Below are positions 1 through 64,000 of a stretch of 64,000 nucleotides of DNA, in pieces. Numbering within the stretch: position 1 is the first letter of the stretch; each line of letters begins with the position of its first letter. Below the pieces are notes generated by a model. The model searched no databases. It saw only the letters and a program-made list of their open reading frames with translations, and was not told where the DNA came from. Both the position numbers and the translations under genes were made by a program. The DNA comes from Massilia sp. W12. GTDB taxonomy: Bacteria > Pseudomonadota > Gammaproteobacteria > Burkholderiales > Burkholderiaceae_D. The DNA is taken from positions 5,026,857 through 5,090,856 of the forward strand of contig NZ_CP147776.1 in assembly GCF_037300705.1 (NCBI RefSeq). The letters are read 5' to 3'.

Positions 1-790
1 TCAATTCCTGCACCAGCGAACGAGCTGGACTGGTGGCTGGAATCATCGTCGCAAACAGCGAGTTCGATGCCAAGGAATTACTCAAATCCATTGCCATTGC
101 GGTCTCAACGCTAATACCGATGTCGGTAAAAAGTTGAAAATCCTTCAAACTCTTCGGACTAGCCGCAGCAGCCACAGCACTTTTCAATGCAACATAAAAT
201 GCGCGACGCGCAAATAAAACATTGCGCAGATCGTCGATTTTGTCGAAAGATGCTCCGCGTTCTGACGTGCCAAACAAACGATAAGTTTGATCTGAGCCAA
301 GACCGGTAAATAAAGGAGTACCAGCCCAACCAGCGTTTTGATTATTAAAAATAGCACTGTCGGCAGGAATAGTTTCAAATAGTGTCTCGCCCACACCAAT
401 TGCATCTGCATTGGCGATATCTGTCATGGTTGGCGCCACTACATTACCATAAGCATCCGCCTCCCTAATACGTCGGGTATTGGGATTCGCCCCCAAAATA
501 TCAGCAAGTGCATTTTTAGCTACTTTATTTGACGCCTTCTGCATCAAGTCATCTGAATAATTCGTCGCACCGCGCAATTCCATCTGTTTCTTGCTATAAC
601 TACGAATAAATTCAGAAAAAATACCCTTACCGGAATTGGCTAGCTCTGCTCCTTCAAACCAGCGCTTTTCACTACTATTTGGCAATATACTAGCTATGTA
701 TTTATAAATATGACTATAGTTACCATTTACTTCCCCCGCCTCAGCAAGTTGCTTGATTTGTGCTATTTGTGCTGCTGTGAATTTATGCAT
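1..790 (-). CDS. Hypothetical protein, N-terminal 263 aa only; the ORF runs off the left window edge. It sits in the AT-rich island downstream of the lipoprotein paralog array and is a possible secreted effector/toxin partner of that array.
   Basis: My own translation of the minus strand from ATG (rc 788-790): MHKFTAAQIAQIKQLAEAGEVNGNY...ATSPARSLVQEL. It continues to position 1 with no stop and has an AT-rich composition like the array. I recognise no family motif. Confidence 0.5.
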   Translation of the reverse strand, partial: MHKFTAAQIAQIKQLAEAGEVNGNYSHIYKYIASILPNSSEKRWFEGAELANSGKGIFSEFIRSYSKKQMELRGATNYSDDLMQKASNKVAKNALADILGANPNTRRIREADAYGNVVAPTMTDIANADAIGVGETLFETIPADSAIFNNQNAGWAGTPLFTGLGSDQTYRLFGTSERGASFDKIDDLRNVLFARRAFYVALKSAVAAAASPKSLKDFQLFTDIGISVETAMAMDLSNSLASNSLFATMIPATSPARSLVQEL

Positions 791-816
791 ATCTATCCTA
801 ATTAGTTTAATAAAAT

Positions 817-1575
817 TTATCTCTGAACCGCGTGATCAAAAAATACATGTAGTTCCCTATAAATCTCTCGCCAATAAGGCAACAATTTAGGGACAAATTT
901 ATAGGTAACAGCAATATCCGGCTGGTAAACAAGGTCGGCGACACAATTTATCAATGGATGCACTTTGTCCTCGATTTGAGCTGCGGCGTCGCAGTGAATG
1001 CTGAAAGGGTAATCTCGCCCTCCATTATAATTTTGGTCGATTGGCACATAAACATACCTTTCAACATCTTTCCCATCTACAACCATATACTCGTGTAAAC
1101 CCCAATTATCCTTTTGATTACGAATAGGTGATTTCGCAATTATTTCATCAATATACTTCTTTTGCATAGCACTCCACTCATGGCTCTCACCCAAACTAGC
1201 GTTAAAATCAATGTCTATAACGCCCAATGTTTTCTCTTCAGCAGCCTTTTTGTCTGGTACCAGTTTATGATCGGCTGTAAAAGAAAGGCTAATCCTAATC
1301 TCATTTGCCCAACCTGGACGAATTTTGCTTGGATTTTTATACGCATCCCAACCAAGAGTGCCAGCATAAACTGTAATTTCAGGATCAAATCGCAATGTAG
1401 GGCGAAAATTGTTTCTGTCATTGAACAGCGTAATCTGATTGACGGTTTTCCCATCATTGATGATGCCATGTAAAGCATTATGCTCCGTGGAGCCGTACAT
1501 GGGCATGGGACGCTCACAAGCCACAAGTAGCGCAAGGCATAGTAAGCTCAGCCAATTCATATAGTTTTTCTGCAT
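817..1575 (-). CDS. Lipoprotein paralog, copy 1 (divergent middle region), 253 aa. Signal peptide plus lipobox (LLVAC). The N-terminal extension in the ORF track (to 1737) is rejected.
   Basis: ORF 817..1737 contains an internal start MQKNYMNWLSLLCLALLVAC|ERP, a typical lipoprotein signal with a cysteine. The upstream 54 codons overlap the previous copy's 3' end in another frame. Copy 1 shares its N- and C-terminal regions with copies 2 and 3 but has a divergent centre. Confidence 0.7.
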   Translation of the reverse strand: MQKNYMNWLSLLCLALLVACERPMPMYGSTEHNALHGIINDGKTVNQITLFNDRNNFRPTLRFDPEITVYAGTLGWDAYKNPSKIRPGWANEIRISLSFTADHKLVPDKKAAEEKTLGVIDIDFNASLGESHEWSAMQKKYIDEIIAKSPIRNQKDNWGLHEYMVVDGKDVERYVYVPIDQNYNGGRDYPFSIHCDAAAQIEDKVHPLINCVADLVYQPDIAVTYKFVPKLLPYWREIYRELHVFFDHAVQR

Positions 1576-1609
1576 TGTTCGCATTGTGTCCTCAATCAAA
1601 AAGGAAATC

Positions 1610-2368
1610 CTATCTCTGAACCGTTTGATCAAAAAATACATGTAGCTCCCGATAAATCTCTCGCCAATAAGGCAACAAATTAGGGCTAAATGCATAAGTA
1701 ACAGCAATGTCGGGCTTATAGAGAAGGTTGGCGACACAATTTGTCAATGGATGTACTTTATCTTCGATTAGAGCACCTGTATTGCAGTGAATGCTAAAAG
1801 GATAATCTCGCCCACCATTATATTTTTGGTCGATTGGCACATAAACATACCTGTCAACTTCTTTCCCATCTACAACCATATATTCGTGTAGACCCCAATC
1901 ATTTCTTTGGTTACGAATAGGCGATCTGGCAATTATTTCAGCAATGAGTTTATTTTGCTTGGCATTCCAATCAGGGCTATCACCAAGATTAGCGATGAAA
2001 TCTATATATACAAAACCCAATATTTCATTTTCAGGAATTTTATTAGCCGCCAACAATTTCTTATTTTTTGTAAAACCAAGAACTATATTAATTTTATTTG
2101 CCCAACCTGGACGAATTTTGGTTGGATTTTTATACGCATCCCAACCAAGAGTTGCAGCACGAACTGTAATTTCAGGGTCAAATCGCAATGTGGGTCGAAA
2201 ATCATTCCTGTCATTGAACAGCGTAATCTGATTGACGGTTTTCCCATCATTGATGATGCCATGTAAAGCATTATGCTCAGGGGAGCCGTACATGGGCATT
2301 GGACGCTCACAAGCCACAAGTAGCGCAAGGCATAGTAAGCTCAGCCAATTCATATAGTTTTTCTGCAT
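1610..2368 (-). CDS. Lipoprotein paralog, copy 2 (253 aa).
   Basis: Same signal/lipobox start (MQKNYMNWLSLLCLALLVAC). The protein is identical to copy 3, consistent with a recent 793-bp tandem duplication. Confidence 0.7.
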   Translation of the reverse strand: MQKNYMNWLSLLCLALLVACERPMPMYGSPEHNALHGIINDGKTVNQITLFNDRNDFRPTLRFDPEITVRAATLGWDAYKNPTKIRPGWANKINIVLGFTKNKKLLAANKIPENEILGFVYIDFIANLGDSPDWNAKQNKLIAEIIARSPIRNQRNDWGLHEYMVVDGKEVDRYVYVPIDQKYNGGRDYPFSIHCNTGALIEDKVHPLTNCVANLLYKPDIAVTYAFSPNLLPYWREIYRELHVFFDQTVQR

Positions 2369-2402
2369 TGTTCGCATTGTGTCCTCAATCAAAAAGGAAA
2401 TC

Positions 2403-3161
2403 CTATCTCTGAACCGTTTGATCAAAAAATACATGTAGCTCCCGATAAATCTCTCGCCAATAAGGCAACAAATTAGGGCTAAATGCATAAGTAACAGCAA
2501 TGTCGGGCTTATAGAGAAGGTTGGCGACACAATTTGTCAATGGATGTACTTTATCTTCGATTAGAGCACCTGTATTGCAGTGAATGCTAAAAGGATAATC
2601 TCGCCCACCATTATATTTTTGGTCGATTGGCACATAAACATACCTGTCAACTTCTTTCCCATCTACAACCATATATTCGTGTAGACCCCAATCATTTCTT
2701 TGGTTACGAATAGGCGATCTGGCAATTATTTCAGCAATGAGTTTATTTTGCTTGGCATTCCAATCAGGGCTATCACCAAGATTAGCGATGAAATCTATAT
2801 ATACAAAACCCAATATTTCATTTTCAGGAATTTTATTAGCCGCCAACAATTTCTTATTTTTTGTAAAACCAAGAACTATATTAATTTTATTTGCCCAACC
2901 TGGACGAATTTTGGTTGGATTTTTATACGCATCCCAACCAAGAGTTGCAGCACGAACTGTAATTTCAGGGTCAAATCGCAATGTGGGTCGAAAATCATTC
3001 CTGTCATTGAACAGCGTAATCTGATTGACGGTTTTCCCATCATTGATGATGCCATGTAAAGCATTATGCTCAGGGGAGCCGTACATGGGCATTGGACGCT
3101 CACAAGCCACAAGTAGCGCAAGGCATAGTAAGCTCAGCCAATTCATATAGTTTTTCTGCAT
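2403..3161 (-). CDS. Lipoprotein paralog, copy 3 (253 aa), identical to copy 2.
   Basis: ORF 2403..3323 translation is identical to ORF 1610..2530. The nucleotide unit 1610-2402 repeats at 2403-3195. Confidence 0.7.
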   Translation of the reverse strand: MQKNYMNWLSLLCLALLVACERPMPMYGSPEHNALHGIINDGKTVNQITLFNDRNDFRPTLRFDPEITVRAATLGWDAYKNPTKIRPGWANKINIVLGFTKNKKLLAANKIPENEILGFVYIDFIANLGDSPDWNAKQNKLIAEIIARSPIRNQRNDWGLHEYMVVDGKEVDRYVYVPIDQKYNGGRDYPFSIHCNTGALIEDKVHPLTNCVANLLYKPDIAVTYAFSPNLLPYWREIYRELHVFFDQTVQR

Positions 3162-3195
3162 TGTTCGCATTGTGTCCTCAATCAAAAAGGAAATC

Positions 3196-3959
3196 CTATC
3201 TCTGAACCGTTTGATCAAAAAATACATGTAGCTCCCGATAAATCTCTCGCCAATAAGGCAACAAATTAGGGCTAAATGCATAAGTAACAGCAATGTCGGG
3301 CTTATAGAGAAGGTTGGCGACACAATTTGGCAATGGATGTACTTTATCTTCGATTAGAGCACCTGTATTGCAGTGAATGCTAAAGGATAATCTCGCCCAC
3401 CATTATAAACTTGGTCGATAGGAATATAAACATACCTCTCAACACGATTTTTTTCTACGGTTATATACTCGCGCAAACCCCAATCATCTTTTTGATTGCG
3501 AATAGGCGATTTAGCAATTATTTCATCAATGAGTTTATTTTGCATAGTATTCCAATCAGGGCTATCACCCAAATTAGCGATTAAATCAATATTTAAAAAA
3601 CCCAATATTTCATTTTCAGGAATTTTATTACCCACCACTAATTTCTTATTTTTTGTAAAATCAAGAACTATATTAATAGTATTTGCCCAACCTGGACGAA
3701 TTTTGCTTGGATTTTTATACGCATTCCAACCAAGAGTGCTGGCATAAACTGTAATTTCAGGATCAAATCGCAATGTAGGCCGAAAATTGTTTCTGTCATT
3801 GAACAGCGTAATCTGATTGACGGTTTTCCCATCATTGATGATGCCATGTAAAGCATTATGCTCAGAGGAGCCGTACAGGGGCATGGGACGCTCACATGCT
3901 GTAAGTAGCACGAAGGATACTAAAATTAGATTACTCAAATAATAGTGTTTTTTATTCAT
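3196..3959 (-). pseudogene. Lipoprotein paralog, copy 4. It is frameshifted near 3375 (one A missing relative to the other copies). The intact N-terminal portion is ORF 3354..3959 with its own signal/lipobox MNKKHYYLSNLILVSFVLLTAC.
   Basis: The 208-aa ORF ends GGRDYPLAFTAIQVL* where the other copies continue GGRDYPFSIHC.... Nucleotide homology to the repeat unit continues downstream of the premature stop to about 3200. Confidence 0.55.
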
Positions 3960-4439
3960 TGTTATTACACTCAAACACAAATCACTACCATTATCATAAT
4001 ATTAAAAATCAAATATTATGATTTTCTTATGCTGTCCCAAGTTGAATTTTCATGTCCTCAGCCAGATATAGTAATCGGATTTCTGAACACATCCATTTAG
4101 AAACACACTGTCAAGGCTGGCCGTCGTTTAGATTAAGCACAGGGGTTTTGAATAGACAATGGGAAAATTTGTAAGTAAAATTACCAAGCAAAGATGCAAA
4201 ATCTTAGCACAGAAATTTCCATAAAGCAACAACATGCGCTCAAAAACACTTTTCCCCCAATGAGCAAAGCCCCAAAAATTTTGTTGTTTGCAAACCAAGG
4301 GCATACTACATGCCAGGACGTTTTGATCTTTTAAGTTTCACTTAAATAAATCCTAAAAGTAAAGTTAACTTTTCGCGTGATGTGTTTTCATTCTTGCTTT
4401 TTTCCAAAACAGAATGGCATGCATGATGTGACGAGACGA

Positions 4440-5158
4440 TCAGTGGCCAAGCATTGAGACCTTGGTACCTGGAAAGGCTGGGGATAGCGGCAGAACAGGC
4501 GTGAATAACCGGCTGTTTGTAGAGGCTGTACTATGAATAGCAAAGACAGGCAGCCCGTGGCGGGATTTGCCAGCTGAATTAGGCTCATGGAACAGCGTCT
4601 ATATGAGGTTTGCGCGTTAGTGGGATAAGCAGGTGTGACGCAAGATATTTGCAGTACTGTGCGAGGATGCGGATTTTAAGGAAATTTTTCTTGATAGCAC
4701 CATCATGAGGGCGCATCAACATGCCGCTGGAACAGCAAAAGAAGCGTAATTCATTGGCAGATCTGGTGGAGGACTAAGCACGAAAATTCATGCTTGCCTT
4801 GAGGGCTTGGGCAATTTGGTTCAGTTCATCCTGACTGGCGGACAAGTGAACGATATCACCCGGGAAGTTGCCTTGCTCAATGACATCGCGCCGCAAGCGG
4901 TGCTGGCAGGGAAAGCCTACGATCCCAACACATTGATTGCGTGCATTGAAGAGAAACAGCCAAGGTCGGGATTCCACCAAAGGCGAACCGGAAAGAACAG
5001 CGGGAGTATGATCCGTTCCATATCGAAATCGCAATCTCATTGCGCTTTTTTTCGCCAAAATTAAGCAATTCCGGCGGATTACTACGCGCTATGACAAACT
5101 GGATACCCGTTTCGCCTTGTTTATAAGTTTGGCGACATCAATGATCAGGCTAAAGTAA
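4440..5158 (+). pseudogene. IS5-family (IS427/IS1031-like) transposase, degraded with multiple frameshifts and a stop.
   Basis: Frame fragments read ...DSTIMRAHQHAAG..., ...LSTKIHACLEGLGNLVQFILTGGQVNDIT...AVLAGKAYDPN... (ORF 4807..5064), and in another frame ...LFFAKIKQFRRITTRYDKLDTRFALFISLATSMIRLK* ending at 5158. These are classic IS5-family DDE region and C-terminal motifs but not in one frame. Confidence 0.65.
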
Positions 5159-5285
5159 ATGTAAACATACCCCAGTCCAGACTGAACTTCCCTCATGACT
5201 GCCTGCCCACCATTGCGGCGCACTGCTGATGGCGGGCAGTTTCGTTTCTGCGCCAATCAATCCAGATTGATCAGATTTGCTGCAC

Positions 5286-6233
5286 TCAGGCGCGACGGCG
5301 GCGCGCGGCCCAGCCGAGCAGGCCCAGGCCGCCCAACAGCATGGCCCAGGTGTGCGCTTCCGGCACGGCGGAAGGCGTGTGCCACGGCTCGTAACCGATT
5401 TCCACTTGCGCATTGATCGAATGCGCCATCACACTGCCTTCGATATGTCCCGTACCGCTGATATTGGCGCCGGTGGCCAAAATGCTGCCCCAGGTAAAGG
5501 TCGAGATCTTGACATCGCTGGCGTTGACGAAATTGAACAGCACGCGGTCGCGCAGGGCTTCCAACTGCCCATCCTGGCCGCCGGCGAAGGTGTAATTGCC
5601 GGGCGCACCGAAGACATTCACCACCACTTGCGCATCGCTGCGCACGTTTTGCAAATACAGATTGCTGAGTTGATTGGTGTGCAGATTGAAGACCTGGGTG
5701 TGCGCCTGACCGTCACCGCTCAGATACAGTCCGCCCCATTTTTGCTCAACCACGCCATTTGCCGCCAGCTTGCTCAAATCGCTGGAAAGCTGCGTCAATT
5801 TGCCGTGCGCGGCGGCGAAGTCGAGCGGCTTGCCCTGGCGCAGATCGTGCACTGACAAGGATTGATTTTTGCCGCCGTACACGCCGTAGCCCAGCGGTTT
5901 TTCCCAGGAGGTGATAGGGCCGGTGCTGGCATTGGTATCAATATTGGTCTTGGGCGGGCCGAAAATCGCGCCTGTGCCGAGTTTCACATCGCCGCCCACC
6001 ACCAGCGATGCCGCGCTGCTGCCATAGGGCGCGCGGTAGCCGATTGAAAAGCCGCTGGTCTGCAGCGAGCCGCCCACCGCCAAACGGCCTTCGACATCCA
6101 TCACGCGACTGGCGTCGCCAAAGAAAAAGCCGCTGTAGTCGCGCGCCGCGCCCAGATCAATCCGGGTTGCCGCTTGTGCGCTGGCGGCGCACAAGCCGGC
6201 CAGCAAAATCAAGATTGCAGAAGAGGGTTTCAT
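5286..6233 (-). CDS. PEP-CTERM sorting-domain secreted protein. N-terminal signal peptide, Gly/Ser/Thr-rich body, and a C-terminal VPEA...GLLGWAARRRRA anchor.
   Basis: Internal start MKPSSAILILLAGLCAASAQA. The C-terminus PSAVPEAHTWAMLLGGLGLLGWAARRRRA is a PEP motif + TM + Arg cluster. Confidence 0.75.
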   Translation of the reverse strand: MKPSSAILILLAGLCAASAQAATRIDLGAARDYSGFFFGDASRVMDVEGRLAVGGSLQTSGFSIGYRAPYGSSAASLVVGGDVKLGTGAIFGPPKTNIDTNASTGPITSWEKPLGYGVYGGKNQSLSVHDLRQGKPLDFAAAHGKLTQLSSDLSKLAANGVVEQKWGGLYLSGDGQAHTQVFNLHTNQLSNLYLQNVRSDAQVVVNVFGAPGNYTFAGGQDGQLEALRDRVLFNFVNASDVKISTFTWGSILATGANISGTGHIEGSVMAHSINAQVEIGYEPWHTPSAVPEAHTWAMLLGGLGLLGWAARRRRA

Positions 6234-6495
6234 CAATATCCTTGTGGCAAGAAGGCCGGTGGACATATGAAGGAAGCCGCCGGCAATTGAGGTAAGTACC
6301 AATTTCGATTTGGTATTATATCGGTATTATTTACGCAGAGCAATACACTGATTTGGCCCTGCCCTCTAATTGGGGGGATGCGGTAGCCGGCCCTGCTGCC
6401 GGCGGCAGGCGCGCGCGCTACCCATGGCAATTGGCAAGCCGGTCGGCTTGTCAAATCGGCTATCATGCGGTCTTCATGAATTTGCTGGATTTGTT

Positions 6496-8931
6496 ATGAA
6501 CGCTCCCGCCAAGAAAAAATCAACCCTGATGCGCATTCTCATTTTGCTTGGCATCGGCGGCGCGCTGTGTGGCGCGCTGTTGCTGGGTTTTATGATGATT
6601 GTGATTCAGCCGCAGCTGCCGGATCTGGCGGAAATGACCGATTACCGGCCCAAGATGCCCTTGCGGGTGTACACCGCTGACGGTGCGCTGCTGGGTGAAT
6701 TCGGGCAGCAAAAACGTGATTTCATCGCCGCCAAAGATATGCCGGTGATGATGAAAAAAGCCTTGCTGGCGGTCGAGGATTCGCGTTTTTATGAGCACGG
6801 CGGGGTCGATTTCAAAGGCGTGTTGCGCGCCATTGTGAGCGACTTGAGCGGCGGCATGCGCCAGGGCGCTTCAACCATCACGATGCAAATCGCACGCGAT
6901 TTTTATCTGACGCGGGAAAAATTGATGACGCGCAAGCTGACCGAGGTGATGCTGGCGCACCGCATCGAATCTGCGCTGAATAAAGAACAAATCCTGGAGC
7001 TGTATATGAACCAGGTGTATCTGGGCGAGCGCGCTTACGGTTTTGGTGCGGCGGCCCGCATTTACTATGGCAAAAAAGTGTCGGAATTGAGCATTGCGCA
7101 GATGGCGATGTTGGCCGGCTTGCCGCAGCGCCCGGCGGATGCGAATCCGGTCGCCAACTACAAGCGCGCGCGCAACCGGCAATTGATTGTGCTGCGCCGC
7201 ATGCTCGACACCGGCGCGATTACGCAAGCCCAGTATGAGGCGGCCAAGGCGGAACCGCATGCGCTGCGCGAACGCGGCCGCAGCACCGAGCCAAGCGGCG
7301 AATATGTGGCGGAAATGGTGCGTCAGGCCTTGTTTGAGCAATATAAAGAGCAGATTTATGTGAATGGCCTGTCGGTGTACACCACGGTCAACAAGGCGGA
7401 GCAGGAAGCCGCCTGGGACGCTTTGCGGCGCCAGGTGCTGACGTATGAAAGCCGGCACGGTTTCCGTGGCCCGGAAGCGCGCATCGCCCTGCCGGCGAAT
7501 GCCGAAGAACGCGAAGAGGCGATTGCCGATGGCCTGGAGAAATTGCCGCGCGTGTATAAAATCCCGCTCGCCGTGGTGCTGGCGGCCAGCCCCAAATTAC
7601 TGAAGGTGGAAACCGAAAGCGGCGAAGAGCTGGAGATTGGCAGCGAGGGTTTGCGCCTGGTGCAAGGCGCACTGTCTGCCAAAGCCGATGCGCAGAAAAA
7701 AATCACGCCCGGCGCGGTGCTGCGTTTGATGCAAGACGCCAAGGGCCGCTGGCAGGTGGTGCAGCTGCCGCAGGTGGCGGCCGGTTTCACCGCACTCGAC
7801 GCGAAAACCGGCGCAGTGCGCGCCCTGGTTGGCGGCTTTGATTACAATCTGTCCAAATTCAACCACGCCACGCAAGCCTGGCGCCAGCCCGGCTCCAGCA
7901 TCAAACCCTTTATTTATTCCGCCGGGGTGGAAGAAGGCATGTGGCCGGGCACCCTGATCAATGGGCGTGAATTGAGCATTCCTTCCGGCGGCAATGTCTG
8001 GAGTCCGGAGAACGATGACGGCGTGTATGAGGACGCCGTGAGCATGAAGCAGGCTTTAACCAAGTCCAAAAATGTGATCGCGGTGCGGATTTTGCGCCAT
8101 GTCGGGATTACGCGCGGCCATGCTTTCTTGCAGCGCTTCGGCTTTGATCTGGATAAACATCCGAAAAATCTGACCATGGCCCTGGGGACAGGCTCGGTCA
8201 CGGTGCAGCAAATGGCGGCGGCGTATGCGGTGTTTGCGAATGGCGGCCATCGGGTGCAGCCGTATTTGATCGCCAAGGTGCAGGATGCGCGCGGCAAAGT
8301 CTTGTTTGAAGCCCGGCCAACGCAGTTGGATGACAGCACGCGCGTGCTGTCGGCGCAAAACGCCTTTTTGATGCACCAGATGATGCATCAAGTAACCGTC
8401 AGCGGCACTGCCGCCGCCGCCACCCAGCGTCTGGGGCGGCAGGATCTGGCCGGCAAAACCGGCACCACCAGCGATGCGCTGGACGGCTGGTTTGGCGGCT
8501 ATGCGCAAAACATTGTGGCGGTGGGCTGGATGGGCTATGACGATCCGCGCTCGCTGGGCGGCAAGGAATTCGGCTCCAGTCTGGCGCTGCCGATCTGGAT
8601 TGACTATATGCGCGTGGCGCTGGCCGGCAAACCGGCGGCTGAACGTCCGCTGCCGGGCGGGATTGTGTTCCAGGATGGCGATTATTTGCCGCAAGCGCGG
8701 CTGGAAGATGGCAGCTTGATCCGCGCCGTGGAATTGGGCGAGGCCGCCGGCGAAAGCGCGCCGCCGGCGCAGACGCATGAGCCGGAGCCGCAGCACGCGC
8801 CGGCGCCGCAGCCTGCCGCCCATGCCCCGGCGCCGCAACGCGCCGCGCCAGCGGCCCCCGCCGCCCCTGCGCCGGCGCAACCGACGCCCGGCGGTTTTTT
8901 CCCGCGCAAGCCGGATCCGGCGCCGCGATGA
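6496..8931 (+). CDS. mrcA: Penicillin-binding protein 1A (bifunctional transglycosylase/transpeptidase) with a Pro/Ala-rich C-terminal tail.
   Basis: Membrane anchor MRILILLGIGGALCG. GT51 motifs (EDSRFYEHGGVD, RQGASTITMQ), transpeptidase SIKP and KTGT motifs. Start chosen at MNAPAKKK (6496). Confidence 0.9.
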   Translation: MNAPAKKKSTLMRILILLGIGGALCGALLLGFMMIVIQPQLPDLAEMTDYRPKMPLRVYTADGALLGEFGQQKRDFIAAKDMPVMMKKALLAVEDSRFYEHGGVDFKGVLRAIVSDLSGGMRQGASTITMQIARDFYLTREKLMTRKLTEVMLAHRIESALNKEQILELYMNQVYLGERAYGFGAAARIYYGKKVSELSIAQMAMLAGLPQRPADANPVANYKRARNRQLIVLRRMLDTGAITQAQYEAAKAEPHALRERGRSTEPSGEYVAEMVRQALFEQYKEQIYVNGLSVYTTVNKAEQEAAWDALRRQVLTYESRHGFRGPEARIALPANAEEREEAIADGLEKLPRVYKIPLAVVLAASPKLLKVETESGEELEIGSEGLRLVQGALSAKADAQKKITPGAVLRLMQDAKGRWQVVQLPQVAAGFTALDAKTGAVRALVGGFDYNLSKFNHATQAWRQPGSSIKPFIYSAGVEEGMWPGTLINGRELSIPSGGNVWSPENDDGVYEDAVSMKQALTKSKNVIAVRILRHVGITRGHAFLQRFGFDLDKHPKNLTMALGTGSVTVQQMAAAYAVFANGGHRVQPYLIAKVQDARGKVLFEARPTQLDDSTRVLSAQNAFLMHQMMHQVTVSGTAAAATQRLGRQDLAGKTGTTSDALDGWFGGYAQNIVAVGWMGYDDPRSLGGKEFGSSLALPIWIDYMRVALAGKPAAERPLPGGIVFQDGDYLPQARLEDGSLIRAVELGEAAGESAPPAQTHEPEPQHAPAPQPAAHAPAPQRAAPAAPAAPAPAQPTPGGFFPRKPDPAPR

Positions 8932-9497
8932 ATTTGCTGCGTTTGGATTGGCGCTATCCACTCGCCCCCGGCGTGCTGTTGCGCGCGCTGGAGCCGGGCG
9001 ACGCCGCCGCGCTGCTCAAGTTTGAACGCGACAACCGCGCCTGGTTTGAGCGTTTTATTGAGCCGCGCGGCGCTTTCTTTTATTGGCCCGACGGGGTGCA
9101 AGCGCATGTGCAGGAATTTTGCGCGGCGATGCAAAGCGGCCAGTTGCTGGCCCTGCTGCTGGAGGAAGATGGGGCCATCATTGGCCGCATCAATTTGCAT
9201 GGCATCGCCAGACACAGCGCACGCATCGGCTACCGTCAGGCGCAGCATGCCTGCGGTCGCGGTCTGACCAGTCTGGCGGTGGCGCAAGTCTGTCACTGGG
9301 CGCAGGAAAGGCTGGACTTGCACAATTTGCGCACCTGGGTGGTGCAGGAAAATGCGGCGAGCGCGCGGGTGCTGCATAAAAATGGCTTTGTGCTGCTGCG
9401 CAAGGGGGAGAAAAAAACCCCGCTGGCGCATGGCCAAGCCGTGTGTGATGGCTGGTGGAAATTGCTGCAAGCGCATGCCGGCATACGCCAAGTCTGA
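8928..9497 (+). CDS. GNAT-family N-acetyltransferase (RimJ/RimL-like).
   Basis: 189-aa ORF whose ATGA overlaps the mrcA stop. It has a GNAT-like core (…IIGRINLHGIARHSARIGYRQAQHACGRGL…). Confidence 0.6.
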   Translation: MNLLRLDWRYPLAPGVLLRALEPGDAAALLKFERDNRAWFERFIEPRGAFFYWPDGVQAHVQEFCAAMQSGQLLALLLEEDGAIIGRINLHGIARHSARIGYRQAQHACGRGLTSLAVAQVCHWAQERLDLHNLRTWVVQENAASARVLHKNGFVLLRKGEKKTPLAHGQAVCDGWWKLLQAHAGIRQV

Positions 9498-9600
9498 CAA
9501 ATCTGAACTTTTCCCCCTGCCGCTTCTCTATGCCGGCAAAGCCTGCAAGCCTGTCCTCAGCCACTTGCCATTCCGACACGATTACCACTTTGGAGACTGC

Positions 9601-12600
9601 ATGTTTGCTCACCACCCCCGCCAGTTGGCGCTGCGCCCATTGGCGTTTGCCGCCGCACTTTTGCTGGCCGCGCCCGCCCTGGCGAAAGAAGAGAAAAACG
9701 CCTGGGATGTGAATCATCCGCCAGGCGCCAAACAAAGCGTGCAATTGGATGTGCGCAGCGGCACCTGGATGAGCGTCGATGTCAGCCCGGATGGCAAAGA
9801 AGTGCTGTTTGATTTGCTGGGCGATCTGTATGTCTTGCCGCTTGAGGGCGGCGCAGCGCGCGCGTTGACGCGCGGCATGGCCTGGGATATGCAAGCGCGT
9901 TTTGCGCCGGACGGCAAACATATTCTGTATATGTCTGACGCCGGCGGCGGCGATAATCTGTGGCTGATGCAGCGCGATGGCAGTGGCGCGCGGCCCTTGA
10001 CCAAGGAAGATTACCGCCTGCTGAACAATCCGGTCTGGCACCCGCAGGGCGAATATGTGGCGGCGCGCAAGCATATGGTGGGCAGCCGCTCCGCCGGTTC
10101 GGGCGAAATCTGGCTGTATCACAAAGACGGCGGCCAGGGCGTGCAATTGACCGATAAACCGAATTGGCAAAAAGACTCGGGCGAGCCGGCTTTTTCACCG
10201 GACGGGCGCTATCTGTATTACTCCCAGGATGTGACTCCGGGCAGCACCTTTGAATACAATAAAAACAGCCACCGCCAGATTTATCAAATCCTGCGCCGCG
10301 ATTTGCAAGAGGGTAAAACGATTCCGTTTGTGCGCGGGCCGGGCGGCGCGGTGCGTCCCACCCCTTCACCGGATGGCCGCTATCTGGCCTTTGTGCGCCG
10401 CGTGCTGGGACAGTCCACCTTGTTTCTGAAAGATTTGCAAAGCGGCGCGGAAATTCCGGTATGGAATCAGTTGGAGCGCGATTTGCAGGAATCCTGGGCC
10501 ATGCACGGGGTGTATCCCTCGTTTGCCTGGCTGCCCGGCAGCCGCGAACTGGTGATCTGGGCGCGCGGCAAGCTGTGGCGGGTGGCGCCGTTTGACGCCA
10601 GCGGCGCACCGCAGCAGGCCGCCGCCAAAGAAATTCCCTTCCATATCAAAGATACGCGCGAGATCCGTCCCGCGCTGCGGTTTGCGCAGCAAGCCGCGCC
10701 GGAGCAATTTGCGGTGCGTGAATTGCGCTGGCCGCGCGTGGCGCCGCAAGGCGATCAGGTGGCGTATGCGGCTTTGGGCAAAATCTGGCTGCGCAAGCTG
10801 CCGGACGGCAAGCCGCAGCGCATGAGCAGCCAGGAACAACATATGGAAATGTTCCCGGTGTTTTCGCCGGATGGCAAGCAGCTTGCTTACACCACTTGGC
10901 ATGACAGCGAATTTGGCAGCGTGCGGGTGCGCGATCTGGCCAGCGGCAAGGAAGTGGTGTTGAGCAAAGAACCGGGCAAATATCTGTCCCCGGCCTTTTC
11001 CAGCGATGGCCGGCAATTGGCCTGGGTCAAGAGCAGCGCAGCGTATCTGACTTCGCCCTGGCATGGTTTGAACCCCGGGGTGTACGCCGCCGCAGTGCAT
11101 GGCGCCGAGGCGCCGCATTTGCTGACGGAGCACGGCAGCGCGCCGCAATCCGCCGGCGCTCACTGGTATGTCACGCGTAACCGGGCGCTGGATGAAGTCA
11201 GTTTTGAAACCACGCTGGTGCGTCTGGCGCAGGGCGGCAATCCGGAAAGCATCGTCGCCAAGAGCGATGCCGCGAGCGAAATTGTGTTCAGCCCGAATGG
11301 ACGCGAACTGGCGTTTATTGATCACCGCCATGCCTATATCATGCCGGCCCCGCTGACCGGCAAAACGCTGGATGTGAGCCGGCAGGCCGGTTTGCCGCAA
11401 CAAAAATTGGATGTCAACGCGGCCAACGGGGTGCATTTTTCCGGCGATGGGCAGCGCCTGTATTTCACGCTGGGCGCGGAATTGCACAGCCGCGATTTAC
11501 AGAGTTTGCGCCAGCAGCGCAGCGAGCAGGCGCGCAAGGCCGGCCTGGCGGCAGTGAAAAAAGACAATAAGGCGACGGACAAGGCGGCGGCGCAAGGCTG
11601 GCAGCCGCCGGAACAGGGTTTGCCGATCGGCTTTATGCATGCCAGCGACAAGCCGCGCGGCCTGCTGGTGCTGGATGGGGCCAAGATCATCACCATGCAA
11701 GGCGATCAGGTGATTACGCGCGGCCGCATTGTGTTGCAGGACAATCGCATTCTGGCGCTGGGCGAGCAGGATAAGGTGGCGCTGCCGGCCAAGGCGCAGG
11801 TGGTTGATGTCAGCGGCAAAACCATTATTCCCGGCTTAGTCGATGTGCACTGGCATGGCGCGATGGCGGATGATGAGATTACGCCGCAGCAAAGCTGGAT
11901 CAACCACGCTTCGCTGGCGTTTGGCGTGACCACCTTGCATGATCCGTCAAATGATACGGAAGCGATTTTCACGCAAGCAGAATTACAGCGCGCCGGCTTG
12001 ATCACGGCCCCGCGCATTTTTTCGACCGGCACGATTTTATATGGCCCGCGCATTCCCTTCGGTTCGCCGGTGGAAAGCCTGGAGGATGCGCTGACTCACG
12101 TAAAACGCATGAAAGCGCATGGCGCCTTCAGCGTGAAAAGCTATAACCAGCCGCGCCGCGATCAGCGGCAACAGATTGTGGAGGCGGCGCGCCAGCAAAA
12201 CATGATGGTGGTGCCGGAGGGCGGCGCGCTGTTTCAGCACAATATGACCATGATCATCGACGGCCACACCGGAATTGAGCATGCGCTGCCGCTGGAAAAT
12301 GTGTATGAGGATGTGCTTCAGCTGTGGGGACAAAGCAAAGTCGGCTATACGCCAACCTTGGGGGTCGGCTATGGCGGCCTGGACGGTGAGCACTACTGGT
12401 ATGCGCACAGCGAGGTATGGAAGCATCCGCTGCTGACCCGTCATGTCCCGGCTGGCATTCTGCAGGCGCGCGCAGTGCGGCGCGAGCTGGCCCCGGAGCA
12501 GGATTACAATGTGTTCAAGATTGCGCGCGGCGCGCAGCAATTGAGTGCGCATGGGGTGAAAGTGAATCTGGGCGCACACGGCCAGCGCGAAGGTTTGGCC

Positions 12601-12957
12601 GCGCATTGGGAAATGTGGACGCTGGTCAAGGGCGGCATGACGCCGCATCAGGCTTTGCGCAGCGCGACCTTGAACGGCGCGCATTATCTGGGGCTGGATA
12701 AAGATCTGGGTTCGCTGGAAGTCGGCAAGCTGGCGGATCTGGTAGTGCTGGACGCTGACCCGCTGAAGAATATCCGCGATTCGGATAAAGTGCATATGGT
12801 GATGCTGAACGGGCGCTTGTATGATGCGGCTGGCATGCATCAAATCGCGCCGCAGCAAGTCAAGCGCGCGCCATATTATTTTGAACGCAACGCCGGCGCC
12901 GGCATGCAATTGGATGTGGGAGGAGAAATCGGCCATGGACATGGACATGGGCACTGA
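9601..12957 (+). CDS. Secreted large protein with an N-terminal TolB-like beta-propeller repeat region and a C-terminal amidohydrolase domain. It ends in a (Gly-His)4 tail.
   Basis: Signal peptide MFAHHPRQLALRPLAFAAALLLAAPALA. Repeated SPDGK.../FAPDGKHILY motifs. Amidohydrolase motifs (PGLVDVHWHG, HTGIEHA). C-terminus GEIGHGHGHGH*. Confidence 0.75.
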   Translation: MFAHHPRQLALRPLAFAAALLLAAPALAKEEKNAWDVNHPPGAKQSVQLDVRSGTWMSVDVSPDGKEVLFDLLGDLYVLPLEGGAARALTRGMAWDMQARFAPDGKHILYMSDAGGGDNLWLMQRDGSGARPLTKEDYRLLNNPVWHPQGEYVAARKHMVGSRSAGSGEIWLYHKDGGQGVQLTDKPNWQKDSGEPAFSPDGRYLYYSQDVTPGSTFEYNKNSHRQIYQILRRDLQEGKTIPFVRGPGGAVRPTPSPDGRYLAFVRRVLGQSTLFLKDLQSGAEIPVWNQLERDLQESWAMHGVYPSFAWLPGSRELVIWARGKLWRVAPFDASGAPQQAAAKEIPFHIKDTREIRPALRFAQQAAPEQFAVRELRWPRVAPQGDQVAYAALGKIWLRKLPDGKPQRMSSQEQHMEMFPVFSPDGKQLAYTTWHDSEFGSVRVRDLASGKEVVLSKEPGKYLSPAFSSDGRQLAWVKSSAAYLTSPWHGLNPGVYAAAVHGAEAPHLLTEHGSAPQSAGAHWYVTRNRALDEVSFETTLVRLAQGGNPESIVAKSDAASEIVFSPNGRELAFIDHRHAYIMPAPLTGKTLDVSRQAGLPQQKLDVNAANGVHFSGDGQRLYFTLGAELHSRDLQSLRQQRSEQARKAGLAAVKKDNKATDKAAAQGWQPPEQGLPIGFMHASDKPRGLLVLDGAKIITMQGDQVITRGRIVLQDNRILALGEQDKVALPAKAQVVDVSGKTIIPGLVDVHWHGAMADDEITPQQSWINHASLAFGVTTLHDPSNDTEAIFTQAELQRAGLITAPRIFSTGTILYGPRIPFGSPVESLEDALTHVKRMKAHGAFSVKSYNQPRRDQRQQIVEAARQQNMMVVPEGGALFQHNMTMIIDGHTGIEHALPLENVYEDVLQLWGQSKVGYTPTLGVGYGGLDGEHYWYAHSEVWKHPLLTRHVPAGILQARAVRRELAPEQDYNVFKIARGAQQLSAHGVKVNLGAHGQREGLAAHWEMWTLVKGGMTPHQALRSATLNGAHYLGLDKDLGSLEVGKLADLVVLDADPLKNIRDSDKVHMVMLNGRLYDAAGMHQIAPQQVKRAPYYFERNAGAGMQLDVGGEIGHGHGHGH

Positions 12958-13912
12958 AGCAGCCTGGCCGGCAGGCCGCTTTTGCCTCGCGCTGCACGGC
13001 GGGGCCGGCACGATCGTCTGTCCCGAAGTGGAACAAGCGGCCTGGCATGCCGCGCTGCAAAGCGCACTGGAGGCGGGCCGCGCCGTGCTGGCGGCGGATG
13101 GTTCGGCGCAAGCTGCGGTGGTGGCCACGGTGCAGGCGCTGGAGGATTGTCCCCTGTTCAACGCCGGGCGCGGTGCGGTATATGACGAGAGCGGCAGTTT
13201 CAGTCTGGACGCTTGCGTGATGGAAGGCGCGCACAAACGCGCCGGCGCGATTGCCGGGGCGCCGGATGTGGCCAACCCGGTGCTGTTGGCGCAGGCGGTG
13301 CTGGAGGAAGGGTTTAGCGTCTTATTGGGCGGGGCCGGGGCGCAGGCGTTTGCGCGCGCCCAGGGTTTCGCCGCCATGCCGGCGGAATATTTCGCCACCG
13401 CACAGCGTTATGCGCAATGGCAGGCAGTGCGCGGCGGACAGGCGGCGAGTGAATTGGATCATGATGCGGCGGCGCGTCTGGCCCAGCCCTTGCGGGAAGA
13501 CGGCAAGCTGGGCACGGTGGGCGCGGTGGCGCGCGACCGCGCCGGCAATCTGGCCGCCGCCACTTCGACCGGCGGCATGACCAATAAACGCCTGGGCCGC
13601 ATCGGCGATTCCCCGCTGGTCGGGGCTGGCTGCTATGCCGAAAACGGCGTGGCGGCGATTTCCTGCACCGGCACCGGCGAACATTTCATCCGCAGCGTGC
13701 TGGCGCACCAAGTGGCCTGCCGCATGCGTTTCGGCGGCCAGGATCTGAGCAGCGCCTGCGCCGCCGCCCTGGCCGAAATGCAAGCCCTGGGCGGCCAGGG
13801 CGGCCTGATCGCCATCGACGCCGCCGGCCGCATCAGCCTGCCTTTCACCACACGCGGCATGTATCGCGCCTGGCTGCGCGAGGGAGAGATGGGGGGGACG
13901 GGGATTTTTTGA
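12935..13912 (+). CDS. iaaA: Isoaspartyl peptidase / L-asparaginase (Ntn-hydrolase, plant-type asparaginase family).
   Basis: LALHGGAGT start region and the autoproteolytic/active-site motif GTVGAVARDRAGNLAAATSTGGMTNKRLGRIGDSPLVGAG. The start overlaps the upstream stop, so it is ambiguous (12935/12941/12947). Confidence 0.8.
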   Translation: MDMDMGTEAAWPAGRFCLALHGGAGTIVCPEVEQAAWHAALQSALEAGRAVLAADGSAQAAVVATVQALEDCPLFNAGRGAVYDESGSFSLDACVMEGAHKRAGAIAGAPDVANPVLLAQAVLEEGFSVLLGGAGAQAFARAQGFAAMPAEYFATAQRYAQWQAVRGGQAASELDHDAAARLAQPLREDGKLGTVGAVARDRAGNLAAATSTGGMTNKRLGRIGDSPLVGAGCYAENGVAAISCTGTGEHFIRSVLAHQVACRMRFGGQDLSSACAAALAEMQALGGQGGLIAIDAAGRISLPFTTRGMYRAWLREGEMGGTGIF

Positions 13913-14735
13913 AATAGGCAGCAGTTCCAGCTGCCTGAAACACAACCATGTGCTTCGACAGGCTCAGCACGAACGGCAAAAGAAAAGTACTTGTTCCAGC
14001 TCTGCCATGGGGATTACTCCTTGCCTTGGGTTGTAAGCCGGGTTTTACCAGCTTGTATTCTCGCACCGGATGGCGGCGAGTTAAAGCGGCATTGCGCCAT
14101 TCTATTTGCAGCAAACCAGACAGATGCAAATTGACGCGTGAAGTTTCCCGCTGGATGGCGCCCCCCTGGCTTCCTTCATGCACAAAACCGATGATTGCCT
14201 CATCGCTCAAGCGGTGAATGGCAAAATGGCGTTGGTCTTCTGATAGATGCATCCAGCGTTCCAGGCGCCGATCGTTTGCCTACTAGGGCATGGTGGAGAG
14301 CTTGGCAGACGCTTGATGGCTGCATCGCTATACCAGGCATGTATCTGAGATAAATTTTCTGCGGTATGCAGCGCCAGAGGAATATCTATGCCTTTTGCTA
14401 TACGGGGGCCGAAATTCATATCTGAAAACTCCCGGAGCAGTGATTAAACAGAGTGCGAATGCTGTGCAACAGGATTTCACTTGCGCTGCCGATTGTCCAG
14501 AGTTTTCAATCGCATCAGCGCCATTGGTTTTAGCAGTACGGCGTCAGCTCAGCCGACTCTCATCGCATGAGGATTGATTCCAGATCTTCTCCACCACCAT
14601 AAACGCCCCATAAAAAAACCTCCACTCCAAGCAAAAAACATTGACGCTTACCTTTCCCGCATAAGATGATATCCGTGTGATATCACATTGCGCCCCTCTG
14701 CGGCATTCAATGCACTCTCTGTCTATGGAGTTCTT

Positions 14736-15599
14736 ATGTACACCACCAAAGAAAAAATCGTCACCGGCATGGATGGCTATCTGGCTATCGTCTGTGGCTT
14801 GGGATTTGGCGCGCTGGCCTTGGTCGGCGCGGCCAATGAATATTTTTCCGCCATGTTGATCGGCGCGCCGCTGGCCCTGCTGTTTCTGAGCGGTTTATGC
14901 ACGCTGGAGCCGAATCAGGCGGCGGTGCTGACGCTGTTTGGCGCCTATCATGGCACGCTGCGCACGCCTGGCTTGCGCTGGGTGTTTCCGCTGTATCACA
15001 AAACCCGCGTCTCGCTGCGCGCCAACAGCTTGAATATGGAAAAGCTGAAGGTCAATGATAAGCGCGGCAATCCGGTTGAGATCGCCGCTGCGGTGGTGTG
15101 GAAAATTGAAGATTCTGCGCGTGCGGTGTTTGATGTCGAAGATTATCAAGCCTTTGTGCGGGTGCAGGCGGAAGCGGCGCTGCGCCATGTGGTCACGGAA
15201 TTCAATTATGACCATGGCGAAGATGAAAATGAGCATGAAATGACGCTGATGAATGGCGGCGAGGAATTTTTACGCAAATTGGCCGAAGCGGTGCAGGTGC
15301 GCACCGCCGCTGCCGGCATCTGTGTCCCGGAAGCGCGTTTGACGCATCTGGCGTATGCGCCGGAAATCGCCGGCGTGATGTTGCGCCGCCAGCAGGCGGA
15401 GGCGGTGATTGCGGCGCGCAAGAAAATCGTCAGCGGCGCGGTGGGTATGGTTGAGCTGGCGCTGAAACAATTGTCGGAAAAACAGGTGGTGCAGTTGGAC
15501 GATGAGCGCAAGGCGGCGATGGTGTCGAATCTGCTGGTGGTGCTGTGCGCCGACCGCGAGGCGGAACCGGTGATCAATACCGGCACGCTGTATAACTGA
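14736..15599 (+). CDS. SPFH/band-7 domain protein (stomatin/prohibitin superfamily).
   Basis: N-terminal TM segment (GYLAIVCGLGFGALALVGAA) followed by an SPFH-like core. Start chosen at MYTTKEK. Confidence 0.7.
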   Translation: MYTTKEKIVTGMDGYLAIVCGLGFGALALVGAANEYFSAMLIGAPLALLFLSGLCTLEPNQAAVLTLFGAYHGTLRTPGLRWVFPLYHKTRVSLRANSLNMEKLKVNDKRGNPVEIAAAVVWKIEDSARAVFDVEDYQAFVRVQAEAALRHVVTEFNYDHGEDENEHEMTLMNGGEEFLRKLAEAVQVRTAAAGICVPEARLTHLAYAPEIAGVMLRRQQAEAVIAARKKIVSGAVGMVELALKQLSEKQVVQLDDERKAAMVSNLLVVLCADREAEPVINTGTLYN

Positions 15600-15614
15600 G
15601 TCGCCTGAGGAGCT

Positions 15615-15800
15615 GTGATGGCAGGCGCGCGCAAACAGTTTTTGCTGCGTTTGGATCCGCAGCTATGGGCCGAGCTGGAAAGCCTGGCGGCGCAGGAAAT
15701 GCGCAGTGTGAATGGACAGATTGAATATCTGTTGCGCCAAGCGCTGCGCAAACAGCGCGCGTCTGCTGCGGCAGAAGAAGCGGATAAAGGGACGGAATAA
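15615..15800 (+). CDS. Arc/MetJ-type ribbon-helix-helix DNA-binding protein (61 aa), co-operonic with the SPFH gene.
   Basis: [44 protein letters not shown] is an Arc-like RHH pattern. It lies 15 bp downstream of the SPFH stop. Confidence 0.55.
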
Positions 15801-15861
15801 AGTCCTGGCGCGTTGCTTCAGTATTTCAGCCTGCTTGACGGGCGCATGCCAGCTGCTTGGG

Positions 15862-16071
15862 CGGACATGGGCGCAAAAAAACCCGCAGCAGCTTGCGTCT
15901 GTGCGGGTTTTTTTACTGCATTGCGGCGGATGCCGCAAAGCTGCTTTATACGCGCTCGAAAATACCAGCCGCGCCCATGCCGGCGCCGACGCACATGGTC
16001 ACCATGCCGTACTTCAGCTTGTTACGCTGCAGCGTGGGCGCCACGGTTGCGGCGCACGCTGGCGCACGCCA
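15862..16071. repeat. Partial tandem duplication (~210 bp) of the 3' end of the fadA/thiolase gene together with its rho-independent terminator.
   Basis: 15862-16071 and 16077-16290 both read ...ccagctgcttgggcggacatgggcgcaaaaaaacccgcagcagcttgcg...gggttttttactgcattgcggcggatgccgcaa.gctgctttatacgcgctcgaaaataccagccgcgcccatgcc... ORF 15946..16215 ends ...LQRNKLKYGMVTMCVGAGMGAAGIFERV, like the thiolase C-terminus. Confidence 0.85.
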
Positions 16072-16094
16072 GCTGCTTGGGCGGACATGGGCGC

Positions 16095-16135
16095 AAAAAA
16101 AACCCGCAGCAGCTTGCGCCATTGCGGGGTTTTTT
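16095..16135. terminator. Bidirectional rho-independent terminator downstream of fadA (GC-rich hairpin flanked by A and T runs). A second copy is at about 15877-15917.
   Basis: aaaaaaaacccgcagcagcttgcgccattgcggggttttttac: an inverted repeat with a T-run on the plus strand and an A-run (a T-run on the minus strand). Confidence 0.6.
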
Positions 16136-16166
16136 ACTGCATTGCGGCGGATGCCGCAATGCTGCT

Positions 16167-17363
<1,197 letters not shown>

Positions 17364-17425
17364 GATTTTCTCGATCTCGTTAAATTCTGCGGTCGCGGGG
17401 CTGTCCCTGCGGCGGTTCAATCCTG

Positions 17426-17854
17426 TTATGCCTTCGGCTCTTTAAAACTCAAATGCCAATCGACTTGCATCTGGCACACCTGCACTCCGGCGCTGTCGAA
17501 AATATCGACTTGCACCGGAAACGCGAGCTTGCGCTCGGCGTGCAATTGCGCTTTGAGTGCGGCCAGATCGCCTTCGACCTTGGCGCGCGCCAGCGTGCCG
17601 CCCTGCGCCACTTTCTGGTAGCGGATGGTGGCTTGCTTGGCCAGCGGACGCAATTGCATGATCAGCTCGGCAAAGCCGCCCGCCATCGCCGCCCCCGAGG
17701 CGGTTTCCGCCAGGGTGAACAGGGCGCCGGCGTGCTGGGTGCCGATGTGGTTATGCAATTTGGCGTCGTCCGGCATGCTGGTTTCGGCAGTGCCGGGGCC
17801 AATCGCATCGATGCGGATGCCCAGCAACTGCGCGAACGGCAGCGAACTCATCAT
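17426..17854 (-). CDS. Hotdog-fold thioesterase (PaaI-family-like).
   Basis: …LPFAQLLGIRIDAIGPGTAE… and the thioesterase-superfamily pattern (HAGALFTLAETASGAA). Sits between fadB-like and fadA. Confidence 0.55.
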   Translation of the reverse strand: MMSSLPFAQLLGIRIDAIGPGTAETSMPDDAKLHNHIGTQHAGALFTLAETASGAAMAGGFAELIMQLRPLAKQATIRYQKVAQGGTLARAKVEGDLAALKAQLHAERKLAFPVQVDIFDSAGVQVCQMQVDWHLSFKEPKA

Positions 17855-17934
17855 ATGTTGCGCAATTTGCTGGTACACGATGCTTGGCCTCACAAATAAC
17901 AGGATTTTGAACAGCAGGGACTTCATCGCGCTGA

Positions 17935-20319
17935 TCAGTTACGCACCGGCTTGCCGGTTTGCAACATGCCCATGATGCGTTCCTGGGTCTTGGGTTCGTT
18001 CAGCAGGGCGATGAAAGCCTTGCGTTCGCGATCCAGAATCCATTGCTCATCGACGATGCTGCCGGCGTCAATGTCGCCGCCTGAGACGATTTCCGCAATC
18101 ATGCCGCCCAGTTTGTAGTCGTAAGCGGAGATGAAGCCGCCGTCGCGCATATTCACCAGGGAAGCCATGATGGTGCCCAGGGTGTAACGGCCGCCGACCG
18201 GGAACTTGGCGCGGTGCGGGGCACGGTAGCCACCGTCAAACATGGCGCGCGCTTCGTTTTTGGCCACATACAGCAATTCATACGGGTTGAACACGATCAC
18301 GTCTTGCGGCGTCAGATAACCCATCTTGCGCGCTTCCAAGGCAGACTTCGAGACGTTCGCGGTGGCGGCGTTCATGAAGTTGTCTTTCAGGAATTGCAGC
18401 AAATCATTGCCTTGCGCGTTGTTGGCGGCGCGCAGCGCGGCTTCTTTCAAACCGCCGCCCGCCGGGATCAGGCCCACGCCCACTTCCACCAGACCGATAT
18501 ACGATTCCAACAGCGCGACGCGGCGGCTGGCGTGCAACAACATTTCGCAACCGCCGCCCAGGGCGATGCCGCCCACCGCTGCAATCACCGGCACGTTGGA
18601 ATATTTCAAATCCATGAAGGTGTTTTGCAAATCGGCGATCATCGGCTCCAGCGCCTTGGCCCCGCCGGCCATGAATTTCGGCAGTGCGGATTGCAGATCG
18701 GCGCCGGCGGAGAACGGCCCGCCTTCGGTCACGTCGGTATTCCAAATCACCAGACCCTTGAAGTTCTTTTGCGCTTCGGCCAGGGCCAGTTTGAAGCCGT
18801 TGATCACGCCTTCGCCAATCACATGCATCTTGGTCTTCAGGGAGATGATCAGCACGTCATCGTTTTGATGCCATACGCGCACCGATTCATCTTCATGCAC
18901 GGTGACGCCGGCTTCGGTAGCCGGGGTTTGCGCGCTGCCAAACAGCGGCGCACGGAAAGCTTGACGCGCATATACCGGCAAATCGGAACGCGGCACTTGG
19001 CTGTTGGTGGCGGCGGAGTAGCTGCCGTCGGCATTGTGCACGCCGTCGCGCTCAAACACCCAGGCCGGCAGCGGCGCATTGCACAGTGCTTTGCCGGCTT
19101 CAATGTCTTCTTTCACCCATTCCGCCACTTGGCGCCAGCCGGCGGCTTGCCAGGTTTCAAACGGGCCGACGTTCCAGCCAAAGCCCCAACGCATGGCGAA
19201 GTCGATTTCGCGCGCGCTGTCGGCGATGTCAGCCAGATGGATCGCGATGTAGTGGAAGGCGTCGCGGAAAATCGCCCACAGGAATTGTGCTTGCGGGTTG
19301 CTCGATTCACGCATGGCTTTCATGCGCTTAACCGGATCTTTTTCCTTCAGGATGCGAACCACGATGTCAGCCGCTTTGGCGCCGCCCGCCACATATTCAC
19401 CGCTGGCGAAGTCCAGGCGCAGGATGTCTTTGCCGACTTTTTTGTAGAAACCGGCACCGCTCTTTTGGCCCAGTGCGCCGGCTTCGATCAGCTTGGACAG
19501 CACAGCCGGGGTTTTGTAAGCCGCCGCGAACGGGTCGTTCGGCAGCGTGTCTTGCATGGTCTTGATCACATGGCCCATGGTGTCCAGGCCAACCACGTCG
19601 GCGGTGCGGAAGGTGCCGGACTTGGCGCGGCCCAGCTTGGCGCCGGTCAGATCGTCCACCACATCGCAGGACAGACCGAATTTTTCCGCTTCGTAGATGG
19701 TGGCCAGCATGCCGAACACGCCAACGCGGTTGGCGATGAAGTTCGGCGTGTCTTTGGCCCGCACCACGCCCTTGCCCAGGGTGGTGGTGAGGAACACTTC
19801 GAGCTGGTCCAGAATCGCCGGATTGGTGTCGGTGGTGGGGATCAATTCCACCAGATGCATATAGCGCGGCGGGTTGAAGAAGTGCACGCCGCAGAAGCGT
19901 TGTTTGAGCGTGGCGTCAAAGCCTTCGGCCAGTTTATTGATCGACAGGCCGGAAGTGTTGGAAGCAAAAATCGCGCCTTCAGCGATGAAGGGCGCGACTT
20001 TTTTGTACAGATCATGTTTCCAGTCCATGCGCTCGGCAATTGCTTCGATCACCAGATCGCAGCCGCGCAGCAGTTCCAGATTGTCTTCGTAGTTGGCGAC
20101 TTCGATATATTGCGCGTCGTCTTTATTGCCCAGAGGCGCCGGGCTGAGTTTCTTCAGATTTTCAATAGCGCGCAATACGATGCCATTCTTCGGACCTTCC
20201 TTGGCAGGCAAGTCGAACAATACCACCGGCACTTTGGCGTTGACACAGTGTGCGGCGATTTGTGCGCCCATCACCCCTGCGCCCAGCACCGCAACTTTTT
20301 TAACGATGAAATTAGTCAT
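17935..20319 (-). CDS. Fatty-acid oxidation multifunctional enzyme: 3-hydroxyacyl-CoA dehydrogenase (N-terminal, NAD-binding) fused to enoyl-CoA hydratase/isomerase (C-terminal).
   Basis: MTNFIVKKVAVLGAGVMGAQIA Rossmann motif at the N-terminus. Crotonase-fold region with …AAVGGIALGGGCEMLL…, 794 aa. Confidence 0.85.
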   Translation of the reverse strand: MTNFIVKKVAVLGAGVMGAQIAAHCVNAKVPVVLFDLPAKEGPKNGIVLRAIENLKKLSPAPLGNKDDAQYIEVANYEDNLELLRGCDLVIEAIAERMDWKHDLYKKVAPFIAEGAIFASNTSGLSINKLAEGFDATLKQRFCGVHFFNPPRYMHLVELIPTTDTNPAILDQLEVFLTTTLGKGVVRAKDTPNFIANRVGVFGMLATIYEAEKFGLSCDVVDDLTGAKLGRAKSGTFRTADVVGLDTMGHVIKTMQDTLPNDPFAAAYKTPAVLSKLIEAGALGQKSGAGFYKKVGKDILRLDFASGEYVAGGAKAADIVVRILKEKDPVKRMKAMRESSNPQAQFLWAIFRDAFHYIAIHLADIADSAREIDFAMRWGFGWNVGPFETWQAAGWRQVAEWVKEDIEAGKALCNAPLPAWVFERDGVHNADGSYSAATNSQVPRSDLPVYARQAFRAPLFGSAQTPATEAGVTVHEDESVRVWHQNDDVLIISLKTKMHVIGEGVINGFKLALAEAQKNFKGLVIWNTDVTEGGPFSAGADLQSALPKFMAGGAKALEPMIADLQNTFMDLKYSNVPVIAAVGGIALGGGCEMLLHASRRVALLESYIGLVEVGVGLIPAGGGLKEAALRAANNAQGNDLLQFLKDNFMNAATANVSKSALEARKMGYLTPQDVIVFNPYELLYVAKNEARAMFDGGYRAPHRAKFPVGGRYTLGTIMASLVNMRDGGFISAYDYKLGGMIAEIVSGGDIDAGSIVDEQWILDRERKAFIALLNEPKTQERIMGMLQTGKPVRN

Positions 20320-20437
20320 GGAAACCCTTTGTAAGGTTGAACTGCTCCGCCAGACGGCGGAAAACTTGGGCGCGCCAGCCTGGCGCGCCCGCTTACCTGA
20401 GCAACGGCGCGGTTAAACGCTGCGCCGCATTGTGCGC

Positions 20438-22228
20438 TTAAAACAAATCGGCGTCGAGCGCCATCAAAGTCGATGCGCCTGCGCGCGCCTGACGGATCAG
20501 GCCGGCGGTTTCCGGCAACAGACGCGCAAAGTAGAAGCGCGCGGTGGCCAGCTTGGCTTTGTAGAAATCGTCGCCCGAATCCAATTTTTCCAGCGAGATT
20601 TTGGCCATTTGCGCAAAGAAATAGGCGTACACCAGATGGCCCACAATGCGCAGATACGGTACCGAAGCGGCCCCCACTTCGTCTTGATTCTGGAAGGCTT
20701 TCATGCCGATTTCCATGGTCAGCTTGGTGACTTTTTCACCCAGATCGGCGAGCGGGCCGATGAATTCGCTCATGTTTTCATCGAGGCCGTTTTCCTCCAC
20801 AAAGTTTTGGATCAGTGCCCCGAATTTGCGCATTTTCGCGCCATTGTCGAGCAGGATCTTGCGCCCCAGCAGGTCCAGCGCCTGGATCCCGTTGGTGCCT
20901 TCGTAAATCATATTGATGCGGCAGTCGCGCAGATATTGCTCCATGCCCCATTCGCTGATGAAGCCATGGCCGCCGAACACTTGCAGACAGTCAGATGCGG
21001 CGATCCAGCAGTTATCGGTAATGAAGGCCTTGATCACCGGGGTCAGCAGGGCCACGATGTCCGCCGCGTCTTTACGCACTTCTTCGTCCGGGTGGTTTAA
21101 TTCGCGGTCGATCATCAAACCGATGTAAGACGAGAATGCGCGCGCGCCTTCGGCATAAGCCTTGGCGGTCAACAGCATGCGGCGCACATCCGGGTGCACG
21201 ATGATCGGGTCAGCCGCTTTGTCCGGGGCTTTGACGCCGGACAGGCTGCGCATTTGCAGGCGGTCTTTGGCGTAAGCCAGCGCGTTTTGATACGCCACCT
21301 CAGTCACGCCGACCGATTGCATGCCGACGCCCAAACGGGCCGCGTTCATGAACACGAACATGGCGTTCAAACCCTTGTGCGGTTCGCCGATCAGCCAGCC
21401 GGTCGCGCCGTCCAGATTCATCTGGCAGGTGGAATTGGCGTGGATGCCCATTTTTTCTTCAATCGCGCCGCAGAAAATCGGATTGCGCGCGCCCAGGCTG
21501 CCGTCTTTATTCGGGATGAATTTCGGCACCAGGAACAGCGAGATGCCTTTCGAGCCTTCCGGCGCATCCGGCAGACGCGCTAACACCAGATGCACAATGT
21601 TTTCCGCCATATCGTGTTCGCCGGCGGAAATGAAAATCTTGGAGCCGGTGATGGCGTAGCTGCCATCGGCTTGCGGAATCGCCTTGCTGCGCAGCAGGCC
21701 CAGATCGGTGCCGCAGTGCGCTTCGGTCAGGCACATGGTGCCAGTCCACTCGCCCGAGACCAGCTTGGGCAGGAACATCGCTTTGAGTTCCGGCGTGCCG
21801 TGTGCGTGCAAGCACTCGTAAGCGCCATGGCCCAGGCCGGGATACATAGACCAGGCCTGATTGGCGGAATTGATCATTTCATAGAAGGTGTTATTCAACA
21901 CCAGCGGCAAGCCCTGACCGCCAAAATCCGGGTCGCAGGACAGCGCCGGCCAGCCGCCTTCGACAAACTGCTTGTACGCTTCTTTGAAACCCTTGGGCGT
22001 GGTCACGGTGCGGGTTTCTTTATCGTAATGGCAGCCTTCGCGGTCGCCGCTGTGATTGAGCGGGAACAGCACTTCCGAGCTGAATTTGCCGCCCTCTTCC
22101 AATACCTGATTAATGGTATCGGCATCCAGATCAGCGTGAGCCGGCATTTGCTTCAATTCATCTTCCACACGCAACAGCTCGTGCAGCACGAATTGCATAT
22201 CACGCAAGGGAGCGACATATTGACCCAT
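20438..22228 (-). CDS. Acyl-CoA dehydrogenase (long form, ~596 aa).
   Basis: ACAD motifs (…GQGLPLVLNNTFYEMINSANQAWSMYPGLGHGA…, …IYEGTNGIQALDLLGRKI…). First gene after the TetR regulator in the fad operon. Confidence 0.85.
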   Translation of the reverse strand: MGQYVAPLRDMQFVLHELLRVEDELKQMPAHADLDADTINQVLEEGGKFSSEVLFPLNHSGDREGCHYDKETRTVTTPKGFKEAYKQFVEGGWPALSCDPDFGGQGLPLVLNNTFYEMINSANQAWSMYPGLGHGAYECLHAHGTPELKAMFLPKLVSGEWTGTMCLTEAHCGTDLGLLRSKAIPQADGSYAITGSKIFISAGEHDMAENIVHLVLARLPDAPEGSKGISLFLVPKFIPNKDGSLGARNPIFCGAIEEKMGIHANSTCQMNLDGATGWLIGEPHKGLNAMFVFMNAARLGVGMQSVGVTEVAYQNALAYAKDRLQMRSLSGVKAPDKAADPIIVHPDVRRMLLTAKAYAEGARAFSSYIGLMIDRELNHPDEEVRKDAADIVALLTPVIKAFITDNCWIAASDCLQVFGGHGFISEWGMEQYLRDCRINMIYEGTNGIQALDLLGRKILLDNGAKMRKFGALIQNFVEENGLDENMSEFIGPLADLGEKVTKLTMEIGMKAFQNQDEVGAASVPYLRIVGHLVYAYFFAQMAKISLEKLDSGDDFYKAKLATARFYFARLLPETAGLIRQARAGASTLMALDADLF

Positions 22229-22296
22229 GGTTTTCTCCTGACATTACGATTGGGGTTACTTGTTTATCTGATTTCATTCGCACAGCTGGCAAAGCT

Positions 22297-22890
22297 TCAT
22301 GCCGGCTGCTGGTAACTCATTAACAGGCGTTCAAACCCTGCCTGCGCTCTCGGCACACTGCCCGGCATGCGCAAAAACCGCGCATCGTGGTGCAGCGCCA
22401 GGATCAAACCGTACATTTCAAACACCAGTTGCTGCGGATCGGTGTCCGCTTTCAAATGGCCGCATGCAATCGTTTGATCCACACAGCGCAGCAAGGCGGC
22501 CTGCCAGGTGCGCACCATATCGGCCAGTTCCTCGCGGATCGGGCCGGGCCGGTCGTCATATTCAACCGCGCCGCTGATATAGATGCAGCCGGAGGCGATT
22601 TCCATCGACACCCGCTTCACCCAACGCGCAAACATCGCTTTCAAACGCGGCAGTCCGCGCGCTTCGGCAATGCTGGGCAAAAACACTTCACGCTCAAAAT
22701 TGCGGTGATAGAGCTTTAACACTTCGCTCTGCAAATCTTCGCGCGAGCCGAAATGGGCAAACACGCCGGATTTACTCATCCCCATTTTGTCCGCGAGCGA
22801 ACCGATGGTCAGGCCTTCCAAACCATCGCGGCTGGCCAATTCCAGCGCGGCTTCCAGAATCGCTACCCTGGTTTGTTCACCCTTGCGCAT
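22297..22890 (-). CDS. TetR/AcrR-family transcriptional regulator, likely regulating the fad operon.
   Basis: N-terminal HTH RVAILEAALELASRDGLEGLTIGSLADKMGMSKSGVFAHFGSRE. Confidence 0.8.
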   Translation of the reverse strand: MRKGEQTRVAILEAALELASRDGLEGLTIGSLADKMGMSKSGVFAHFGSREDLQSEVLKLYHRNFEREVFLPSIAEARGLPRLKAMFARWVKRVSMEIASGCIYISGAVEYDDRPGPIREELADMVRTWQAALLRCVDQTIACGHLKADTDPQQLVFEMYGLILALHHDARFLRMPGSVPRAQAGFERLLMSYQQPA

Positions 22891-23158
22891 AAGTCTTTGT
22901 CATCCTCACTGTGCGAATTCCTGCACTTGCAGCTATATGCTTATAACTTCAAATGCGAACGTTCGTACTATTATTCAGCCCCCCTTAAAAGTCAAACGGG
23001 TTTCCTAGAGTTGGCAATCTATTGGTGCGTCGCAGCATGCGGCGCTTTGGCGGCTTGTGTGGCAAGGGCGGGGAAGGCGTCCCGGCGGCGTGCGCCGGGG
23101 CTCGTTGTGGGGCGACAACAGGGACAGGAAAAGGCGGTTTTTCAGAGGGGAGCAGGCT

Positions 23159-23563
23159 TTATTCAAACATGCCTTTTTGATAAAAGGCGCGCGACAGATC
23201 GCGCCTGTCCTGTTTGGTGGGACGGCCCTTGCGTTGCGCGGCGGGTTCGGGGGCGAATTTCTTTTGCTCTGCGACATGCGCCCTTTGCTGGATGGAATCC
23301 GATGTTTCTTCATACAGCAGGCGCGCCACCGGGGCCGGCCCGCGCACATCCGACAGCGCCAGCACCTTGACTTCCCAGCAGGTCGCGCCATTGTCGATCT
23401 GTAACACATCACCGACATGCACCGCGCGCGCCACTTTCACGCGCTCGCCGCCGATTCTGGCGCGCCCGTTTTCAATCGCGGTCGCGGCCAGGCTGCGGGT
23501 TTTGAAAAAACGCGCGGCCCACAGCCATTTGTCGAGGCGGACGGGGGAGGAGTCTTGGGACAT
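23159..23563 (-). CDS. hslR: Ribosome-associated heat-shock protein Hsp15 (S4-domain RNA-binding).
   Basis: VRLDKWLWAARFFKTRSLAATAIENGRARIGGERVK is an S4/Hsp15 signature. 134 aa with a basic C-terminal tail. Confidence 0.8.
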   Translation of the reverse strand: MSQDSSPVRLDKWLWAARFFKTRSLAATAIENGRARIGGERVKVARAVHVGDVLQIDNGATCWEVKVLALSDVRGPAPVARLLYEETSDSIQQRAHVAEQKKFAPEPAAQRKGRPTKQDRRDLSRAFYQKGMFE

Positions 23564-23743
23564 GGGGGGATTCCTGATGCTTGCAGATACACAGAATTTT
23601 ACCCCGATCTGCGGATAAAACAGGGCTGATGTGGTATGCGGATTTCAGTACGCCAGTGTACTGCAGGTGATTTTTTTGCGTTGTTTTGCAGATTCAATTG
23701 AAGCTGTCATAATGAATTACGGCTGTGTCATTTTTCACTCATT

Positions 23744-24328
23744 ATGATACCTGAATTTAACATTTCTTCTGTCTTACCCCCATTTGTCGGGGCAAGCTCC
23801 GCTGAACGTAAGGGGGTATCCCCTTACCGTTGCAGTTCCAATGAGTTAGTCGAACGATTTGCCTGTTCATCAGAGCGGATTCAACTTTTACACGGGTTGC
23901 TGGACTATCGGGCAGATTTGCAGAAGCTGGGAATTATTGAAGGCTGGCAATGGTTGGATGGCAGTTTTGTGGAGGATGTTGAGCGTACTCAAAACCGGTC
24001 GCCAAACGATATCGACTTAGCCACATTTGCAAGGGTGCCAGGCACCGCCAGTCAACAAAAACAATTTGCTCTCGAAAACTTATATCTTTTTGAGCCAGGG
24101 GCTGCAAGGGCAAAGTATGGTTGCGATGCTTATTTTATAGAACTTGGCGTTCGGCCTCAGCTTTTGATAAGCGATGCATGCTACTTACAAGGGCTTTTCT
24201 CTCACCAAAAACAAACGCATCTGTGGAAAGGCATTCTGCAGATTTCTTTAAATACACCTGAGGAAGATGCCGCGGCGCGTCTTTTGCTGCAACAACGCAC
24301 AGCGCAGCATAGGAGGGGCTTATGTTGA
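23744..24328 (+). CDS. Minimal nucleotidyltransferase (pol-beta superfamily fold), 194 aa. First gene of a two-gene cassette in a lower-GC islet.
   Basis: MIPEFNISSVLPPFVG… N-terminus and the NTase signature hG[GS]-x(9-14)-DhD in WLDGSFVEDVERTQNRSPNDIDLATF. Local GC about 45-50%. Confidence 0.55.
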   Translation: MIPEFNISSVLPPFVGASSAERKGVSPYRCSSNELVERFACSSERIQLLHGLLDYRADLQKLGIIEGWQWLDGSFVEDVERTQNRSPNDIDLATFARVPGTASQQKQFALENLYLFEPGAARAKYGCDAYFIELGVRPQLLISDACYLQGLFSHQKQTHLWKGILQISLNTPEEDAAARLLLQQRTAQHRRGLC

Positions 24329-25293
24329 ATAAGCTTGAATACGAAGCGTTGGCAGCCGATTTGGCGGCAGTAAATGCCTTGTTGGCTGATCGTACCGAAG
24401 ATGAGGACCCTATCGGCTGGATGCAATATTCTTTCCGTAAAAAAGAGCTGGAACAAAAATTATCCAAAATGCAGCAGAATCAATTGCACCATGCACAACT
24501 TGGCCTTTTTTTTGGAGGCGGGCCGGTTCTGGGCTCTCGCGGGATACATGCAGATTTCGCAGGTCAAGCCTTGAATATGATGCAAACATTGATCAAAAGC
24601 CGCTGTGCTGAAGTCGAAATGGGGCCGCTCAAACAAAGAGGGAAGTTACCGCAAACTGAGCGTTCTCAATTGATTGTTACGCAAATCCTGCGCGGGTCAA
24701 TTGGCTTTGTTCTGGAAGAGGCGGGTGAGAATTCTGAAATTATCGACACTCCGCTGAAGGAGGTCGTGGATGAAATTTCACAGCTTTTGATCGCAACAGC
24801 TGAGGGTGATTCAATGAAATTTGAGCAGGCAAGCGAATCACTTGATCAGCGCATCCTGAATTCTCTTCGGGGTTTCTTTGCATTGTTGGATGAGCAGGAG
24901 GCAACTCTGCGGATTGTATGTGGTGAGAAAGACTCATCGTTCAATCGAGAGGCGATACAAAGTGCATATCTGCGTTTACAGGCATTGGAAATTCATGAGT
25001 TTTCAAAGGAATTGTGCGGCGTTTTATACGTTAGGCCAGGCAAGCGGGATTTTGAATTGCACTATTGTGATGCGGGGCAGATGGAGAAACTCGATGGCAA
25101 GTTGCTGCCACAAGCCATTGCGCAAATTGCCGGACAGGCAGAATTAGAAGGGACGCAGCTTGATCCAGAGAACATTGTGGGACGCCGTTGGCGTGTTTTG
25201 CTTAACGTTAAAGAATACAAAGAAAGAAAGCGTGAGCGCACCAGCTACGCGCTGCAAAGCCTGCTGGGCTTGGCAGATGAATTGGCGCATTGA
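24322..25293 (+). CDS. Hypothetical 323-aa helical protein, translationally coupled (7-nt overlap) to the nucleotidyltransferase gene.
   Basis: ORF overlaps the upstream stop (24322 vs 24328), with the same low-GC composition. No family motif recognised and no obvious HEPN Rx4-6H. Confidence 0.5.
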   Translation: MLNKLEYEALAADLAAVNALLADRTEDEDPIGWMQYSFRKKELEQKLSKMQQNQLHHAQLGLFFGGGPVLGSRGIHADFAGQALNMMQTLIKSRCAEVEMGPLKQRGKLPQTERSQLIVTQILRGSIGFVLEEAGENSEIIDTPLKEVVDEISQLLIATAEGDSMKFEQASESLDQRILNSLRGFFALLDEQEATLRIVCGEKDSSFNREAIQSAYLRLQALEIHEFSKELCGVLYVRPGKRDFELHYCDAGQMEKLDGKLLPQAIAQIAGQAELEGTQLDPENIVGRRWRVLLNVKEYKERKRERTSYALQSLLGLADELAH

Positions 25294-25476
25294 TCAAAGC
25301 ACTTGAATTCTCTCAGGCCGGCAGGAGTGGCTTCAACCGCGAGCCGGTGCGGGGACAGCGTAAATGCCTTGGCGCCGTCCCTTTTTTCTGACGCACAATG
25401 GGCGCGGGGCGCGCGCGGCCTGCAGCGCGCTCCCCGGCGTATCTGTTTCCATGCAATCCGCCCCCCCAGCCACACC

Positions 25477-28400
25477 TCACTCAGGCCGCTTCACCCCTGC
25501 CTTGTGCTTGCCAACCTCATGCGCCCCGCTTTTTTTGCCGGCTTGCAGTACGCTCAACAGCCGTTTGTCCAACTCACTGATATTGGCCGACATTTCGCGC
25601 ACGCTGTCCCAGATGCTGTGGTCGAGGCGCATTTTGTGGTTCATTGAGCTGAGCATGGGCAGCAGGGTTTGTTCATAGCTTTCCGTCAATTTGAGCAGAG
25701 CCTTTTGCAAGATCAGCTGCTCCGGCACGCTGATGTCAATTTTGGCCGGCATACGCTGCGCCATCGCTTCGATTTGCGCGCTGATGTCGCCCAGCAGATT
25801 GGCGATTTTGGTGGCGCCATCGGCGTCGGCCCCGCCTTGTTTGCGCAGGCGCAGAAAGTCGCTGCACAACTCCCGCCAGCGCGCCTGCTCCTGTGCGCTT
25901 GGCTGTCCCAGCAAATGCGCCAGTTTCAGCAGATTTTCTTCCGCGCCGGTGGTCAGGGTTTGCGCTTCGCCGCGATAGTGGTCGCGCAATAAAAGATCGA
26001 GTTCCGCCGGACTCATCAAGGCGGAAATCCTGGCGGCCAGCTTGGCCATATTCCGGTAACTGCCTTGCAGCTTGAAGCTTGGTTCTGTACGGTATTGCGG
26101 ATCTTGCGCGGCGGAAGCGATGTAGGCCTGGTTCACCGCCAGCACCGCGTCGCGCACCTTGCACATGCGCTGCAAGACTGCGCATATTTCGCTGATTTCC
26201 TGGCTGCTGTAAGCGTGTTGCAATTGGCTGGCGGCAATCGGCTCGCCTTGCGCCATGCGCAACAAGAGTTGCACATCCTGCGGCGCGCGGTTGTTTAAGA
26301 CCTGCAATACCGGATTGGCGACCAGCGCGTTTTCGATATACGACATGGCGAACACATCTTCATGCCCGGACAGCATATCGCCCAGATTATAAATATCGGC
26401 GCGATTGGCCAGCATGTCGGGAATGCGGAACATCTCGCCCGATTCGGTGTAAGGATTGCCCGCCATCACAATCGCAAAGCGCTTGCCGCGCAAATCATAG
26501 GTATGGCTGGCGCCGCGCCAGATCCCTTCGATACGGCGGGTGCCATCGGCTAAGCCGATGAATTTTTGCAAAAACTCGGCATTGGTATGCTGAATATCAT
26601 CCAGATACAGCATCACATTATTGCCCATGGCCAAACCCAGATTCAGCTTTTCCAGCTCCATGCGCGCGGCGCTGTTGGCGGCTTGCGCCGGATCGAGCGA
26701 GCGCACTTCATGCCCTAACACCGGGCAGTTGATACGCACAAAAATCATGCCCAGGCGGTCGGCAAGATATTCCATCAAGGTGGTTTTGCCGTAGCCGGGC
26801 GGCGAGATCAGTAACAGCATGCCCATCGAGTCGGTGCGCCGGGCGTCGCCTGCCGCGCCGATTTGCTTGGCCAGATTGTCGCCGATGGTGGGCAGATACA
26901 CATCATCAATCAAGCGGTTGCGCACAAAACTGGAGAGCGGTTTGGCTTGGAATTGTTCAAGCCGCAAACGCGCTTTTTCTGCTTGCAAGAGTTGCAAGCG
27001 CAAAGCCTGCAATTGCAGATAATGCGGGACATGCACTTGGCAGTGAGATTGCAAACGGCGCACGAATTCATTCAGATGTAAATCCAGACTTTGTTCTTGC
27101 ACGCGCGCATGTTCGCCCAATACATTGCTGATTTTCACACGCAATTCAAGCGCCAGTATGTCGCGCGGTAAGGGACAGAGTAAGGCTGCTGCCGCTTCCG
27201 GCAACACGCTGTCTTGCGTCGCACTGTGCGATGCCGCGCCGCCTTGCGCTGTCAGGCTGGCCAGCCAGGCGCAGGCAAGCTGCCAGCGTTCGGCCAGACT
27301 GAGCTCGGCCGCCTGCCACGGCAAGCTGATTTGATGGCGGCTGAAATGCTGCAATAAATTTTGCATCAAATCGGCGGCGCTGCGGCTCAACACCCATTTG
27401 TGTTCAGCTTTGAAATTGCCGCTGCCCGGATGCTGGCCCAGTTCCGCCAATAAATAACTGGCGGCCTGCTCCAGCGTCAGGGACAGATCCGAGCCGGCGA
27501 AAATATCGCTCTGATCCAAGCCCTGTTGTTGCACAAATTGCGCCAGATTGGCTTGCTGGGTTTTTGTCAATTGCTGCAGCAAGGCGCGATTGCCAAACTG
27601 GCGCCGCATCAGTTCTGCTTGCTGCGCCTGGAGACACAGCGTTTGCGCTGCGACTTGCGGCGCCAGTTGTGTGGCAAGGTGTTGCCAATACAGCAGGGCA
27701 AGCGCGCGTGCGCCGGCGTCGTAGCGCAGCAAACCGGCGCTATCCAGCATCGGCGCCAGGCTGCGCAGAATTTGCACTGCATCGTGGTCATGCAGCCCTT
27801 TTTGATAGCCTTCCTGATAGCGTGGCGCGGCAAATTGCCGTACTTGCATCAGTAACTGCGCGCCATCCACCTCTCGCACTCCGTCTTGCAGCAATTGCCA
27901 AGTCCAGCCTTCACGCCCTTCCTGCGCCGCCAGTACGACTTGCCAGGCCAGATATTCGGCGCGATACACTTGCGCGCTCTCGGCCAGGCTTTGTTGCTGC
28001 CAATACGCTTCCAGCGCTTGCAGGCGCGGTTCATCGACCGGGAAAAAATAATCGGTGCCGGTCAAGTGATAGCACATCTGCTGCTTGTGCAAGACCATAT
28101 TCAGGTCTAAGGGCTGGCTGTTGACGGTGAAGGCGTGGCGCCCCAGGCGTATCGTATTGCCGCTGACTAATTCGGTGCGGTCGCGCAAAGCGCGCTGCCC
28201 CTGTTCGCGCAGATTTTTCAGCTGCCCGGCCAGATCATCGGCGCTGACGTTGCTGCCCAGTTTGCGCAAATCTTGAATACTGCTTTTGAGTTTTGCCACC
28301 AGGGCATCGGCGGCAAAGTACGCTTCCAGTTGCGCCGCTTCAGTAAATTGCTGCAAGCGTTTCGGAATGCTGTGCAAGACGCGTTGCGCGGCGTCGGTAA

Positions 28401-30780
28401 TGGCTTGCACACGCTGCGCGCGCTGGGCTTGCAGACTCTGTTTTCTGGCCTCAAACGTGACATATACGGTTTCACGCTTGGCGGCGATTTCGGCCAGGAA
28501 TTCGGCTTGCTCGGCAAAGCGCCCTTCCTGCTCTTCCAATTGACTCAGCAAACGGGTCAGCAATTCCTCGCAGCGCTCCGGCGTATCGGCTTGCTCCAGT
28601 GCGCTTTCCACTGCCTGCGCGAACAAATTGAACTGCGCCGCAAATTCGCCCGCCGCTTCGTCCTTGCTGAATTGCTGATGACGCTGGCGGACTTCTGCGC
28701 GCAGCTTATTCACATCGGCAAAAATGCTGGAGATGCTCTGCAAAATCCGGGTGCGCAGACTGGCGTCGCTGACCGCCAGACTGGCCAGTAATTCAGTCAG
28801 GCCATTCAAATTCAGGGCGGTGGCTTCGAGTGTGGTTTGCACCGTTTGCAGCTGTGCCGAGGTGTGCAATTTAGGCAATTCCAGCCGATGTCTGGCCAAT
28901 TCCGCAGAAATTTTGGCAAATGCCTGTTCCTGGCTTAAAAATTGCACGGTGCGCTCAGCGACGCGGCTTTCTTCTTCCTGCAATGCCCGGTCCAACTCCG
29001 CCAATTTGACAAGGTCGATGTAACGTTGCTCTTGCATACTGGCTAAGCGGCCACGTTCGAGGCGCAAGGCGGCCAGGGCTTCGACAAAATCGGTCGGCGA
29101 TTGCCAAAGGCGGCTGGCGATCTCGCTCAATAACTGGCGCTGCGTGCTGGCGGTCTGTTGCAACTGCTGTTGCGCCTGGCGTTGTACTGCGGCGACTTTG
29201 TCAAACTCATCAATTGTGCTGTTGGCCACCTCAATGATCAAACCCATTTCCTGGCCAGGCTGATGGGCCGCGTCTTCATTGAGCCAGTGATAGGCATCCA
29301 CGGTGCGGCGGCATTGCTTGATCAAGCTTTCAAACATAAAGCGCGTTGGCAATTTGTCTTTGCCGCTGGCGTCTTGCTCATGCACCAACTTGCAGATCGA
29401 ATACATTTCAGAGATGGCGCGCACCAGTTCGCGATTGCCGATTTTCCCTAAAAAGCTCTGCTTAGGGACTTGTTTGGCGGCGTGCTCTTCGCTCTGAAAC
29501 GGCGTTTGCCAGAGCTGCATCGGGTGGTTACGGGTCGGCTCCTGGTTTTCCGCAGTAAACAGCAAGATGCGGCCATCCGGAAAACGCGCATAGCCATGCG
29601 CGATCATGGGTTGGGACAGTGTTTTATTGATCAGGTTATAGCTCAGCAAGACATAGATGCCTTCCTGCACGCCATAAAACACATACAGCACATCTTCGCC
29701 GTTCGCCGACAGCACGCGGCGCTTGAACTGCAAGCCGGCGGGCATCTCGGTAAATGTCCGGCTTTCACCGCTTTGCAAGGCATAACCGACAGGAAAGACG
29801 ATGCCATGATCCTCGGGCAATTGCACGCAAGATTGCCCAATTGCATCTATCCTGCTCACCTGTTGCAGGCGGCGGTTAAAGATTAAATAGCGATTTTCCT
29901 GCTCGCGATAGGGTTTGATGCGCAACAGAATCAATTCGCCCACACTCGCGTAGGCGATTTCCGCATCGTTCAAAGACTGGTTGCGGTCTGTCACCGGCTC
30001 GCTGTAAATCCCCAAGCCGGATTCGGTATTGTTTTCAATCTTGATCGTCAAATCGCCATCGATGGTCTCGACAAACAGGGTGTCGAGAATATTGATATGG
30101 CTGTGTTTGCCAATGACGTGTTGCTCACGGGTGGTTTTGTGCCATTCAAAGTCATGGCTGGGCGGCAGGGCGATATCGCGTTCGCCGCGATTGTCGATGT
30201 AAGCGGGCTGGCCGGCATCGGCCAGTTGCCAGCGGAACACACGCAAGTCGCTGGCGCGTTCGCCAATTTGAAATGCGGCCAGCAATTTGCCCTGATGCAC
30301 ACGCAATTGCACCAGTTGCGTATTGCGGTAATAGCTGTACAACTCGGTGAATTCGGCGACAAAGCGCGGGTCTGCCAGGAAGCTGCCCTCTATCGGCAGC
30401 GCTTGCAACTCGAATTGATCGCTGTCGCCGGCCTGTTGCAAATGGTACAGGGCAAACACATCGGCAACCTTGGTTTCCTTGCGCAAGCCAATGAACACGT
30501 TGTAGCCGAACAGTAAAACATCGCCGACCAATACCAAATCACGCGCCACGCAATTGTTTTCCGTGCGTGCGCGGGTGCGCGCCAGCAGCCTGGTGTCATC
30601 CCGGCCAAATTCATCGATACGCGCCTGATTCAGGCTTGCGGCCTTTTGTAATAAGGCTTCAGCTTGTTGCGCCAGACGTTGGCGCAATAAATCGAAACTG
30701 CTGGAATGCACGGTCGCGCGTTCGGCCTCAGCTTGGGCGAGGCTGGCGTCTTGCGCAGCGCCGGTTTCAGGAAGACTCAT
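25477..30780 (-). CDS. Giant (1767 aa) multidomain protein with an AAA+ ATPase module (MoxR/AAA_5-like) in the C-terminal third and long predicted coiled-coil/helical regions. It is the last gene of the flotillin-PspA operon.
   Basis: Walker A LLLISPPGYGKTTLMEYLA (nt ~26775-26795), Walker B-like VMLYLDDIQH, and an AAA_5-type GNPY…RIPDMLANRADIY segment. There is a 134-bp gap to the upstream flotillin gene. Confidence 0.75.
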   Translation of the reverse strand: MSLPETGAAQDASLAQAEAERATVHSSSFDLLRQRLAQQAEALLQKAASLNQARIDEFGRDDTRLLARTRARTENNCVARDLVLVGDVLLFGYNVFIGLRKETKVADVFALYHLQQAGDSDQFELQALPIEGSFLADPRFVAEFTELYSYYRNTQLVQLRVHQGKLLAAFQIGERASDLRVFRWQLADAGQPAYIDNRGERDIALPPSHDFEWHKTTREQHVIGKHSHINILDTLFVETIDGDLTIKIENNTESGLGIYSEPVTDRNQSLNDAEIAYASVGELILLRIKPYREQENRYLIFNRRLQQVSRIDAIGQSCVQLPEDHGIVFPVGYALQSGESRTFTEMPAGLQFKRRVLSANGEDVLYVFYGVQEGIYVLLSYNLINKTLSQPMIAHGYARFPDGRILLFTAENQEPTRNHPMQLWQTPFQSEEHAAKQVPKQSFLGKIGNRELVRAISEMYSICKLVHEQDASGKDKLPTRFMFESLIKQCRRTVDAYHWLNEDAAHQPGQEMGLIIEVANSTIDEFDKVAAVQRQAQQQLQQTASTQRQLLSEIASRLWQSPTDFVEALAALRLERGRLASMQEQRYIDLVKLAELDRALQEEESRVAERTVQFLSQEQAFAKISAELARHRLELPKLHTSAQLQTVQTTLEATALNLNGLTELLASLAVSDASLRTRILQSISSIFADVNKLRAEVRQRHQQFSKDEAAGEFAAQFNLFAQAVESALEQADTPERCEELLTRLLSQLEEQEGRFAEQAEFLAEIAAKRETVYVTFEARKQSLQAQRAQRVQAITDAAQRVLHSIPKRLQQFTEAAQLEAYFAADALVAKLKSSIQDLRKLGSNVSADDLAGQLKNLREQGQRALRDRTELVSGNTIRLGRHAFTVNSQPLDLNMVLHKQQMCYHLTGTDYFFPVDEPRLQALEAYWQQQSLAESAQVYRAEYLAWQVVLAAQEGREGWTWQLLQDGVREVDGAQLLMQVRQFAAPRYQEGYQKGLHDHDAVQILRSLAPMLDSAGLLRYDAGARALALLYWQHLATQLAPQVAAQTLCLQAQQAELMRRQFGNRALLQQLTKTQQANLAQFVQQQGLDQSDIFAGSDLSLTLEQAASYLLAELGQHPGSGNFKAEHKWVLSRSAADLMQNLLQHFSRHQISLPWQAAELSLAERWQLACAWLASLTAQGGAASHSATQDSVLPEAAAALLCPLPRDILALELRVKISNVLGEHARVQEQSLDLHLNEFVRRLQSHCQVHVPHYLQLQALRLQLLQAEKARLRLEQFQAKPLSSFVRNRLIDDVYLPTIGDNLAKQIGAAGDARRTDSMGMLLLISPPGYGKTTLMEYLADRLGMIFVRINCPVLGHEVRSLDPAQAANSAARMELEKLNLGLAMGNNVMLYLDDIQHTNAEFLQKFIGLADGTRRIEGIWRGASHTYDLRGKRFAIVMAGNPYTESGEMFRIPDMLANRADIYNLGDMLSGHEDVFAMSYIENALVANPVLQVLNNRAPQDVQLLLRMAQGEPIAASQLQHAYSSQEISEICAVLQRMCKVRDAVLAVNQAYIASAAQDPQYRTEPSFKLQGSYRNMAKLAARISALMSPAELDLLLRDHYRGEAQTLTTGAEENLLKLAHLLGQPSAQEQARWRELCSDFLRLRKQGGADADGATKIANLLGDISAQIEAMAQRMPAKIDISVPEQLILQKALLKLTESYEQTLLPMLSSMNHKMRLDHSIWDSVREMSANISELDKRLLSVLQAGKKSGAHEVGKHKAGVKRPE

Positions 30781-30913
30781 GTCTGGCTATTCCGTGGTGA
30801 AGATTGGACAAAGCTGCACTGTGCGCGATGATATGCCGCCAGGCATGCGGCTGGCGGGACATCATTACGGGCCAGGGGCGTTTGCAGCCTGCCCCCCAGC
30901 CTGGCCACCCGCC

Positions 30914-33088
30914 TTAATTGCCGCTGTTGAACTTGGTCAACAGATTTTGCAAGGCGGCTTTCTGCTCTGCCGAGCCTTCTTTGCTGATTTTGTTCAAAAA
31001 GGCCGTCATCGACAGGTTTTGCAATTCGCCCGCCGAGCCGCCCAGGGCCGCCAGCAAACTGCGCACATCGTTGAGCATGTCGCGCTCGCCGCTTAAATGG
31101 TCTTTCAAACCCAGTTGCAAGGTTTTGCTCTTTTCAATCGCGCCATCAATGCCTTTACCGAGCGCCAGCGCGTTGACGAAGCGCTCAAAATAGTCGCCTT
31201 CGCCGCCCACGATATCAATCTTGGCGTTGGCCAGCGCTTTACCCAGCAACTCGGCTTGATCTTGCGCCACCGAGATTTGCGCTTCGATGCCTTTGACGAT
31301 TTGCTGATTGCTGGCTTCCAATTGCATGCGGAATTCTTCATGGGCGCGGGTTTCGCTGCTCATGCCGGACATGGCTTCAAATTTTTGCCGCAGACCGACC
31401 GATTCAGCAGCAAAACGGGTTTGGATCACATGCGCCTGCGCATCGCCATGTTTGATCATCGCTGCCGCATCTGCGGTTTTCACGGCGGCTTCGGCCAGGC
31501 CCAATTGTTCATTGCCTTGCGCCTGCGCTTGCAACTTCAGGCGCAGCGCTTCGGCCTCTGCCGCGCCTTGTTTGGCTTTGGCTTCGGCTTCGGCAATCAT
31601 GACCTGGGCTTGCGCCTGGCCAATTTGTTGCGTGCCCTTGGCTTGCGCTTCCATTTGCAGGCGGGATGCTTCTGCCTGCGCAGCGCCTTGCCGCAAAATC
31701 GCTTCCGAGCTGGCGATTTTGACTCTGGCTTCCGCCAGGCCTTCTGCCGCCAATTGTGCTTCGGCTCCTTCGGCTTCGCGTTTTTTGGCTTCGGCGGCTT
31801 TTTCCGCCACCTTCAACTGGGCGTCGGCCAGGGTCAATTCCTGCGCCGCTTTGTGTTTCGCGCTGCGCTCCTCGCCTTCAGCCTCAGTCACCGCCAACAC
31901 CATTTTTTCCTGTCCCTTGGCTTCGGCGGCGATCACCAGCGCTTTTTTATTGCGGTCGGCCTCGGCCACCACCCGCACTTCTTTAATCGCTTCCTCTTGC
32001 TCTGCGACCGTGCGCTCAACCACAATGCGCTCGCGGATCACATCGGCAATCGCTTTTTTCTGAATTTCCACCACTTTTTCTTTTTCAATCACTTGCAGCG
32101 CCACTTCTTTTTCGCGCTCGACGATTTCCAGCTGGCGCGCCCGGATCACACGTTCTTCTTCAATCGCCACCGCCCGTTTGCGATTGTTTTCCGCCACTTC
32201 TTTTTCCCGCGTGGTGTTTTCCTGCTGCACCATCACCTGTTGTTCCGCTTGCAGGCGCGCCAGTTCAGCTTTGGCGTGCTCCTCCGCTTGAATTTTCATG
32301 GTTTCCGCCTGCTCGCGCGCTCTTACTGAGCTGACTTCGCGGTTTTGGCGTGATTCGGCATCCGCTTGCTGGCGCTCCAGTTCCAAAATCGCTTCGCGCG
32401 TTTCGACATCTTTTTTCTTGATCCGCATTTCTTCATCGCGCGTCACTTCATTGGTGCGGATATGCTCGACTGCAGTTAATTCGGTAATCTTTTTAATCCC
32501 CTGGGAATCGAGAATATTGCTCGGATCGAGCTTGTCCAGCGGGGTTTGTTCGAGGTAATCGATGGCCGCATCTTCCAGCACATAACCGGATAAATCGTCA
32601 CCAATCTGGCGGATGATTTCATCGCGGAATTTTTCGCGCGATTGGTATAAATCAATAAAGTCCATGCTTTTGCCCACGCTCTTCAAGGCTTCGGCAAACT
32701 TGGCGGAAAACAGATTTTCCAGCGTGTCTTGATGCGATGCGCGCTCGCAGCCAACCGCCTGCGCCACACGCAACACGTCTTCAGCGGTCTTATTGACTTG
32801 AATGAAGAATGTCACCTTGATGTCGGCGCGGATATTGTCGCGGCAAATCAAGCCATCCTTGCCTTCGCGGTCAATTTCGATGGTCTTGAGCGAAATTTCC
32901 ATGTATTCCGCTTTGTGAATAATCGGGTACACCATGCCGCCGGTGAACGTCACATCGGGCTGGGAACGCAGGGTGTTGATGATCAACGCATGACCTTGCT
33001 GCACCTTGTGATAGAACTTGGCGAACATGGCCAACATACCAAACAAGACCAGGGTTCCAATCCCGGCTGACAACAATAAAATGTCCAT
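30914..33088 (-). CDS. Flotillin-like SPFH/band-7 protein with a very long Ala/Glu/Gln-rich coiled-coil (YqiK/FloT-like).
   Basis: N-terminal TM MDILLLSAGIGTLVLFGMLAMFA then an SPFH core, then hundreds of residues of AEAEAKAKQGAAEAE-type heptads. ORF-track start 33232 trimmed to MDILL (33088). Confidence 0.75.
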   Translation of the reverse strand: MDILLLSAGIGTLVLFGMLAMFAKFYHKVQQGHALIINTLRSQPDVTFTGGMVYPIIHKAEYMEISLKTIEIDREGKDGLICRDNIRADIKVTFFIQVNKTAEDVLRVAQAVGCERASHQDTLENLFSAKFAEALKSVGKSMDFIDLYQSREKFRDEIIRQIGDDLSGYVLEDAAIDYLEQTPLDKLDPSNILDSQGIKKITELTAVEHIRTNEVTRDEEMRIKKKDVETREAILELERQQADAESRQNREVSSVRAREQAETMKIQAEEHAKAELARLQAEQQVMVQQENTTREKEVAENNRKRAVAIEEERVIRARQLEIVEREKEVALQVIEKEKVVEIQKKAIADVIRERIVVERTVAEQEEAIKEVRVVAEADRNKKALVIAAEAKGQEKMVLAVTEAEGEERSAKHKAAQELTLADAQLKVAEKAAEAKKREAEGAEAQLAAEGLAEARVKIASSEAILRQGAAQAEASRLQMEAQAKGTQQIGQAQAQVMIAEAEAKAKQGAAEAEALRLKLQAQAQGNEQLGLAEAAVKTADAAAMIKHGDAQAHVIQTRFAAESVGLRQKFEAMSGMSSETRAHEEFRMQLEASNQQIVKGIEAQISVAQDQAELLGKALANAKIDIVGGEGDYFERFVNALALGKGIDGAIEKSKTLQLGLKDHLSGERDMLNDVRSLLAALGGSAGELQNLSMTAFLNKISKEGSAEQKAALQNLLTKFNSGN

Positions 33089-33155
33089 ATTTTTCCTTCC
33101 TGGCTTTGTTAATCGGTATAACTGATGAACCGCAAGCTTCTCTTGCACAAATGAA

Positions 33156-33827
33156 TTAATTGGAACTGTCTTTATCCAGCGCCGCCACTTCGTAGCGCTG
33201 CTTTGTTTCGTCATAGGACAAAATGACAGCAATGGATTTTTTTCGTAAATGATTGGGGGTTTTTGCCCACACCCGGATATTCAGATTGACTCCCGTATCT
33301 TTGACTTCAGCACGGCCAAACTTTTCATCCACCGACAGCGTGGTGATCATGCAGCTCAAGCCGGTCAGGCTGTGATTGCTGCGCGCATGGTGTTTGACAA
33401 ACAATGGGCGCAGCGGTTTGATGGCCAGCGCAGACAAACGGATCGAACAGGCCGCGCTGAGCAATAAAACCATCGCGCCGGCAAGATAACGCAGCACATC
33501 ACTGCCCAACATCTGCAGCAGATATTTATGAATCAGCGCACTCAGCAACCAGGTGAAAAACACCAGCAGGGTCAGGACGATGGACAAGGGCACGCCGCCC
33601 AGGCCGAGCGCCACCAGATATGAGGCCAGCGAGTGCAAATCCGTGCTTTCGGCATGGGCATCAGTATGCAGATGCACATCAGCTGCGCCATCGCCGCTAT
33701 CGAGTTCCAGGTTGTCCCCCAGATCGACCAAGCCGATGATGGAAAACAACCAGTACACCAGCAAAATCGCCAAAAAGATGCCCGGTATGATGGTGGGAAA
33801 ACTGCCGAGCAATTGCCAGAGCGTCAT
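33156..33827 (-). CDS. YqiJ/NfeD-like inner-membrane protein (partner of flotillin).
   Basis: Several TM helices followed by a C-terminal soluble beta-rich segment (…EKFGRAEVKDTGVNLNIRVWAKT…), resembling the NfeD/YqiJ arrangement upstream of the flotillin gene. Confidence 0.55.
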   Translation of the reverse strand: MTLWQLLGSFPTIIPGIFLAILLVYWLFSIIGLVDLGDNLELDSGDGAADVHLHTDAHAESTDLHSLASYLVALGLGGVPLSIVLTLLVFFTWLLSALIHKYLLQMLGSDVLRYLAGAMVLLLSAACSIRLSALAIKPLRPLFVKHHARSNHSLTGLSCMITTLSVDEKFGRAEVKDTGVNLNIRVWAKTPNHLRKKSIAVILSYDETKQRYEVAALDKDSSN

Positions 33828-33830
33828 CCG

Positions 33831-34199
33831 TCACTCCTCTGTAGTCGTGTGAGACAGGCCCGCACCCAATTTAGCGGGTGCGGGGTGCAGCTCTGCAAAC
33901 GCAATCAAGGCTTGATGCAAAGCTTCTTTGACGGCCCGTTTGTCCGTTAATGTTATGCCAAAGCGCTGCGCCAGCAAAGCATAATCGGCTTCGCTCAAAC
34001 TCACGGTGAGGCGTGGCCGCACCGGTTTGCCAAGGCAGGGCAGATTGAGGATTTTGCGGATTTGATCGGAGGGAGAAAGCTGGTTCTCCCAGGCCGCATA
34101 ACGCACCGCCTCAATCACCTGCATCTCAACGTCGAATGCCACTTGCACCGCGCGTATCGCATCATCCGAGCTGCTCCAGCGTGAAGATGTTTTGACCAT
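33831..34199 (-). CDS. Small hypothetical protein (122 aa), possible RHH-like DNA-binding regulator of the operon.
   Basis: Tightly packed between the PspA-like and YqiJ-like genes (2-4 nt gaps). …RPRLTVSLSEADYALLAQRFGITL… is reminiscent of a CopG/RHH beta-strand + helix. Weak. Confidence 0.4.
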   Translation of the reverse strand: MVKTSSRWSSSDDAIRAVQVAFDVEMQVIEAVRYAAWENQLSPSDQIRKILNLPCLGKPVRPRLTVSLSEADYALLAQRFGITLTDKRAVKEALHQALIAFAELHPAPAKLGAGLSHTTTEE

Positions 34200-34200
34200 C

Positions 34201-34920
34201 TCAATCCACTTTCGCTAAATCCGGCCCGGCTGGCGCAGCTTTCGCCTTCAGTCTGGCCATCACCTCGGCTTTTTTGTCTTGCAATTCGCCGATGCCGGCT
34301 GCCGCCAGTTTGGCATCCAGGGCGCGATCACTCAGTTCGCTATCGAGCTGCGCGCGCGCTTGCATGCGGTCGGCATGATCTTGCTGACGTTGCTTGATAC
34401 GCTCCATGGATTCTTTGGCGTTCAGCAATTTCGAGCCGCTGCTGCCCATGCTGTCCTCAATCATGCTGGTGGCGCGGTACACGCTCTCGGTGGTTTTGGC
34501 CATCGCCAATTGCCGCTCATGCTCGCGCAAACTGGTTTCAGCATTCACAATCAAGCCCTTTAAGCGCTGCAATTGCCCGTCAAAAGATTGGTGTGCGGCG
34601 TTTTCTTCCGCCAGTGCGGTTTCCAGGTTGGCGATTTTATTCGCCACCTCCTCGGCCAGCGCGGCTTCATTTTTCTGCAAAGCTTGCAAAGCCTTGTCTT
34701 CATAGTTGGCGATTTCTTTTTGCAAGCGCTCGATTTCGCGCGCACTTTGCATTTGTTTGGCCATCAGCGCGGTTAAGTCCTGCCTGGCTTTGGCGACATG
34801 CGCCTTGGCCTCGACAATTTCCTGTTCGTAAATGGTGGTGGCGTTTTGATCGACCACGCTTTGTCCCATTTCGCGTAAATCGCCCCGCAGCATCGTCAGA
34901 ATTTTTGAAAAGATAGCCAT
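34201..34920 (-). CDS. PspA/IM30-family protein (YjfJ-like paralog).
   Basis: MAIFSKILTMLRGDLREMGQSVVDQNATTIYEQEIVEAKAHVAKARQDL… is a canonical PspA/IM30 N-terminus with a coiled-coil throughout. Confidence 0.8.
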   Translation of the reverse strand: MAIFSKILTMLRGDLREMGQSVVDQNATTIYEQEIVEAKAHVAKARQDLTALMAKQMQSAREIERLQKEIANYEDKALQALQKNEAALAEEVANKIANLETALAEENAAHQSFDGQLQRLKGLIVNAETSLREHERQLAMAKTTESVYRATSMIEDSMGSSGSKLLNAKESMERIKQRQQDHADRMQARAQLDSELSDRALDAKLAAAGIGELQDKKAEVMARLKAKAAPAGPDLAKVD

Positions 34921-34950
34921 GATATAGCCCTCCTTAATTAGTGCAGATTT

Positions 34951-35403
34951 TTAAACACTCAGTAAATATTCAGCGAACACGTCCAATGCTTCCAAGGCAT
35001 TGTCGGCCAGCATCACCACATCATGCGCCACATCCTCCACCCTGGCGTCTGTCGCCAGGGCGCCGAAAATCACATAATGCTGGCCGATGCGGCCAAAGTG
35101 AGAGAGCGGAATCGCCACATTCAAATCCAGCATCGCCTCGTGCATTTCACTGCGCCGCGCAGGATTGATTTCAGCTTCGCGCCACAGATAGCAAATGCAC
35201 AAAATCTGGCTTGGCGACACCGTGACAAAAACCGGTAATTCTTCACGGTTTTCAATGCTGATGCGCAACACCGGGACGGTTTGCGCATCAGCGGCGGGCA
35301 ACTTGGAGACAGAAAACGACGTTGCGCCTAATCGTTGGCCCAGGGCCTGTTCCAAACCGGATAGCTGCCCGGAAGCTTGGCCCGGTTCATTCATTTCAAC
35401 CAT
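34951..35403 (-). CDS. YjfI-like (DUF2170-type) protein, first gene of the operon.
   Basis: 150 aa and acidic, immediately upstream of the PspA-family gene as in enterobacterial yjfI-yjfJ. Confidence 0.5.
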   Translation of the reverse strand: MVEMNEPGQASGQLSGLEQALGQRLGATSFSVSKLPAADAQTVPVLRISIENREELPVFVTVSPSQILCICYLWREAEINPARRSEMHEAMLDLNVAIPLSHFGRIGQHYVIFGALATDARVEDVAHDVVMLADNALEALDVFAEYLLSV

Positions 35404-35439
35404 TTTTCCCCTCGTCTAGTTGTGGATCTGTCGTTTGCG

Positions 35440-35490
35440 GTACGACATAATATGTCAAAGTGTAGCGCAATGACATAATATGTCAAGAAA
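35440..35490 (-). promoter_or_regulatory. Putative sigma70 promoter (TTGACA -35, TACACT -10) with two copies of a 13-bp near-palindromic operator GACATATTATGTC (minus-strand reading) overlapping the -35 box and the start region.
   Basis: The minus-strand reading is cTTGACATATTATGTCattgcgcTACACTtTGACATATTATGTCgtac. It lies 40-90 bp upstream of the yjfI-like start. Confidence 0.5.
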
Positions 35491-35597
35491 TTTCTGGAAG
35501 GGAACTCGGAGCGGGTCTGGCGCACTGGCCGGGCCGGGGCGCGGCGAAGAAGCGGCGGCGCGACGGCGATGCAGGCGGAAGGGGTTTGCAAGACGGC

Positions 35598-35697
35598 TGA
35601 GCGCCGCAATGAGGTCTGGCTTAATCCGCCATCAAAGCTGGACCAGCGCATGGTTGCTTAATCGATTTTTTGCGACAACTACCTTGACACGCTCCGG
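35598..35697 (+). mobile_element. About 100-bp remnant of the left end (with terminal IR) of the IS3-family element, in inverted orientation, abutting a truncated CRISPR repeat.
   Basis: 35607-35697 is the reverse complement of 38135-38230 / 39018-39110 (…gcgacaactaccttgacacgctccgg). It is followed at 35698 by gaaactataac, the rc of repeat positions 1-11. Confidence 0.8.
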
Positions 35698-36764
35698 GAA
35701 ACTATAACAACTCAACCGCAGGAACCCCCTCTGCAAGCATTATAGCTTTCCGGGGTGAGAGAGGAAACTATAACCGCCACACCGTGTACTGATCAGCAAA
35801 CTCAATTATAGCTTTCCGGGGTGAGAGAGGAAACTATAACATTTAATGATGCCGGAAAACCTGCCGAAAAATTATAGCTTTCCGGGGTGAGAGAGGAAAC
35901 TATAACCGTCGCCAAAGTGGAAGCGCAAGAAATTGGATTATAGCTTTCCGGGGTGAGAGAGGAAACTATAACATGAGCGAAAGCGGAATCGTCTCCGTTC
36001 TCATTATAGCTTTCCGGGGTGAGAGAGGAAACTATAACAATTTGACGGGCAATTTCCTCCTCCGCAAGATTATAGCTTTCCGGGGTGAGAGAGGAAACTA
36101 TAACTTTCCATGCCTAAAGCCTGAGTCAAGCTGTATTATAGCTTTCCGGGGTGAGAGAGGAAACTATAACTGGTGCGGTAGCAATTATTTTGTTGATAAT
36201 ATTATAGCTTTCCGGGGTGAGAGAGGAAACTATAACCGTCAAGATGTCGCTCAGCGCAGTCGAGCTATTATAGCTTTCCGGGGTGAGAGAGGAAACTATA
36301 ACCCTCGCCGCGCGCCTGTATGCGATGGTGGAATTATAGCTTTCCGGGGTGAGAGAGGAAACTATAACCATCGCCGCGCTGTCCTCGACTCGGTTGCGAT
36401 TATAGCTTTCCGGGGTGAGAGAGGAAACTATAACTGTTTTTGCGTTTTGTTTTGCATATTGTTTATTATAGCTTTCCGGGGTGAGAGAGGAAACTATAAC
36501 TTCCTCTTCTTCTTTGACTTGTGATATTGTATTATAGCTTTCCGGGGTGAGAGAGGAAACTATAACGCGCTTGGCGCTGGCCGTGCGCGGCTCCACATTA
36601 TAGCTTTCCGGGGTGAGAGAGGAAACTATAACCTGTCATGCGGCGGCCTGCGGCTTGTATGCATTATAGCTTTCCGGGGTGAGAGAGGAAACTATAACCC
36701 CGATGCCGCAAGCGAGCCGTCCCCACGGATTATAGCTTTCCGGGGTGAGAGAGGAAACTATAAC
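35698..36764 (-). CRISPR. CRISPR array 1: 16 full 36-bp repeats plus one 11-nt repeat stub, about 30-bp spacers, type II-C repeat. It is inverted relative to array 2, so crRNA sense is the minus strand.
   Basis: Repeat ATTATAGCTTTCCGGGGTGAGAGAGGAAACTATAAC (plus-strand reading) at 35739, 35805, … 36729 with a 66-bp period. The 16 spacers are all different. Confidence 0.95.
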
Positions 36765-38134
36765 CCATTCCATTACACACAACTCAGTCTTGCAATGCGC
36801 CCATCTCGCGTAGAGTCCTGATTGTCTGAGCCGAAACTTGAACATCCTGTAGACCTCGCCAGATTGTTTTCACGCCAGGCTCCCCGTCATGTTTTCGTGC
36901 GAGAAAACCGCCGACACGGGCTACCATGCGCAACACCTCGTTCAAGCCCGGCATAGCGGGCGCCTTCTTTTTATTGAGCAGATAAGCCGCTCGGATTTCG
37001 TCGGGATCGAAGAACAAAGTGGCGTCGAGATCCGGACAGGTACGTCCCTTACGCATCAGGTACGCGATACGCCAGGCCACCACCATAAACAGCGCCAGCG
37101 CCCGCTCCAGCCGGGCCATGGTGGACAGTTGCAGTTCTTCGACTTCACAGCCATTCTTGAGCACATTGAAAAAGATCTCAATTTCCCAGCGCGCGCGATA
37201 CCAGTCGATCAGTTCGCTGGCGTCGGCCAAGGTTTCCGCGCGGCGGTTGGTCAGCAAGCGCCATTCCACCGGTTTGATGCCCGTCGGCGGCTGCACTTCG
37301 GATGCTACGATGCAGGTCGCCTCGATCTTGCCGCGCTTGCCATCACGCAGCAGAACGCGCTTGGCCCACACCTGCTGACGTACCTGGCGCGCCCTTTGCT
37401 TGCCGCGCCCGGCCATGATGAAGCTGATCTCGCCCAGCGGCATACCGGCCGTGGTTTCAGGCCACAGGCGTTTGCTTTCGCCGTCAGCCAGACAGCGATC
37501 ATGCTTGGCGCGCACCAGCCAATCGGCAGGCGTGCCCAATTCGGCTGCGCGCCGCAGCATTCCCATCATGTCCGCTTCGCGGTCAGCCACATACACCAGA
37601 CGGGTATTGGGCAACTGGGTCGCCTGCTCGGCGACCCGCTCGTAGCCCTCTATCCAGCGTTCACTCTCTTTTACGCTGGCGGGGCGCTTGCCGTCAGCGC
37701 CACGCTCTTCACGCGCCCACATCCAGCCATCGAGCAGGCCCAGCGGCTCACGCTCTGGCGACACCGCGTAGGTCGGATGCACATACATGCCGCGCCGCGC
37801 TTCGTAGTTGAGCGGGCCGAGGCCGTCGATGTTTTGGCCGCTGAAGTCCAGTTCGGTGGTGTCCTGAATGCACAGAATAACCTTCTGCGTCGCCATGCGT
37901 TCCATGGTGCGCGCCCAATGTGGCGCCAGAATGCCATCCCATGTCACCTCCGGATTGGCCATAAAGCGGTAGGCCGCTTGCGTCTCCGTCCAGTTGTCGC
38001 ATGCTTCGGGAATGCTGGCCTTCGGTTTGGTCGCGAATGTTTCCATCAATTTTCTCGCCCTGTTGTTAAGGCGGGCATCGCCAAGATCGAGTCCGCCAAA
38101 CTCATCGTCGGTCCAACTCTGTGCTGCTTGCTTT
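36765..38134 (-). mobile_element. IS4-family (Tn5/IS50-like) element, 5'-truncated by the IS3 insertion. Transposase CDS 36784-38134; the ORF-track N-terminus to 38289 is read-through into the IS3 end.
   Basis: The transposase reads …LGDARLNNRARKLMETFATKPKASIPEACDNWTETQAAYRFMANPEV… (parallels the Tn5 Tnp N-terminus) and …YRARWEIEIFFNVLKNGC… (the YREK signature of the IS4 family). The first ~50 codons of ORF 36784..38289 are identical to the IS3 end sequence. Confidence 0.75.
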
Positions 38135-39017
38135 CCGGAGCGTGTCAAGGTAGTTGTCGCAAAAAATCGATTAAGCAACCATGCGCTGGTCCAGCTTTGA
38201 TGGCGGATTAAGCCAGACCTCATTGGGCGCCAGCCAGGGCCGTGTATGACGCTTCCAGCGCAGCGGATGGCGTTGCCGGGCTTCGGCATAAACGTCGCGT
38301 CGGCGCTCCAGGATCACATTGGCGGCGCCCGTATGGCGCTGCTCCGGCGTCACATAGGCCAAGGCGCTGTGCAAATGGGTGCAGTTGTACCAAGTCACAA
38401 ATTGCAGTGTCCAATCCCGAGCCTGCGCGATGCTCTCAAAGCCTTTGGCTGGATAGCTGGGCGCATATTTACAGGTGCGGAACCACGCTTCGATATGGGC
38501 ATTGTCATCGGAGACGCCAGGCCGGCTATGCGAGGAGCCGATGCCCAGCATTTCCAACTTGCTCTTGAGCGTGTGCGAAGTTTGCGCAGCACCGTTATCG
38601 GCATGCAGCACCAATGGCGTGCAGCGGCGCTGTTCACGCCAGCAGGCGCGCTCAATCAGTAAAGCAGCTTCCTCACCATTTTCCCGCTCGTGGACTTCCC
38701 ATGCGACCAGTTTGCGGCTGTAAATATCGAGCACGGCATACAGATAAAAATACTGGCCGCGCACCCGGCTGGGCAGGTACGTCACGTCCCAGCTCCAGAC
38801 CTGGTTGGGGCCATGGGCGACATGGCGCACCGGCTCGCTGGCCACAGGAGCCTTGCTGCGACCCCGGTGATGCTGCTGGTCGGCGCTTCTCAGCACACGA
38901 TAGAACGACGATTCCGATGCCACATACGCTCCCTCGTCGGCCAGCCGCGGCACGATCTGCGCTGGCGGCAAATCGGCAAAGCGCGGTTCATGACACAGTT
39001 GCAGGATGCGCTGACGT
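38135..39017 (-). mobile_element. IS3-family copy C, left part. It carries the orfB C-terminal 266 codons (38171-38971) and the left IR. Copy C is split by insertion of copy B, and its right part is 40668-41433.
   Basis: 38135-39017 is identical or near-identical to 39018-39900 of copy B. ORF 38171..38971 equals residues ~84-349 of the copy-B OrfB. Confidence 0.85.
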
Positions 39018-40667
39018 TCCGGAGCGTGTCAAGGTAGTTGTCGCAAAAAATCGATTAAGCAACCATGCGCTGGTCCAGCTTTGATGGCGGATTAAGCCAG
39101 ACCTCATTGGGCGCCAGCCAGGGCCGTGTATGACGCTTCCAGCGCAGCGGATGGCGTTGCCGGGCTTCGGCATAAACGTCGCGTCGGCGCTCCAGGATCG
39201 CATTGGCGGCGCCCGTATGGCGCTGCTCCGGCGTCACATAGGCCAAGGCGCTGTGCAAATGGGTGCAGTTGTACCAAGTCACAAATTGCAGTGTCCAATC
39301 CCGAGCCTGCGCGATGCTCTCAAAGCCTTTGGCTGGATAGCTGGGCGCATATTTACAGGTGCGGAACCACGCTTCGATATGGGCATTGTCATCGGAGACG
39401 CCAGGCCGGCTATGCGAGGAGCCGATGCCCAGCATTTCCAACTTGCTCTTGAGCGTGTGCGAAGTTTGCGCAGCACCGTTATCGGCATGCAGCACCAATG
39501 GCGTGCAGCGGCGCTGTTCACGCCAGCAGGCGCGCTCAATCAGTAAAGCAGCTTCCTCACCATTTTCCCGCTCGTGGACTTCCCATGCGACCAGTTTGCG
39601 GCTGTAAATATCGAGCACGGCATACAGATAAAAATACTGGCCGCGCACCCGGCTGGGCAGGTACGTCACGTCCCAGCTCCAGACCTGGTTGGGGCCATGG
39701 GCGACATGGCGCACCGGCTCGCTGGCCACAGGAGCCTTGCTGCGACCCCGGTGATGCTGCTGGTCGGCGCTTCTCAGCACACGATAGAACGACGATTCCG
39801 ATGCCACATACGCTCCCTCGTCGGCCAGCCGCGGCACGATCTGCGCTGGCGGCAAATCGGCAAAGCGCGGTTCATGACACAGTTGCAGGATGCGCTGACG
39901 TTCTTCATCAGACAGTTTGTGCGCAGGCGCTGGCCGCTCTGCCTCCGGTCGGCCGTCAGGACGAATTTCACCGTCACAACGCCAACGTTCCAAGGTGCGC
40001 ACGCTTAGACCGAGTTCGGCGCATGCCAATGCTAAACGCGCACCAGCCTTCCGGGCCTGCAGAATATCGGCGATCATTTCAAGGCGCTGGGGCAACGCAG
40101 TCATGCGTCCTCGCCGTCGATCCCCAGCGCCTCGTACTTTCGGGACAGAACCAGCAAGGCCGCTGTTTCCGCCAGCGCTTTTTCTTTACGCCGCAAATCC
40201 TTTTCCAGCTCCTTGATGCGCTTTTTGTCTTTGGCCCGGGCTGCAGCATCGGCTTGACTGCTCTGGCTGCTAAGCGCAGCGTGCATTTCTGTGCGCCAGC
40301 GCTCCAGTTGCGCTACCAGCAAGCCTTTACGGCGGCAATACTCAGCCAGCTCTGCTTCGTTCAGCGGCGCCGCTTCCAGTACTGCAGCAAATTTGTCCGC
40401 AGCACGCCATTGCTCGGGGTTTTGTCCGTCGCCAGGCACAACACGACCGGCTTCACGGGCCTGCTTCCGCCACAGGTAAAGCGTAGCCTCTGGCACGCCG
40501 CTTATCTCAGCGACCTCGGCCACAGACTTGTTTTGTGGTGCGCTCATCAGCTTGAGCACATGTTCTTTCTTCTCTTGTGTGTATTTCATTATCGTCTGTT
40601 CCATCGCCCCCGGGATGGATTAGAACTCCAAATCACTGGAGGCGACAACTATTTTGACACGGGGGGG
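39018..40667 (-). mobile_element. IS3-family insertion sequence, copy B (complete, about 1.65 kb). Its orfA is 40101-40589 and its orfB (DDE integrase-type) is 39055-40104. Imperfect terminal IRs (cgtgtcaaGGtagttgtcgc / cgtgtcaaAAtagttgtcgc) and a flanking TT/TTC duplication.
   Basis: OrfA MKYTQEKKEHVLKLM…GVPEATLYLWRKQ (HTH) has an ATGA overlap with OrfB (…HADNGAAQTSH…DNAHIEAWFRT…, rve/DDE). The flanks are gacgTTC[IS]TTCttcatcagac, where the uninterrupted sequence is gacgttcttcatcagac. Confidence 0.85.
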
Positions 40668-41433
40668 TTCTTCATCAGACAGTTTGTGCGCAGGCGCTGG
40701 CCGCTCTGCCTCCGGTCGGCCGTCAGGACGAATTTCACCGTCACAACGCCAACGTTCCAAGGTGCGCACGCTTAGACCGAGTTCGGCGCATGCCAATGCT
40801 AAACGCGCACCAGCCTTCCGGGCCTGCAGAATATCGGCGATCATTTCAAGGCGCTGGGGCAACGCAGTCATGCGTCCTCGCCGTCGATCCCCAGCGCCTC
40901 GTACTTTCGGGACAGAACCAGCAAGGCCGCTGTTTCCGCCAGCGCTTTTTCTTTACGCCGCAAATCCTTTTCCAGCTCCTTGATGCGCTTTTTGTCTTTG
41001 GCCCGGGCTGCAGCATCGGCTTGACTGCTCTGGCTGCTAAGCGCAGCGTGCATTTCTGTGCGCCAGCGCTCCAGTTGCGCTACCAGCAAGCCTTTACGGC
41101 GGCAATACTCAGCCAGCTCTGCTTCGTTGAGCGCCGCCGCTTCCAGTACCGCAGCAAATTTCTCCGCAGCACGCCATTGCTCGGGGTTTTGTCCGTCGCC
41201 AGGCACAACACGACCGGCTTCACGGGCCTGCTTCCGCCACAGGTAAAGCGTAGCCTCTGGCACGCCGCTTATCTCAGCGACCTCGGCCACAGACTTGTTT
41301 TGTGGTGCGCTCATCAGCTTGAGCACATGTTCTTTCTTCTCTTGTGTGTATTTCATCATCGTCAGTTCCATCGCCCCCGGCATGGATTAGAACTCCAAAT
41401 CACTGGAGGCGACAACTATTTTGACACGGGGGG
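40668..41433 (-). mobile_element. IS3-family copy C, right part. It has the first 68 codons of orfB (40668-40871), an intact orfA (40868-41356) and the right IR, and it abuts a truncated CRISPR repeat at 41434.
   Basis: ORF 40620..40871 matches the copy-B OrfB N-terminus up to …KLSDEE and then runs into the copy-B IR. ORF 40868..41383 is 98% identical to the copy-B OrfA. 41411-41433 gcgacaactattttgacacgggggg is the IR. Confidence 0.85.
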
Positions 41434-43441
41434 TTCCTCTCTCACCCCGGAAAGCTATAATAGCAATTTTTGAAAAGGCGCGTGCAGGAGAGTTATAGTT
41501 TCCTCTCTCACCCCGGAAAGCTATAATCCGTAATCAGATGGTGAATCATTGCTGGCAGTTATAGTTTCCTCTCTCACCCCGGAAAGCTATAATGGGGCGT
41601 CTGACGTGTAAAGTGCCGGCACAGTTATAGTTTCCTCTCTCACCCCGGAAAGCTATAATGGCGAATGTCAGGGTTGGTCTTCCTCAGCGGTTATAGTTTC
41701 CTCTCTCACCCCGGAAAGCTATAATTCAATTAATGTCAACTCTGGGCTGAATTCAGTTATAGTTTCCTCTCTCACCCCGGAAAGCTATAATCCACCTGAA
41801 AAGAAGAAAAAAGCTTAAGCGGTTATAGTTTCCTCTCTCACCCCGGAAAGCTATAATGCGGCGGTTAATGCGGCAATCGTCACGATTGTTATAGTTTCCT
41901 CTCTCACCCCGGAAAGCTATAATGCACCAGGTGCCCCGGCGTGCGTTTTGCGCGTTATAGTTTCCTCTCTCACCCCGGAAAGCTATAATGCCTGGGTGGC
42001 TTGATCAGGCCAGTTATCAGTTATAGTTTCCTCTCTCACCCCGGAAAGCTATAATCGAGCAGCAGAGCGGAGAGATGATAAAAATGTTATAGTTTCCTCT
42101 CTCACCCCGGAAAGCTATAATGGCGGGAGTTTATTATCAGCTGGTACTTGTGTTATAGTTTCCTCTCTCACCCCGGAAAGCTATAATGCCAGGCGCGCCG
42201 GCAGCGGGATCCATCGGGTTATAGTTTCCTCTCTCACCCCGGAAAGCTATAATGATGGCGGTTGTATTGGCGACTGCAACATAGTTATAGTTTCCTCTCT
42301 CACCCCGGAAAGCTATAATGCAACACACGTTGTTGCACCATATTTACCGGTTATAGTTTCCTCTCTCACCCCGGAAAGCTATAATCCAGGACTGCGAACA
42401 GAATCATAATCGAGGGTTATAGTTTCCTCTCTCACCCCGGAAAGCTATAATCCTGATGAGGAAGAGAGCGAAGATAAAGATGTTATAGTTTCCTCTCTCA
42501 CCCCGGAAAGCTATAATACGGATCGTAAAGAGCTGATGCGGCATCAGGTTATAGTTTCCTCTCTCACCCCGGAAAGCTATAATGGATCATACTCGGAAAC
42601 AGTAGAGTAAACAGTTATAGTTTCCTCTCTCACCCCGGAAAGCTATAATTTTGTAACGGCTGAGGAGACTACGCGATTCGTTATAGTTTCCTCTCTCACC
42701 CCGGAAAGCTATAATAACTGCATCAGATGTAGCTGATTTACTTATGTTATAGTTTCCTCTCTCACCCCGGAAAGCTATAATATTGCCGAGCCTGTCGCGC
42801 AACTCAAGCGCGTTATAGTTTCCTCTCTCACCCCGGAAAGCTATAATGCTGCGCGCCGTACTGATGCCGCAGACTTCGTTATAGTTTCCTCTCTCACCCC
42901 GGAAAGCTATAATAAGGCATAATTGAGGGCTTGACCAAGCCACGTTATAGTTTCCTCTCTCACCCCGGAAAGCTATAATAGCAGCAAGGATTCGACGGCA
43001 TGAATTCGGGTTATAGTTTCCTCTCTCACCCCGGAAAGCTATAATGCCGGTTGCTTTACGTGTTTTCATATTGGCGTTATAGTTTCCTCTCTCACCCCGG
43101 AAAGCTATAATAAATGACTAATGTAGCACGCAATTTGGAATGTTATAGTTTCCTCTCTCACCCCGGAAAGCTATAATATGGGCATGTGCCAAACTGTCGC
43201 GTCAGGGGTTATAGTTTCCTCTCTCACCCCGGAAAGCTATAATGTGTCGTTGAGATAACTTGCTTTCCTTTTGGTTATAGTTTCCTCTCTCACCCCGGAA
43301 AGCTATAATTTAATCACAAGCATGAAAGCGCCAATACCCGTTATAGTTTCCTCTCTCACCCCGGAAAGCTATAATATCAATGTTGCGTAGCTCGACCTCA
43401 ATGCGGTTATAGTTTCCTCTCTCACCCCGGAAAGCTATAAT
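41434..43441 (+). CRISPR. CRISPR array 2: one 28-nt truncated repeat plus 30 full 36-bp repeats, 30-nt spacers, type II-C, adjacent to cas2. Each repeat ends in a -10-like GCTATAAT.
   Basis: Repeat GTTATAGTTTCCTCTCTCACCCCGGAAAGCTATAAT at 41492, 41558, … 43406 (66-bp period). The first unit at 41434 lacks its first 8 nt at the IS junction. Confidence 0.95.
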
Positions 43442-43451
43442 ATCCCACGCA

Positions 43452-43480
43452 CAAACCCTTGATTTTCAAGGGTTTTTTGC
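43452..43480 (+). terminator. Hairpin + T-run between the last repeat and cas2 (caaaCCCTTGattttCAAGGGttttttgcg).
   Basis: Perfect 6-bp stem followed by a T-run on the crRNA-sense (plus) strand. Confidence 0.5.
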
Positions 43481-43504
43481 GTTTTTGACGTGTCAAAAAC
43501 GCGC

Positions 43505-43813
43505 TCAAAACAGCAATAATTGGCTTGCATTGACCTTTTTTTCCTGAAAACTGGCTTCGCCCACCAGCATTTTCATATTGCTGAACTGGCGTTCGCTGAT
43601 TTGCAGATAGCGCACAGAACCCTGCGGCGGCAGATTTGCGCACAGGCGTTTGACATGTTTTTCCATATCGTCATTGCCATTCACCAGACGCGCATAGACT
43701 GAGAATTGTAGCATGTCGTAACCTTCACTCTGCAAAAAGCGGCGGAATTGAGCATACGCGCGGCGCTCGGTGCGCAGCTTGACCGGCAAATCAAAAAAGA
43801 CCATTAATCGCAT
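43505..43813 (-). CDS. cas2: CRISPR-associated endoribonuclease Cas2 (type II).
   Basis: MRLMVFFDLPVKLRTERRAYAQFRRFLQSEGYDMLQFSVYARL… is a Cas2 fold signature. There is a GAGGAAG RBS upstream of the ATG at 43813. It lies directly between cas1 and the array. Confidence 0.85.
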   Translation of the reverse strand: MRLMVFFDLPVKLRTERRAYAQFRRFLQSEGYDMLQFSVYARLVNGNDDMEKHVKRLCANLPPQGSVRYLQISERQFSNMKMLVGEASFQEKKVNASQLLLF

Positions 43814-43833
43814 AAACTTCCTCGTCTCTGCGC

Positions 43834-44772
43834 TCACGCCCCGCACTCCGTATCAAATAATGCCCCCTGCCGCCCCTGCGCGTCGATGCAAGGCAGGCTC
43901 AAGCGCGCCTTGCTGTCGCCTTCCAGCGCGCGCACCAGACTTTGCACGCTTTGCTCCAGCGCCGCCAGCACAGTGCAGCGCCCTGACTGTGTTTGCAGCG
44001 GCACATCCTGGTGCAGAAAACTGATCAATTGCGCCTTGTCTTGTGGCGTCAGGCTGGCCGCCTGTTCTTCCGGGTAATGGCGTAAAACCCAGGCGTCCAG
44101 CAGCGGGCGCCAGGGTTCTATCATGTCGTCGGCTAAATTAAAGGCATTGAATTCATTGCAATGGTGCAGGCCATGCGCCGGCAGCAGGCCGGCGGCGCAT
44201 AAGGCGCGCGCCAGCGCAGCGCGCACGATGGCGTAGGCATAGTTCAAGCCGGCGTTCCAAAAGCGTTCATCGCCACGCCGGAAGTCGCGCCCAAACAGCG
44301 CCAGGAAATATTTTTGCGCCGCTTGCGCTTCCAGATTATCCGGGTCGCCGGAGCGCACGCGCGTCGCCAATTCCTGTAAGTGCGCCGCGCTTTGCGTCTG
44401 GCCGTGCAGGGCCAGTACGCAGGCTTGATTATCAATTTTCTGTTTGATGATTTGCTGCCACAGGCGTTTTTGCAGCGGCGCGCCAGCCGCCAATTGCAGA
44501 CGCAATACGCGCAAAAAGCGGAAATGCGGGGTGAAGGGCAGCAACATGCCATTCGGCAAATGCTGGCCATTCACCGTGATCAGGGCGATTTGCTCCTGCG
44601 ACAACGCCGCCAGCAGGGCCGCGCTGAGCGTGACTTGCGGCTGATCCAGCACCAGCGCCGCAATATCTTCCAACGGCACTTGGGCGCTGCCGGCATCCTG
44701 CTCAATCAAGAGGCTGCGCTGGCGCAGGGCCAGACGGGCCGGCTGGCTGATCAATACGCTGCGCCAGCCCAT
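43834..44772 (-). CDS. cas1: CRISPR-associated endonuclease Cas1 (type II-C).
   Basis: Internal start MGWRSVLISQPARLALRQRSLLIEQDAGSAQVPLEDIAALVL… closely parallels the Neisseria Cas1 N-terminus (MTWRS…LEDIAV…). It has …AQAAQKYFLALFG…. The ATG lies 1 nt from the cas9 stop. Confidence 0.9.
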   Translation of the reverse strand: MGWRSVLISQPARLALRQRSLLIEQDAGSAQVPLEDIAALVLDQPQVTLSAALLAALSQEQIALITVNGQHLPNGMLLPFTPHFRFLRVLRLQLAAGAPLQKRLWQQIIKQKIDNQACVLALHGQTQSAAHLQELATRVRSGDPDNLEAQAAQKYFLALFGRDFRRGDERFWNAGLNYAYAIVRAALARALCAAGLLPAHGLHHCNEFNAFNLADDMIEPWRPLLDAWVLRHYPEEQAASLTPQDKAQLISFLHQDVPLQTQSGRCTVLAALEQSVQSLVRALEGDSKARLSLPCIDAQGRQGALFDTECGA

Positions 44773-44773
44773 A

Positions 44774-47700
44774 TCACGCTCCGCTGCGCCGCAAGGCTTG
44801 GCGCGTTTCGGGGCGCGCTTTGAACAAGCGGCCCAGCATATCGACATGGCATTTTTCAATATTGGCGGCGGTTTTAATGCCAATGCCGCGCTGCAGTCCG
44901 GCTGTGCCAACGGCTTGATTGCGGTCATGCGTCCATAGGCTGAAGGACGCGGTGGCGCGATCCATGCCGCCGAAATATCCTTCTTTCACGCCCTTGGCGC
45001 CCAGGTCAATGCGCAACCAGTCATTTGGGTGCACGCTGAAGCAAAAGGTGTAACTCGCATCCATTTCCGGCCATTCGCTTTCCGCTTTGTTGGCCAGGGC
45101 TGCTTTGTTCGGCAATGCGGCCCGCACCAGGTCCGCCACATACAGGGGCACGGCAAAATATTTGCCGCCTTTGACAAACACATCCACGCGCAACATGACG
45201 CCATTGTCGGCTATGCCGCCGCGCACCGGAATGCCGCTCTTTTGTGTGGTGAGCAGGCGCACGCTGCGCACCAGGGGCGCGGTTTTATCGCTTGCGCTGG
45301 GGCGGTAAAACGGTGCGGCGAAGGCTTTTTGGCCATCGTCTTTATGCAATTCCAAGCGTTCGCGCAAGGCTTCGATCAGACGCGCATTGCGCGGGTCGTG
45401 TGCGCCGGCGATGTTGTCCAGGTCTTTCAATTTTAATTTTTGCAAAGGCGTGTTGACTGCGCTCTGGCCGGTGGCGATGCCCTGCACTGCGCGGATGGTG
45501 TCGGCATGCGCTTCGCCGCTGCCGCGCCGCATTGGCGCGCGCGAGACGCGCACCGGGGCCACGCCTTGCGCCGGGTAGCCGGGGATGCGCGCTAAGCCGT
45601 GTTCCGGGTTGGGCGAGAGGCGGGCCAATAATTCTGCGCGGAAATGCGGCCAGGGCGGCGGAAAGTCTTCGCGCTGGCGCGCGGCCTGGATGATTTCGCC
45701 GGTTTCCGGGTCGGTATAGCTGTCGTTGAGGGCATATAACTCGCCCTGTCTGGCCCAGTAGCTGATGCGGTTCACCAGTTGCGGGGTGCAGGCGGCAATC
45801 ACCGCCGCATCCAGCGCATGATGTAAATCACCGCCTTCGCGTGCTTTCAGCAAACCCCATTTCATGCGCAAAAAGCCGGTCAATTGCCCGCTTACGACGA
45901 CGCAGCGCTGATAAGTCTTGCCGTCGGCAGCCACCGGCGCCAGTTGCAATTGCTGTTCCACCATGTTTTTAAAGCTGCGGCAGATGTAGCGCGTGTCGTT
46001 CAAATTGCGCTCTTTGAATTCCTGCGCCTGTTCTGCGCCAAAGTCTTTGCGCAAGAGGCGTTGTTTCTTGGCCTGGCGCAATTTACCGGCTTCGACCCAG
46101 GCTTGAAAATGGCGCCAGCTTTGGCTGTCTTCGCCTTCGCGCCCCAGCCATTCCCAGGGCGTGCGGTTGCCTTTATTACGGTTGCAGTGGGTGTGCGCCA
46201 GCACTTTATTATTCTGGCTGTCGTCAAAGCTGCGCGAATAAGGCAGGATGTGTTCGATTTCAGCATAACCCGCTTCAAACAGGCGTCCGATGTCCAGACT
46301 TTGCTGGCAATACGGACATTGCGCAAGCTGTTCGCCATACAGCCGGGTTTTGAGCACATCTTGCCCTTTGGCCTGGCGTTGATATTGATCTTCAAATAAT
46401 TTGACGGCTTTTTCTTTCTCAACCTGGAATTTTTCCTGCTCTTTGCTGATTTTCTGCCGTTCGTCAAACGGCTTGGCCAAATCGCGCGCCAGCTCAATAT
46501 GCACGCGCGCCGGGCTGCCGTATTGATCAATCAGGGCGTTGACCATTTTGCGCGCCTGGTTGATGGCGCGGTACACCACCGGATTGGCGAAATCTTCGCG
46601 GCGCGGCGGGCTGAGACGGGGCCGCTTGCCTTGGCTGAGCGGTAAGGCGCTGTGATGGGTGTAGCCGGCGTCTTGCACCGCTTCGTCATAGCGCCGCCCG
46701 GCTTGCATAAACGGCAGGATGCGTTTCAGCGCTTTGACAGAGAGGCCGATGAAGTCGCTGAAGCTGTGCTCCAGCGCGCTTTCGATGATGGCGTCGGCAA
46801 AGCCGGCTTGCGCCAGTGCTTTGCGGATTTCATCGTCATCTTTAAAACAGCTCAGCGTCCAGGCCAGCGCTTCCAGCCTGTCGTCTTGCAGGCGGTCTTG
46901 CAACCAGGCGTCTTTGGCGCCGGCTTTTTCATACATTTTGCGCAGGGTGTGAAAGCCGCTGGCTTCAAACAGCTTGGCGTCTTCCGGGTTTTTGCCTTCG
47001 GTGCGGTAACTCAGGCCGACAAAGGTGTCGCGCTCTGGCAAGTCGAGTTTCTTGCGCACTTGTTTATATGTGAGTTTGTCTTGCTCAAACGGCAGATTCA
47101 GCAGCAGCGTTCGTTCACTTTCATCCAGCTCGCGCCGCCGGCCATTGGAGACGATGCGTAAATTATTCAGGCGCGTCAGCCAGACAAAGCGTTCGGCGTG
47201 GATGCCGCGCTTGGGCGCGCGGTGTTCTGTCGGCTCAAAGGTGCAATAGCCGACCATTTTCAGTAAATTCGCGCCCGACAGGGTGGGGCGGCGCTCCATC
47301 AACAGTTTTTCACATTGCAATTGCAATTCGGTGCTGATGAGCGGATTGCCCAATTCGCGCTGTACGCGGAAAATCTCGCGCAATTCTTTTTGCAATTCCA
47401 GCCGGGAAAAAGTGTGGCGGTAATCGCCACCCTTGTTGCGCTTGGCTTGTTGAAATTCTTCATGCTTTAGGGCCAGTTCGGCCATGCTGCGGAAGTTGTG
47501 CGTTTCTTTCAGCTGTTGATTGCGCTGCACCCCGCTGAGCATTTGCCCGGCTTGTTCGTCGTTGTTGACTTCGCTTTTGCGGTTGGAATAAAAGCCGCGA
47601 TGTTTGATCAGGTGGTATAGCGCAAGCGCCAATTCTTCGCCGCTCAAGCGCTGATCCAAACCCTTGACCCGCAATTCCCAGGGCGAGAGCGGATGGACGG

Positions 47701-47956
47701 GCAAGTCCTGGCCGGCCAGTAAGCCGCAGCGCTTGAACAGGCGGCGCAGGCGCAGCAGGCGGTGGGCGCGGCGGCGCAGGCGGCGCCGGGCGAGGCGTTT
47801 TTCGCGCCGGCTTTTGTTTAACGATTCGCCGGTTTTCGGCACTTCCGCCTTGTCAAAGGCGCGCACATGCAAACCGAGTATGCGTTCACCCTGCAACACC
47901 GCTGCGCCAACTGACGCCATGCCGATATCCAAACCAAACACCAATTCTGCGCTCAT
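44774..47956 (-). CDS. cas9: Cas9 (type II-C, 1060 aa) with RuvC-I, HNH and RuvC-III motifs.
   Basis: N-terminus VFGLDIGMASVGAAV (RuvC-I Asp), an Arg-rich bridge helix RREKRLARRRLRRRAHRLLRL, HNH EIEHILPYSRSFDDSQNNKVLAHTHCNRNKGNRTPWEW, and RuvC-III HHALDAAVIA. Its size and the absence of csn2/cas4 imply II-C. Confidence 0.95.
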   Translation of the reverse strand: MSAELVFGLDIGMASVGAAVLQGERILGLHVRAFDKAEVPKTGESLNKSRREKRLARRRLRRRAHRLLRLRRLFKRCGLLAGQDLPVHPLSPWELRVKGLDQRLSGEELALALYHLIKHRGFYSNRKSEVNNDEQAGQMLSGVQRNQQLKETHNFRSMAELALKHEEFQQAKRNKGGDYRHTFSRLELQKELREIFRVQRELGNPLISTELQLQCEKLLMERRPTLSGANLLKMVGYCTFEPTEHRAPKRGIHAERFVWLTRLNNLRIVSNGRRRELDESERTLLLNLPFEQDKLTYKQVRKKLDLPERDTFVGLSYRTEGKNPEDAKLFEASGFHTLRKMYEKAGAKDAWLQDRLQDDRLEALAWTLSCFKDDDEIRKALAQAGFADAIIESALEHSFSDFIGLSVKALKRILPFMQAGRRYDEAVQDAGYTHHSALPLSQGKRPRLSPPRREDFANPVVYRAINQARKMVNALIDQYGSPARVHIELARDLAKPFDERQKISKEQEKFQVEKEKAVKLFEDQYQRQAKGQDVLKTRLYGEQLAQCPYCQQSLDIGRLFEAGYAEIEHILPYSRSFDDSQNNKVLAHTHCNRNKGNRTPWEWLGREGEDSQSWRHFQAWVEAGKLRQAKKQRLLRKDFGAEQAQEFKERNLNDTRYICRSFKNMVEQQLQLAPVAADGKTYQRCVVVSGQLTGFLRMKWGLLKAREGGDLHHALDAAVIAACTPQLVNRISYWARQGELYALNDSYTDPETGEIIQAARQREDFPPPWPHFRAELLARLSPNPEHGLARIPGYPAQGVAPVRVSRAPMRRGSGEAHADTIRAVQGIATGQSAVNTPLQKLKLKDLDNIAGAHDPRNARLIEALRERLELHKDDGQKAFAAPFYRPSASDKTAPLVRSVRLLTTQKSGIPVRGGIADNGVMLRVDVFVKGGKYFAVPLYVADLVRAALPNKAALANKAESEWPEMDASYTFCFSVHPNDWLRIDLGAKGVKEGYFGGMDRATASFSLWTHDRNQAVGTAGLQRGIGIKTAANIEKCHVDMLGRLFKARPETRQALRRSGA

Positions 47957-47993
47957 ACTGGCATTCCTTTAAAAACTGTTTTATACTCGACTC

Positions 47994-48090
47994 ATTGTAG
48001 CTTTCCGGGGTGAGAGCCGTTGCTATAATAAAGTTGTCCCTTCGGGGACAAGCTGTATCCAACCCGGCTTCGGCCGGGTTTCTCTTTTCT
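47994..48090 (+). ncRNA. tracrRNA: tracrRNA, divergent from cas9. It has an anti-repeat, two UUCG-tetraloop hairpins and an intrinsic terminator. A putative -10 TATACT lies at 47982-47987.
   Basis: ATTGTAGCTTTCCGGGGTGAGAGccgttgCTATAATaaag… matches the reverse complement of the repeat (ATTATAGCTTTCCGGGGTGAGAGaggaaaCTATAAC) with an internal mismatch bulge like the Neisseria tracrRNA (…GAGAACCGUUGCUACAAUAAGG…). Then GTCCCttcgGGGAC and CCCGGCttcgGCCGGG + UUUCUCUUUU. Confidence 0.8.
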
Positions 48091-48483
48091 GCCTCCCCTT
48101 TTGCACTGCTCTTGCTGATACGCCTTTGTGGCGACACATGGGGCCTGACGCCGGCGTATCGCTGCGCGCAACCCGGCCACTTTCTTGGCCTTGAATCGGG
48201 TTGAGTGAGCGCTTTGATTTTACCTGCACGCTGTGTTGTTTTATGCTTGATGCGCGTAAAATCAGGCTGTTGCTTAGTCAATAAAACAACGACTTGTTAA
48301 ACTGCCAGTGTTTGTGTTGGCGCAGTGTATTGATCTGCAATGCAACTTTCCGCCGATGCGCTATGGCGCGCCGGGCTGCGATGTTTGCAGTGTCCCATTT
48401 TTAACGCTTTTGCGCGTGGCGGCGCTTTACCCTTTGCGGCTTCCGTTGTAAGGTGAGCCATCGTCACGCCTGCAGGAGTTGTT

Positions 48484-49578
48484 ATGAATCCACGCACCTG
48501 GGTCGCGCAAGCGATCCGCATTATTGAAGCCGATTACAACCGTTCGGCTGACACCCATTTGTTTCCCTTGCAATTACCGGCTTTTCCGGGGATTGATCTG
48601 TATTTCAAAGATGAATCCAGCCATCCCACCGGCAGCTTGAAGCACCGCCTGGCGCGTTCGCTGTTTTTATTCGGCTTGTGTAATGGCTGGATTCACAGCC
48701 GCAGCACGATTATTGAAGCGTCCAGCGGTTCGACGGCGGTGTCGGAAGCGTATTTTGCGCGCATGTTGAATTTGCCTTTCATTGCCGTGGCGCCGCGCTC
48801 CACTTCGCCGGAAAAAATCGCCTTGATTGAGTTTTATGGCGGGCGTTGTCATTTGGTGGATGATGCGGCGCAGATTGTGCCGACTTCGCGCCGTCTGGCG
48901 CAGGAGTGCGGCGGCCATTTCATGGATCAATTCACGTATGCGGAGCGGGCCACCGATTGGCGCGCGAATAACAATATCGCGCAATCGATTTTCAGTCAGA
49001 TGGCGCAGGAGCCGCACCCGCTGCCGCATTGGATTGTGTGCGGGGCCGGCACCGGCGGCACCTCGGCCACCTTGGGGCGCTATGTGCGTTATCAGCGCTA
49101 CAGCACGGAAATTTGTGTGGCCGACCCGGATTTTTCTGTGTTTTTCGATTACTGGCAAAGCGGCGACGCCAATTTGTGCAGCGGGCGCGGTTCCCGCATC
49201 GAGGGCATCGGGCGGCCTGGAGTGGAAGCCAGTTTTATGCGCGATGTGATCGACGCCATGGTGAAAGTGCCGGATCACTTGAGCTTGGCCGCGCTTTTGT
49301 ATCTGGAGCAGGCGCTGGGGCGTAAATGCGGCGGCTCCACCGGCACGATTTTTTGCGCCATGCTCAGTCTGGCGGCGCAAATGCGTGCGCGCGGCGAAAG
49401 CGGCTCCCTGGTGGGCATTTTGTGCGATGGCGGCGAGCGTTATCTGCACAGTTATTACAACCCGGAATGGCGCGCGGCGCAGGGCTTTGATATTGATGCC
49501 GAATGCGCGCTGGTGCGGGACATGGCCAGTATCAGCCATGGTGTGCAATGGCCGCTGCAAGTGGCGCAGAAAATATGA
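48484..49578 (+). CDS. PLP-dependent enzyme of the cysteine synthase / Trp-synthase-beta-II fold family.
   Basis: PLP-lysine region …SHPTGSLKHRLA…, …IEASSGSTAVSEA…, and the glycine-rich PLP-phosphate loop CGAGTGGTSAT. Confidence 0.75.
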   Translation: MNPRTWVAQAIRIIEADYNRSADTHLFPLQLPAFPGIDLYFKDESSHPTGSLKHRLARSLFLFGLCNGWIHSRSTIIEASSGSTAVSEAYFARMLNLPFIAVAPRSTSPEKIALIEFYGGRCHLVDDAAQIVPTSRRLAQECGGHFMDQFTYAERATDWRANNNIAQSIFSQMAQEPHPLPHWIVCGAGTGGTSATLGRYVRYQRYSTEICVADPDFSVFFDYWQSGDANLCSGRGSRIEGIGRPGVEASFMRDVIDAMVKVPDHLSLAALLYLEQALGRKCGGSTGTIFCAMLSLAAQMRARGESGSLVGILCDGGERYLHSYYNPEWRAAQGFDIDAECALVRDMASISHGVQWPLQVAQKI

Positions 49579-50036
49579 CGGGCTGCCGCTTACAGATTGC
49601 GCAGGCGGCGGATTTGCCTGAATTATTTGAGATGCGCTGCGCAGCGCTGGCCAGCGCCAGCCAAAGCCCGTCGCTGCCGGTGTCGCCAGCCAGCCTGCAG
49701 CGCGCGTTTGCGGCGGGTTTTGTCGCCGGCGAATGGTGGTTGGTGTTGCGGCCTGATGGCCAGCGCATCGGCTGGCTGGCCTGGCATGATCAGGCGCGCG
49801 AACGCCATTTGCAGCATTTTTACCTGCTGCCGGCCTGGCAGAGTCAGGGCATAGGCGGGCGCTTGCTGCATCAGCTGTGCGCGGAGGCGGGACGGCGCGG
49901 TCTGGATGTGGTGCTGTCGGTGTTGCATGGCAGCCGCGCCGGTGCGTTTTACCGGCGCGCCGGTTTTATCCAGGATGGCGGCGCGCCCGGCGAAACCTGG
50001 TATCGTTTCACGGCCCACAGCGCAGCGCCGCTTTGA
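49575..50036 (+). CDS. GNAT-family N-acetyltransferase.
   Basis: ATGA overlap with the upstream stop. An acetyl-CoA-binding-like segment …QSQGIGGRLLHQLCAEAGRRGLDVVLSV… is consistent with GNAT motif A (Q/R-x-x-G-x-G/A). Confidence 0.6.
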   Translation: MTGCRLQIAQAADLPELFEMRCAALASASQSPSLPVSPASLQRAFAAGFVAGEWWLVLRPDGQRIGWLAWHDQARERHLQHFYLLPAWQSQGIGGRLLHQLCAEAGRRGLDVVLSVLHGSRAGAFYRRAGFIQDGGAPGETWYRFTAHSAAPL

Positions 50037-50113
50037 AAATTTGCCACAGGGCTTCAAGCAAGCGCCACTGATGAGTTACACTTCATGCTTTCCAAATTCC
50101 CTTCAAGCATCTG

Positions 50114-52198
50114 ATGGACGATCTTCGCCAACTTGGCCGTTATGAATTGACCCGCGTGCTGGGCCGTGGGGCTATGGGTGTCGTGTATTTGGGCACTGAC
50201 CCCAAATTGGGACGCCAGGTGGCGATCAAAACCATTTTGAAGAGCCAGATCAGCGACCCTGATCTGGAAAAGGAATATTCCGAGCGCTTCATCCGCGAAG
50301 CCAAGGCGGTGGCCCGGCTGAACCATCCGAACATTGTCACGGTGTTCGATTTCGGCGATGAAAATGAAATCGCCTTCATCGTCATGGAATTCATCCAGGG
50401 CGATGAACTCAAGACCTATTTCGACGAAAAGCGCCAATTTTCACTTGATGATGCGGTGCGCATGACCGGCGAGTTGCTGGATGCGCTGGACTATGCGCAT
50501 AACAATGGCATCGTGCATCGCGATATCAAGCCGGCGAATGTCATGCTGGACGGGCAAAACCGCGTCAAGCTGACCGATTTCGGCGTGGCCCGGCTGGCTG
50601 ACGCCGGGGCCGATCGGACTCAGGCCGGCACCATGGTCGGCACGCCCAGCTATATGTCGCCGGAACAGATCGAAGGCGCGGCAGTCGGCCCGCGTTCCGA
50701 TATTTTTGCAGTCGGCATCATCCTGTACCAATTTCTCACCGGTGAAAAACCCTTCCATGCGCAAGGCATGTGGGCGATTCAAAAGAAGATCATGACCGAA
50801 GACCCGGTCTTGCCGAGTGAGATGAATGCGGCGATTCCGGGCGCGTTTGATACGGTGATTTTGCGCGCGCTGGCGAAAAAGCCGGAGCAGCGCTACGCCA
50901 CTGCGCGCGAATTCAAAGAAGAATTGCAGCGCGCCCTGGCTGGCGAAGACCTGGGCGACGCCGACGCCACGCGCATGGTGTTGCGCCCCTCGGTGAATAC
51001 CCAGCGCAGCGCGGACGGCACGCGCCCGCCGACCCTGGGCGGGGCCAATGCGACGCAGAGCGGAACCGGAACCGGCAGCCAGAATGAAGGCACCGCCGGC
51101 CTGGAGATTGAATTCTGGCGTTCGATTAAAGATTCTGATGACCCGCAGGAAGTGGAAGCGTATTTGAAACGCTTCCCCGGCGGCGTGTACACCGAGCTGG
51201 CGCAACGCAAGCTGGCCAAATTGCGCGGCGAGGGCACGTCTTCGCTCAAGCCGCCGTTCGCCCAGGCGGAAGATGATGCGACCCAGGTGGTCGGCAGCGG
51301 CATGCGTTTGCCGCCAGCCCCGGCCCCGGCCCCAAGTCCGGCCACGGGCGCCAGCCCGGCGCCGGTTGCATCCGCTGCAACTGCGGAAAAAGGCAAGGGG
51401 GTGCTGTTTGGCGGCATCGCCGCCGGTGCGCTGGCCTTGGCCGGCGTGGCCTGGATGTTGAGCGGCAGCCCGGCACCAAGTCCGGCCCCGGCCCCGTCTG
51501 CCAGCGCATCGGCGCCGGAGAGCGCGCCTGGCACAAGCCCCAGCCCTGAACCAGTCCCGACGCCTGCGCCGACGCCGACGCCGACGCCAAGCGTGACGCC
51601 GGAACCCAGCCCGACGCCGCTCGCCACGCCGTCACCCGCGCCGACCCCGGCCAAAAAAGAATTGACGCCGGAAGAGAAGAAAAAGGCGGACGAAGAAGCC
51701 GAGAAGAAGCGTAAAGAGCGCGAAGAAAAGAAAAAGGCCGAGGACGAAGCGAAGAAAAAAGCCCAGGACGAAGCCGCCAAGAAAAAAGAAGAAGACGCAC
51801 GCAAGAAGGCTGACGAAGAATTCAAGAAAAAATTGGCCGACGAAAAGAAGCGGGTGGAAGAGGAGGCGGCGAAGAAAAAAGTCGAGGAAGAAATCCGCAA
51901 ACGCGCAGCGGAAGAGGAAGCCAAGCGCGCCGCCGCAGCGCCGGCCCCGGCAGCCGGTATGTCGGCTTCACAGATGCGCGCCGAAGCGCAAGCGCTGGAA
52001 GGTCAAGGCAAGATGCGCGAAGCGGTGCGCATGTATAAAAATGCGGCGAATGCCGGCGATGGCGAAGCCGCCAAGCGCTTGCATAACATCTACGGCAAGG
52101 GCGAGGGCGGCATCGCGCGCGATTATGCCGAATCGGTGAAGTGGGGCGATGTGGCGCGCAAGCGCGGGATTGATATTCCGAAAGGCGATAAGCTGTGA
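50114..52198 (+). CDS. Hanks-type serine/threonine protein kinase with a Pro/Ala/Thr-rich linker, TM segment, Lys/Glu-rich low-complexity region and a C-terminal Sel1-like repeat.
   Basis: GRGAMGVVY…VAIK…HRDIKPANVML…DFGVA…SPE (kinase subdomains I-VIII). TM VLFGGIAAGALALAGVAWML. A KKAEDEAKKKAQDEAAKKKEED tract. Confidence 0.85.
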   Translation: MDDLRQLGRYELTRVLGRGAMGVVYLGTDPKLGRQVAIKTILKSQISDPDLEKEYSERFIREAKAVARLNHPNIVTVFDFGDENEIAFIVMEFIQGDELKTYFDEKRQFSLDDAVRMTGELLDALDYAHNNGIVHRDIKPANVMLDGQNRVKLTDFGVARLADAGADRTQAGTMVGTPSYMSPEQIEGAAVGPRSDIFAVGIILYQFLTGEKPFHAQGMWAIQKKIMTEDPVLPSEMNAAIPGAFDTVILRALAKKPEQRYATAREFKEELQRALAGEDLGDADATRMVLRPSVNTQRSADGTRPPTLGGANATQSGTGTGSQNEGTAGLEIEFWRSIKDSDDPQEVEAYLKRFPGGVYTELAQRKLAKLRGEGTSSLKPPFAQAEDDATQVVGSGMRLPPAPAPAPSPATGASPAPVASAATAEKGKGVLFGGIAAGALALAGVAWMLSGSPAPSPAPAPSASASAPESAPGTSPSPEPVPTPAPTPTPTPSVTPEPSPTPLATPSPAPTPAKKELTPEEKKKADEEAEKKRKEREEKKKAEDEAKKKAQDEAAKKKEEDARKKADEEFKKKLADEKKRVEEEAAKKKVEEEIRKRAAEEEAKRAAAAPAPAAGMSASQMRAEAQALEGQGKMREAVRMYKNAANAGDGEAAKRLHNIYGKGEGGIARDYAESVKWGDVARKRGIDIPKGDKL

Positions 52199-52563
52199 TT
52201 ACAGCCCGTTTGCCGGAAAAGCAAACTTATCTGGCGCGTTGTCATTGTGGTGCGGTGCATTTTCGCATCCGCACCGATTGGCCTGAGCTGACCACCTGCG
52301 ACTGCTCGATTTGCCGCATGAAGAACGCGCGCATGGTGATGGTGCATGAAAGCGAGCTGGAGCTGCTGCAAGGCGCGGACAGCTTGACGGAGTACCGTTT
52401 TCACACCCAAACCGCGCGCCATTTCTTTTGCAAGCATTGCGGGATTTACACCTTTCACCGCAAACGCATGTTGCCCGACCATTACGGTGTGAATGTGGCC
52501 TGCGTGCAGGATGTGACCGTGGCCATCACGCCGCGCATCGCCCACGGCGCAGCCTTGCCTTAA
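52195..52563 (+). CDS. GFA-family protein (glutathione-dependent formaldehyde-activating / CENP-V-like zinc-binding fold).
   Basis: CHCGAVHF…CDCSIC…FFCKHCG cysteine pattern. Confidence 0.7.
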   Translation: MITARLPEKQTYLARCHCGAVHFRIRTDWPELTTCDCSICRMKNARMVMVHESELELLQGADSLTEYRFHTQTARHFFCKHCGIYTFHRKRMLPDHYGVNVACVQDVTVAITPRIAHGAALP

Positions 52564-52683
52564 TCTTTCATGCGCATCACCTTCACGCGCGCTGCAGAGA
52601 CCGGGTTTGCAGATTTGAATCGAGCCAGATAATCTTCAAGCCGCCAGCGTGCGGCAACTGACCCGTTGGCATTGGTTTTCAGC

Positions 52684-52722
52684 GCTGCACCTCAAAAAAA
52701 ACCCGCAATCGCTTGCGCATTT
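52684..52722. terminator. Bidirectional rho-independent terminator between the GFA gene and the Tim44-like gene.
   Basis: aaaaaaaacccgcaatcgcttgcgcatttgcggggttttc: a GC hairpin flanked by an A-run and a T-run. Confidence 0.6.
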
Positions 52723-52778
52723 GCGGGGTTTTCAATATCAGCGTGTGAGCGGCGCGCCTTGCGTATTCCCGGGCAAGC

Positions 52779-54038
52779 TCAATATTGCCGGATATCCGTC
52801 AACAGCCAGTTTTCCCGTCCGTGCACCGAGCGGCTTAACCGCCATAATTCCTCAAATGCTTCCTGCTGCGGGTTGCTGGACTCTTTAATGATGCCGGTCA
52901 TCTTCACCGTCACCACAAATTTTTGCGATTCCTGCTTCAAACCCAGCACTTCCGCTTCAAACGCCAGCACATCTGTCTGGTTTTCGCTTGGCCCCCGGGC
53001 CGCGATCTGGCGTTGAAATTCGGCGCAGATTTCCGGCGAAGTGATTTCAGCGATGTTTTGAATATCGGAACGGTCCCAGGCGATTTGCAGGCGGATGAAA
53101 TAAATCCGCGCCTTGCGGACAAAGCCGGCCACATTGAAATTCGGCGGCAAGACGCCGAAGTCTTCACCATATTTATTCACCGTGACAGCGGCGCGTGCGG
53201 CGGCGTTGGCGGCTTGTGAGGCCATATGCGCGCGCTCTGCCGGCGTGGATGGTAAATCCTGGCGCAAAGCGGCCTGGGTGTTTTCGTAACGGTTTCCGCC
53301 CTCATTCGAGAAATTGGTGTTGGCGTAAGCCGTGTACTGGGTCGGGCGCATCATCGCGGTGTTGCTGCGCGTGGTATGGCGCTGGCTCGCTTCCGGGGCC
53401 TGTTCGGCGATCCGGCTCAACGGCCCGGTGCGGGTCTCGGGGCCGGTGCGGGTATGCGGCCCGGTGCGGGTATTGCCGCCCATGCTGCGCGATTCCGGGC
53501 CGGGCGCGCGCATGCTTGGCTCGCGCCGGGTTTCCGGATTGCGGCTGCGCCGTTTTTCCTGTTCCGCCTGCAGCTTGCGGGCGGCGTTGATGCGTGCTTT
53601 TTCCTGCATGCGCATGTACGCCATGCGCAGCAGCGCCAGCAGCAAGAGCGGTGTCAATAAGCTTAAAACCAGTTGCAGCAAAGGGTGATTCACGCCAACT
53701 GCGCGCCACAGCGGGCCGACGCCAAAACTGTCCAGGCTCAAGGCGAGCTGGCTTTGCCAAGTGGTTTTGGGTGTGCTGACATCTTCTGATAGCAAATCTC
53801 TGGCGATTTCCTTTTGCCGGTTGCTTTGTTGCGGTGTCGGCGCATCTTCCGCGTGCTTACTCTTTTGCGCACGGCGGCTGGCGCGCTCTTCGCTGCGCGT
53901 TTGTTGCGCTTCTGCGGGCGCATCTGTTTCCACGCTTTGCGCCGCGCCAGGCGGCGTCACGCCGCCCAGGCCCAAAGCCAGGAAGATGAACAAAACCCGC
54001 TTGCGCCATCGCGTCGCAAGCTGCCGGCCTTTCTCCAT
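52779..54038 (-). CDS. Tim44-like domain protein (membrane-anchored, Arg/Thr-rich linker, C-terminal Tim44/SnoaL-like domain), downstream of ubiE.
   Basis: Signal/TM RVLFIFLALGLGGV. The C-terminal …FVRKARIYFIRLQIAWDRSDIQNIAEITSPEICAEFQRQI… is typical of bacterial Tim44-like proteins in ubi clusters. Confidence 0.65.
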   Translation of the reverse strand: MEKGRQLATRWRKRVLFIFLALGLGGVTPPGAAQSVETDAPAEAQQTRSEERASRRAQKSKHAEDAPTPQQSNRQKEIARDLLSEDVSTPKTTWQSQLALSLDSFGVGPLWRAVGVNHPLLQLVLSLLTPLLLLALLRMAYMRMQEKARINAARKLQAEQEKRRSRNPETRREPSMRAPGPESRSMGGNTRTGPHTRTGPETRTGPLSRIAEQAPEASQRHTTRSNTAMMRPTQYTAYANTNFSNEGGNRYENTQAALRQDLPSTPAERAHMASQAANAAARAAVTVNKYGEDFGVLPPNFNVAGFVRKARIYFIRLQIAWDRSDIQNIAEITSPEICAEFQRQIAARGPSENQTDVLAFEAEVLGLKQESQKFVVTVKMTGIIKESSNPQQEAFEELWRLSRSVHGRENWLLTDIRQY

Positions 54039-54046
54039 GCCAACTC

Positions 54047-54781
54047 CTAGAGTTTGACGCCAGTGTGCAAAGCGACCACACCTGCGCTCAAGTTGAAATA
54101 CTCAACCCGCTCAAGGCCTGCATCTTCCATCATCTTCTTAAGTGTTTCCTGATCGGGGTGCATGCGGATGGATTCGGCCAGATAGCGATAACTGTCGGCA
54201 TCGCCGGCGATTTTCGCGCCAAGCCACGGCAATACCGAGAAAGAATATACATCGTAAGGTTTTTGCAGCGGCGCGGCGACTTTTGAGAATTCCAGCACCA
54301 ATAAACGCCCGCCGGGTTTGAGCACGCGCTGCATTTGCTGCAAAGCGCGGTCTTTATGCGTCATATTGCGCAAACCGAATGCAACGCTGACGCGGTCAAA
54401 ATAATTATCGGGAAAGGGCAGGTTTTCCGCATCGCACAAGGCGCAGGGCGTGAGCAGGCCTTCATTTAACAGGCGGTCGCGGCCTACGCGCAGCATGGAT
54501 TCATTGATGTCGGTCAGCCAGACTTCGCCTTGCGGGCCGGCCTGGCGCGCAAAGGCGCGCGTCAAATCGCCGGTGCCGGCGGCAATGTCCAGCACTTTAT
54601 GGCCGGGGCGGATGGCGGCTTTGGCAATCGTGAACGTTTTCCATACACGATGCAAACCTGCCGACATCAAGTCATTCATTACATCATACTTATTGGCGAC
54701 GGAATGGAAGACTTCTGCAACTTTATGCACTTTTTCGTGTTCTTCCACGGTTTTATAGCCAAAATGTGTCGTGTTTCCCAT
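54047..54781 (-). CDS. ubiE: Ubiquinone/menaquinone biosynthesis C-methyltransferase.
   Basis: [37 protein letters not shown]…[10 protein letters not shown]…[15 protein letters not shown]…[16 protein letters not shown] is near-canonical UbiE. Confidence 0.95.
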
Positions 54782-55076
54782 GTCGCCAACTGGTATTTGT
54801 AAAAAAAATGTGTCAGCCATTATACAAGCGTGTCAAGCTTTTGGTTTTGGGCCGGGGATGATTGGAGGCTTTAATCTGACCAGCGGCAGGGTTTTACCGG
54901 TGGGGACGTGTTTGCGGCGCAACAAAGTTGTTATAAATAATATGGCTAATTTGATAATTGTAGTGACTGTTATCGCCAGTTTTCTTGGCAGGTGAACTGT
55001 GTTGTGATGGCGGTTACTGCGCAGCTGTACGCAAAATCGCAAGCTGCGCATGGCTGCGCAGCGTGTCCAGACTGTT

Positions 55077-55481
55077 TCAGGGTTTGCTTTTGCTGACCTT
55101 GGCTTCCACTGCGCCGCCGGCTTCTTTCCAGGCGGCAAAACCGCCGGCGATATGCGCCACCGGCTGCAGGCCCATGTCCTGCACGGTTTTGGTAGTCAAG
55201 GCGCTGCGCCAGCCGGCAGCGCAAAAGAACACAAATTCCTTCTTTTCGCCGAAAACAGGCTTGAAATACGGTGATTCGGGGTCGATCCAGAATTCAATCA
55301 TGCCGCGCGGCGCATGAAAGGCGCCGGGAATCACGCCTTCGCGCTCCAGTTCACGCACATCGCGCACATCAATCAGCTGTAAATACGGATCGCCCAGGCG
55401 CGCCATGATTTGCTTGGGCGTGTAGGTGGTGATTTCCGCATTCGCTTGCGCCACCAGTGCTTCATAACCTGTCTTCAACAT
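55077..55481 (-). CDS. Rhodanese-domain protein (single domain, active-site Cys).
   Basis: …LIDVRDVRELEREGVIPGAFHAPRG…FVFFCAAGWRSALT… is the rhodanese CxxGxR loop. Confidence 0.75.
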   Translation of the reverse strand: MLKTGYEALVAQANAEITTYTPKQIMARLGDPYLQLIDVRDVRELEREGVIPGAFHAPRGMIEFWIDPESPYFKPVFGEKKEFVFFCAAGWRSALTTKTVQDMGLQPVAHIAGGFAAWKEAGGAVEAKVSKSKP

Positions 55482-55496
55482 GCTCTTCCCCTTGGT

Positions 55497-56087
55497 CTAT
55501 GGTGTGTCTGCGTCAGCATTGCAAAAAATACCGTGCATGGCAATATCATGCGCGTCTGCGGCAAACTGCGCCGCCTGAAAAGCATACGCCACGCCATAGC
55601 CTTTGCTGTGCGGGGCGGCGGCCAGGGTGCGGTCGTAAAAACCGCCGCCATAGCCCAGGCGGAAATGCGCAGGATTGAAGGCGACACAGGGAATCAAGAG
55701 GTGCGCCGGAGTGTCTTGCCACTCCGGCGCGGCCGGTTGCGGCACCTTCATGGCCCCCGGCGTCATCGGCATGCCGGGGCGCCAGCGCGCAAATCGCAGC
55801 GGCGCTCCAGGCGCTTGCACCAGCGGCAGCGCCAAGCGCACCCCGCGTTGCGTCAAACGCTCCCACAGCTGGCGTAAATCCGGCTCCCCCTGGATCGGCC
55901 AGTACACCCCCAATTCGCTGATTTGCCCTTCGGCTTGCCAACGCAGGATGGCGGCGCTGATTTCAGCATCCCAGCGTGCGCGGCTGGCGTCATCCAGCGC
56001 GCGTCTTTGCGCCAGCAGGCTGCGCCGCAATGCCGCTTTATCATGTGTGGGCGGCTGGACTGTGCTATGGTTCTGCTCCATGACCAA
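55497..56087 (-). CDS. 5-formyltetrahydrofolate cyclo-ligase.
   Basis: LRRSLLAQRRAL…PIQGEPDL…GYGGGFYDRTLA family motifs. Confidence 0.8.
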   Translation of the reverse strand: MVMEQNHSTVQPPTHDKAALRRSLLAQRRALDDASRARWDAEISAAILRWQAEGQISELGVYWPIQGEPDLRQLWERLTQRGVRLALPLVQAPGAPLRFARWRPGMPMTPGAMKVPQPAAPEWQDTPAHLLIPCVAFNPAHFRLGYGGGFYDRTLAAAPHSKGYGVAYAFQAAQFAADAHDIAMHGIFCNADADTP

Positions 56088-56101
56088 GTGTTTCCAATAA
56101 G

Positions 56102-58093
56102 ATGAATTCCGTCAAAACTGTTGCATTTCTGATTGCGCTGGCATGCACCGTCAGCGCTCCCTTGAGTGTTGAGGCGCGCCAGAGCAAGGCTGCAAAAGCC
56201 GCGCCGGCCAAACCTTTGCCCAAAGTCGCCACGCCGATTGCGCTGGATGCCGCCGACAGCCAATTTCTGGCGCTGCGCGATGCTGTGCGCAATGATAATG
56301 CAGTGCGCGCGCGGCAACTGGCGGCGCAGCTGAAAGATTATGCGATTCCGGCCTATGTCGATTATTACCTGCTGAAAGCGGAATGGAAGGCGAATGGCGA
56401 AGAGGGGATTCGCGCCTTTTTGCAAAAATACGATGGCATGGCGATTGCCGACCGGGTGCGCAATGACTGGCTGCTGGATTTGGGCAGAAACCGGCAATGG
56501 GCTTTGTTTGAAGAACAATACCCGCTGTTTCAGTTGAATGACGATATGCAACTGAAATGCTATGACTTGATGGCGCGCCAGGCCAGGGGCGTGCGCGTGA
56601 CGGACGATGCGCGCGGCTTGCTGGTCAATCCGCGTGATTATGGCGAAGCCTGCGCCAACCTGATTACCCAATTGCTGGAAAGCCGCCAATTCAACGAGGC
56701 CGATTTATGGGCGCAAATCCGGCTGGCGGTGGAAACCGGGGCCACGGTGCAAGCGCGCCGCCTGCTCAGCCAGGCCGGCGTGAGTGACAAACAGGCCGCG
56801 CAAACCCTGGACAAACCGGCCTTGACGCTGGGCCACGGGGCGGGCGGCAGCAATAAAGTGGAGCATGAATTATTCATTCTGGCCTTGGGCCGCATGGCGC
56901 GCAGCGGCGCAGCCGGCGTGGCGAATGCGGCGCAAGCCCTGGAGCGCGTGCGCCGTCAGTTAAGTGAGAAAGAAGCCGCGCAGGGCTGGGCGCAAATCGC
57001 CTTGCCGGCGGCGCAAAGCCTGCGCCCGGAAGCAATGGATTATTGGCGCGCCAGCGAAGGCGCGCTGCTGTCGCCGGAAGCGGCGCAATGGAAGGTGCGC
57101 AGCGCCTTGCGCGCGCATGATTTCGCCATGGTCAAGCGCACGATTGAAAACATGCCGGCGGAATTGCGCAGCGAGCCGGCCTGGATTTATTGGCTGGCGC
57201 GCGCTTTGATGGCGGAAGCCGGCGTCGGCGAGATGCCGGCCATGGCGCGCAATCTCTTACAGTCGATTGCCGGACAATTACATTTCTATGGCCTGCTGGC
57301 GGCGGAAGAGCTGGGCCAGAAATTCCATTTGCCGACCCCGCCGCAAGCCTTAAGCGCGGCCGAATTGCAGCAAGCGGCGCAAAATCCCGGTTTGAAGCGC
57401 GCCCTGAAATTTTTCGCCATGGGATTGCGTTTTGAGGGCGTGCGCGAATGGAATTGGGAATTGCGCAAGATGTCTGACCGGCAAATCATCGCCGCCGCCG
57501 AATTGGCGCGCCAATATGAGATGCTGGACCGCATGGTCAATACCTCCGACCGCAGCAAACAGGAAATCGAGATGCTGCAGCGCTACCCTTCGCCGCATCT
57601 GGACGTGATGCAAAACATTGCCGGCCAGTTAGGTCTTGATAAAGCCTGGGCGTATGGCCTGATCCGGCAGGAATCGCGCTTTATTTTGAACGCCAGATCC
57701 AGCGTGGGCGCATCCGGCCTGATGCAATTGATGCCGGCCACCGCCAGCTGGGTGGCGCAAAAAATCGGCATGAAGGGCTTTGCCCAGCATCAGGTCAACG
57801 ATATTCAAACCAATATCACGCTCGGCGCGAATTATTTGCACATGGTGTTGCAGGGCTTGAATCAATCGCAAACGCTGGCCTCGGCAGCGTATAACGCCGG
57901 CCCGGGCCGGCCCAAAAACTGGCGCAGCACCTTGGCGCATCCGGTCGAAGGCGCGATATTCGCCGAGAGCATTCCCTTCCTGGAAACCCGCACCTATGTC
58001 AAAAACGTGCTGGCCAACGCCACATGCTATGCTGCTTTGTTCGAGAAAAAGCCGCAGTCGCTCAAAGCCCGCCTGGGCACGATCACACCGTAA
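56102..58093 (+). CDS. slt: Soluble lytic murein transglycosylase (Slt70-like).
   Basis: Signal peptide MNSVKTVAFLIALACTVSAPLSVEA. Superhelical N-terminal domain. C-terminal catalytic motifs …ESRFILNARSSVGASGLMQLMPATA… and AYNAGPG. Confidence 0.85.
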   Translation: MNSVKTVAFLIALACTVSAPLSVEARQSKAAKAAPAKPLPKVATPIALDAADSQFLALRDAVRNDNAVRARQLAAQLKDYAIPAYVDYYLLKAEWKANGEEGIRAFLQKYDGMAIADRVRNDWLLDLGRNRQWALFEEQYPLFQLNDDMQLKCYDLMARQARGVRVTDDARGLLVNPRDYGEACANLITQLLESRQFNEADLWAQIRLAVETGATVQARRLLSQAGVSDKQAAQTLDKPALTLGHGAGGSNKVEHELFILALGRMARSGAAGVANAAQALERVRRQLSEKEAAQGWAQIALPAAQSLRPEAMDYWRASEGALLSPEAAQWKVRSALRAHDFAMVKRTIENMPAELRSEPAWIYWLARALMAEAGVGEMPAMARNLLQSIAGQLHFYGLLAAEELGQKFHLPTPPQALSAAELQQAAQNPGLKRALKFFAMGLRFEGVREWNWELRKMSDRQIIAAAELARQYEMLDRMVNTSDRSKQEIEMLQRYPSPHLDVMQNIAGQLGLDKAWAYGLIRQESRFILNARSSVGASGLMQLMPATASWVAQKIGMKGFAQHQVNDIQTNITLGANYLHMVLQGLNQSQTLASAAYNAGPGRPKNWRSTLAHPVEGAIFAESIPFLETRTYVKNVLANATCYAALFEKKPQSLKARLGTITP

Positions 58094-58104
58094 AGAGGCA
58101 GATG

Positions 58105-58824
58105 ATGGAAAACACAACCGCACTTGATCCGCAAGTCGCGCGCACCCTGCAGGAAATGGAAAAACGCGCTTACACCCTGGTGATCGGCAACAAGAATTAT
58201 TCCTCCTGGTCGATGCGTCCCTGGCTGGTGATGACCGCATTCGGCATTCCTTTCAAAGAAGTGCGCATTTTGCTGGACCAGCCTGACACCGCAAACCGGA
58301 TTGCCGAATTTTCCAATGCGGGCCGGGTGCCGGTCTTGCTTACCGGCGATATGGTGATCTGGGATTCGCTGTCGATTTGCGAATTCCTGGCCGAGCAATT
58401 CCCGGAAAAAAATATGTGGCCGCAAGACACCGAAGCGCGTGCGATTGCGCGCAGCGTGTGCGCCGAAATGCACGCCGGCTTTGGCGCTTTGCGCAGCTCG
58501 ATGCCGATGAATATCCGCGCCTCGCATCCAGGCAAGGGACGCAACGCCGGCTCCCAGGCGGATATTGGCCGCATCAGCGAGATTTGGGAAGATTGCTTCG
58601 CCCGCTTTGGCGCGCAACGCTTTTTGTTTGGCGATTTCTCAATTGCCGATGCCTATTACGCCCCGGTGGTGATGCGCTTTTGCACCTATGGCGTGACGCT
58701 GGCCCCGGCGCTGAATGCCTATCTGGAGCGGGTTTGCCAGCATCCGGCAGTGGCGCAATGGGTGCGCGATGCGCACGCCGAACCCGAATCCCTGCCCGCG
58801 ACGGATAATTTCTTCAATTCCTGA
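58105..58824 (+). CDS. Glutathione S-transferase family protein.
   Basis: Thioredoxin-like N-terminal domain (…YTLVIGNKNYSSWSMRPWLVM…) and a helical C-terminal domain. AAGAGG RBS before the ATG at 58102/58105. Confidence 0.7.
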   Translation: MENTTALDPQVARTLQEMEKRAYTLVIGNKNYSSWSMRPWLVMTAFGIPFKEVRILLDQPDTANRIAEFSNAGRVPVLLTGDMVIWDSLSICEFLAEQFPEKNMWPQDTEARAIARSVCAEMHAGFGALRSSMPMNIRASHPGKGRNAGSQADIGRISEIWEDCFARFGAQRFLFGDFSIADAYYAPVVMRFCTYGVTLAPALNAYLERVCQHPAVAQWVRDAHAEPESLPATDNFFNS

Positions 58825-58826
58825 GC

Positions 58827-59942
58827 ATGCGGATTTATTGTGTTGGCGGCGCGGTGCGCGACAGCCTGCTCGGGCTGCCGGTCTCTGACCATGATTATGT
58901 GGTGGTCGGCGCCACGCCGCAGCAAATGCTGCAGGCCGGCTATCTGCAAGTCGGCAAAGATTTCCCGGTGTTTTTGCATCCGCACACGCATGACGAATAC
59001 GCGCTCGCCCGCACTGAGCGCAAAACCGCCCCCGGCTACAAAGGTTTCCAGGTCTATGCCGCGCCCGATGTCACGCTGGAAGAAGATCTGGCGCGGCGCG
59101 ATCTGACCATCAATGCGATTGCGCGCGATCAGGACGGCCAGATCATCGACCCCTGGGGCGGGCAGCGCGATCTGCAGGCGCGCATTCTGCGCCATGTGTC
59201 CCAGGCATTCAGCGAAGACCCGGTGCGCATCTTGCGCCTGGCGCGCTTCGCCGCACGCTTCACTGATTTTGAGGTGGCCCCGGAAACCATGGGCTTGATG
59301 CAGCAAATGGTGGCGCATGGCGAGGTCGATGCGCTGGTGGCCGAACGCGTCTGGCAGGAAGTGGCGCGCGGCCTGCAGGAAGCGCGACCTTCGCGCATGC
59401 TGCAGATTTTGCGCGCTTGCGGCGCCTGGGCGCGTTTGGCCCCGGAGTTGGAAGCGTGCTGGCGCGCACCGGCGCAATATGGCCGCACCCTGACCCGGCT
59501 CGACCATGCGCCGCCGCAATTAGCGCTGCGCTTTGCACTCTTGCTGCACGAATTAGGGCAGGATGAGGCGGCTTTGCGCACCCTGTGCGCACGCTGGAAA
59601 ACGCCGACGGAATGCCAGGATCTGGCCTTGTTGTATCTGCGACACGCCAGCCAGCTGCGCGCCGGCGCCGCGCTGAACGCCGCTCAAAGCGTGGCTTTGC
59701 TGCAAGCCTGCGACGCCTGGCGCCGACCTGAGCGTTTCGACTGCTTGCTGCAAGTGCTGGCGGCGGATTGGCCGGAACAGGATAACAGCGCCCTGTGCGC
59801 GCAGTGGCAAGCGCGCTTGCACGCGGCCAGCGCAATCGATAGCGGCGCCGTGGCGCAGCGGGTGCGCGAGCAGGGCGGCGATCCGGCGCAAATCGGCCAC
59901 GCCATCCATGCCGCGCGGGTGGCGGCCTTGGCTGCGCTGTAA
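58827..59942 (+). CDS. cca: tRNA nucleotidyltransferase (CCA-adding enzyme), short form without HD domain.
   Basis: MRIYCVGGAVRDSLLGLPVSDHDYVVVGATPQQML…GKDFPVFLHP…EYALARTERK…DLARRDLTINAIA is nearly collinear with E. coli Cca head/neck. Confidence 0.9.
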   Translation: MRIYCVGGAVRDSLLGLPVSDHDYVVVGATPQQMLQAGYLQVGKDFPVFLHPHTHDEYALARTERKTAPGYKGFQVYAAPDVTLEEDLARRDLTINAIARDQDGQIIDPWGGQRDLQARILRHVSQAFSEDPVRILRLARFAARFTDFEVAPETMGLMQQMVAHGEVDALVAERVWQEVARGLQEARPSRMLQILRACGAWARLAPELEACWRAPAQYGRTLTRLDHAPPQLALRFALLLHELGQDEAALRTLCARWKTPTECQDLALLYLRHASQLRAGAALNAAQSVALLQACDAWRRPERFDCLLQVLAADWPEQDNSALCAQWQARLHAASAIDSGAVAQRVREQGGDPAQIGHAIHAARVAALAAL

Positions 59943-60138
59943 AACTGCGCCGCCAGCGTTTGGCTTGCCCTGGTGAAACTGCTATGCTTGTTCACCACGG
60001 CAGCCGCCGTGATGCGACCCTATCCCGAATCCAGCCCATGATGCAAAGTCTGACCGCCACTTCAGTTTCAGCCGGTGCGCCGCGCGCGTGCCGGCATGCT
60101 GCGCACAGGGGGCGGCGGTGAATGTCTGGCGTCGCCTG

Positions 60139-61707
60139 ATGCTGGGCGCTTTGCTGCTCTTACTGGGCGGGATACTGGCGCTGTTGTATATGCGCGCCCA
60201 GACGTTCGGCCAGTTGAATCAAGAGCATGTCTTGCTGGCGCTGCGCGAAATGCGCGAGCTGGATGCGCAATGGGATGTCAACATCCTGAAATCGCACACC
60301 GGCTTGAATCACGATTACGATCCCGTCACCACCCCATTGCGCCATATGCGCGAGACCATCAAAGTACTGGAAGAAGCGTGCCGCTTCAGCAAAACCAGCG
60401 CGCCGCGTCAGGAATTGGCGAATTTGAAAGCGGCGCTGGAAAAAAAGGAAAAACTGGTTGAGCGCTTCAAGTCGCAGCATGCGATTTTGCGCAACTCACT
60501 GATTTACTTTCCCAGCGCAATCGATGAGTTCAAGATCGAAATCGACAATCAGGCGGCCACCCTGCCGGCGCTCAAGGCGCAATTGCTGTATGCGCTGGAT
60601 ACCCGCATCAATGGCGTGCAAGCCGATATTCTGCGTTTCAACCTGCATCCTGAAGCGGCGCTGGGCGAGCGCATCAGCACCCAATTGCTGCAACTCGAAC
60701 AGCAGCGCGCCATGTATCCTGAGAGTGTGGGCGAACACCTGGCCCAGCTCAGCGCCCATGTGCAGGCGATTTTGCGTCAGCGCGTAATTGAGGCCGGCCT
60801 GTTAAACGGCATCACCGGCGCGCCGACTTCCGCGATTTTGAATAATCTGAGCGACGCCTTTGTGATTGAATTTGACTTGATGGCGCAGCAGCGCCAGAAA
60901 GACCGCCTGTATCTGTTTCTCTATTCCGGTTTTCTGCTGATGGTCTTGATGTTGCTGGCCAGCCGCCTGATTAAGAGTTATCAGATGGTGGCGCAAATGA
61001 ACCGCCGCCTGGTGTCGGCCAATGAATTGCTGGAGCAGCGCGTGGCCGAGCGTACCGCCGAACTGGAAGCGCAATCGGCGCGCTTGGCCGAATTGGCCAC
61101 CCATGACGCCCTGACCGGCCTGGTGAATTGCGCCCACCTGATGACCTTGCTGGCGCGCGCCCTGTTGCGTTCCGAGCGGCGCGGCAGCATCGTGGTGGTG
61201 ATGTTTATCGATCTGGACGGCTTCAAGGCTGTGAACGACACTTGGGGACATCATGCCGGCGACCTGGTACTGAAGGAAGTGGCGCAAAAAGTGCCAAGTA
61301 AATTGCGCGCCGAAGACACCTTGGCGCGCCTGGGCGGCGATGAATTTGTGATTTTGCTGGAAGACGCCAGCACGCGCGAAGGCGCGATCCGCGTGGCGCA
61401 GGAAGCCTTGCGCCAAATCGAAAGCGTGACCGAAGTCGCCGGCCACGCAGTCAAAATCTCGGCCAGCATCGGCATTTCCAGCGTGCAAGGCCGCATCGGC
61501 GCCTCGTATTCCGCCGACGCTTTGCTGGACGAAGCCGACCACGCGATGTACCAGGCCAAACAGGCCGGCAAAGGCTGCATCCGCTTCAACCAAAACGCCC
61601 AATTCCGCACCCCGCTGGAACCGCTGCCCCCACCTGCTGCGACAGAAGAGGATGAGGCCCCCGTCTCGATCCAGGAGGGGGAGGATGAGGCGGAGCATAG
61701 TGCTTGA
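60139..61707 (+). CDS. Membrane-anchored sensor diguanylate cyclase (GGDEF).
   Basis: Two TM segments flanking a periplasmic region, coiled-coil, then …ATHDALTGLVNCAHL…MFIDLDGFKAVND…RLGGDEFVILL… GGDEF A-site. Confidence 0.85.
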   Translation: MLGALLLLLGGILALLYMRAQTFGQLNQEHVLLALREMRELDAQWDVNILKSHTGLNHDYDPVTTPLRHMRETIKVLEEACRFSKTSAPRQELANLKAALEKKEKLVERFKSQHAILRNSLIYFPSAIDEFKIEIDNQAATLPALKAQLLYALDTRINGVQADILRFNLHPEAALGERISTQLLQLEQQRAMYPESVGEHLAQLSAHVQAILRQRVIEAGLLNGITGAPTSAILNNLSDAFVIEFDLMAQQRQKDRLYLFLYSGFLLMVLMLLASRLIKSYQMVAQMNRRLVSANELLEQRVAERTAELEAQSARLAELATHDALTGLVNCAHLMTLLARALLRSERRGSIVVVMFIDLDGFKAVNDTWGHHAGDLVLKEVAQKVPSKLRAEDTLARLGGDEFVILLEDASTREGAIRVAQEALRQIESVTEVAGHAVKISASIGISSVQGRIGASYSADALLDEADHAMYQAKQAGKGCIRFNQNAQFRTPLEPLPPPAATEEDEAPVSIQEGEDEAEHSA

Positions 61708-61872
61708 AGACGTATGATTCGCACCCCAGTGGGGAAAGAGAGCAGCCAAAGAATTTCTTGATGGGAATTTTTTGATTATGCAATATATGCTCGCATGCCT
61801 TCTTGAGGCGCTCACTATCCCATCTTAATCTGGAGCAACCCTGCGCCGCTGGCATAGATTAATGATGACGCG

Positions 61873-62280
61873 TTGAAGAGAGCATTCCTGAGCATCAAAA
61901 AGCGCAAGATCATCGAAGAGAGTTTTGGCTGGGCGAAGACGATTGGCGGATTGCATAAGACACGATTTGTCGGCTTGGCCAAAATCAAATATCAGATGAT
62001 CTTCACCTTTGCTGTGTACAAAATGCGGATTGATGCCATGCCCGAGTTGCGAGAGAAGTATGGCTCCAGCCTTATTGCGGCAAATATGAAAAGCCAATTG
62101 TTACTATTAAAAGGGGATGATTTCCTGGATTGGGGCGCCTCCGAATATTTCGTCGAAGACGCACTTCTGCCGATTTTCCATGAGCAAGCAGATTTTGATC
62201 TATCCAGACCCAAGCAATCAAGCGCTGACCCCAGCTACACTTGCAAACCTGTCCTGATCCGCAGCAATGCAATTGCATAA
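61873..62280 (+). pseudogene. IS5-family transposase C-terminal fragment (remnant), with recognisable homology over roughly 61873-62030, in a low-GC patch.
   Basis: …RKIIEESFGWAKTIGGLHKTRFVGLAKIKYQMIFTFAVYKMRI matches IS5-family C-terminal consensus (EEAFGWxKTxGG…R.RGL.KV…). No DDE core upstream. Confidence 0.6.
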
Positions 62281-62494
62281 GATTGATTTGAAAGAAGCGC
62301 GAAAATGATTCCATTAGCCAGGCATGCAGCCTGACTAATGAAGCCCCGACAGCCGACGTGCCCATCCTATTACAAGAAGTCGATTTGCCCGCCCACGCTT
62401 GCCATGCACTTGATCCCGTTTGGCATATGTGCTTCAATGCAAAATTGATCAAGGCGCAGACTCCTGCCGTACTCAAGGATTTCAAGGGAAACTG

Positions 62495-62782
62495 ATGAGC
62501 ACCATTATCATTGACTGCAGGGACGTCAGTAGTGAAGCCGGATTTTGGCAATTGTATCTGCTAACGGTTCGCCCTGAGGGGGCACAATTCTTTGGCCGCA
62601 ATAAGAGCGCATTTCGGGATGCGATTTGCGGCGGTGGTCCGGGCTGGCCGGGCGAGGTGGATTTGCGGTTCATCCATACCGCATCTCTTGCGGCCATCGA
62701 TCAGGGCAATCTGCTGCGTTTTTTGCAGGAGATGCAAGATTTGACCCCGCGAGTGCGCATATTACCTGGCGCTGACCATTGA
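62495..62782 (+). CDS. Barstar-like (barnase-inhibitor fold) immunity-type protein, orphan.
   Basis: MSTIIIDCRDVSSEAGFWQLYLLTVRPEGAQFFGRNKSAFRDAICGGGPGWPGEVDLRFIH follows the barstar pattern (I-DG/C…S…F…L…YFG-N-DA–D-L-G…). No RNase gene is adjacent. Confidence 0.55.
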   Translation: MSTIIIDCRDVSSEAGFWQLYLLTVRPEGAQFFGRNKSAFRDAICGGGPGWPGEVDLRFIHTASLAAIDQGNLLRFLQEMQDLTPRVRILPGADH

Positions 62783-62878
62783 CAATGCAATCAGCGAGCG
62801 CCAAAACACTGCCCCGGTATATCGAATGTTTGCGCAACTTCCTGTGCATGGGCTATATGGCCACTGTTTACGCACCTC

Positions 62879-63427
62879 ATGAAACCAGCATCCCCGCCAC
62901 CCTCCATCATCTTCACCACCCCGCGCCTGTACGCCCGCCCGCTGACGCCGGCGGATGCGCCCGCCATGCACCTGGTGTATGGCGATGCCGCCGCCATGCG
63001 TTGGGTCGGCGATGGCCAGACGCTGAGCTTGGCGCAATGTGAGCAATGGGTTGAAGTAACAGAACGCAATTACGCCACGCGCGGCTATGGCATGTTTGCC
63101 CTGCTGTGCCGCGCCTCAGGTGCGGTGATCGGTTTTTGCGGTCTGGTGCATCCCGGCGGCCAGCCGGAGGCGGAAATGAAATACGCGCTGCAGCGCCAGT
63201 TTTGGGGGCAAGGCCTGGCCAGCGAAGCGGCTGCCGCCATGCTGGCCAGCGCTGCTGCGCTGTTCGGTCTGCAGCATGTCATCGCCACCGTGGCGCCGGA
63301 CAATCCGGCTTCGCAAAAAGTATTGCTGAAAGCCGGCATGCAGCGCGGGCCGCTCAGGCGCAATCAGGATGGTTCAGACACCCAGCTGTTTGCATGGCAA
63401 GCGCCTGCCAGCGCTAATGCGCGATAA
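62879..63427 (+). CDS. GNAT-family N-acetyltransferase.
   Basis: …AVIGFCGLVHPGGQPEAEMKYALQRQFWGQGLASEAAAAML… is GNAT motif A. Confidence 0.7.
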   Translation: MKPASPPPSIIFTTPRLYARPLTPADAPAMHLVYGDAAAMRWVGDGQTLSLAQCEQWVEVTERNYATRGYGMFALLCRASGAVIGFCGLVHPGGQPEAEMKYALQRQFWGQGLASEAAAAMLASAAALFGLQHVIATVAPDNPASQKVLLKAGMQRGPLRRNQDGSDTQLFAWQAPASANAR

Positions 63428-63681
63428 ATCGGCGCCCTGACGCAAGGCAGTCAGACGGCGCTGACACCGCAGGCTGGATTGACAGCGCACAGGCCAGCAC
63501 ATACTATGATGCTCCCAAAACAACACGGGTTGATTACCCGCAACATCCAGAATGGATAGTTCCTGTGACCGAAGTTGGCTGTACACATCTGCAGCCAACC
63601 CTGCCTTGGCGCAAGGTCTGCGCCCCCTGTCCGGCGCTGCCGGTTTAGCTGTAAACCCTTTCCCGTATTGCGAGGCCTGAG

Positions 63682-64000
63682 ATGGAAATTATGCTTCTGT
63701 TCGGCCTGATCGTGCTCAATGGCATGTTCGCCATGTCTGAAATCGCGCTGGTCACTGCGCGTAAAGGACGCTTGATGAAACTCGCCGCTGAAGGCGATAG
63801 CGCAGCGGCGGTGGCGCTCAAACTCGGGGAAGACCCGACCAAATTCTTATCCGCGATTCAAATCGGCATTACCTCCATCGGCCTGTTAAACGGGATCGTC
63901 GGCGAGGCGGTGTTGGCCGGCCCGTTCTCGCTCTGGATGCAAGAACTCGGCCTGCCCAAACGCCCGGCGGATATCGGCGCCACCGCGATTGTGGTGGTGG
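63682..64000 (+). CDS. CNNM/HlyC-CorC-family transporter (DUF21 N-terminal membrane domain), 5' partial that continues beyond the window.
   Basis: MEIMLLFGLIVLNGMFAMSEIALVTARKGRLMKLAAEGDSAAAVALKLGEDPTKFLSAIQIGITSIG is a canonical DUF21 start. Confidence 0.8.
   Translation, partial: MEIMLLFGLIVLNGMFAMSEIALVTARKGRLMKLAAEGDSAAAVALKLGEDPTKFLSAIQIGITSIGLLNGIVGEAVLAGPFSLWMQELGLPKRPADIGATAIVVV

Follow-up and report, generated by a model that had tools for sequence, protein, structure and literature searches.

A low-GC tandem array of lipoprotein genes in Massilia sp. W12 as a candidate immunity-type or cognate-binder locus for an RTX protein

The left end of the window (i.e., the whole 64,000-nucleotide stretch of Massilia sp. 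W12 DNA that was analysed) carries four tandem lipoprotein genes followed by the 5' part of a further gene. We consider it somewhat probable that the array encodes immunity-type or cognate-binder proteins for an RTX effector of a type I secretion system (T1SS), of the kind represented by FrpD/FrpC and Smlt3025/Smlt3024, rather than part of a type VI secretion system (T6SS). The original prediction, an immunity-type lipoprotein array beside a secreted-effector gene in a T6SS or contact-dependent (CDI) setting, is retained in its first part based on the predicted Smlt3025/FrpD fold, the pairing of the two genes in eight loci and the recurrence of arrays, and is unsupported in its second.

All array genes and the downstream gene are on the minus strand, transcribed in the order A (3959-3196), B (3170-2403), C (2377-1610), D (1584-817) and the downstream gene (ATG at 790). 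Given as plus-strand coordinates, the four direct repeat units occupy positions 817-1609, 1610-2402, 2403-3195 and 3196-3988, with start-to-start distances of 793, 793 and 792-793, in agreement with the predicted four tandem copies of a roughly 250-aa lipoprotein gene at a 793-bp period. The array is missing from the TRF output because the longest period in that search was 500. Units 2 and 3 share 100% nucleotide identity, and unit 1 has 85.6% DNA identity to unit 2. A perfectly periodic stretch extends from 1508 to 3329 and consists of an exact 1029-nt repeat at an offset of 793 (1508-2536 is identical to 2301-3329). Such a repeat indicates that duplication or gene conversion took place recently, and the stretch is a substrate for unequal recombination; with identical units, the copy number is unstable. 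No terminator-like site was found between the lipoprotein copies.

Copies B (2403..3170; of the type of NCBI V8J88_20425) and C (1610..2377) are intact and nucleotide-identical, while copy D (817..1584; V8J88_20415), the last of the array, is an intact, divergent paralog whose protein has 78% amino acid identity to B/C and matches the family HMM with an E value of 1e-85. The likely start of B, C and D is the ATG of MRTMQKNY, located 4 nt past GAGGA, which gives proteins of 255 aa where the NCBI annotation gives 247 aa. Copy A (3196..3959; V8J88_20430), the first in the array, has its own signal peptide, MNKKHYYLSNLILVSFVLLTAC, and is inactivated by a 1-nt deletion, a single T missing from a T-run near 3383 in the alignment to copy B. 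With one T put back, its ORF is full-length at 254 aa, with 84% identity to B/C; the NCBI entry is the truncated 201-aa product, and the family HMM matches both halves of the copy (3357-4001 and 3199-3402). The anticipated pattern of two identical copies, one divergent and one frameshifted was therefore recovered, as were the two lipoboxes, LLVAC and LLTAC, the latter in copy A. Comparison of the paralogs also confirmed conserved N- and C-terminal regions around a variable middle. In the comparison of D with C, dN/dS is 0.33 overall and 0.35 in the middle, and is below 1 everywhere, and dS along the pair is mosaic, ranging from 0 to 1.15. The pattern looks like purifying selection combined with gene conversion of the ends, so that diversifying selection is not demonstrable and the description of the array as diversifying was not upheld.

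The array lies in an AT-rich island, as had been noted from the sequence. The GC content is 0.392 for positions 1-4400 (39%) and 0.388 for the array, compared to 0.576 for positions 5300-64000 (58%); the contrast stands, although the value of more than 60% first given for the genome is slightly high for the window. The region 3960..4400 (minus strand), on the 5' side of copy A, is an AT-rich non-coding leader presumed to hold the promoter region of the array operon, although a search for a consensus promoter gave nothing convincing. On its right side, the island is bordered by a decayed transposase gene (4400..5140, plus strand) with several in-frame stop codons, whose frame +1 translation reads ...DSTIMRAHQHAAG...IGRSGGGLSTKIHA...GKAYD..., interrupted by these stops. 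We take it to be of the IS5 family from its family motifs; a Pfam scan of an 85-aa piece gave no match. The island is apparently horizontally acquired DNA. A foreign island beside a dead insertion sequence, one copy already broken, and two 100% identical units that could reflect mis-assembly or very recent amplification would all be compatible with an unrelated lipoprotein gene amplified by chance, or with an array that is partly a repeat assembly artefact, its adjacency to the downstream gene being accidental. We regard this as highly improbable, since copies A and D, being divergent, cannot have arisen as artefacts, purifying selection acts on the intact paralogs, the lipoprotein belongs to a family with 59 representatives at E<=1e-3, and the order of lipoprotein gene and downstream domain is kept in eight loci of different bacteria.

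The lipoprotein has no match in Pfam or NCBIfam, including any immunity family, and the proposed relationship to known immunity families such as Tli or Tsi found no support at this level. Its AF2 model, of medium confidence and built from only 8 sequences, gave only two clear structure matches, Smlt3025 and FrpD (Foldseek TM-score 0.40). When a profile of 35 family sequences was searched against 177,635 PDB sequences, the only match at E<=10 was 6pdk_A, i.e., Smlt3025 (E value 0.033), a weak match over 41 residues that span the C-terminal strand-helix motif C..F...L.V.Y...L..W. Two cysteines are invariant in the 35 members, and this pair fits an extracytoplasmic protein. One 783-aa protein contains three fused lipoprotein repeats. 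Smlt3025 (PDB: 6PDK) is the lipoprotein immunity protein of the Stenotrophomonas maltophilia type IV secretion system (T4SS) effector Smlt3024, an X-Tfi/X-Tfe pair; the effector exerts its toxicity in the periplasm alone, and Smlt3025, encoded upstream of it, neutralises it (PMC6759196). The Massilia lipoprotein and Smlt3025 share 10-13% identity in structural alignments, which is at noise level, and the Smlt3025 gene occurs once, apart from a paralogous pair at another site (Smlt0500/0501), as opposed to the four-copy array described here.

The 5' part of the downstream gene (1..790, minus strand; 263 codons) runs past the window start. Its ATG is preceded by AGGA and lies 26 nt from the stop of copy D. 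The encoded N-terminal domain (N-domain) represents an uncharacterised family with no match in Pfam or NCBIfam, and its AF2 model contains helices only (pLDDT 73). Homologues include P0009 (69%) and the protein of locus L021 (59% identity), in which the RTX Ca-binding repeat family PF00353 begins at about residue 496. A search of 5.8 billion proteins with the N-domain matched no Massilia W12 protein, for which reason the gene may be annotated as a pseudogene in this strain. We infer that the Massilia gene itself would run on into RTX repeats; these, the C-terminal secretion signal and any T1SS genes of the locus would lie beyond the window. The N-terminal region of Smlt3024 has been reported to share homology with the N-terminal parts of 221 RTX proteins, and is also found fused to VgrG and Rhs (PMC6759196). 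A profile of the Smlt3024 family, rebuilt from S4 Fig of PMC6759196, aligned with the N-domain family profile colinearly from residue 1, with scores of 26.1 and 25.4 (P 0.007-0.008). None of 80 column shuffles and none of the block shuffles, run in sets of 80 and 100, reached the score (best shuffle 24.6 versus 25.4), and the hhalign probability was about 5%. This weak, colinear similarity is suggestive of a relationship between the N-domain and the Smlt3024 toxin family. Smlt3024 differs in that it is 440 aa long and has an XVIPCD signal at its C-terminus and T4SS delivery, a context not seen here, whereas the N-domain relatives are RTX proteins of 800 to more than 2600 aa beside T1SS genes.

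The pairing of the two genes is conserved. In eight loci, namely the window, L008, L009, L010, L012, L020, L021 and L022, an N-domain gene is directly preceded by a lipoprotein-family gene in the same orientation (L008-L012 were fetched with the N-domain query, L020-L022 with the lipoprotein query). RTX repeats (PF00353) follow the N-domain in seven related loci, i.e., L008, L009, L011, L012, L021 and L022 by Pfam scan, and L015 (Acinetobacter boissieri), where precomputed hits place it in an ORF overlapping the N-domain ORF. Adjacent T1SS genes are present in two loci, namely an ABC transporter gene with a C39-like domain and an HlyD gene in L010, and ABC, MFP and OEP genes in L015; L012 has a C39 fragment. 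Arrays recur as well, with at least two tandem lipoprotein copies (74% identical) in L001, two in L002-L007, and four in L015, flanked by the T1SS genes on one side and the N-domain/RTX gene on the other. A T6SS or CDI locus with Tli-like repeats and PAAR, VgrG or Rhs proteins is unsupported; the relatives of the downstream gene are RTX proteins with HlyB/HlyD/TolC-type genes alongside. A Pfam scan of the 16 window ORFs with a length of 200 aa or more revealed no T6SS genes, and none were noted in the related loci among the selected ORFs scanned or with precomputed Pfam hits. Neither a metabolic downstream gene nor a lipoprotein of substrate-binding type, the outcomes named beforehand as adverse, was encountered.

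The short gap that separates the downstream ATG from copy D, a sign of tight operon linkage, and the location of the L010 lipoprotein gene between the T1SS genes and the substrate gene would also suit a chaperone, usher or maturation factor for RTX export or activation. Known T1SS, however, require only ABC, MFP and OMP components, and secretion helpers usually exist as one conserved copy. In the present family the genes are duplicated, frameshifted or orphaned, as is typical of immunity-type genes, the partner gene differs by locus, and in L015, L002 and L011/L017 the same position is taken by a different lipoprotein family, all of which makes such a helper role quite unlikely.

The classical model for FrpD leads to another alternative. 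FrpD (PDB: 5EDF/5EDJ) and FrpC are a lipoprotein and an RTX protein of Neisseria meningitidis; frpD precedes frpC in one operon, and FrpD binds FrpC(1-414) with a Kd of about 0.2 nM (PMC5233953). The published role of FrpD is that of a surface tether, an immunity function having never been shown. By analogy, an outer-membrane lipoprotein would capture the RTX N-domain and hold the RTX protein on the producer's surface for adhesion, biofilm or matrix anchoring, with neither toxin nor immunity involved. This is a possible but rather unlikely explanation, since a tether has no obvious need for two to four diverged tandem copies, yet arrays recur; since the partnerless orphan lipoprotein gene in L018/L019 is of a sort common for immunity genes; and since Smlt3025, a proven immunity protein, is both the top match in structure and the single match in sequence. 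Moreover, adhesion is itself no more than a "putative" role for FrpD/FrpC, their function being unsettled between adhesion and toxin plus immunity. The Neisseria system also differs in that FrpD lacks detectable sequence similarity to the Massilia lipoprotein (the profile search did not return it at E<=10), in that frpD is iron-regulated and present once, against four copies here, and in that FrpC has a self-processing Asp-Pro module, a feature not seen in the sequences examined here.

The immunity-type or cognate-binder reading can also be compared with polymorphic-toxin immunity arrays (T6SS Tli/Tsi repeats and CdiI/Rhs orphan arrays), which likewise comprise diverged copies of small envelope proteins adjoining a secreted-protein gene, some of them identical, pseudogenised or orphaned, in foreign-looking low-GC DNA by insertion sequence remnants. 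The Massilia locus departs from these in that the ORFs scanned include neither T6SS nor CDI or Rhs components and the lipoprotein matches no known immunity family, in that the array precedes rather than follows the effector gene, and in that the secretion route of its relatives is type I. In serralysin-type T1SS operons (AprA/AprI, PrtA/Inh), a neighbouring small Sec-exported inhibitor neutralises the N-terminal catalytic part of the RTX protein, and the arrangement proposed here, of a T1SS-exported RTX protein encoded beside a small Sec-exported binder, is similar. One N-domain relative bears the source name "serralysin", and Peptidase_M10 occurs in the RTX protein of A. boissieri. Nevertheless, the Massilia N-domain is without a protease motif or Pfam match, and Inh/AprI is a roughly 10-kDa beta-barrel rather than an FrpD-fold lipoprotein.

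In the proposed mechanism, the minus-strand operon would express four lipoprotein genes of the FrpD/Smlt3025 fold (three intact, one recently broken) and then a gene for a large secreted protein, in which an alpha-helical N-terminal domain of about 230-270 residues would be the functional "head" and the rest would be RTX repeats exported by a T1SS, as in relatives. After export by Sec and lipidation at the lipobox cysteine, the lipoproteins would reside in the cell envelope. We infer that lipoprotein and N-domain would bind physically, that the N-domain would be toxic to bacteria and that the lipoproteins would protect against it. Each lipoprotein may bind the N-terminal domain of its cognate RTX protein, or of a variant that a neighbouring cell produces, and thereby neutralise it, in the way that Smlt3025 acts on the periplasm-acting Smlt3024 and FrpD binds FrpC(1-414). 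A classical T1SS substrate bypasses the periplasm of the producer, so that self-protection would be of importance chiefly when siblings deliver the protein. An array of partly diverged tandem copies may broaden or reinforce the protection that the lipoproteins would give.

Positions 1–4400 of the window have a GC content of 39.2%, against 57.6% in 5300–64000, so that the AT-rich island of the original prediction is a real feature of this stretch. Within it there are four direct repeats with a period of 793 bp (817–1609, 1610–2402, 2403–3195 and 3196–3988), each carrying one lipoprotein gene on the minus strand. In the order of transcription, copy A (3959–3196) is disrupted by a 1-nt deletion, copies B (3170–2403) and C (2377–1610) are intact and equal to each other, and copy D (1584–817) is intact and divergent. 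This is the array that had been predicted, with two identical units, one divergent and one frameshifted, to which the strand can now be added. The B and C units are identical, the exact repeat extending over 1029 nt (1508–2536 = 2301–3329); TRF overlooked the array because its longest period was 500, which is shorter than 793. Copy D shares 85.6% DNA identity and 78% protein identity with copy C, and their comparison recovers the conserved ends and variable middle that had been described. The 5' end and signal peptide of copy A, which has the lipobox LLTAC, are unlike those of the other copies. Its frameshift results from the loss of one base from a T-run near 3383, and restoration of one T yields an ORF of 254 aa with 84% identity to B and C. 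In copies B, C, and D, the sequence GAGGA is found 4 nt 5' of the ATG of MRTMQKNYMNWLSLLCLALLVAC, and for this reason we prefer this start (255 aa) to the 247-aa call of NCBI, where the lipoproteins of Massilia sp. W12 have the locus tags V8J88_20415, V8J88_20425, and V8J88_20430. A promoter and terminator scan of the array region gave nothing informative; since it placed no terminator-like site between the genes of the array, we infer a single operon. The perfectly repeated 793-bp units predict that copy number varies from isolate to isolate.

A decayed transposase gene with several in-frame stops and 49% GC, which we take to be of the IS5 family from its motifs, occupies approximately 4400–5140 on the plus strand. 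Located at the GC transition, it constitutes the right border of the island and probably marks how the low-GC segment arrived or was bounded. To its right are ordinary core genes, a PEP-CTERM protein followed by PBP1A. The former (5286–6302, minus strand) is the first gene of host-like GC and includes an ice-binding-like adhesive domain, pAdhesive_15. Elsewhere in the window, a second cluster of mobile elements on the minus strand comprises a Tn5-type transposase (36784–38289) and an IS3-type transposase with an integrase core (39055–40104). The minus strand also encodes Cas1 (43834–44928) and a Cas9 of 1060 aa (44774–47956; Pfam matches to HNH, RuvC_III, and the Cas9 alpha-lobe), whose compact size suggests type II-C. 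At 25477–33232, likewise on the minus strand, a 1767-aa protein with matches to DUF3686 (“ATPase involved in DNA repair”), DUF7902, and AAA is adjacent to a 772-aa Band_7/SPFH protein, and the two may represent a defence-type gene pair.

The signal peptide of the lipoprotein ends, as read from the sequence, at a lipobox cysteine (MRTMQKNYMNWLSLLCLALLVA-C and MNKKHYYLSNLILVSFVLLTA-C) in the manner of a type II signal peptide, and a cysteine closes the hydrophobic N-terminal segment in most of 35 aligned family members. The protein is rare: a word-seeded search of 5.8 billion proteins gave 8 clusters, and an exhaustive search of 1.84 billion proteins with a profile gave 59 representatives at E<=1e-3. 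Members have ~210–275 aa and are nearly all lipoproteins, with two cysteines and one Trp of the C-terminal helix invariant. In one protein of 783 aa (P0038), three consecutive repeats match the C-terminal half of the family, i.e., a fused version of the tandem array. The original prediction had described the paralogs as diversifying. For copies D and C, dN/dS is 0.33 across the whole gene and 0.35 within the variable block (codons 86–150), so diversifying selection is not demonstrable and we reject positive selection on the variable middle. At the same time, dS is uneven along the gene, from 0 at the 5' end up to about 1 in two internal blocks. This is the pattern of functional paralogs kept under purifying selection, with gene conversion having evened out their ends.

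The AF2 model of the lipoprotein, built from an 8-sequence alignment (pLDDT 75.8, pTM 0.73), is a beta-sheet protein with a long terminal helix. The predicted fold, with its N-terminal beta-hairpins, central antiparallel sheet, and long C-terminal helix lying across the sheet, corresponds to the class of FrpD and Smlt3025. Compared with solved structures, the model had only two clear matches, Smlt3025 and FrpD. Independently, a Foldseek search with the model returned Smlt3025 (PDB: 6PDK) as the top and sole high-probability match (E value 3e-3, probability 1.00), with a TM score of only 0.40. Comparison of the 35-sequence family profile with all PDB sequences gave one match at E<=10, again 6pdk_A (E value 0.033 over 41 residues), which covers the last strand and the C-terminal helix; FrpD was absent from these matches. 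Each of the three methods is weak to moderate by itself, but all of them reach the same chain, and a remote evolutionary relationship between the Massilia lipoprotein and Smlt3025 is therefore likely.

Stenotrophomonas maltophilia has a T4SS that kills bacteria; Smlt3024 is an effector of this system, and experiments have proven Smlt3025 to be the immunity lipoprotein for it (PMC6759196). The gene of Smlt3025 is just upstream of that of Smlt3024, which it neutralises and with which it forms a stable complex, and E. coli is inhibited by Smlt3024 only when the effector is directed to the periplasm (PMC6759196). The authors of the Smlt3025 structure remarked on its similarity to FrpD (PMC6759196), a lipoprotein of Neisseria meningitidis whose gene directly precedes, within the frpDC operon, that of the RTX protein FrpC, and which binds FrpC(1-414) with a Kd of ~0.2 nM (PMC5233953). 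The Massilia lipoprotein resembles both in its lipobox, in its predicted fold, and in an upstream, co-oriented gene order.

The gene downstream of copy D starts with an ATG at 790, preceded by AGGA and 26 nt past the copy D stop, and leaves the window after 263 visible codons. The visible residues matched no Pfam or NCBIfam family. The model of their alpha-helical N-terminal part, hereafter the N-domain, is all-helical and without an informative structural neighbour, and an N-domain profile returned nothing at E<=10 from the PDB sequences. Relatives were few in protein searches and most of them, like the lipoproteins, bear the public name “hypothetical protein”. No protein of W12 matched the N-domain in two protein-collection searches, although the three W12 lipoproteins are in the collection, and the downstream gene may have been annotated as a pseudogene or may be missing there. 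The closest full relative, from the metagenomic locus L021, shares 59% identity with the Massilia fragment, and its RTX repeats start at ~residue 496. PF00353 follows the N-domain in five related loci (L008, L009, L011, L021, and L022), starting at ~residues 455–511, while in L012, a decayed remnant, it starts near residue 52. In the Acinetobacter boissieri locus (L015), a 2705-aa RTX/Peptidase_M10 ORF overlaps a 286-aa N-domain ORF, and the two are probably one gene. The relatives of the N-domain are thus RTX proteins that carry this domain at the extreme N-terminus. The string “FTAAQI” led us to consider an N-terminal retention module of the LapA type with a di-alanine site for LapG; we rejected it because the family alignment shows no conservation of the AA and because no LapG or LapD genes were seen.

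The locus was also compared with T6SS modules of the Tli/Tsi type, to which the array and its neighbour had been likened. No Pfam, NCBIfam, or PADLOC model matched the lipoprotein, nor did the same scans give a meaningful match for the N-domain, and no T6SS immunity family was among the Pfam and NCBIfam results. The visible part of the downstream gene has no VgrG, PAAR, Hcp, or Rhs domain and no T6SS toxin domain, its relatives being RTX proteins. Components of T6SS, CDI, or Rhs systems were absent from the scanned ORFs of the window, and none were noted in the related loci among selected ORFs that were scanned or had precomputed Pfam matches. By these scans, the Massilia locus is not of the T6SS Tli/Tsi type. 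The more general proposal of an immunity array beside a secreted-effector gene is, on the other hand, favoured by the fold, the gene pairing, and the recurrence of arrays.

The pairing was examined in loci retrieved with the N-domain from GTDB genomes (L008–L012) and with the lipoprotein from metagenomes (L020–L022, and L018/L019). A lipoprotein gene of the Massilia family lies directly upstream of the N-domain gene and co-oriented with it in four of the five former loci (L008, L009, L010, and L012). In the latter, the N-domain gene is directly downstream of the lipoprotein wherever the sequence reaches (L020, L021, and L022), so that the order lipoprotein to N-domain is found in the window and seven other loci; L018/L019, which are one locus, contain an orphan lipoprotein. 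Type I secretion genes accompany the pair in three loci. An ABC exporter with a C39-like domain and an HlyD protein are beside the pair in L010, a C39-domain fragment is beside it in L012, and genes for ABC, MFP, and OEP components are beside it in L015. In the window, the left side of the locus being beyond its end, none of the 16 scanned ORFs >=200 aa is a T1SS gene.

Several details of these loci are recorded here as observations. In two gammaproteobacterial MAGs (L008, 2790–3559, and L010, 4523–5250), the lipoprotein gene ahead of the N-domain/RTX gene is broken into overlapping frames at one shared position, around an A-rich “EKK” stretch, with a second shift in L008; sequencing error in a homopolymer, decay common to both, or switching by slippage could be the cause. 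In L010, an ORF with the look of a REP/IS200-like transposase, as judged by eye (5960–6694), comes right after a shortened N-domain gene (5267–5950) and appears to have cut off its RTX part. In L008, the lipoprotein/N-domain-RTX pair is flanked by two RTX proteins (1035–2789 and 6690–10250), each with a lipase-like (GHSLGG) domain at its N-terminus, so this one locus contains several T1SS-type substrates with different heads.

Tandem arrays are also found elsewhere. A metagenome contig (L001) carries at least two members of the Massilia lipoprotein family in tandem, which are 74% identical. In A. boissieri (FMYL01000009.1, L015 7387–10011), four tandem lipoprotein paralogs of 213–218 aa with 65–82% identity have the T1SS genes on one side and the N-domain/RTX gene on the other, and in the fourth the lipobox Cys is replaced by Phe (LLAKF). 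These paralogs are preceded by a 253-aa protein of unknown family (6579–7340), and a phage-type integrase is downstream. Two tandem copies are present in L002–L007. Homology of the A. boissieri and L002-type lipoproteins to those of the Massilia type was not demonstrable (hhalign P 0.03, C-terminal helix only), and we treat them as analogous and not as homologous; their family is another one, or has diverged very far. The architecture is thus retained despite a change of the partner family. Small envelope-protein genes that are duplicated, diverged, pseudogenised, and orphaned beside the gene of a secreted protein are typical of the immunity genes of polymorphic toxins.

These comparisons bear on what the lipoproteins might do. 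The main rival reading is the classical role of FrpD, in which they would tether the secreted protein to the cell surface; it would account equally well for the gene pairing, but not for the arrays and orphan copies, and we regard this role as unlikely. A function as a secretion helper is more doubtful still, and an accidental adjacency or assembly artefact is highly improbable, because the partner families vary while synteny is conserved and the copies are under purifying selection. In the reading we favour, the lipoproteins encoded by the operon would sit in the envelope and bind an RTX protein, secreted by the type I route, at its N-terminal head. Such binding would neutralise the head, as Smlt3025 neutralises Smlt3024 and as FrpD, under a hypothesis published in 2019, would neutralise FrpC. 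That hypothesis states that many RTX proteins with such an N-terminal head are antibacterial effectors delivered by T1SS, with FrpD-like lipoproteins as their immunity proteins (PMC6759196), and no later test of it was found in the literature searched. By analogy with these systems, we lean towards an immunity-type array for a T1SS effector, whose lipoproteins would bind and neutralise the RTX head. The Massilia locus probably works like the FrpD/FrpC and Smlt3025/Smlt3024 pairs, to which it is probably distantly related.

Residues 1–308 of Smlt3024 have homologues in the N-termini of 221 large RTX proteins, and this region is also found fused to a VgrG and to an Rhs protein (PMC6759196). Smlt3024(1-260) and 15 family members were rebuilt from the PSI-BLAST alignments in S4 Fig of PMC6759196 for comparison with the N-domain. 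Alignment by hhalign of the N-domain profile with the single Smlt3024 sequence gave nothing. Profile-profile comparison gave a score of 26.1 (P 0.0067) over 136 colinear columns from residue 1 with a 10-sequence Smlt3024 set, and 25.4 (P 0.008) over 149 colinear columns from residue 1 with the 16-sequence set. The real score was not attained in 80 column shuffles (mean 11.7), 80 block shuffles (mean 16.5, maximum 23.0), or a further 100 block shuffles, and reversed profiles scored 13–14. It thus exceeds all 260 shuffles, the best of which reached 24.6, with an hhalign probability of only ~5%. The family-specific motifs differ: “FH..VF...gL....WT”, conserved in the Smlt3024 family, is replaced by “GVG..LF.......W(S/A)GT.LF” in the N-domain family. 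Taken as profiles, the two are suggestive of homology between the N-domain and Smlt3024 residues 1–308.

What is new here are two previously unannotated families; a published hypothesis is extended, and no new kind of system is proposed. Both families, which have no Pfam or NCBIfam model, gain a testable function through fold, weak sequence similarity, and conserved gene order, and the recurrent tandem arrays with pseudogenised and orphan copies are independent comparative support for the 2019 hypothesis. More tentatively, the loci may be a compact and tractable case of an unrecognised class of T1SS-secreted interbacterial RTX toxins, in which the alpha-helical head would take effect in the envelope of rival bacteria, FrpD-fold lipoproteins would neutralise it, and tandem and orphan copies would record the arms race. 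If this possibility is true, FrpC and FrpD of Neisseria, whose function is still called unknown or only putative in the literature consulted, would be explained as a toxin/immunity pair, and one effector-immunity module would be common to T1SS, T4SS, and T6SS delivery. For annotation, low-GC islands of this kind, in Massilia as in other Proteobacteria, would be read as competition or secretion modules and not as random lipoprotein amplification.

Follow-up and report, generated by a model that had tools for sequence, protein, structure and literature searches.

A widespread two-gene operon pairing a DUF6932 nucleotidyltransferase with an unclassified partner protein, and its possible role in phage exclusion

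We examined a 64-kb window of the Massilia sp. W12 genome (the window being the whole stretch of DNA analysed) and found a cassette of two coupled genes. Gene 1 (V8J88_20505; 23744–24328, + strand) is an open reading frame for a DUF6932 minimal nucleotidyltransferase (NTase) of 194 aa. Gene 2 (V8J88_20510; 24322–25293, + strand) encodes a soluble, acidic partner of 323 aa that belongs to PHROG 18731 and has no curated family. An earlier note on this DNA had described two frames of these lengths with a 7-nt overlap, exactly as we find them. The junction (24311–24328, + strand) has AGGAGG at 24311–24316 just ahead of the gene 2 ATG at 24322, with the gene 1 TGA at 24326–24328, and the two genes are translationally coupled. 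Related loci with unambiguous start calls have the same abutting or overlapping junction, ranging from about −17 to +9 nt and most commonly overlapping by 4–8 nt.

The cassette is carried on a low-GC island (23600–25300, unstranded; GC 0.471 by composition profile). In 300-nt windows GC is 0.45–0.48 over 23550–25200, against 0.60–0.64 in the immediate flanks, 0.55–0.62 in the wider flanks and a window mean of 0.563; the low GC noted earlier is thus real, while the 62–65% then given for the flanks is slightly high. GC at third codon positions is 0.43 for gene 1 and 0.48 for gene 2, versus 0.67–0.73 in four flanking genes. Measured over a single 1.55-kb span, the pair is only 1.5 sd under the window mean, because a second island of still lower GC occupies 1–5000. 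A consensus scan gave a sigma-70-like promoter candidate (TTTGCA, 17 nt, TG-CATAAT; 23685–23713, + strand) 30 nt 5′ of the gene 1 start; the scan returned 2 sites in the region versus 1.6 by chance, so this site stays a candidate. A repeat search of the window found an imperfect inverted repeat (23702–23752, + strand) with 14-nt arms that are 86% complementary. Its arms overlap the −10 box of the promoter candidate and the start codon of gene 1, respectively, and it may serve as an operator or form a 5′ hairpin. We found no direct repeats of 8 nt or longer bounding the cassette and no tRNA genes as integration target within the 64-kb window.

In the window the pair is a lone cassette with no mobile element around it, flanked by hslR (Hsp15) and a DUF3686/SPFH/PspA cluster. 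The CRISPR locus, with cas9 at 44774–47956, cas1 at 43834–44928 and arrays at 35739–36765 and 41434–43441, lies more than 10 kb away, past the DUF3686/SPFH/PspA cluster. The shared defence neighbourhood with CRISPR that had been proposed is poorly supported, given the 10-kb separation, the stress-response genes between and the mostly non-defence neighbours in 80 other genomes. Among 80 chromosomal loci the two neighbours on either side are mostly ordinary genes, with defence genes (DpdF, a type I methyltransferase, Avs3, PsyrT) only here and there, so that defence-island enrichment is not demonstrated in this set; the other half of the co-occurrence check suggested in the earlier note came out positive, in that pairing across genomes is obligate, as described below.

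Gene 1 is a divergent minimal Pol-beta-type nucleotidyltransferase. It matches Pfam DUF6932 (PF22014) with 107.2 bits (cut-off 27, E 1.2e-30) over model positions 1–141 of 142, and no other Pfam family at E up to 1, the MNT families and AbiEii/DUF1814 included. The pol-beta signature GS-x14-DxD that had been read here is confirmed as G73-S74, 14 residues, then D89-I-D91 (WLDGSFVEDVERTQNRSPNDIDL, read from the sequence; 23960–24016, + strand), and conservation in homologues marks D128 (24125–24127, + strand) as the third carboxylate. None of 35 gene 1 homologues departs from G73, S74, D89 or D91, and at least 90% of them have D128; among 83 NTase relatives, at least 94% retain each of the five residues. 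With its catalytic residues so conserved, the enzyme is probably active. All the top structural neighbours of gene 1 are NTases, the nearest including the MntA-type proteins 5yep, 8xeh and HI0073 (1no5); no solved structure is related to it in sequence, by single sequence or by profile.

Gene 2 has no match in Pfam, NCBIfam or PADLOC (the latter at E up to 1) nor among PDB sequences, by single sequence or by profile, in keeping with the earlier failure to place any motif in it. When 32 of its homologues were compared with Pfam, the weak signals were scattered and at chance level. It does match PHROG 18731 (E 3.6e-23), and its family comprises 1260 clusters at 50% identity. The absence of any family or PDB match supports the view that it is an unclassified obligate partner rather than a piece of some known enzyme, a possibility that the earlier note had allowed for. 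The protein has a pI of 5.15, and its maximal 19-residue Kyte-Doolittle hydropathy is 1.06, which indicates no transmembrane segment; gene 1 likewise has none. Family searches found no HTH or autoregulatory domain in either protein. Inspection of the over-long homologues P0275 and P0240 of gene 1 and P0171 of gene 2 revealed no domain fusions; by eye they look like mis-called starts or frameshifted tails.

The AlphaFold model of gene 2, a confident one (pLDDT 84.8, pTM 0.76), predicts three parts: a helical hairpin at the N-terminus, an alpha/beta domain in the middle that bears two Gly-rich GSxG loops as well as an EE pair, and an OB-like barrel at the C-terminus. This predicted mixed alpha/beta architecture replaces the earlier description of a helical protein. 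Homologue conservation marks two motifs. Motif 1 (FFGGGPVLGSRGI, residues 63–75; 24508–24546, + strand) is a Gly-rich strand and loop: across 32 homologues F64, G66, P68, V69, G71, S72, R73 and G74 never vary, and at least 95% of 104 relatives retain F64, G66, V69, G71 and I75. Motif 2 (RGSIGFVLEE, residues 124–133; 24691–24720, + strand) is a beta-hairpin that holds the most conserved polar residues, S126, E132 and E133; a distant homologue from a Pseudomonas aeruginosa plasmid keeps it as GSFGFELQEA. The predicted OB-fold-like beta-barrel spans residues ~223–317 (24988–25272, + strand) and ends in a basic hairpin, with a family median net charge of +5 over residues 286–318. The gene 2 profile showed no similarity to E. 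coli SSB. The model, made as the earlier note had advised, has neither a HEPN fold nor a recognisable effector domain. Two Rx4-6H strings, which had been reported absent, do exist at residues 218 and 242, the latter in a predicted barrel beta-strand and with H247 kept in 11 of 104 relatives; that the protein is not HEPN nevertheless stands, mainly by its fold and the lack of a HEPN family match.

We scanned 185,579 species genomes with gene 2 at the centre, obtaining 127 relatives and keeping 80 loci. An NTase sequence lies directly upstream of gene 2 in all 74 loci with upstream DNA, intact in 70 and frameshifted, stopped or truncated in four (L009, L015, L039 and L079). The pair was also present in 36/36 gene-2-centred viral loci, and an NTase-centred viral scan found gene 2 downstream in 54/54 loci with room for it. 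Even the distant P. aeruginosa plasmid has the pair, its NTase being 31% identical to gene 1 and its partner matching the gene 2 profile (hhalign 99.2%). The pairing is obligate in both directions. A solitary NTase occurs in Rhizobium lusitanum. Decay is seen on either side: in L079, L015 and L009 a broken NTase sits beside a full-length partner in which none of the 17 conserved residues is lost, and in L119 and L116 an intact NTase has an absent or broken partner. This two-sided decay argues that both proteins are needed and that neither is an addictive toxin. There are few such cases, part of them in metagenome-assembled genomes, in which an apparent frameshift may stem from misassembly.

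The pair is spread over many phyla, plasmids and prophages. Clustering of the neighbourhoods gave no third conserved gene beside it; integrases (28 + 8 loci), followed by CI-like repressors (27 loci), are the commonest other neighbours. The flanking genes of the window recur in none of 116 related loci, and the GC of the pair is under that of its flanks in nearly every locus. The variable flanks and the lack of a conserved third gene rule against core-genome synteny, which the earlier note had allowed for. The horizontal acquisition that it had suggested is borne out by the anomalous third-position GC, the unshared flanks and the lower GC of the pair across loci. The pair is a self-contained, horizontally mobile two-gene operon. 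Neither gene has a match among the 50,697 sequenced phage genome records of INPHARED, and on the virus side the pair occurs in integrated or metagenomic viral contigs only, its other occurrences being on cellular replicons. No publication on the family turned up when the literature was searched for DUF6932, PF22014, its PHROG identifiers or the accessions of the E. coli proteins.

Lambdoid prophages have the pair immediately 3′ of the CI repressor gene and in the same orientation. A co-oriented repressor with HTH_3 and Peptidase_S24 domains is found within 400 nt upstream in 40/85 viral loci (~39/78 once duplicate contigs are removed); the remainder, about half, have no S24-type repressor directly 5′ of the pair. 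The interval from the repressor to N is known to house accessory loci of prophages, rexAB and bstA among them, that are transcribed in lysogens (PMC7067206). By analogy, this CI-adjacent slot lends real comparative support to a conflict or abortive-infection role. Lambda rexAB and bstA of Salmonella prophage BTP1 have the same slot and orientation, on the repressor side of N/cIII/kil (PMC7067206), and rexAB is moreover a two-gene unit; the likeness is positional only, with no kinship to our pair in sequence or fold. We reject identity with Rex, since no Rex model in PADLOC matched and PDC-M63A was the sole PADLOC match. RexB is a membrane protein, whereas both products here are soluble.

PDC-M63 of PADLOC is likewise a candidate system of two genes, with a DUF6932-like NTase as its A component. 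The PDC-M63A model is matched over most of its length by gene 1 and relatives at E 1e-10 to 1e-13 (about 39–49 bits); gene 1 itself, at E 1.7e-13 and 48.8 bits over model positions 25–150 of 152, is a low-scoring homologue and so perhaps a sister branch. The PDC-M63B models are matched neither by gene 2 (E up to 1) nor by six relatives that include the E. coli prophage versions (E up to 0.01). The B component thus never matches, and we exclude membership of PDC-M63. A single PADLOC match among the six relatives, to a type II methyltransferase model, is at chance level. PDC-M63AB of E. coli NILS69, which is prophage-borne too, showed no defence phenotype in one published test.

Several other NTase systems were compared. 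MNT-HEPN (MntA-HepT, type VII toxin-antitoxin) also has a minimal GS...DxD NTase first and an overlapping partner gene; gene 1 is about 70–90 residues longer than the MNTs, matches no MNT Pfam family and spaces GS from DxD by 14 residues instead of about 10, and gene 2 has a predicted mixed alpha/beta fold with an OB-like barrel in place of HEPN. A HEPN partner is rejected for the wrong fold, the lack of a HEPN family match and Rx4-6H strings unsupported as a family motif. AbiE and MenAT are two-gene conflict modules whose catalytic component is a Pol-beta-fold NTase. Their gene order is the reverse of that found here, their AbiEii/DUF1814 family is unmatched by gene 1, their AbiEi-type wHTH domain is lacking in gene 2, and the NTase of our pair is tolerated when solitary. 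AbiE is excluded, gene 1 matching DUF6932 alone and gene 2 being unmatched and 3′ of the NTase. CD-NTases are two-lobed proteins of about 300 aa or more; CBASS is excluded because gene 1 at 194 aa lacks the second lobe and the partner lacks a known sensor domain. In Hailong (HalA-HalB), another two-gene combination of NTase and partner, the oligo-dA product of the NTase gates the partner (PMC13434031). The predicted OB-like domain of gene 2 would suit such oligonucleotide binding, but HalA is a membrane-spanning ion channel and gene 2 a soluble protein, and no Hailong NTase is among the best structural neighbours of gene 1; on partner topology and these structural neighbours we set Hailong aside.

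Obligate pairing, mobility, the prophage slot, intact NTase residues, a partner with an OB-like fold, two-sided decay and kinship with PDC-M63A lead us to favour the reading of the cassette as a mobile, obligate NTase-based phage-exclusion module of abortive-infection type, for which we regard the case as evenly balanced. The fuller proposition, that DUF6932 NTases with their ~315-aa partners (PHROGs 9194 and 18731) form an unnamed, widespread anti-phage system that takes the rexAB slot in lambdoid prophages and acts as an enzyme of two subunits, one of them a new OB-barrel sensor, we hold at somewhat short of even. In lysogens the pair would be expressed along with the repressor, like rexAB and bstA, and would shield its host from other phages. 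NTase and partner would form one two-subunit enzyme, in which the OB-like barrel may supply the nucleic-acid-binding or sensing surface missing from the minimal NTase. Upon infection the complex would add nucleotides to a nucleic-acid 3′ end or to a protein target, and this transfer would halt growth or phage replication; both proteins would be required and neither would be a constitutive toxin. MenT/AbiEii NTases transfer nucleotides to tRNA, and this mechanism is borrowed from there. The two-subunit-enzyme mechanism specifically is a tentative choice that we think doubtful, and we infer which protein acts on which, what the substrate is and what serves as trigger. Counting against exclusion are the negative PDC-M63AB test, the ordinary chromosomal neighbours, the hslR/DUF3686/SPFH/PspA setting and the lack of a recognisable effector domain.

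The earlier note had offered toxin-antitoxin and abortive infection side by side. Of these the classical toxin-antitoxin part fares poorly in view of decay on both sides, while the abortive-infection or conflict part gains from the comparison with the rexAB slot. In a type VII-like addiction module the upstream NTase would be an antitoxin that nucleotidylates the downstream toxin as MntA does HepT, and loss of the element or interference by a phage would set the toxin free. Much of the layout would suit it: NTase-first order with 7-nt coupling as in MNT-HEPN operons, MntA-type proteins (5yep, 8xeh, 1no5) structurally near gene 1, and invariant S72, T120 and S126 in the Gly-rich loops of the partner as possible nucleotidyl acceptors. 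The pair is also small, mobile and plasmid-borne, and the solitary NTase is tolerated in R. lusitanum. We nonetheless judge such a module quite improbable, as the partner has no HEPN fold, no family-conserved Rx4-6H and no other recognisable toxic domain, neither protein has an HTH or autoregulatory domain, and the full-length partners beside broken NTases in L079, L015 and L009 would be unexpected were the partner lethal when unrestrained. These same loci bear on nucleotide or oligonucleotide signalling as in Hailong, Panoptes or CBASS, since with an inhibitory ligand NTase loss should be toxic. There the NTase would make a nucleotide-derived ligand, possibly a short ssDNA or RNA or a protein-primed homopolymer, that the partner binds through its barrel or Gly-rich loops and whose appearance or destruction at infection activates it. 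The basic OB-like barrel suits oligonucleotide binding, the two GSxG loops might, together with the EE pair, make up a site that binds phosphate or a nucleotide, and oligo-dA gating of a partner has its precedent in Hailong (PMC13434031). With no transmembrane segment and no SAVED, STING or TIR-type domain in the partner, and no CD-NTase second lobe in the 194-aa gene 1, we give this scheme a low probability.

The pair might also serve mobile elements outside immunity, as a two-subunit modifier of nucleic-acid ends or small molecules in replication, repair or lysogeny control, or as an anti-defence factor. We think this unlikely. Chromosomal neighbours are mostly non-defence, the related PDC-M63AB gave no defence in its sole published test and no S24-type repressor immediately precedes the pair in some half of the viral loci, all of which would suit such an accessory. 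Yet the co-oriented place beside the repressor points to expression in the lysogen and not in the lytic programme, exclusion systems (rexAB, bstA) are among the loci known from that slot, no sequenced phage genome record (0/50,697) matches either gene, and the pair also stands alone without a surrounding element, as in the window.

The NTase conflict systems MNT-HEPN, AbiE/MenT, CBASS and Hailong each represent a different immunity chemistry. The present pair adds to them a partner family that has no curated domain, solved relative or known effector and is tied to a catalytically intact NTase. If phage exclusion is its function, this would be a new defence family, probably with a new NTase substrate or regulatory logic, and its mode of immunity would differ from those of MNT-HEPN, AbiE, CBASS and Hailong; if the defence reading fails, the pair becomes a caution against taking every combination of an NTase and an unknown protein for immunity. 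Natural pairs in E. coli lambdoid prophages make the exclusion idea testable in a standard host with standard phages. One such prophage, which carries the pair WP_024201976 and WP_001081279, is that of E. coli CE10, whose RefSeq annotation lists cro and, divergent from it, a LexA-family repressor, a DUF6932 protein and a hypothetical protein, with cIII and kil further on.

The two overlapping genes of the low-GC island form an obligate, mobile module of a nucleotidyltransferase (NTase, gene 1) and a partner protein (gene 2). We scanned 185,579 species, each represented by a single genome, with a gene 2 pattern and found 127 relatives, from Alpha-, Beta- and Gammaproteobacteria, Bacteroidota, Acidobacteriota, Nitrospirota, Planctomycetota, Spirochaetota, Cyanobacteria, Gemmatimonadota and others. 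Eighty loci were kept; an NTase sequence lies directly 5′ on the same strand in all 74 that have upstream DNA, and is intact in 70. At loci with unambiguous starts the two genes abut or overlap, with a spacing of about −17 to +9 nt. Each of the 36 viral contigs recovered via gene 2 holds the whole pair, and a viral search from the NTase side found gene 2 in 54 of 54 loci with enough downstream DNA. The co-occurrence analysis proposed in the earlier note thus bears out a two-gene unit; no conserved third gene was found at these loci, the commonest neighbors after the two families being tyrosine integrases and CI-like repressors. A Pseudomonas aeruginosa plasmid NTase, 31% identical to gene 1, is overlapped by a 301-aa ORF that is a gene 2 homolog (hhalign 99.2%, E 3e-19). 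Three over-long homologs inspected as possible gene fusions look instead like mis-called starts.

In the window, gene 1 (194 aa, 23744–24328, + strand) and gene 2 (323 aa, 24322–25293, + strand) have the overlapping layout first described for them: the gene 2 ATG lies 7 nt before the gene 1 TGA, with AGGAGG 5 nt 5′ of that ATG. Their products are 100% identical to the Massilia sp. W12 hypothetical proteins V8J88_20505 and V8J88_20510. The GC content of the pair (0.45–0.48) contrasts with its immediate flanks (0.60–0.64; window mean 0.563), as does GC3 (0.43 and 0.48, vs 0.67–0.73 in four neighboring genes), so the low-GC claim holds, except that the original figure of 62–65% for the flanks was slightly too high. 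At 23702–23752 lies an imperfect inverted repeat of 14 nt, with one arm over the predicted −10 box and the other over the start codon of gene 1; it may serve as an operator or as a hairpin that masks translation.

Mobility is seen well beyond this genome. The pair has lower GC than its flanks at nearly every locus, none of 116 loci shares the window's flanking genes, so the pair is not in core-genome synteny, and pairs are carried by Paraburkholderia, Methylobacterium, Bradyrhizobium and Pseudomonas plasmids and a Ralstonia megaplasmid. The window cassette is a lone insert of ~1.7 kb between hslR (Hsp15) and a DUF3686 AAA/SPFH/PspA cluster, and it lacks an integrase, a tRNA gene and repeats at its ends. 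That cluster, directly downstream on the minus strand (25477–35403), encodes proteins of 1767 aa (DUF3686/DUF7902/AAA) and 772 aa (SPFH, Band 7), an ORF of 223 aa without family, PspA/IM30 and DUF2170, and looks like a membrane-stress module; PADLOC gave it insignificant matches only.

Gene 1 matches Pfam DUF6932 (107 bits, cut-off 27) and no other Pfam or NCBIfam family, as well as PHROG 9194 (function unknown) and the PADLOC candidate component PDC-M63A (E 1.7e-13). Among 35 homologs G73, S74, E77, E80, R85, D89, D91, H154, W161, K162 and G163 are invariant, with D128 conserved in 90% or more; in a set of 83 NTase relatives drawn from both genomes and prophages, the GS and DxD residues and the third Asp are each present in at least 94%. 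No solved structure with a sequence relationship was found; AlphaFold models the protein with confidence (pLDDT 90.1). Given the family match, the conserved catalytic residues and the model, gene 1 is a divergent but apparently active minimal Pol-beta-fold NTase, in agreement with its initial identification.

Gene 2 matches PHROG 18731 (function unknown); single-sequence, profile and member-by-member searches of Pfam, NCBIfam, PADLOC and the sequences of the PDB gave no match. Its family is large and uniform in length (about 310–330 aa): a word-seeded search gives 46 clusters, and an exhaustive one with a profile 1260 (at 50% identity). The product is soluble, without a transmembrane segment. 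Described earlier as a helical protein, it has a mixed fold in a confident AlphaFold model (pLDDT 84.8, pTM 0.76): a helical hairpin (residues 3–52), a central alpha/beta domain (59–133), an acidic helical segment (144–191, family median net charge −8) and a beta-barrel with a terminal basic hairpin (~223–317, median +5). Most conservation falls in the central domain, with motifs FFGGxPVxGSRGI and RGSxGFxLEE; across 104 relatives, F64, G66, V69, G71, G125, S126, G128, L131, E132 and E133, and likewise R39 and R177, each show conservation of 90% or more. The PDB holds no whole-protein structural match, and the C-terminal barrel looks like that of ssDNA-binding OB-fold proteins (probability 0.97–0.99 in Foldseek, E only about 1e-2); sequence-level comparison with E. 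coli SSB gave no similarity. Rx4-6H strings, said to be absent, do occur at residues 218 and 242. HEPN identity is nevertheless rejected, as first thought, since the fold is not HEPN, no HEPN family matches, and just 11 of 104 relatives retain the His of the 242 string, which lies in a predicted barrel strand.

We rate the pair as unclassified, akin to NTase-based two-gene conflict modules. It differs from PDC-M63, whose A component gene 1 matches weakly but whose B component gene 2 relatives never match (when PDC-M63AB was tested in a published study, no defence was seen); from MNT-HEPN, whose partner is HEPN; from AbiE, with no DUF1814 or AbiEi match and a reversed gene order; and from CBASS, lacking both CD-NTase and effector. 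With RexAB it has genomic position alone in common. In the literature open to our search, DUF6932, the PHROG ids and the E. coli accessions are not mentioned.

Prophages are the most telling context. A co-oriented CI-type repressor (HTH_3 + Peptidase_S24) lies at most 400 nt upstream in 40 of 85 viral loci, or about 39 of 78 without contigs fetched twice. The RefSeq order in E. coli CE10 is cro and then, divergent from it, a LexA-family repressor, DUF6932 and a hypothetical protein, with cIII and kil further on; of 5426 complete E. coli genomes, 8 contain this version at no less than 99% identity. The position is that of lambda rexAB, a slot whose accessory loci, including bstA, are expressed in lysogens (PMC7067206). 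A search of 50,697 records of sequenced phage genomes gave no match for either protein. The positional evidence is good, and we give about an even chance to the reading of the pair as an obligate, mobile NTase-based phage-exclusion module, a role that can be tested directly with the versions naturally present in E. coli prophages.

Mechanistically we prefer, tentatively, a two-subunit nucleotidyltransferase, because the NTase is the only recognizable catalytic centre and the OB-like barrel the only recognizable binding module. MenT/AbiEii-type NTases are the model for output by nucleotidyltransferase; here the NTase would supply that output and the partner nucleic-acid binding or infection sensing. 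An NTase acting as antitoxin by NMPylating its partner is improbable: decay is seen on both sides, which argues against a toxin-antitoxin pair of the classical kind. In Acidisoma sp. L85 (isolate; locus L079, 9418–9989) and two metagenome-assembled genomes (L015, 9300–9824; L009, 1170–1716) a frameshift or premature stop disrupts the NTase beside a full-length partner with 17 of 17 conserved residues, Rhizobium lusitanum has a solitary NTase, and one further locus (L116) a broken partner. The sample is small, and the broken NTases may be true pseudogenes or assembly errors; the pattern hints that neither protein is a toxin needing neutralisation and that the system needs both parts.

A ligand made by the NTase could instead gate the partner as in Hailong, but there the partner is a membrane channel, which gene 2 is not, and we hold this to be quite unlikely. 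A non-immune accessory function is unlikely, although the chromosomal setting speaks for it. Immediate neighbors there are heterogeneous: besides integrases, HTH proteins and many housekeeping genes they include a few with a role in defence (DpdF, type I methyltransferase, Avs3, PsyrT, mad2), so that enrichment in defence islands is not demonstrated. DUF6527 proteins, the most recurrent family after integrases, are among the ±2 neighbors in 4 of the 80 genome loci. The earlier note's reading is thus partly supported: the unclassified NTase-plus-partner module stands and a phage-exclusion role gains support from position; a classical toxin-antitoxin pair is not supported, and the shared defence neighborhood with CRISPR is a weak argument, the nearest edge of that locus being 10.4 kb away.

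The CRISPR-Cas9 locus itself (35739–47956) is type II-C-like, with cas9 (44774–47956) and cas1 (43834–44928) on the minus strand. Its array (36-nt repeats) is in two pieces, 41434–43441 and 35739–36765, with mutually reverse-complementary consensus repeats; because a Tn5-type transposase (36784–38289) and IS3-type rve ORFs (38171–40604) intervene, we suggest that IS activity split or inverted it. In the lowest-GC part of the window (about 1–5000, GC 0.37–0.42) a unit of ~793 bp is repeated in tandem, in four copies (818–3990, 62–100% identical); as 793 is not divisible by 3, three staggered, overlapping 306-aa ORFs appear on the minus strand. A 221-bp unit at 15841–16276, in two tandem copies 94% identical, has a GC hairpin that resembles a terminator, with a run of T after it.

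Follow-up and report, generated by a model that had tools for sequence, protein, structure and literature searches.

Massilia sp. W12 carries, on the minus strand of the 64,000-nucleotide stretch of DNA analysed here (the window), a block of six co-oriented genes adjacent to a CRISPR locus, and the question is whether these genes form a system of their own or belong to one that is already known. The original prediction had proposed a candidate uncharacterised system, and its position had been taken as a hint of defence. The first proposal was abandoned, because the operon class has been published (Ravi et al. 2024; Pseudomonas aeruginosa bacABCDEF): the W12 operon is a member of the bac-type PspA-flotillin-AAA+ envelope-stress operon, in a six-gene form.

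All six predicted open reading frames were recovered at the coordinates that had been assigned to them; they span 25477-35403, with one sigma-70-like promoter ahead (Table 1). The intergenic gaps, in gene order, are 30, 1, 3, 73 and 133 nt, the last two having been given earlier as 68 and 134, so that one of these was 5 nt off. Terminator-like and promoter-like sites in the interior of the operon were no more than expected by chance. An ORF of 76 aa that directly follows the giant gene (25245-25475) was discarded as spurious, with no conserved counterpart in 80 loci. The earlier description of the flanks was broadly correct, with a low-GC cassette on one side and CRISPR arrays, Cas9 and IS-like ORFs on the other. 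No flank synteny was found between the W12 window and other Massilia, Duganella or Burkholderiales loci, and in three other Oxalobacteraceae (Massilia PAMC28688, M. antarctica and Janthinobacterium) the homologous operon has unrelated housekeeping genes on its flanks. The neighbours seen in W12 (CRISPR-Cas, IS and low-GC) are peculiar to that genome and do not belong to the system.

Table 1. Features of the W12 operon, its control region and its flanks (positions in the window).
Feature	Position	Strand	Details
Predicted operator O1	35472-35484		perfect palindrome GACATATTATGTC; overlaps -35 hexamer
Sigma-70-like promoter	35459-35486	-	-35 TTGACA (35486-35481), 16-nt spacer, -10 TACACT (35464-35459)
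Predicted operator O2	35444-35456		second GACATATTATGTC copy, just downstream of -10; 28 bp centre-to-centre from O1
DUF2170/YjfI/BacA-like protein	34951-35403	-	150 aa; PF09938 E=5e-28
PspA/IM30 homologue (bacterial ESCRT-III), YjfJ/BacB type	34201-34920	-	239 aa; PF04012 E=6e-33
Small conserved protein, RHH-like C-terminal half	33831-34199	-	122 aa; putative operon autoregulator
3-TM YqiJ/YuaF (short NfeD)-like protein, C-terminal beta-rich domain	33156-33827	-	223 aa
Flotillin-like SPFH protein	30914-33082	-	722 aa from ATG; Band_7 at residues 26-231, PF01145 E=1.7e-11
Giant ATPase (BacE / PA3728 family; annotated 'DNA repair ATPase')	25477-30780	-	1767 aa
DUF3686 domain, giant residues 43-498	29287-30654	-	PF12458 E=6e-196; mixed, beta-rich, non-helical composition
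DUF7902, giant residues 619-702	28675-28926	-	PF25472 E=8e-19; within helix-rich middle (about 500-1300)
AAA+ core, giant residues 1318-1500	26281-26829	-	Walker A GYGKTT (26779-26796), Walker B LYLDD, sensor-1 N1442, R1460
Low-GC cassette, one flank			GC 0.47; has DUF6932 / PADLOC PDC-M63A gene (E=1.7e-13)
Other flank			type II CRISPR arrays, IS-like ORFs, Cas9

The DUF2170/YjfI/BacA-like protein has a CesT-type chaperone fold and was matched to the BacA crystal structure 8Q8O (E=9e-10). It is a short form, which aligned with the 206-position NCBIfam BacA model over positions 96-202 only and has no N-terminal extension (KSSAHYQR...VWILPE). The PspA homologue scored 114.8 bits on PF04012 (cut-off 33.9) and only 16 bits on TIGR02977, the equivalog of canonical E. 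coli-type PspA. The flotillin-like protein, the ATG of which is preceded by the RBS GGAAGGA, has a hydrophobic N-terminus with a TM segment, then the SPFH/Band_7 domain, followed by about 350-400 Ala/Glu/Gln-rich residues; residues 200-600 are helix-rich by composition. Neither the Pfam Flotillin model nor the FloT equivalog was matched. The YqiJ/NfeD label given earlier to the neighbouring gene product drew no support from sequence: the protein gave no match in Pfam or the PDB, even when a family profile was run against the PDB, and neither it nor three distant homologues matched DUF1449 or NfeD in Pfam at E up to 0.1; the label is carried by the architecture, which is conserved in the family alignment, by one source name ('DUF1449 family protein') and by the literature. 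The arrangement of a 3-TM, putatively NfeD-type gene immediately upstream of a long-coiled-coil flotillin gene is shared with E. coli yqiJK (YqiJ and the flotillin YqiK) and B. subtilis yuaFG (NfeD-like protein and FloT); to our knowledge, neither of these has a linked giant ATPase or PspA.

The giant protein had been described as about 1300 residues of coiled coil followed by a MoxR/AAA_5-type ATPase. The first half of this description was revised, as the N-terminal part is occupied by the beta-rich DUF3686 domain and only residues of about 500-1300 are helix-rich; the second half was borne out by a Pfam check of the 1767-aa protein, in which AAA/AAA_5 was found together with DUF3686 and DUF7902. 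The motifs GYGKTT, MLYLDD and GNPY...RIPDMLANRADIY read as originally reported and are invariant in 38 homologues, and across homologues the same holds for Walker A, Walker B, sensor-1 and R1460. DUF3686 is N-terminal in nearly all proteins of 1,550-2,036 aa among 150 listed of 695 cluster representatives; a literature search on this name gave no result, and the domain is reported as a beta-propeller by Ravi et al. 2024 (PMC11237479). Searches of the PDB with the giant protein, by using the single sequence or a 12-sequence profile, returned only P-loop and coiled-coil noise and no solved relative. In a structure model of the ATPase module, a beta-hairpin lies just before the sensor-1 strand, and the best structural matches are MoxR proteins, at a sequence identity of only 13-14%. 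As modelled, the module is a MoxR-like AAA+ ATPase closest to CbbQ and NorQ. The AAA_5 match, the hairpin of the model and the best structural match are features in common with MoxR ATPases (CbbQ, NorQ, RavA); the giant protein is longer than these, by about 1300 residues at the N-terminus and by a helical C-terminal tail of 250 residues. MoxR ATPases normally act with a VWA-domain partner, and a VWA domain was not matched by Pfam in any of the five other operon proteins.

The giant protein has thousands of homologues. Related loci were sampled as the best-scoring 80 of 569 loci, and the sample is therefore biased towards Proteobacteria. Its conserved core consists of the YqiJ-like, flotillin and giant ATPase genes: the giant gene is immediately preceded by the flotillin gene in all 75 loci with upstream DNA, and the flotillin gene by the YqiJ-like gene in 70 of the 71 loci with enough DNA. 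Loci with this trio cover Proteobacteria, Myxococcota, Actinobacteria and one Clostridia MAG. Between Proteobacteria and Actinobacteria the giant proteins share 43-48% identity with a fixed gene order, and the W12 protein is 48% identical to the Pseudomonas homologues at the same operon position. The trio is thus an ancient, invariably linked unit. The DUF2170-PspA pair was found in 33 of the 80 loci, and in Marinobacter it is transcribed divergently from the trio; it is an accessory, an add-on of some Proteobacteria only. The original prediction had seen a PspA module and a flotillin module fused into one operon. The linkage was confirmed, being conserved among related loci, but its core is the trio, to which the PspA-DUF2170 pair has been added.

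The operon class as a whole ranges over Proteobacteria, Actinobacteria, Myxococcota, Deinococcus and Hymenobacter. A PLD or rhomboid gene is present downstream of the giant gene in some related loci.

The closest described counterpart is the bacABCDEF operon of P. aeruginosa (PA3732-PA3727; Mace 2008, Wallart 2024; PMC2587700; PMC10948618), in which PA14_16190 is the 'DNA repair' ATPase. This operon affects biofilm formation and virulence. The bacA-F genes form one transcript by RT-PCR, and the BacB-F proteins were increased 6-13-fold in a bacA mutant (PMC10948618). Deletion of the flotillin gene (paFlo3) reduced biofilm by only about 20%, with no strong stress phenotype (PMC13086221). The W12 operon has the DUF2170 (BacA), PspA-like (BacB) and short NfeD/YqiJ-like (BacC) genes in the same order, followed by the flotillin (BacD/PaFlo3) and the giant 'DNA repair' ATPase (BacE); like its counterpart it is compact and single and, presumably, under negative control. 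It differs in the extra 122-aa RHH-like gene between the pspA and yqiJ-like genes and in having no sixth, bacF-type gene downstream of the giant gene. The W12 DUF2170 protein is also without the N-terminal extension, which is present in other Pseudomonas species and, for P. aeruginosa, is implied by the 206-position length of the NCBIfam BacA model.

The domain set of the W12 operon is exactly the one that Ravi et al. 2024 (PMC11237479) describe for their operon class 1: CesT/Tir-PspA, band-7/flotillin, YqiJ/YuaF and a novel AAA+ ATPase. According to the same paper, shortened operons of the form flotillin-YqiJ(-AAA+) have a wider distribution, and some members also have a PLD gene; unlike those members, W12 has no PLD gene. 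With E. coli yjfIJ (DUF2170 and a PspA paralogue) and pspFABCDE the W12 operon shares a PspA/IM30 protein with a dedicated controlling partner in a stress-induced operon. It differs from canonical pspFABCDE in having no PspF, PspB, PspC or sigma-54 promoter, and the partner of its PspA is a CesT-like chaperone rather than an enhancer-binding protein.

The single promoter/operator that had been postulated ahead of the operon was located. The promoter TTGACA-16-TACACT, with 10 of 12 matches, is the top site of the region and is overlapped by two GACATATTATGTC palindromes. A sigma-54 -24/-12 element (TGGCAC-N5-TTGC-like, <=2 mismatches) was not found upstream of 35403; for P. aeruginosa bacA, by contrast, a sigma-54 promoter has been proposed by its authors (PMC10948618). 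The exact sequence GACATNNNATGTC occurs at two sites only in the 64 kb window, both at the operon promoter. Among the related loci the motif was found in the same place in 12 of the 13 loci with the small gene (the 13th has a variant) and in none of the 67 others. In 1.75 Mb of related loci there are 18 exact occurrences, all within the 12 small-gene loci and all just upstream of the DUF2170 gene. In 20 loci without the small gene, the DUF2170 protein has a conserved 50-aa N-terminal extension, and 17 of these loci contain another palindrome, T[TC]ACATGT[GA]A, of whose 33 occurrences 31 fall at the promoter of the operon. The predicted W12 operator GACATNNNATGTC is in this way set apart from the TTACATGTRA of long-form operons, and the split between small gene and extended DUF2170 cuts across taxonomy.

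The C-terminal half of the 122-aa protein was modelled as ribbon-helix-helix-like; a profile search of the PDB with this protein gave nothing usable. A reading as a tandem double RHH was dropped because residues 11-38 form a single long helix in the model. The distribution of genes and palindromes points to probable autoregulation of the operon by either of two regulator/operator pairs that exclude each other. The association of the 122-aa RHH-like gene with the GACATNNNATGTC operator appears to be new for the operon class; neither an RHH gene nor operators are mentioned for it in the accessible text of Ravi et al. 2024 (PMC11237479).

A bac-type envelope-stress operon working by the following mechanism is, in our judgement, the probable explanation of the W12 locus. 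The mild phenotype of the paFlo3 deletion, the missing VWA partner and the sigma-54 promoter proposed for P. aeruginosa weigh against it. In unstressed cells, the 122-aa RHH-like protein would occupy both GACATATTATGTC palindromes, at the -35 hexamer and in the region of the transcription start, and repress the operon. Membrane damage, which in P. aeruginosa would include phage infection, would lead to derepression. The flotillin and the YqiJ-like protein would then form an SPFH cage or microdomain at the inner membrane, and PspA, freed from its DUF2170 chaperone, would polymerise on the damaged bilayer. The giant ATPase, probably as a ring-shaped oligomer, would bind to the flotillin assembly by way of its N-terminal domain and its helical region, and would spend ATP on remodelling or recycling the polymers of flotillin and PspA, or client proteins. 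Its role would parallel those of FtsH in HflK/C cages and of Vps4 on ESCRT-III. These are functional analogues only, alike in pairing an SPFH cage or ESCRT-III polymer with an AAA+ ring at the membrane; the giant ATPase, unlike FtsH and Vps4, is MoxR-like, with no protease domain and no MIT match in Pfam, and no TM segment was noticed on reading its sequence.

The analogy with Vps4 could be taken further, the giant ATPase being mainly a motor that disassembles the PspA polymer and the flotillin and YqiJ-like protein a mere membrane platform. PspA is a bacterial ESCRT-III protein, the AAA+ partners of which are suggested by Ravi et al. (PMC11237479) to act in ATP-dependent remodelling, and the PspA and giant genes share one operon in both W12 and P. 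aeruginosa. Nevertheless, in roughly half of the related loci, among them every one from Actinobacteria and Myxococcota, the trio occurs with no PspA within 10 kb upstream, which, with the absence of an MIT match in Pfam, makes this reading unlikely. It is likewise improbable that the operon consists of independent modules (PspA-DUF2170, flotillin-YqiJ and the ATPase) which are transcribed together and have only a stress-responsive promoter in common. Such independence would agree with the divergent pair of Marinobacter, with the PspA-YjfI and YqiJ-flotillin pairs that stand alone in many genomes (PMC11237479), and with the phenotype of the P. aeruginosa flotillin mutant, which is much weaker than those of bacA and bacB mutants. 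However, the order and adjacency of the trio are fixed across phyla, which suggests that at least these three proteins interact physically, and where the pair is divergent the operator is still at the start of the DUF2170 gene, beside the short intergenic region that this gene shares with the trio.

We regard it as highly improbable that the operon is an anti-phage defence system in a CRISPR-Cas defence island, one that would recognise infection from a disturbed membrane and respond by blocking the phage or killing the cell. The W12 operon does lie between the PADLOC candidate gene PDC-M63A and type II CRISPR-Cas9 with IS-like ORFs, the phospholipase D gene of some relatives is a possible effector, and PA3728-PA3732 are induced in all phage-infected P. 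aeruginosa samples; a general phage-shock or membrane-stress response would, however, show such induction too. None of the six proteins has a meaningful match in PADLOC-DB v2 (P-loop and coiled-coil noise, E 4.6e-4 or weaker). The giant gene is absent from phage records (0 of 50,697) and is found in only 13 of 72,556 plasmid records, its cross-phylum identity of 43-48% and fixed order indicate a slowly evolving cellular machine rather than a fast-turnover defence gene, and in Massilia PAMC28688, M. antarctica and Janthinobacterium the flanks are of the housekeeping kind. The earlier hint that position implies defence was given up on these grounds. That the giant protein serves in DNA repair or chromosome partition as an SMC/SbcC-type ATPase, the role suggested by NCBI and UniRef product names and by the Pfam one-liner for DUF3686 ('ATPase involved in DNA repair'), is scarcely credible, as no SMC, SbcC, RecN or DNA-binding domain was matched in Pfam or NCBIfam, similarity to RuvB is limited to the P-loop region (E 0.04 or weaker), the modelled fold is MoxR-like AAA+ and not an ABC/SMC head, and the invariant neighbours are membrane proteins; we infer that the name stems from coiled-coil similarity.

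With the bac-type envelope-stress operon retained as the preferred reading, a broader proposal can be made, and is put forward tentatively: from Actinobacteria to Proteobacteria, the YqiJ-like protein, flotillin and DUF3686/MoxR-like ATPase may constitute an ATP-driven machine that remodels SPFH cages (and PspA/ESCRT-III where present), its expression being set by an interchangeable RHH-like protein or BacA N-terminal extension, each paired with a separate palindromic operator.

The operon class is widespread and in P. aeruginosa responds to phage infection by induction, and its largest and best-conserved part is mislabelled as a 'DNA repair ATPase'. The analysis yields no new system, and the suggestion of a new defence system from CRISPR adjacency alone is removed; what is sharpened is the tie of the ATPase to flotillin and the YqiJ-like protein, not to PspA, and, as a second and testable point, its MoxR-like nature. 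The regulator/operator pairs provide a concrete hypothesis for the repressor activity of BacA and an experimental handle for induction: if the BacA extension is a DNA-binding module, the repressor behaviour of BacA in P. aeruginosa would gain a mechanistic explanation. If the proposed SPFH/ESCRT-III machine is real, it would be a bacterial counterpart of HflKC-FtsH or ESCRT-III/Vps4.

The operon of Massilia sp. W12 is real, correctly delimited and of an already described kind, with a regulatory variant. The six ORFs of the original prediction were all present on one strand (see the table), separated in order by gaps of 30, 1, 3, 73 and 133 nt and preceded by a sigma-70-like promoter (TTGACA-16-TACACT); no sigma-54 element was found upstream. 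Terminator-like and promoter-like matches inside the operon were not commoner than in shuffled sequence. The protein labels also held, apart from two: the designation YqiJ/NfeD was left without direct sequence support here, and the ~1300 residues taken as helical or coiled-coil in the giant protein (the 1767-aa ATPase) began with ~500 residues that form a DUF3686 domain of mixed, beta-rich composition. A 76-aa ORF beside the giant gene was rejected as an operon gene; it is not conserved.

Coordinates of the operon genes and of other features (window positions)
Feature	Position	Strand	Basis or remark
DUF2170/YjfI-like protein, 150 aa	34951-35403	minus	Pfam DUF2170, E=5e-28
PspA/IM30, 239 aa	34201-34920	minus	Pfam PspA_IM30, E=6e-33
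Small protein, 122 aa	33831-34199	minus	no family match
YqiJ-like protein, 223 aa	33156-33827	minus	architecture; no family match
SPFH/Band_7 flotillin-like protein, 722 aa from ATG	30914-33082	minus	Pfam Band_7, residues 26-231, E=1.7e-11
Giant protein, 1767 aa	25477-30780	minus	Pfam DUF3686 + DUF7902 + AAA+
Operon promoter	35486-35459		sigma-70-like
Palindrome O1	35472-35484
Palindrome O2	35444-35456
76-aa ORF	25245-25475
Low-GC cassette	23744-25293		GC 0.47
CRISPR block, ~16 repeats	35739-36765
CRISPR block, ~30 repeats	41434-43441
Large ORFs between CRISPR blocks	36784-41473		putative IS-/transposase-like by appearance
Cas9 gene	44774-47956	minus
Three overlapping 306-aa GTG ORFs	817-3323		GC 0.38-0.40
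Tandem 221-bp unit	15841-16276		two copies, 94% identity

The operon had been put forward as a candidate uncharacterised system; this proposal was not borne out, as the class is already contained in Ravi et al. 2024 (PMC11237479) and is the bac cluster of P. aeruginosa. Section 19 of that paper describes an operon of a CesT/Tir-like YjfI, PspA, a band-7/flotillin protein, a YqiJ/YuaF-type 3-TM protein and a novel AAA+ ATPase, sometimes with a phospholipase D, and its account of these genes treats abbreviated flotillin-YqiJ(-AAA+) operons as more widespread. In P. aeruginosa, bacA to bacF were found by RT-PCR to form one transcript, and BacB-F accumulate 6-13-fold in a bacA mutant (PMC10948618). 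Biofilm formation, swarming, rhamnolipid production and virulence are impaired in a bacB (PA3731) mutant, as they are in a bacA mutant (summarised in PMC10948618). BacD is the flotillin PaFlo3, BacC has been termed 'short NfeD', and the crystal structure of BacA (8Q8O) is CesT-like; the W12 DUF2170 protein matched this structure with E=9e-10.

In the giant protein, DUF3686 (residues 43-498, E=6e-196), DUF7902 (residues 619-702) and weak AAA/AAA_22/AAA_5 matches (residues 1318-1445) were identified with Pfam. All ATPase motifs of the original prediction were recovered and were invariant across 38 homologues. Its assignment to the MoxR/AAA_5 type was supported by an AF2 model of residues 1240-1767 (pLDDT 73.8), which consists of an AAA+ alpha/beta core followed by a long helical tail, with a beta-hairpin directly preceding the sensor-1 strand; no VWA partner for a MoxR-like ATPase is encoded, and no solved structure was detectable by sequence search. 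More than 4,400 homologues were found among 8,000 candidates scored, with identities of 64-87% for the closest (including other Massilia, Duganella and Janthinobacterium) and ~54% across other Burkholderiales. The N-terminal 520 residues matched 695 representatives of 50% identity clusters (243 at E<=1e-30); among the 150 of these that were listed, nearly all of the long proteins (1,550-2,036 aa) have the domain in N-terminal position.

When one genome per species was scanned with a pattern, 569 relatives of the giant gene were confirmed, and the 80 best loci were retained; they come from Beta-, Gamma-, Delta- and Zeta-proteobacteria, Myxococcota, Actinobacteria and one Clostridia MAG. Their gene content was scored with iterated HMMs derived from the W12 proteins, all six of which were used. 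In all 75 loci with upstream DNA the giant gene was immediately preceded by a flotillin gene, which in 70 of 71 had a YqiJ-like gene upstream of it in turn. Because this linkage recurs in nearly all of these loci, compared with only 33 of the best 80 (all proteobacterial) for the DUF2170-PspA pair, the YqiJ-like protein, flotillin and ATPase make up a conserved trio, to which the PspA pair is an accessory. This points to a flotillin assembly rather than PspA as the primary partner of the ATPase, and a Vps4-like role of the giant ATPase directed at PspA is not favoured; nor, beside such linkage, are independent modules merely placed under a common promoter.

Further genes accompany the trio in relatives. 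Most close relatives, namely nine Burkholderiales loci, L082 (gene at 9467-9997) and L084 (gene at 9424-9957), have a gene for a 176-aa protein (Pfam Zn_ribbon_TFIIB; two CxxC pairs) placed after the flotillin gene and before the giant gene. The giant gene is followed by an HKD phospholipase D-like (PLD) gene in 12 loci (L004, L006, L008, L010, L016, L017, L023-L025, L031, L033, L052) and by a gene for a rhomboid-like membrane protein in eight (L018, L021, L022, L024, L025, L027, L031, L035), as optional seventh or eighth genes that occur singly or together. Since W12 lacks the Zn-ribbon gene (the flotillin-giant gap is only 133 nt) and has neither a PLD nor a rhomboid-like gene after the giant gene, it is a reduced six-gene form. 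On megaplasmid pQBR103 of P. fluorescens SBW25 (L081; NC_009444.1, 85.5-104.6 kb), a yjf-type polyamine operon (PspA, rhomboid, DUF2491, DUF350, DUF1190, glutathionylspermidine synthase) stands directly upstream of YqiJ-like, SPFH and giant ATPase genes; two of the operon classes of Ravi et al. are thus joined in one array.

The regulatory variant concerns the small gene, which was present in 13 of the best 80 loci. Its 122-aa product had 552 homologues without any Pfam domain and a nearly invariant family core that includes RPRLTV.L..DY..L; an AF2 model (pLDDT 67) consists of an extended segment and two helices (residues 61-104), and a few family members gave sub-threshold matches to RHH_1 or FitA-like Pfam families. 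The perfect palindrome GACATATTATGTC stands twice at the W12 promoter, overlapping it, and the 64 kb window has no other exact GACATNNNATGTC sites. In 1.75 Mb of related loci, exact GACATNNNATGTC occurred 18 times, always directly upstream of the DUF2170 gene and over a TTGACA hexamer, in 12 loci with the small gene; in the thirteenth, from Methylomonas, the motif occurs in a rearranged form. This comparative co-occurrence is a stronger argument for the small protein as a putative regulator than the protein-level evidence. The pairing of small gene and operator is apparently new; the passages of Ravi et al. 2024 (PMC11237479) on these operons place an RHH factor only in the other operon class, with spermidine synthase. 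In two Marinobacter loci (L062, L071), the DUF2170, PspA and small genes are divergent from the trio. There the stop-to-stop DUF2170 ORF has the GACATNNNATGTC sites at its 5' end and, because these sites adjoin the short intergenic region common to both units, a single operator region might control both.

In all 20 operons without the small gene, the DUF2170 protein carried a conserved N-terminal extension of ~50 aa (KSSAHYQRxFRQRLREQGLVKKEVWILPEHA) with a weak MazE-like match (PF11455); in the Pseudomonas-type BacA homologues (L016-L061) it is 50 aa long, in frame and conserved. Another palindrome, T[TC]ACATGT[GA]A, was found in 17 of the 20, mostly in two copies, and 31 of its 33 occurrences in 1.75 Mb were at the promoter of extension-type operons. 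In L016-L061, a TTGA(C) element resembling a -35 hexamer lies between paired TTACATGTRA palindromes, ~20-90 nt ahead of the long-form DUF2170 start. The split cuts across taxonomy, the extension type occurring in Comamonas and Lampropedia and the small-gene type in Thiodiazotropha, Methylomonas and Marinobacter. From these sequence comparisons we infer two interchangeable regulator/operator modules. In Pseudomonas-type operons the BacA extension would play the repressor part equivalent to the small protein, which fits the negative control observed for BacA. The BacA chain of crystal structure 8Q8O (146 aa) seems to begin at an internal Met, without the extension; the published sigma-54 site would then fall inside or adjoining coding sequence.

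The W12 operon is flanked on one side by the low-GC cassette, whose DUF6932 protein matched the PADLOC candidate defence gene PDC-M63A (E=1.7e-13) and whose following, overlapping 323-aa ORF had no Pfam or PADLOC match, and on the other by a type II CRISPR-Cas9 locus. The six operon proteins themselves gave no meaningful match to PADLOC models. The operon has unrelated housekeeping flanks (such as a tRNA synthetase, peptidases, transporters and TonB-dependent receptors) in Massilia sp. PAMC28688, M. antarctica and Janthinobacterium, no synteny of the W12 flanks with related loci was found, and the giant gene occurred in none of 50,697 phage records and in only 13 of 72,556 plasmid records, most of them for megaplasmids or chromids. 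The CRISPR adjacency is, for these reasons, specific to the W12 genome, and an anti-phage defence system is not favoured. The CRISPR array itself (36-nt repeat GTTATAGTTTCCTCTCTCACCCCGGAAAGCTATAAT) falls into two oppositely oriented blocks separated by the clustered putative IS-like ORFs; this arrangement suggests an IS-mediated inversion or insertion within the array. Elsewhere in the window, the three 306-aa ORFs are exactly 793 nt apart and one 16-mer recurs at 1771, 2564 and 3357; this looks like a ~793-bp unit present in three tandem copies, in AT-rich DNA of probably foreign origin. The 221-bp repeat is a separate tandem duplication.

A DNA-repair ATPase is not favoured either: the giant protein matches the Massilia sp. 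W12 'DNA repair ATPase', encoded on a 6.14 Mb contig, at 100% identity, and PA14_16190 (bacE) is called 'ATPase involved in DNA repair', but the name was rejected for want of such domains (no SMC, SbcC or DNA-binding domain with Pfam or NCBIfam) and with all conserved neighbours being membrane proteins. The public product name of the YqiJ-like membrane protein is 'ubiquinone biosynthesis protein'; domain and context support for both names seems lacking, and they are probably propagated mis-annotations.

With composition, linkage pattern, ATPase class and operator co-occurrence established here, an autoregulated envelope-stress operon is the best-supported reading. In the physical interactions that we infer, the flotillin and the YqiJ-like protein would build an SPFH cage or microdomain, and PspA, kept by its CesT-like partner until needed, would repair or remodel the bilayer. 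Putative substrates of the giant MoxR-like ATPase would be the flotillin/YqiJ-like and PspA assemblies, which it may remodel or recycle. Repressor binding is predicted at both palindromes, so that the RHH-like small protein would repress the W12 operon from O1, over the -35 hexamer, and from O2, over the start site.

What the first reader, a model, noticed from the sequence alone, without database searches (positions are those of the whole stretch)
35598..43441. A single type II-C CRISPR array was split by an IS3-family insertion inside a repeat, and its distal half was then inverted
The two arrays share one 36-bp repeat but face opposite ways. The junctions fit together: on the plus strand the IS right end (…gcgacaactattttgacacgggggg, ending 41433) is followed at 41434 by repeat positions 9-36 (TTCCTCTCTCACC…), and at 35598-35697 an inverted IS left end is followed at 35698 by the reverse complement of repeat positions 1-11 (GAAACTATAAC). 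The overlap, positions 9-10/11 (TT/TTC), is the same 2-3 bp target duplication that the complete IS copy B made when it inserted into copy C. So one IS landed in a repeat, and later recombination or transposition between IS copies inverted about 1.1 kb of array, 16 repeats. Spacer gain and loss and interference output of the distal half are likely altered.
Basis: seen in the sequence. Interest (0 to 1): 0.72.

Follow-up and report, generated by a model that had tools for sequence, protein, structure and literature searches.

The report
IS-split, partly inverted type II-C CRISPR array
One CRISPR array next to a Cas9 gene in Massilia sp. W12 was cut inside a repeat by a mobile element, and its older third was later flipped by recombination between copies of that element: a tidy but ordinary example of mobile-element scrambling.

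Summary
There are 46 identical 36-nt repeats: 16 on the minus strand (35739-36764) and 30 on the plus strand (41492-43441). All 46 spacers are 30 nt and unique.

A 1647-bp IS3-family element (copy C, with copy B nested inside it) ends at 41433 and abuts repeat positions 9-36. An inverted 102-nt remnant of the other IS end (35595-35696) abuts repeat positions 1-12. Joining the two stubs and removing a 4-bp overlap (TTCC) rebuilds the exact repeat. B's nested insertion made a duplication of the same length (GTTC). If the boundary C is counted as IS, both are 3 bp.

The flipped segment is 2.44 kb, not 1.1 kb. It also carries a 5'-truncated IS4-family element whose tip lies 1 nt from the outermost repeat.

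The history is well supported by the sequence, but no sister genome exists to show the ancestor; the next Cas9 is 62% identical.

The predicted functional damage is probably overstated. II-C arrays use repeat-borne promoters and add spacers at the cas-proximal end, and each repeat here ends in TATAAT. Probably only one spacer (35709-35738) is disabled.

This is a known kind of event, comparable to IS6110 in the M. tuberculosis DR locus and IS256 in a Flavobacterium II-C array. Interest is low to moderate.

The parts
35595..35696 (+). Remnant of the IS3-family element: about 100 nt of the orfB-proximal terminus, inverted relative to copies B and C. It has two 1-nt insertions (35600, 35606) next to the truncation point.
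   Evidence: (I1, I3), 4, 17 and 18: 100% identical to 39020-39109 over 35607-35696; 98% with 2 gaps out to 35595.
35697..35708 (-). Repeat stub, positions 1-12 (GTTATAGTTTCC on the minus strand), in phase with array 1. Positions 9-12 (TTCC) are one copy of the target duplication.
35709..36764 (-). Array 1: 16 spacers of 30 nt and 16 perfect repeats, crRNA sense on the minus strand. The spacer at 35709-35738 is followed only by the 12-nt stub.
   Evidence: (D2).
36766..38135 (-). IS4-family (Tn5/IS50-like) element, transposase on the minus strand (stop at 36784). About 70-90 bp are missing at its 5' end, including the inverted repeat and the start codon. The intact tip CATTCCATTACACACAAC begins 1 nt (C at 36765) from the outermost repeat.
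   Evidence: Tnp_DNA_bind, DDE_Tnp_1, Dimer_Tnp_Tn5. (NF033590, 386 bits against a cutoff of 160). (tip and 9-bp duplication defined on homolog L008). (no second tip in the window).
38136..39019 (-). IS3-family copy C, first part (IS positions 1-884). It abuts the truncated IS4 element and ends with GTTC (39016-39019), one copy of B's target duplication.
   Evidence: 1 mismatch to B in 884 nt.
39020..40666 (-). IS3-family copy B, complete at 1647 bp. orfA is 40101-40604 and orfB is 39055-40104, overlapping as ATGA in the -1 frame. It is nested in copy C.
   Evidence: NF033516, 188.7 bits against a cutoff of 160.
40667..41433 (-). Second GTTC copy (40667-40670) followed by IS3 copy C, second part (IS positions 885-1647). 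Seven of the eight B/C differences lie in IS positions 1343-1595.
   Evidence: clustering P about 5e-4.
41434..41461 (+). Repeat stub, positions 9-36, in phase with array 2. It begins with the second TTCC copy and keeps the TATAAT at its 3' end.
41462..43441 (+). Array 2: 30 spacers of 30 nt and 30 perfect repeats, crRNA sense on the plus strand and running toward cas2. By analogy with other II-C arrays, 43441 is the leader (variable) end.
   Evidence: (D1); PMC8092290 for polarity.
43453..43475 (+). Terminator-like hairpin with a T tract between array 2 and cas2. Relatives have a hairpin at the same place.
43505..47956 (-). cas operon: cas2 43505-43813, cas1 43834-44928 (ORF limits; the family match starts at residue 55), cas9 44774-47956. 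No csn2 or cas4.
   Evidence: TIGR01865 718 bits, TIGR03639 287 bits, TIGR01573 87 bits.
47990..48092 (+). Candidate tracrRNA: anti-repeat 47994-48016, then GCCGTTGCTATAATAAAG, two hairpins and a U tract.
   Evidence: MFE -38.1 kcal/mol, z -3.1. No Rfam family matched.

Best explanation
What it is. [quoted passage not shown] W12 (tracrRNA, cas9, cas1, cas2, array). It originally had one array of at least 47 repeats, read on the plus strand toward cas2.

Inferred sequence of events:
1. An IS4-family element inserted 1 nt outside a repeat in the old, cas-distal part.
2. A 1647-bp IS3-family element inserted into a repeat and duplicated TTCC (repeat positions 9-12).
3. A second IS3 copy, in the opposite orientation, landed about 80 bp inside the IS4 element.
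4. Homologous recombination between the two inverted IS3 copies flipped everything between them: 16 repeat-spacer units, the 12-nt repeat stub and the IS4 remnant (35697-38135).
5. The left recombinant IS3 copy was later deleted down to about 100 nt.
6. Copy B transposed into the right recombinant copy C and duplicated GTTC.

Shown: the junction sequences, the equal duplication lengths, the inverted IS ends, and the mosaic pattern of B/C differences.

Inferred: the order of events, the recombination mechanism, and the consequences below.

Expected consequences. II-C crRNAs start at promoters inside each repeat, and each repeat here ends in TATAAT. The flipped array should therefore still make crRNAs, now from the minus strand. 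Only the spacer at 35709-35738 is expected to be disabled, because it has lost its 3' repeat handle. Spacer acquisition at the cas2-proximal end should be unaffected.
For: - 46 identical repeats in two opposed blocks.
- rc(35697-35708) plus 41438-41461 equals the exact repeat, and the TTCC overlap has the same length as B's GTTC duplication.
- The stubs abut opposite IS termini in a consistent orientation.
- Independent breaks would give this fit with a probability of roughly 1/66 for position, times 1/4 for which IS end and which orientation. This is my estimate.
- Inverted IS3 ends (35595-35696 and 38136-38236) bracket the flipped segment.
- B and C differ at 1 site in IS positions 1-1342 and at 7 sites in 1343-1595 (scan-statistic P about 5e-4). 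The remnant carries two indels absent from B and C. This is what a crossover between a diverged old copy and a recent copy would leave.
- The IS4 tip lies 1 nt from the outermost repeat, and its other end is cut exactly at the IS3 terminus.
- All 46 spacers are unique, so this is not a duplication.
- Thiobacillus relatives (Cas9 55-57% identical) have single arrays of 14 and 59 repeats, oriented like array 2, with the repeat GTTGTAGCTCCCTCTCTCACCCCGGAAAGCTACAAT.
- The source contig is 6.14 Mb, so it is probably a finished assembly.
- Repeat-encoded promoters and leader-directed transcription in II-C: PMC5965381 and PMC8092290. An IS256-split II-C array that is still transcribed and still active: PMC10309648.
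Against: - No related genome with the uninverted or uninterrupted array was found. Exact protein look-ups failed, the repeat and the IS end are absent from metagenome contigs, and the next-best Cas9 is 62% identical.
- The reciprocal new junction, which would carry the second IS3 copy's duplication, has been deleted. The second insertion is therefore inferred, not seen.
- The mosaic could mean that B rather than C is the recombinant.
- The repeat has a perfect -10 box but no TG extension and no -35 box. The two-hexamer promoter scan did not call it, so promoter activity rests on analogy.
- Read data were not available to exclude a mis-oriented segment.
Confidence: 0.8

Rival explanations
1. 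Assembly artefact or mixed population. The 2.44-kb segment sits between about 100-bp perfect inverted repeats. The assembler may have chosen the wrong orientation, or both orientations may coexist in the culture. In either case the true or major form would be a simple IS insertion in a co-linear array.
For: The inverted IS ends at 35607-35696 and 38136-38225 are identical. Nested 99.9%-identical IS copies make this a hard region to assemble. No reads were available.
Against: The source contig is 6.14 Mb, which points to a long-read finished assembly that would span 2.4 kb. In the alternative orientation the locus would still contain an orphan IS3 end abutting the truncated IS4 element, so a rearrangement history is needed either way.
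Confidence: 0.1
2. One-step inversion by intramolecular replicative transposition of the repeat-borne IS3 copy into the IS4 element, rather than recombination between two pre-existing copies.
For: It gives the same topology: the old junctions are split between two inverted copies that bracket the inverted segment.
Against: From established knowledge of IS911, IS2 and IS3, IS3-family elements move by copy-out-paste-in through a circle, not by cointegrate-type replication. The remnant differs from copy C by two indels, and C is mosaic relative to B. Both fit a crossover between diverged copies better.
Confidence: 0.07
3. Two originally separate arrays with the same repeat were each hit independently by the IS at a preferred TTC(C) site. 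Later deletions removed the complementary halves.
For: All three preserved target flanks resemble each other (GTTC, TTCC, TTTC), which hints at a target preference. TTCC occurs on both strands of the repeat.
Against: It needs two insertions plus two deletions that leave exactly complementary stubs and opposite IS ends. Array 1 has no cas genes or leader of its own. Relatives have one array.
Confidence: 0.03

Closest known systems
IS6110 (IS3 family) in the direct-repeat (CRISPR) locus of the Mycobacterium tuberculosis complex
   Same: An IS3-family element sits inside a 36-bp CRISPR repeat and splits it into two stubs whose sum exceeds the repeat by the 3-bp target duplication. Recombination between IS copies then remodels the array (PMC7708916).
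   Different: In M. tuberculosis the system is type III-A and the IS-driven changes are deletions and duplications; that survey reports no inversion in 198 isolates. Here the system is type II-C and the outcome is an inversion, together with a nested second IS copy and an IS4 remnant.
IS256-interrupted type II-C array of Flavobacterium psychrophilum CN46
   Same: A type II-C array is split by an IS. Both truncated parts were transcribed and the system still interfered with plasmids (PMC10309648). This supports the view that splitting a II-C array need not silence it.
   Different: The IS family differs, no inversion of one part is described, and the function was tested there but not here.
Neisseria meningitidis / Campylobacter jejuni type II-C loci with repeat-embedded promoters
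   Same: The gene set is cas9-cas1-cas2 with a tracrRNA upstream of cas9. The 36-nt repeat is of the same family (GTT[G/A]TAG...GCTA[C/T]AAT). The array is read toward cas2. The tracrRNA core GAGA[A/G]CCGTTGCTA[C/T]AATAA matches the N. meningitidis one as I recall it (PMC5965381).
   Different: The -10 box here is TATAAT, preceded by AGC rather than the TGC I recall in Neisseria (an extended -10 box there). Promoter activity has not been tested here. Cas9 is only distantly related to characterised orthologs.
Inversions between inverted IS copies (a general bacterial genome rearrangement)
   Same: Inverted copies of one IS bracket the flipped segment, and the pre-existing junctions end up on different copies.
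   Different: One of the two copies has since been cut down to about 100 nt, and the reciprocal junction is lost.

Membership tests
Type II-C CRISPR-Cas | Cas9 effector with RuvC and HNH domains | tested here: met
   TIGR01865 at 718.6 bits (cutoff 100) over residues 6-1043; Pfam HNH_4, RuvC_III and Cas9_RuvC.
Type II-C CRISPR-Cas | Only cas1 and cas2 as adaptation genes; no csn2 (II-A) or cas4 (II-B) | tested here: met
   ORF survey of 43442-48483 shows cas2, cas1, cas9 and a tracrRNA, followed by an unrelated 364-aa ORF (not scanned against any family library). Cas1 matches the type II model TIGR03639 at 287 bits.
Type II-C CRISPR-Cas | tracrRNA with an anti-repeat complementary to the repeat | tested here: met
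   47994-48016 matches rc(repeat) with 1 mismatch. Downstream hairpins and a U tract follow, z -3.1.
Type II-C CRISPR-Cas | crRNAs initiated at promoters inside each repeat and transcribed toward the leader end | tested here: inconclusive
   Every repeat ends in TATAAT (positions 31-36) and a terminator follows array 2. There is no -35 box or TG extension, and the two-hexamer scan did not call the repeats. RNA data are needed.
IS3 family insertion sequence | OrfA (HTH) followed by OrfB (DDE/rve) in the -1 frame | tested here: met
   PF01527 in OrfA; PF00665 and PF13683 in OrfB; NF033516 at 188.7 bits (cutoff 160); ATGA overlap with orfB in the -1 frame.
IS3 family insertion sequence | 3-4 bp target-site duplication | tested here: met
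   GTTC flanks copy B, and the interrupted sequence is continuous in copy B itself. TTCC is shared by the two repeat stubs.
IS3 family insertion sequence | Imperfect terminal inverted repeats ending 5'-TG...CA-3' | tested here: inconclusive
   The inverted repeats TGTCAAGGTAGTTGTCGC and TGTCAAAATAGTTGTCGC are present, but the mobile unit extends 7 nt further at each end (CGGAGCG and CCCCCCG).
IS4 family (Tn5/IS50-like) | DDE transposase with Tn5-type DNA-binding and dimerisation domains | tested here: met
   NF033590 at 386.5 bits (cutoff 160); PF14706, PF01609 and PF02281.
IS4 family (Tn5/IS50-like) | Terminal inverted repeats with a 9-bp target duplication | tested here: inconclusive
   One tip is present (36766, CATTCCATTACACACAAC). 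It matches the tips of homolog L008, which has a 9-bp duplication. The other tip is missing from the window.
Inversion by recombination between inverted IS copies | Inverted copies of the same IS at both borders of the flipped segment | tested here: met
   35595-35696 against 38136-38236: 100% identical over 90 nt, 98% over about 102 nt.
Inversion by recombination between inverted IS copies | The two halves of one original insertion site lie on different IS copies, and the target duplication is in inverted relation | tested here: met
   Repeat positions 1-12 are next to the remnant and positions 9-36 are next to copy C. The TTCC copies at 35697-35700 (as GGAA) and 41434-41437 are inverted relative to each other.
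Inversion by recombination between inverted IS copies | Existence of the uninverted arrangement in relatives or in the population | not testable with these tools
   No close relative is in any collection, and no reads were available.

The most novel reading that the evidence does not exclude
The flipped array may be a natural test of orientation-independent crRNA production. If each repeat's TATAAT is an active promoter, array 1 still arms Cas9 from the opposite strand. Its 16 co-directional promoters would also read, with no predicted terminator, into the DUF2170-PspA-flotillin operon about 300 bp downstream, coupling a CRISPR array to a membrane-stress operon. The about 100-bp inverted IS ends could also let the 2.44-kb cassette flip back and forth.
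Probability: 0.15. Interest if true: 0.45.

Novelty: new member of a known kind. Interest (0 to 1): 0.25.

Why it matters
This is a clean, base-resolved example of how insertion sequences erode and scramble the old end of a CRISPR array. At least four IS-related events can be read from the junctions alone.

Its main practical value is for annotation. Array finders will report two opposed arrays for what is one locus, and one of them lacks a leader.

Biologically, it would show that II-C arrays tolerate fragmentation and inversion, but only if expression from the flipped part is confirmed. IS insertion in CRISPR repeats, IS-mediated rearrangement, and continued activity of an IS-split II-C array are all already documented, so it does not open a new question.

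Tried and rejected
- Exact-protein look-ups for Cas2, PspA, Cas9 and IS3 OrfB found nothing on record.
- The exact repeat and the IS3 end are absent from metagenome contigs.
- The Cas9-based scan of species-representative genomes found only relatives at 57% identity or less.
- The 5.8-billion-protein search found the source (Massilia sp. W12), but the next Cas9 is 62% identical. No ancestor or sister strain is available.
- An 89%-identical DUF2170 relative (L011, L012) conserves the psp promoter region up to about window 35494, but its contigs stop 211 bp upstream of the gene. The native origin of 35495-35594 therefore stays unresolved.
- IS3 copy B has no near match in the plasmid collection.
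- No spacer matches the phage collection, the rest of the window, or the IS elements at up to 6 mismatches. PAM and targets are unknown.
- Rfam gave no hit for the arrays or the tracrRNA.
- The original N. meningitidis paper (PMC3694421) is not held, so reviews were cited instead.
- I considered and rejected the idea that TTC is part of the IS with no duplication. Symmetry of the inverted repeats and continuity of copy C across B's insertion fit a 3-4 bp duplication.
- I considered and rejected array 1 being a duplicated part of array 2, because the minimum spacer Hamming distance is 12 of 30.
Full report
**Observation.** The 36-nt sequence GTTATAGTTTCCTCTCTCACCCCGGAAAGCTATAAT occurs 46 times in the window with no mismatch. 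Sixteen copies are on the minus strand (35739-36764) and 30 on the plus strand (41492-43441). All are spaced 66 nt apart, so every spacer is 30 nt. All 46 spacers are unique (minimum Hamming distance 12 of 30), so neither block is a copy of the other.

**The cas locus.** To the right of array 2 lie, in order:
- a terminator-like hairpin (43453-43475);
- cas2, cas1 and cas9 on the minus strand (TIGR01573, TIGR03639 and TIGR01865, all far above their cutoffs);
- a candidate tracrRNA on the plus strand, divergent from cas9. Its anti-repeat is at 47994-48016 with 1 mismatch, followed by two hairpins and a U tract, z -3.1.

There is no csn2 or cas4, so the gene content is type II-C. The Cas9 and a flanking protein are 100% identical to proteins of Massilia sp. 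W12 on a 6.14-Mb contig.

**The mobile elements.** Between the arrays are three copies or pieces of one IS3-family element and one IS4-family element.
- Copy B (39020-40666, 1647 bp) is complete. OrfA carries HTH_Tnp_1, and OrfB carries rve and scores 188.7 bits on NF033516 against a cutoff of 160.
- B sits inside copy C (38136-39019 plus 40671-41433). Because B itself contains the uninterrupted target sequence GACGTTCTTCATC, the insertion can be read exactly. The mobile unit runs from CGGAGCGTGTCAAGG... to ...TTTTGACACGGGGGG and is flanked by GTTC on both sides.
- If the C before CGGAGCG is counted as IS, the duplication is GTT.
- No other copy of either IS is in the window.

**The junctions.**
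- Copy C's right terminus (41433) is followed by repeat positions 9-36 (41434-41461), in phase with array 2.
- At the far left, 35595-35696 is an inverted copy of the other IS terminus. It is identical to B and C over 35607-35696, with two 1-nt insertions at 35600 and 35606.
- That remnant is followed at 35697-35708 by the reverse complement of repeat positions 1-12, in phase with array 1.
- Joining the two stubs and removing one TTCC gives the exact repeat.
- The overlap has the same length as B's duplication under either definition of the IS end: 4 and 4, or 3 and 3.
- The stubs carry opposite IS termini in a mutually consistent orientation.

For independent breaks I estimate this fit at well under 1%: about 1/66 for position, times 1/4 for which IS end and which orientation. 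Small corrections are the remnant limits, 1-12 versus 1-11, and a duplication of 3-4 bp rather than 2-3 bp.

**What was inverted.** The segment bracketed by the inverted IS3 termini is 35697-38135 (2439 bp), not just the 1.1 kb of array. It also contains an IS4-family, Tn5-like element at 36766-38135 (NF033590 at 386 bits, plus the Tn5 DNA-binding and dimerisation domains).

A Burkholderia plasmid homolog has two tips CATTCCATTACACACAAGTC and a 9-bp duplication. This places the window's tip at 36766, 1 nt from the outermost repeat. The other end of the IS4 element, about 70-90 bp including the start codon, is cut off exactly at copy C's terminus.

So the present outer end of array 1 is itself an IS junction. 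The ancestral array may have continued beyond it.

**Most likely history.**
1. The IS4 element inserts at a repeat boundary in the old part of the array.
2. An IS3 copy inserts in a repeat (TTCC).
3. A second, oppositely oriented IS3 copy inserts into the IS4 element.
4. Recombination between the two inverted copies flips the interval.
5. The left recombinant copy is deleted down to about 100 nt.
6. B transposes into C.

Steps 3-5 are inferred. Two observations support a crossover between diverged copies:
- B and C differ at only 1 site in IS positions 1-1342 but at 7 sites in positions 1343-1595 (scan statistic P about 5e-4).
- The remnant has two indels that neither B nor C has.

This is not decisive, because B rather than C could be the mosaic. 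A one-step replicative inversion gives the same topology but is not how IS3-family elements are known to move. The about 100-nt remnant alone would suffice as a recombination partner, so the cassette could in principle flip again.

**Relatives.** The nearest Cas9 proteins in species-representative genomes are 55-57% identical (Thiobacillus MAGs). Their loci have a single array of 14 or 59 perfect repeats after cas2, oriented like array 2. A hairpin lies between cas2 and the array, and the repeat is of the same family (GTTGTAGCTCCCTCTCTCACCCCGGAAAGCTACAAT). This makes array 1 the displaced part.

No closer relative exists in any collection searched. The 6.14-Mb source contig suggests a finished assembly, but reads were not available, so a mis-oriented or heterogeneous segment remains a minority possibility.

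**How it probably works now.** In N. meningitidis and C. jejuni II-C arrays, crRNAs start at promoters embedded in each repeat (PMC5965381). [quoted passage not shown] In this window:
- base 36 faces cas2, so 43441 is the acquisition end and array 1 is the oldest part;
- each repeat ends in a perfect TATAAT, although without a TG extension or a -35 box, and the generic two-hexamer scan did not call it.

If these promoters work, the inversion changes little. Array 1 would give minus-strand crRNAs. The 9-36 stub would still drive the first spacer of array 2. Only the spacer at 35709-35738 would lose its 3' repeat handle, because 12 nt cannot form the tracrRNA duplex.

The IS256-split II-C array of Flavobacterium psychrophilum CN46 is transcribed on both sides and remains active (PMC10309648), which supports this view. 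Two real changes remain. Repeat-repeat recombination between the two blocks would now invert rather than delete. Array 1 transcripts would now run toward the DUF2170-PspA operon.

**Comparison and novelty.** The closest precedent is IS6110, also IS3 family, inside a 36-bp repeat of the M. tuberculosis CRISPR locus. It shows the same split-repeat-plus-3-bp signature and IS-driven remodelling, though a survey of 198 isolates saw deletions and duplications but no inversions (PMC7708916). IS-mediated inversion is a textbook mechanism.

The case here is a new instance of known processes, nicely resolved, in a little-studied II-C system. It matters mainly for annotation (one locus, not two arrays) and as a candidate natural test of orientation-independent II-C crRNA expression.

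**Verdict.** The historical interpretation is supported with amendments. The functional interpretation is doubtful. Interest is low to moderate.

Noticed in passing
window 47990-48092 (+): Candidate tracrRNA divergent from cas9. Its anti-repeat has 1 mismatch, and the nexus-like GCCGTTGCTATAATAAAG resembles the N. meningitidis tracrRNA core as I recall it. Two hairpins and a U tract follow. No Rfam family matches it.
   Followed up: partly
window 30914-35486 (-): A psp-like operon lies directly left of the IS remnant: DUF2170/YjfI, PspA/IM30, two unannotated proteins and a 772-aa ORF (scanned against no family library here; its counterpart in the relative L011 carries Band_7). The promoter region carries two copies of the palindrome GACATAATATGTC, which are conserved in an 89%-identical relative (L011). 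Array 1 now points toward this operon with no predicted terminator in between.
   Followed up: partly
window 36784-38289 (-): A 501-aa chimeric ORF starts at an ATG inside IS3 copy C and reads in frame through the IS terminus into the 5'-truncated IS4 transposase. This could restore a start codon for the transposase.
   Followed up: no
window 38136-38160, 39020-39044, 40642-40666, 41409-41433: The IS3-family element's mobile unit extends 7 nt beyond the usual TG...CA inverted-repeat ends (CGGAGCG at one end, CGGGGGG at the other). All three preserved target flanks resemble each other (GTTC, TTCC, TTTC), which suggests a target preference.
   Followed up: partly
window 35495-35594: About 100 bp of GC-rich sequence lies between the conserved psp promoter region and the IS3 remnant. 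It has no counterpart in the closest relative's upstream region. Its origin (native flank or debris from the deletion) is unresolved.
   Followed up: partly
L011 and L012, position 1: Two independent Logan contigs from different samples that carry the 89%-identical DUF2170 gene both begin exactly 211 bp upstream of it. This suggests an assembly break at a repeat in that relative too.
   Followed up: no
window 25477-30780 (-): A very large ORF (1767 aa) lies upstream of the flotillin/psp cluster. It was not analysed.
   Followed up: no
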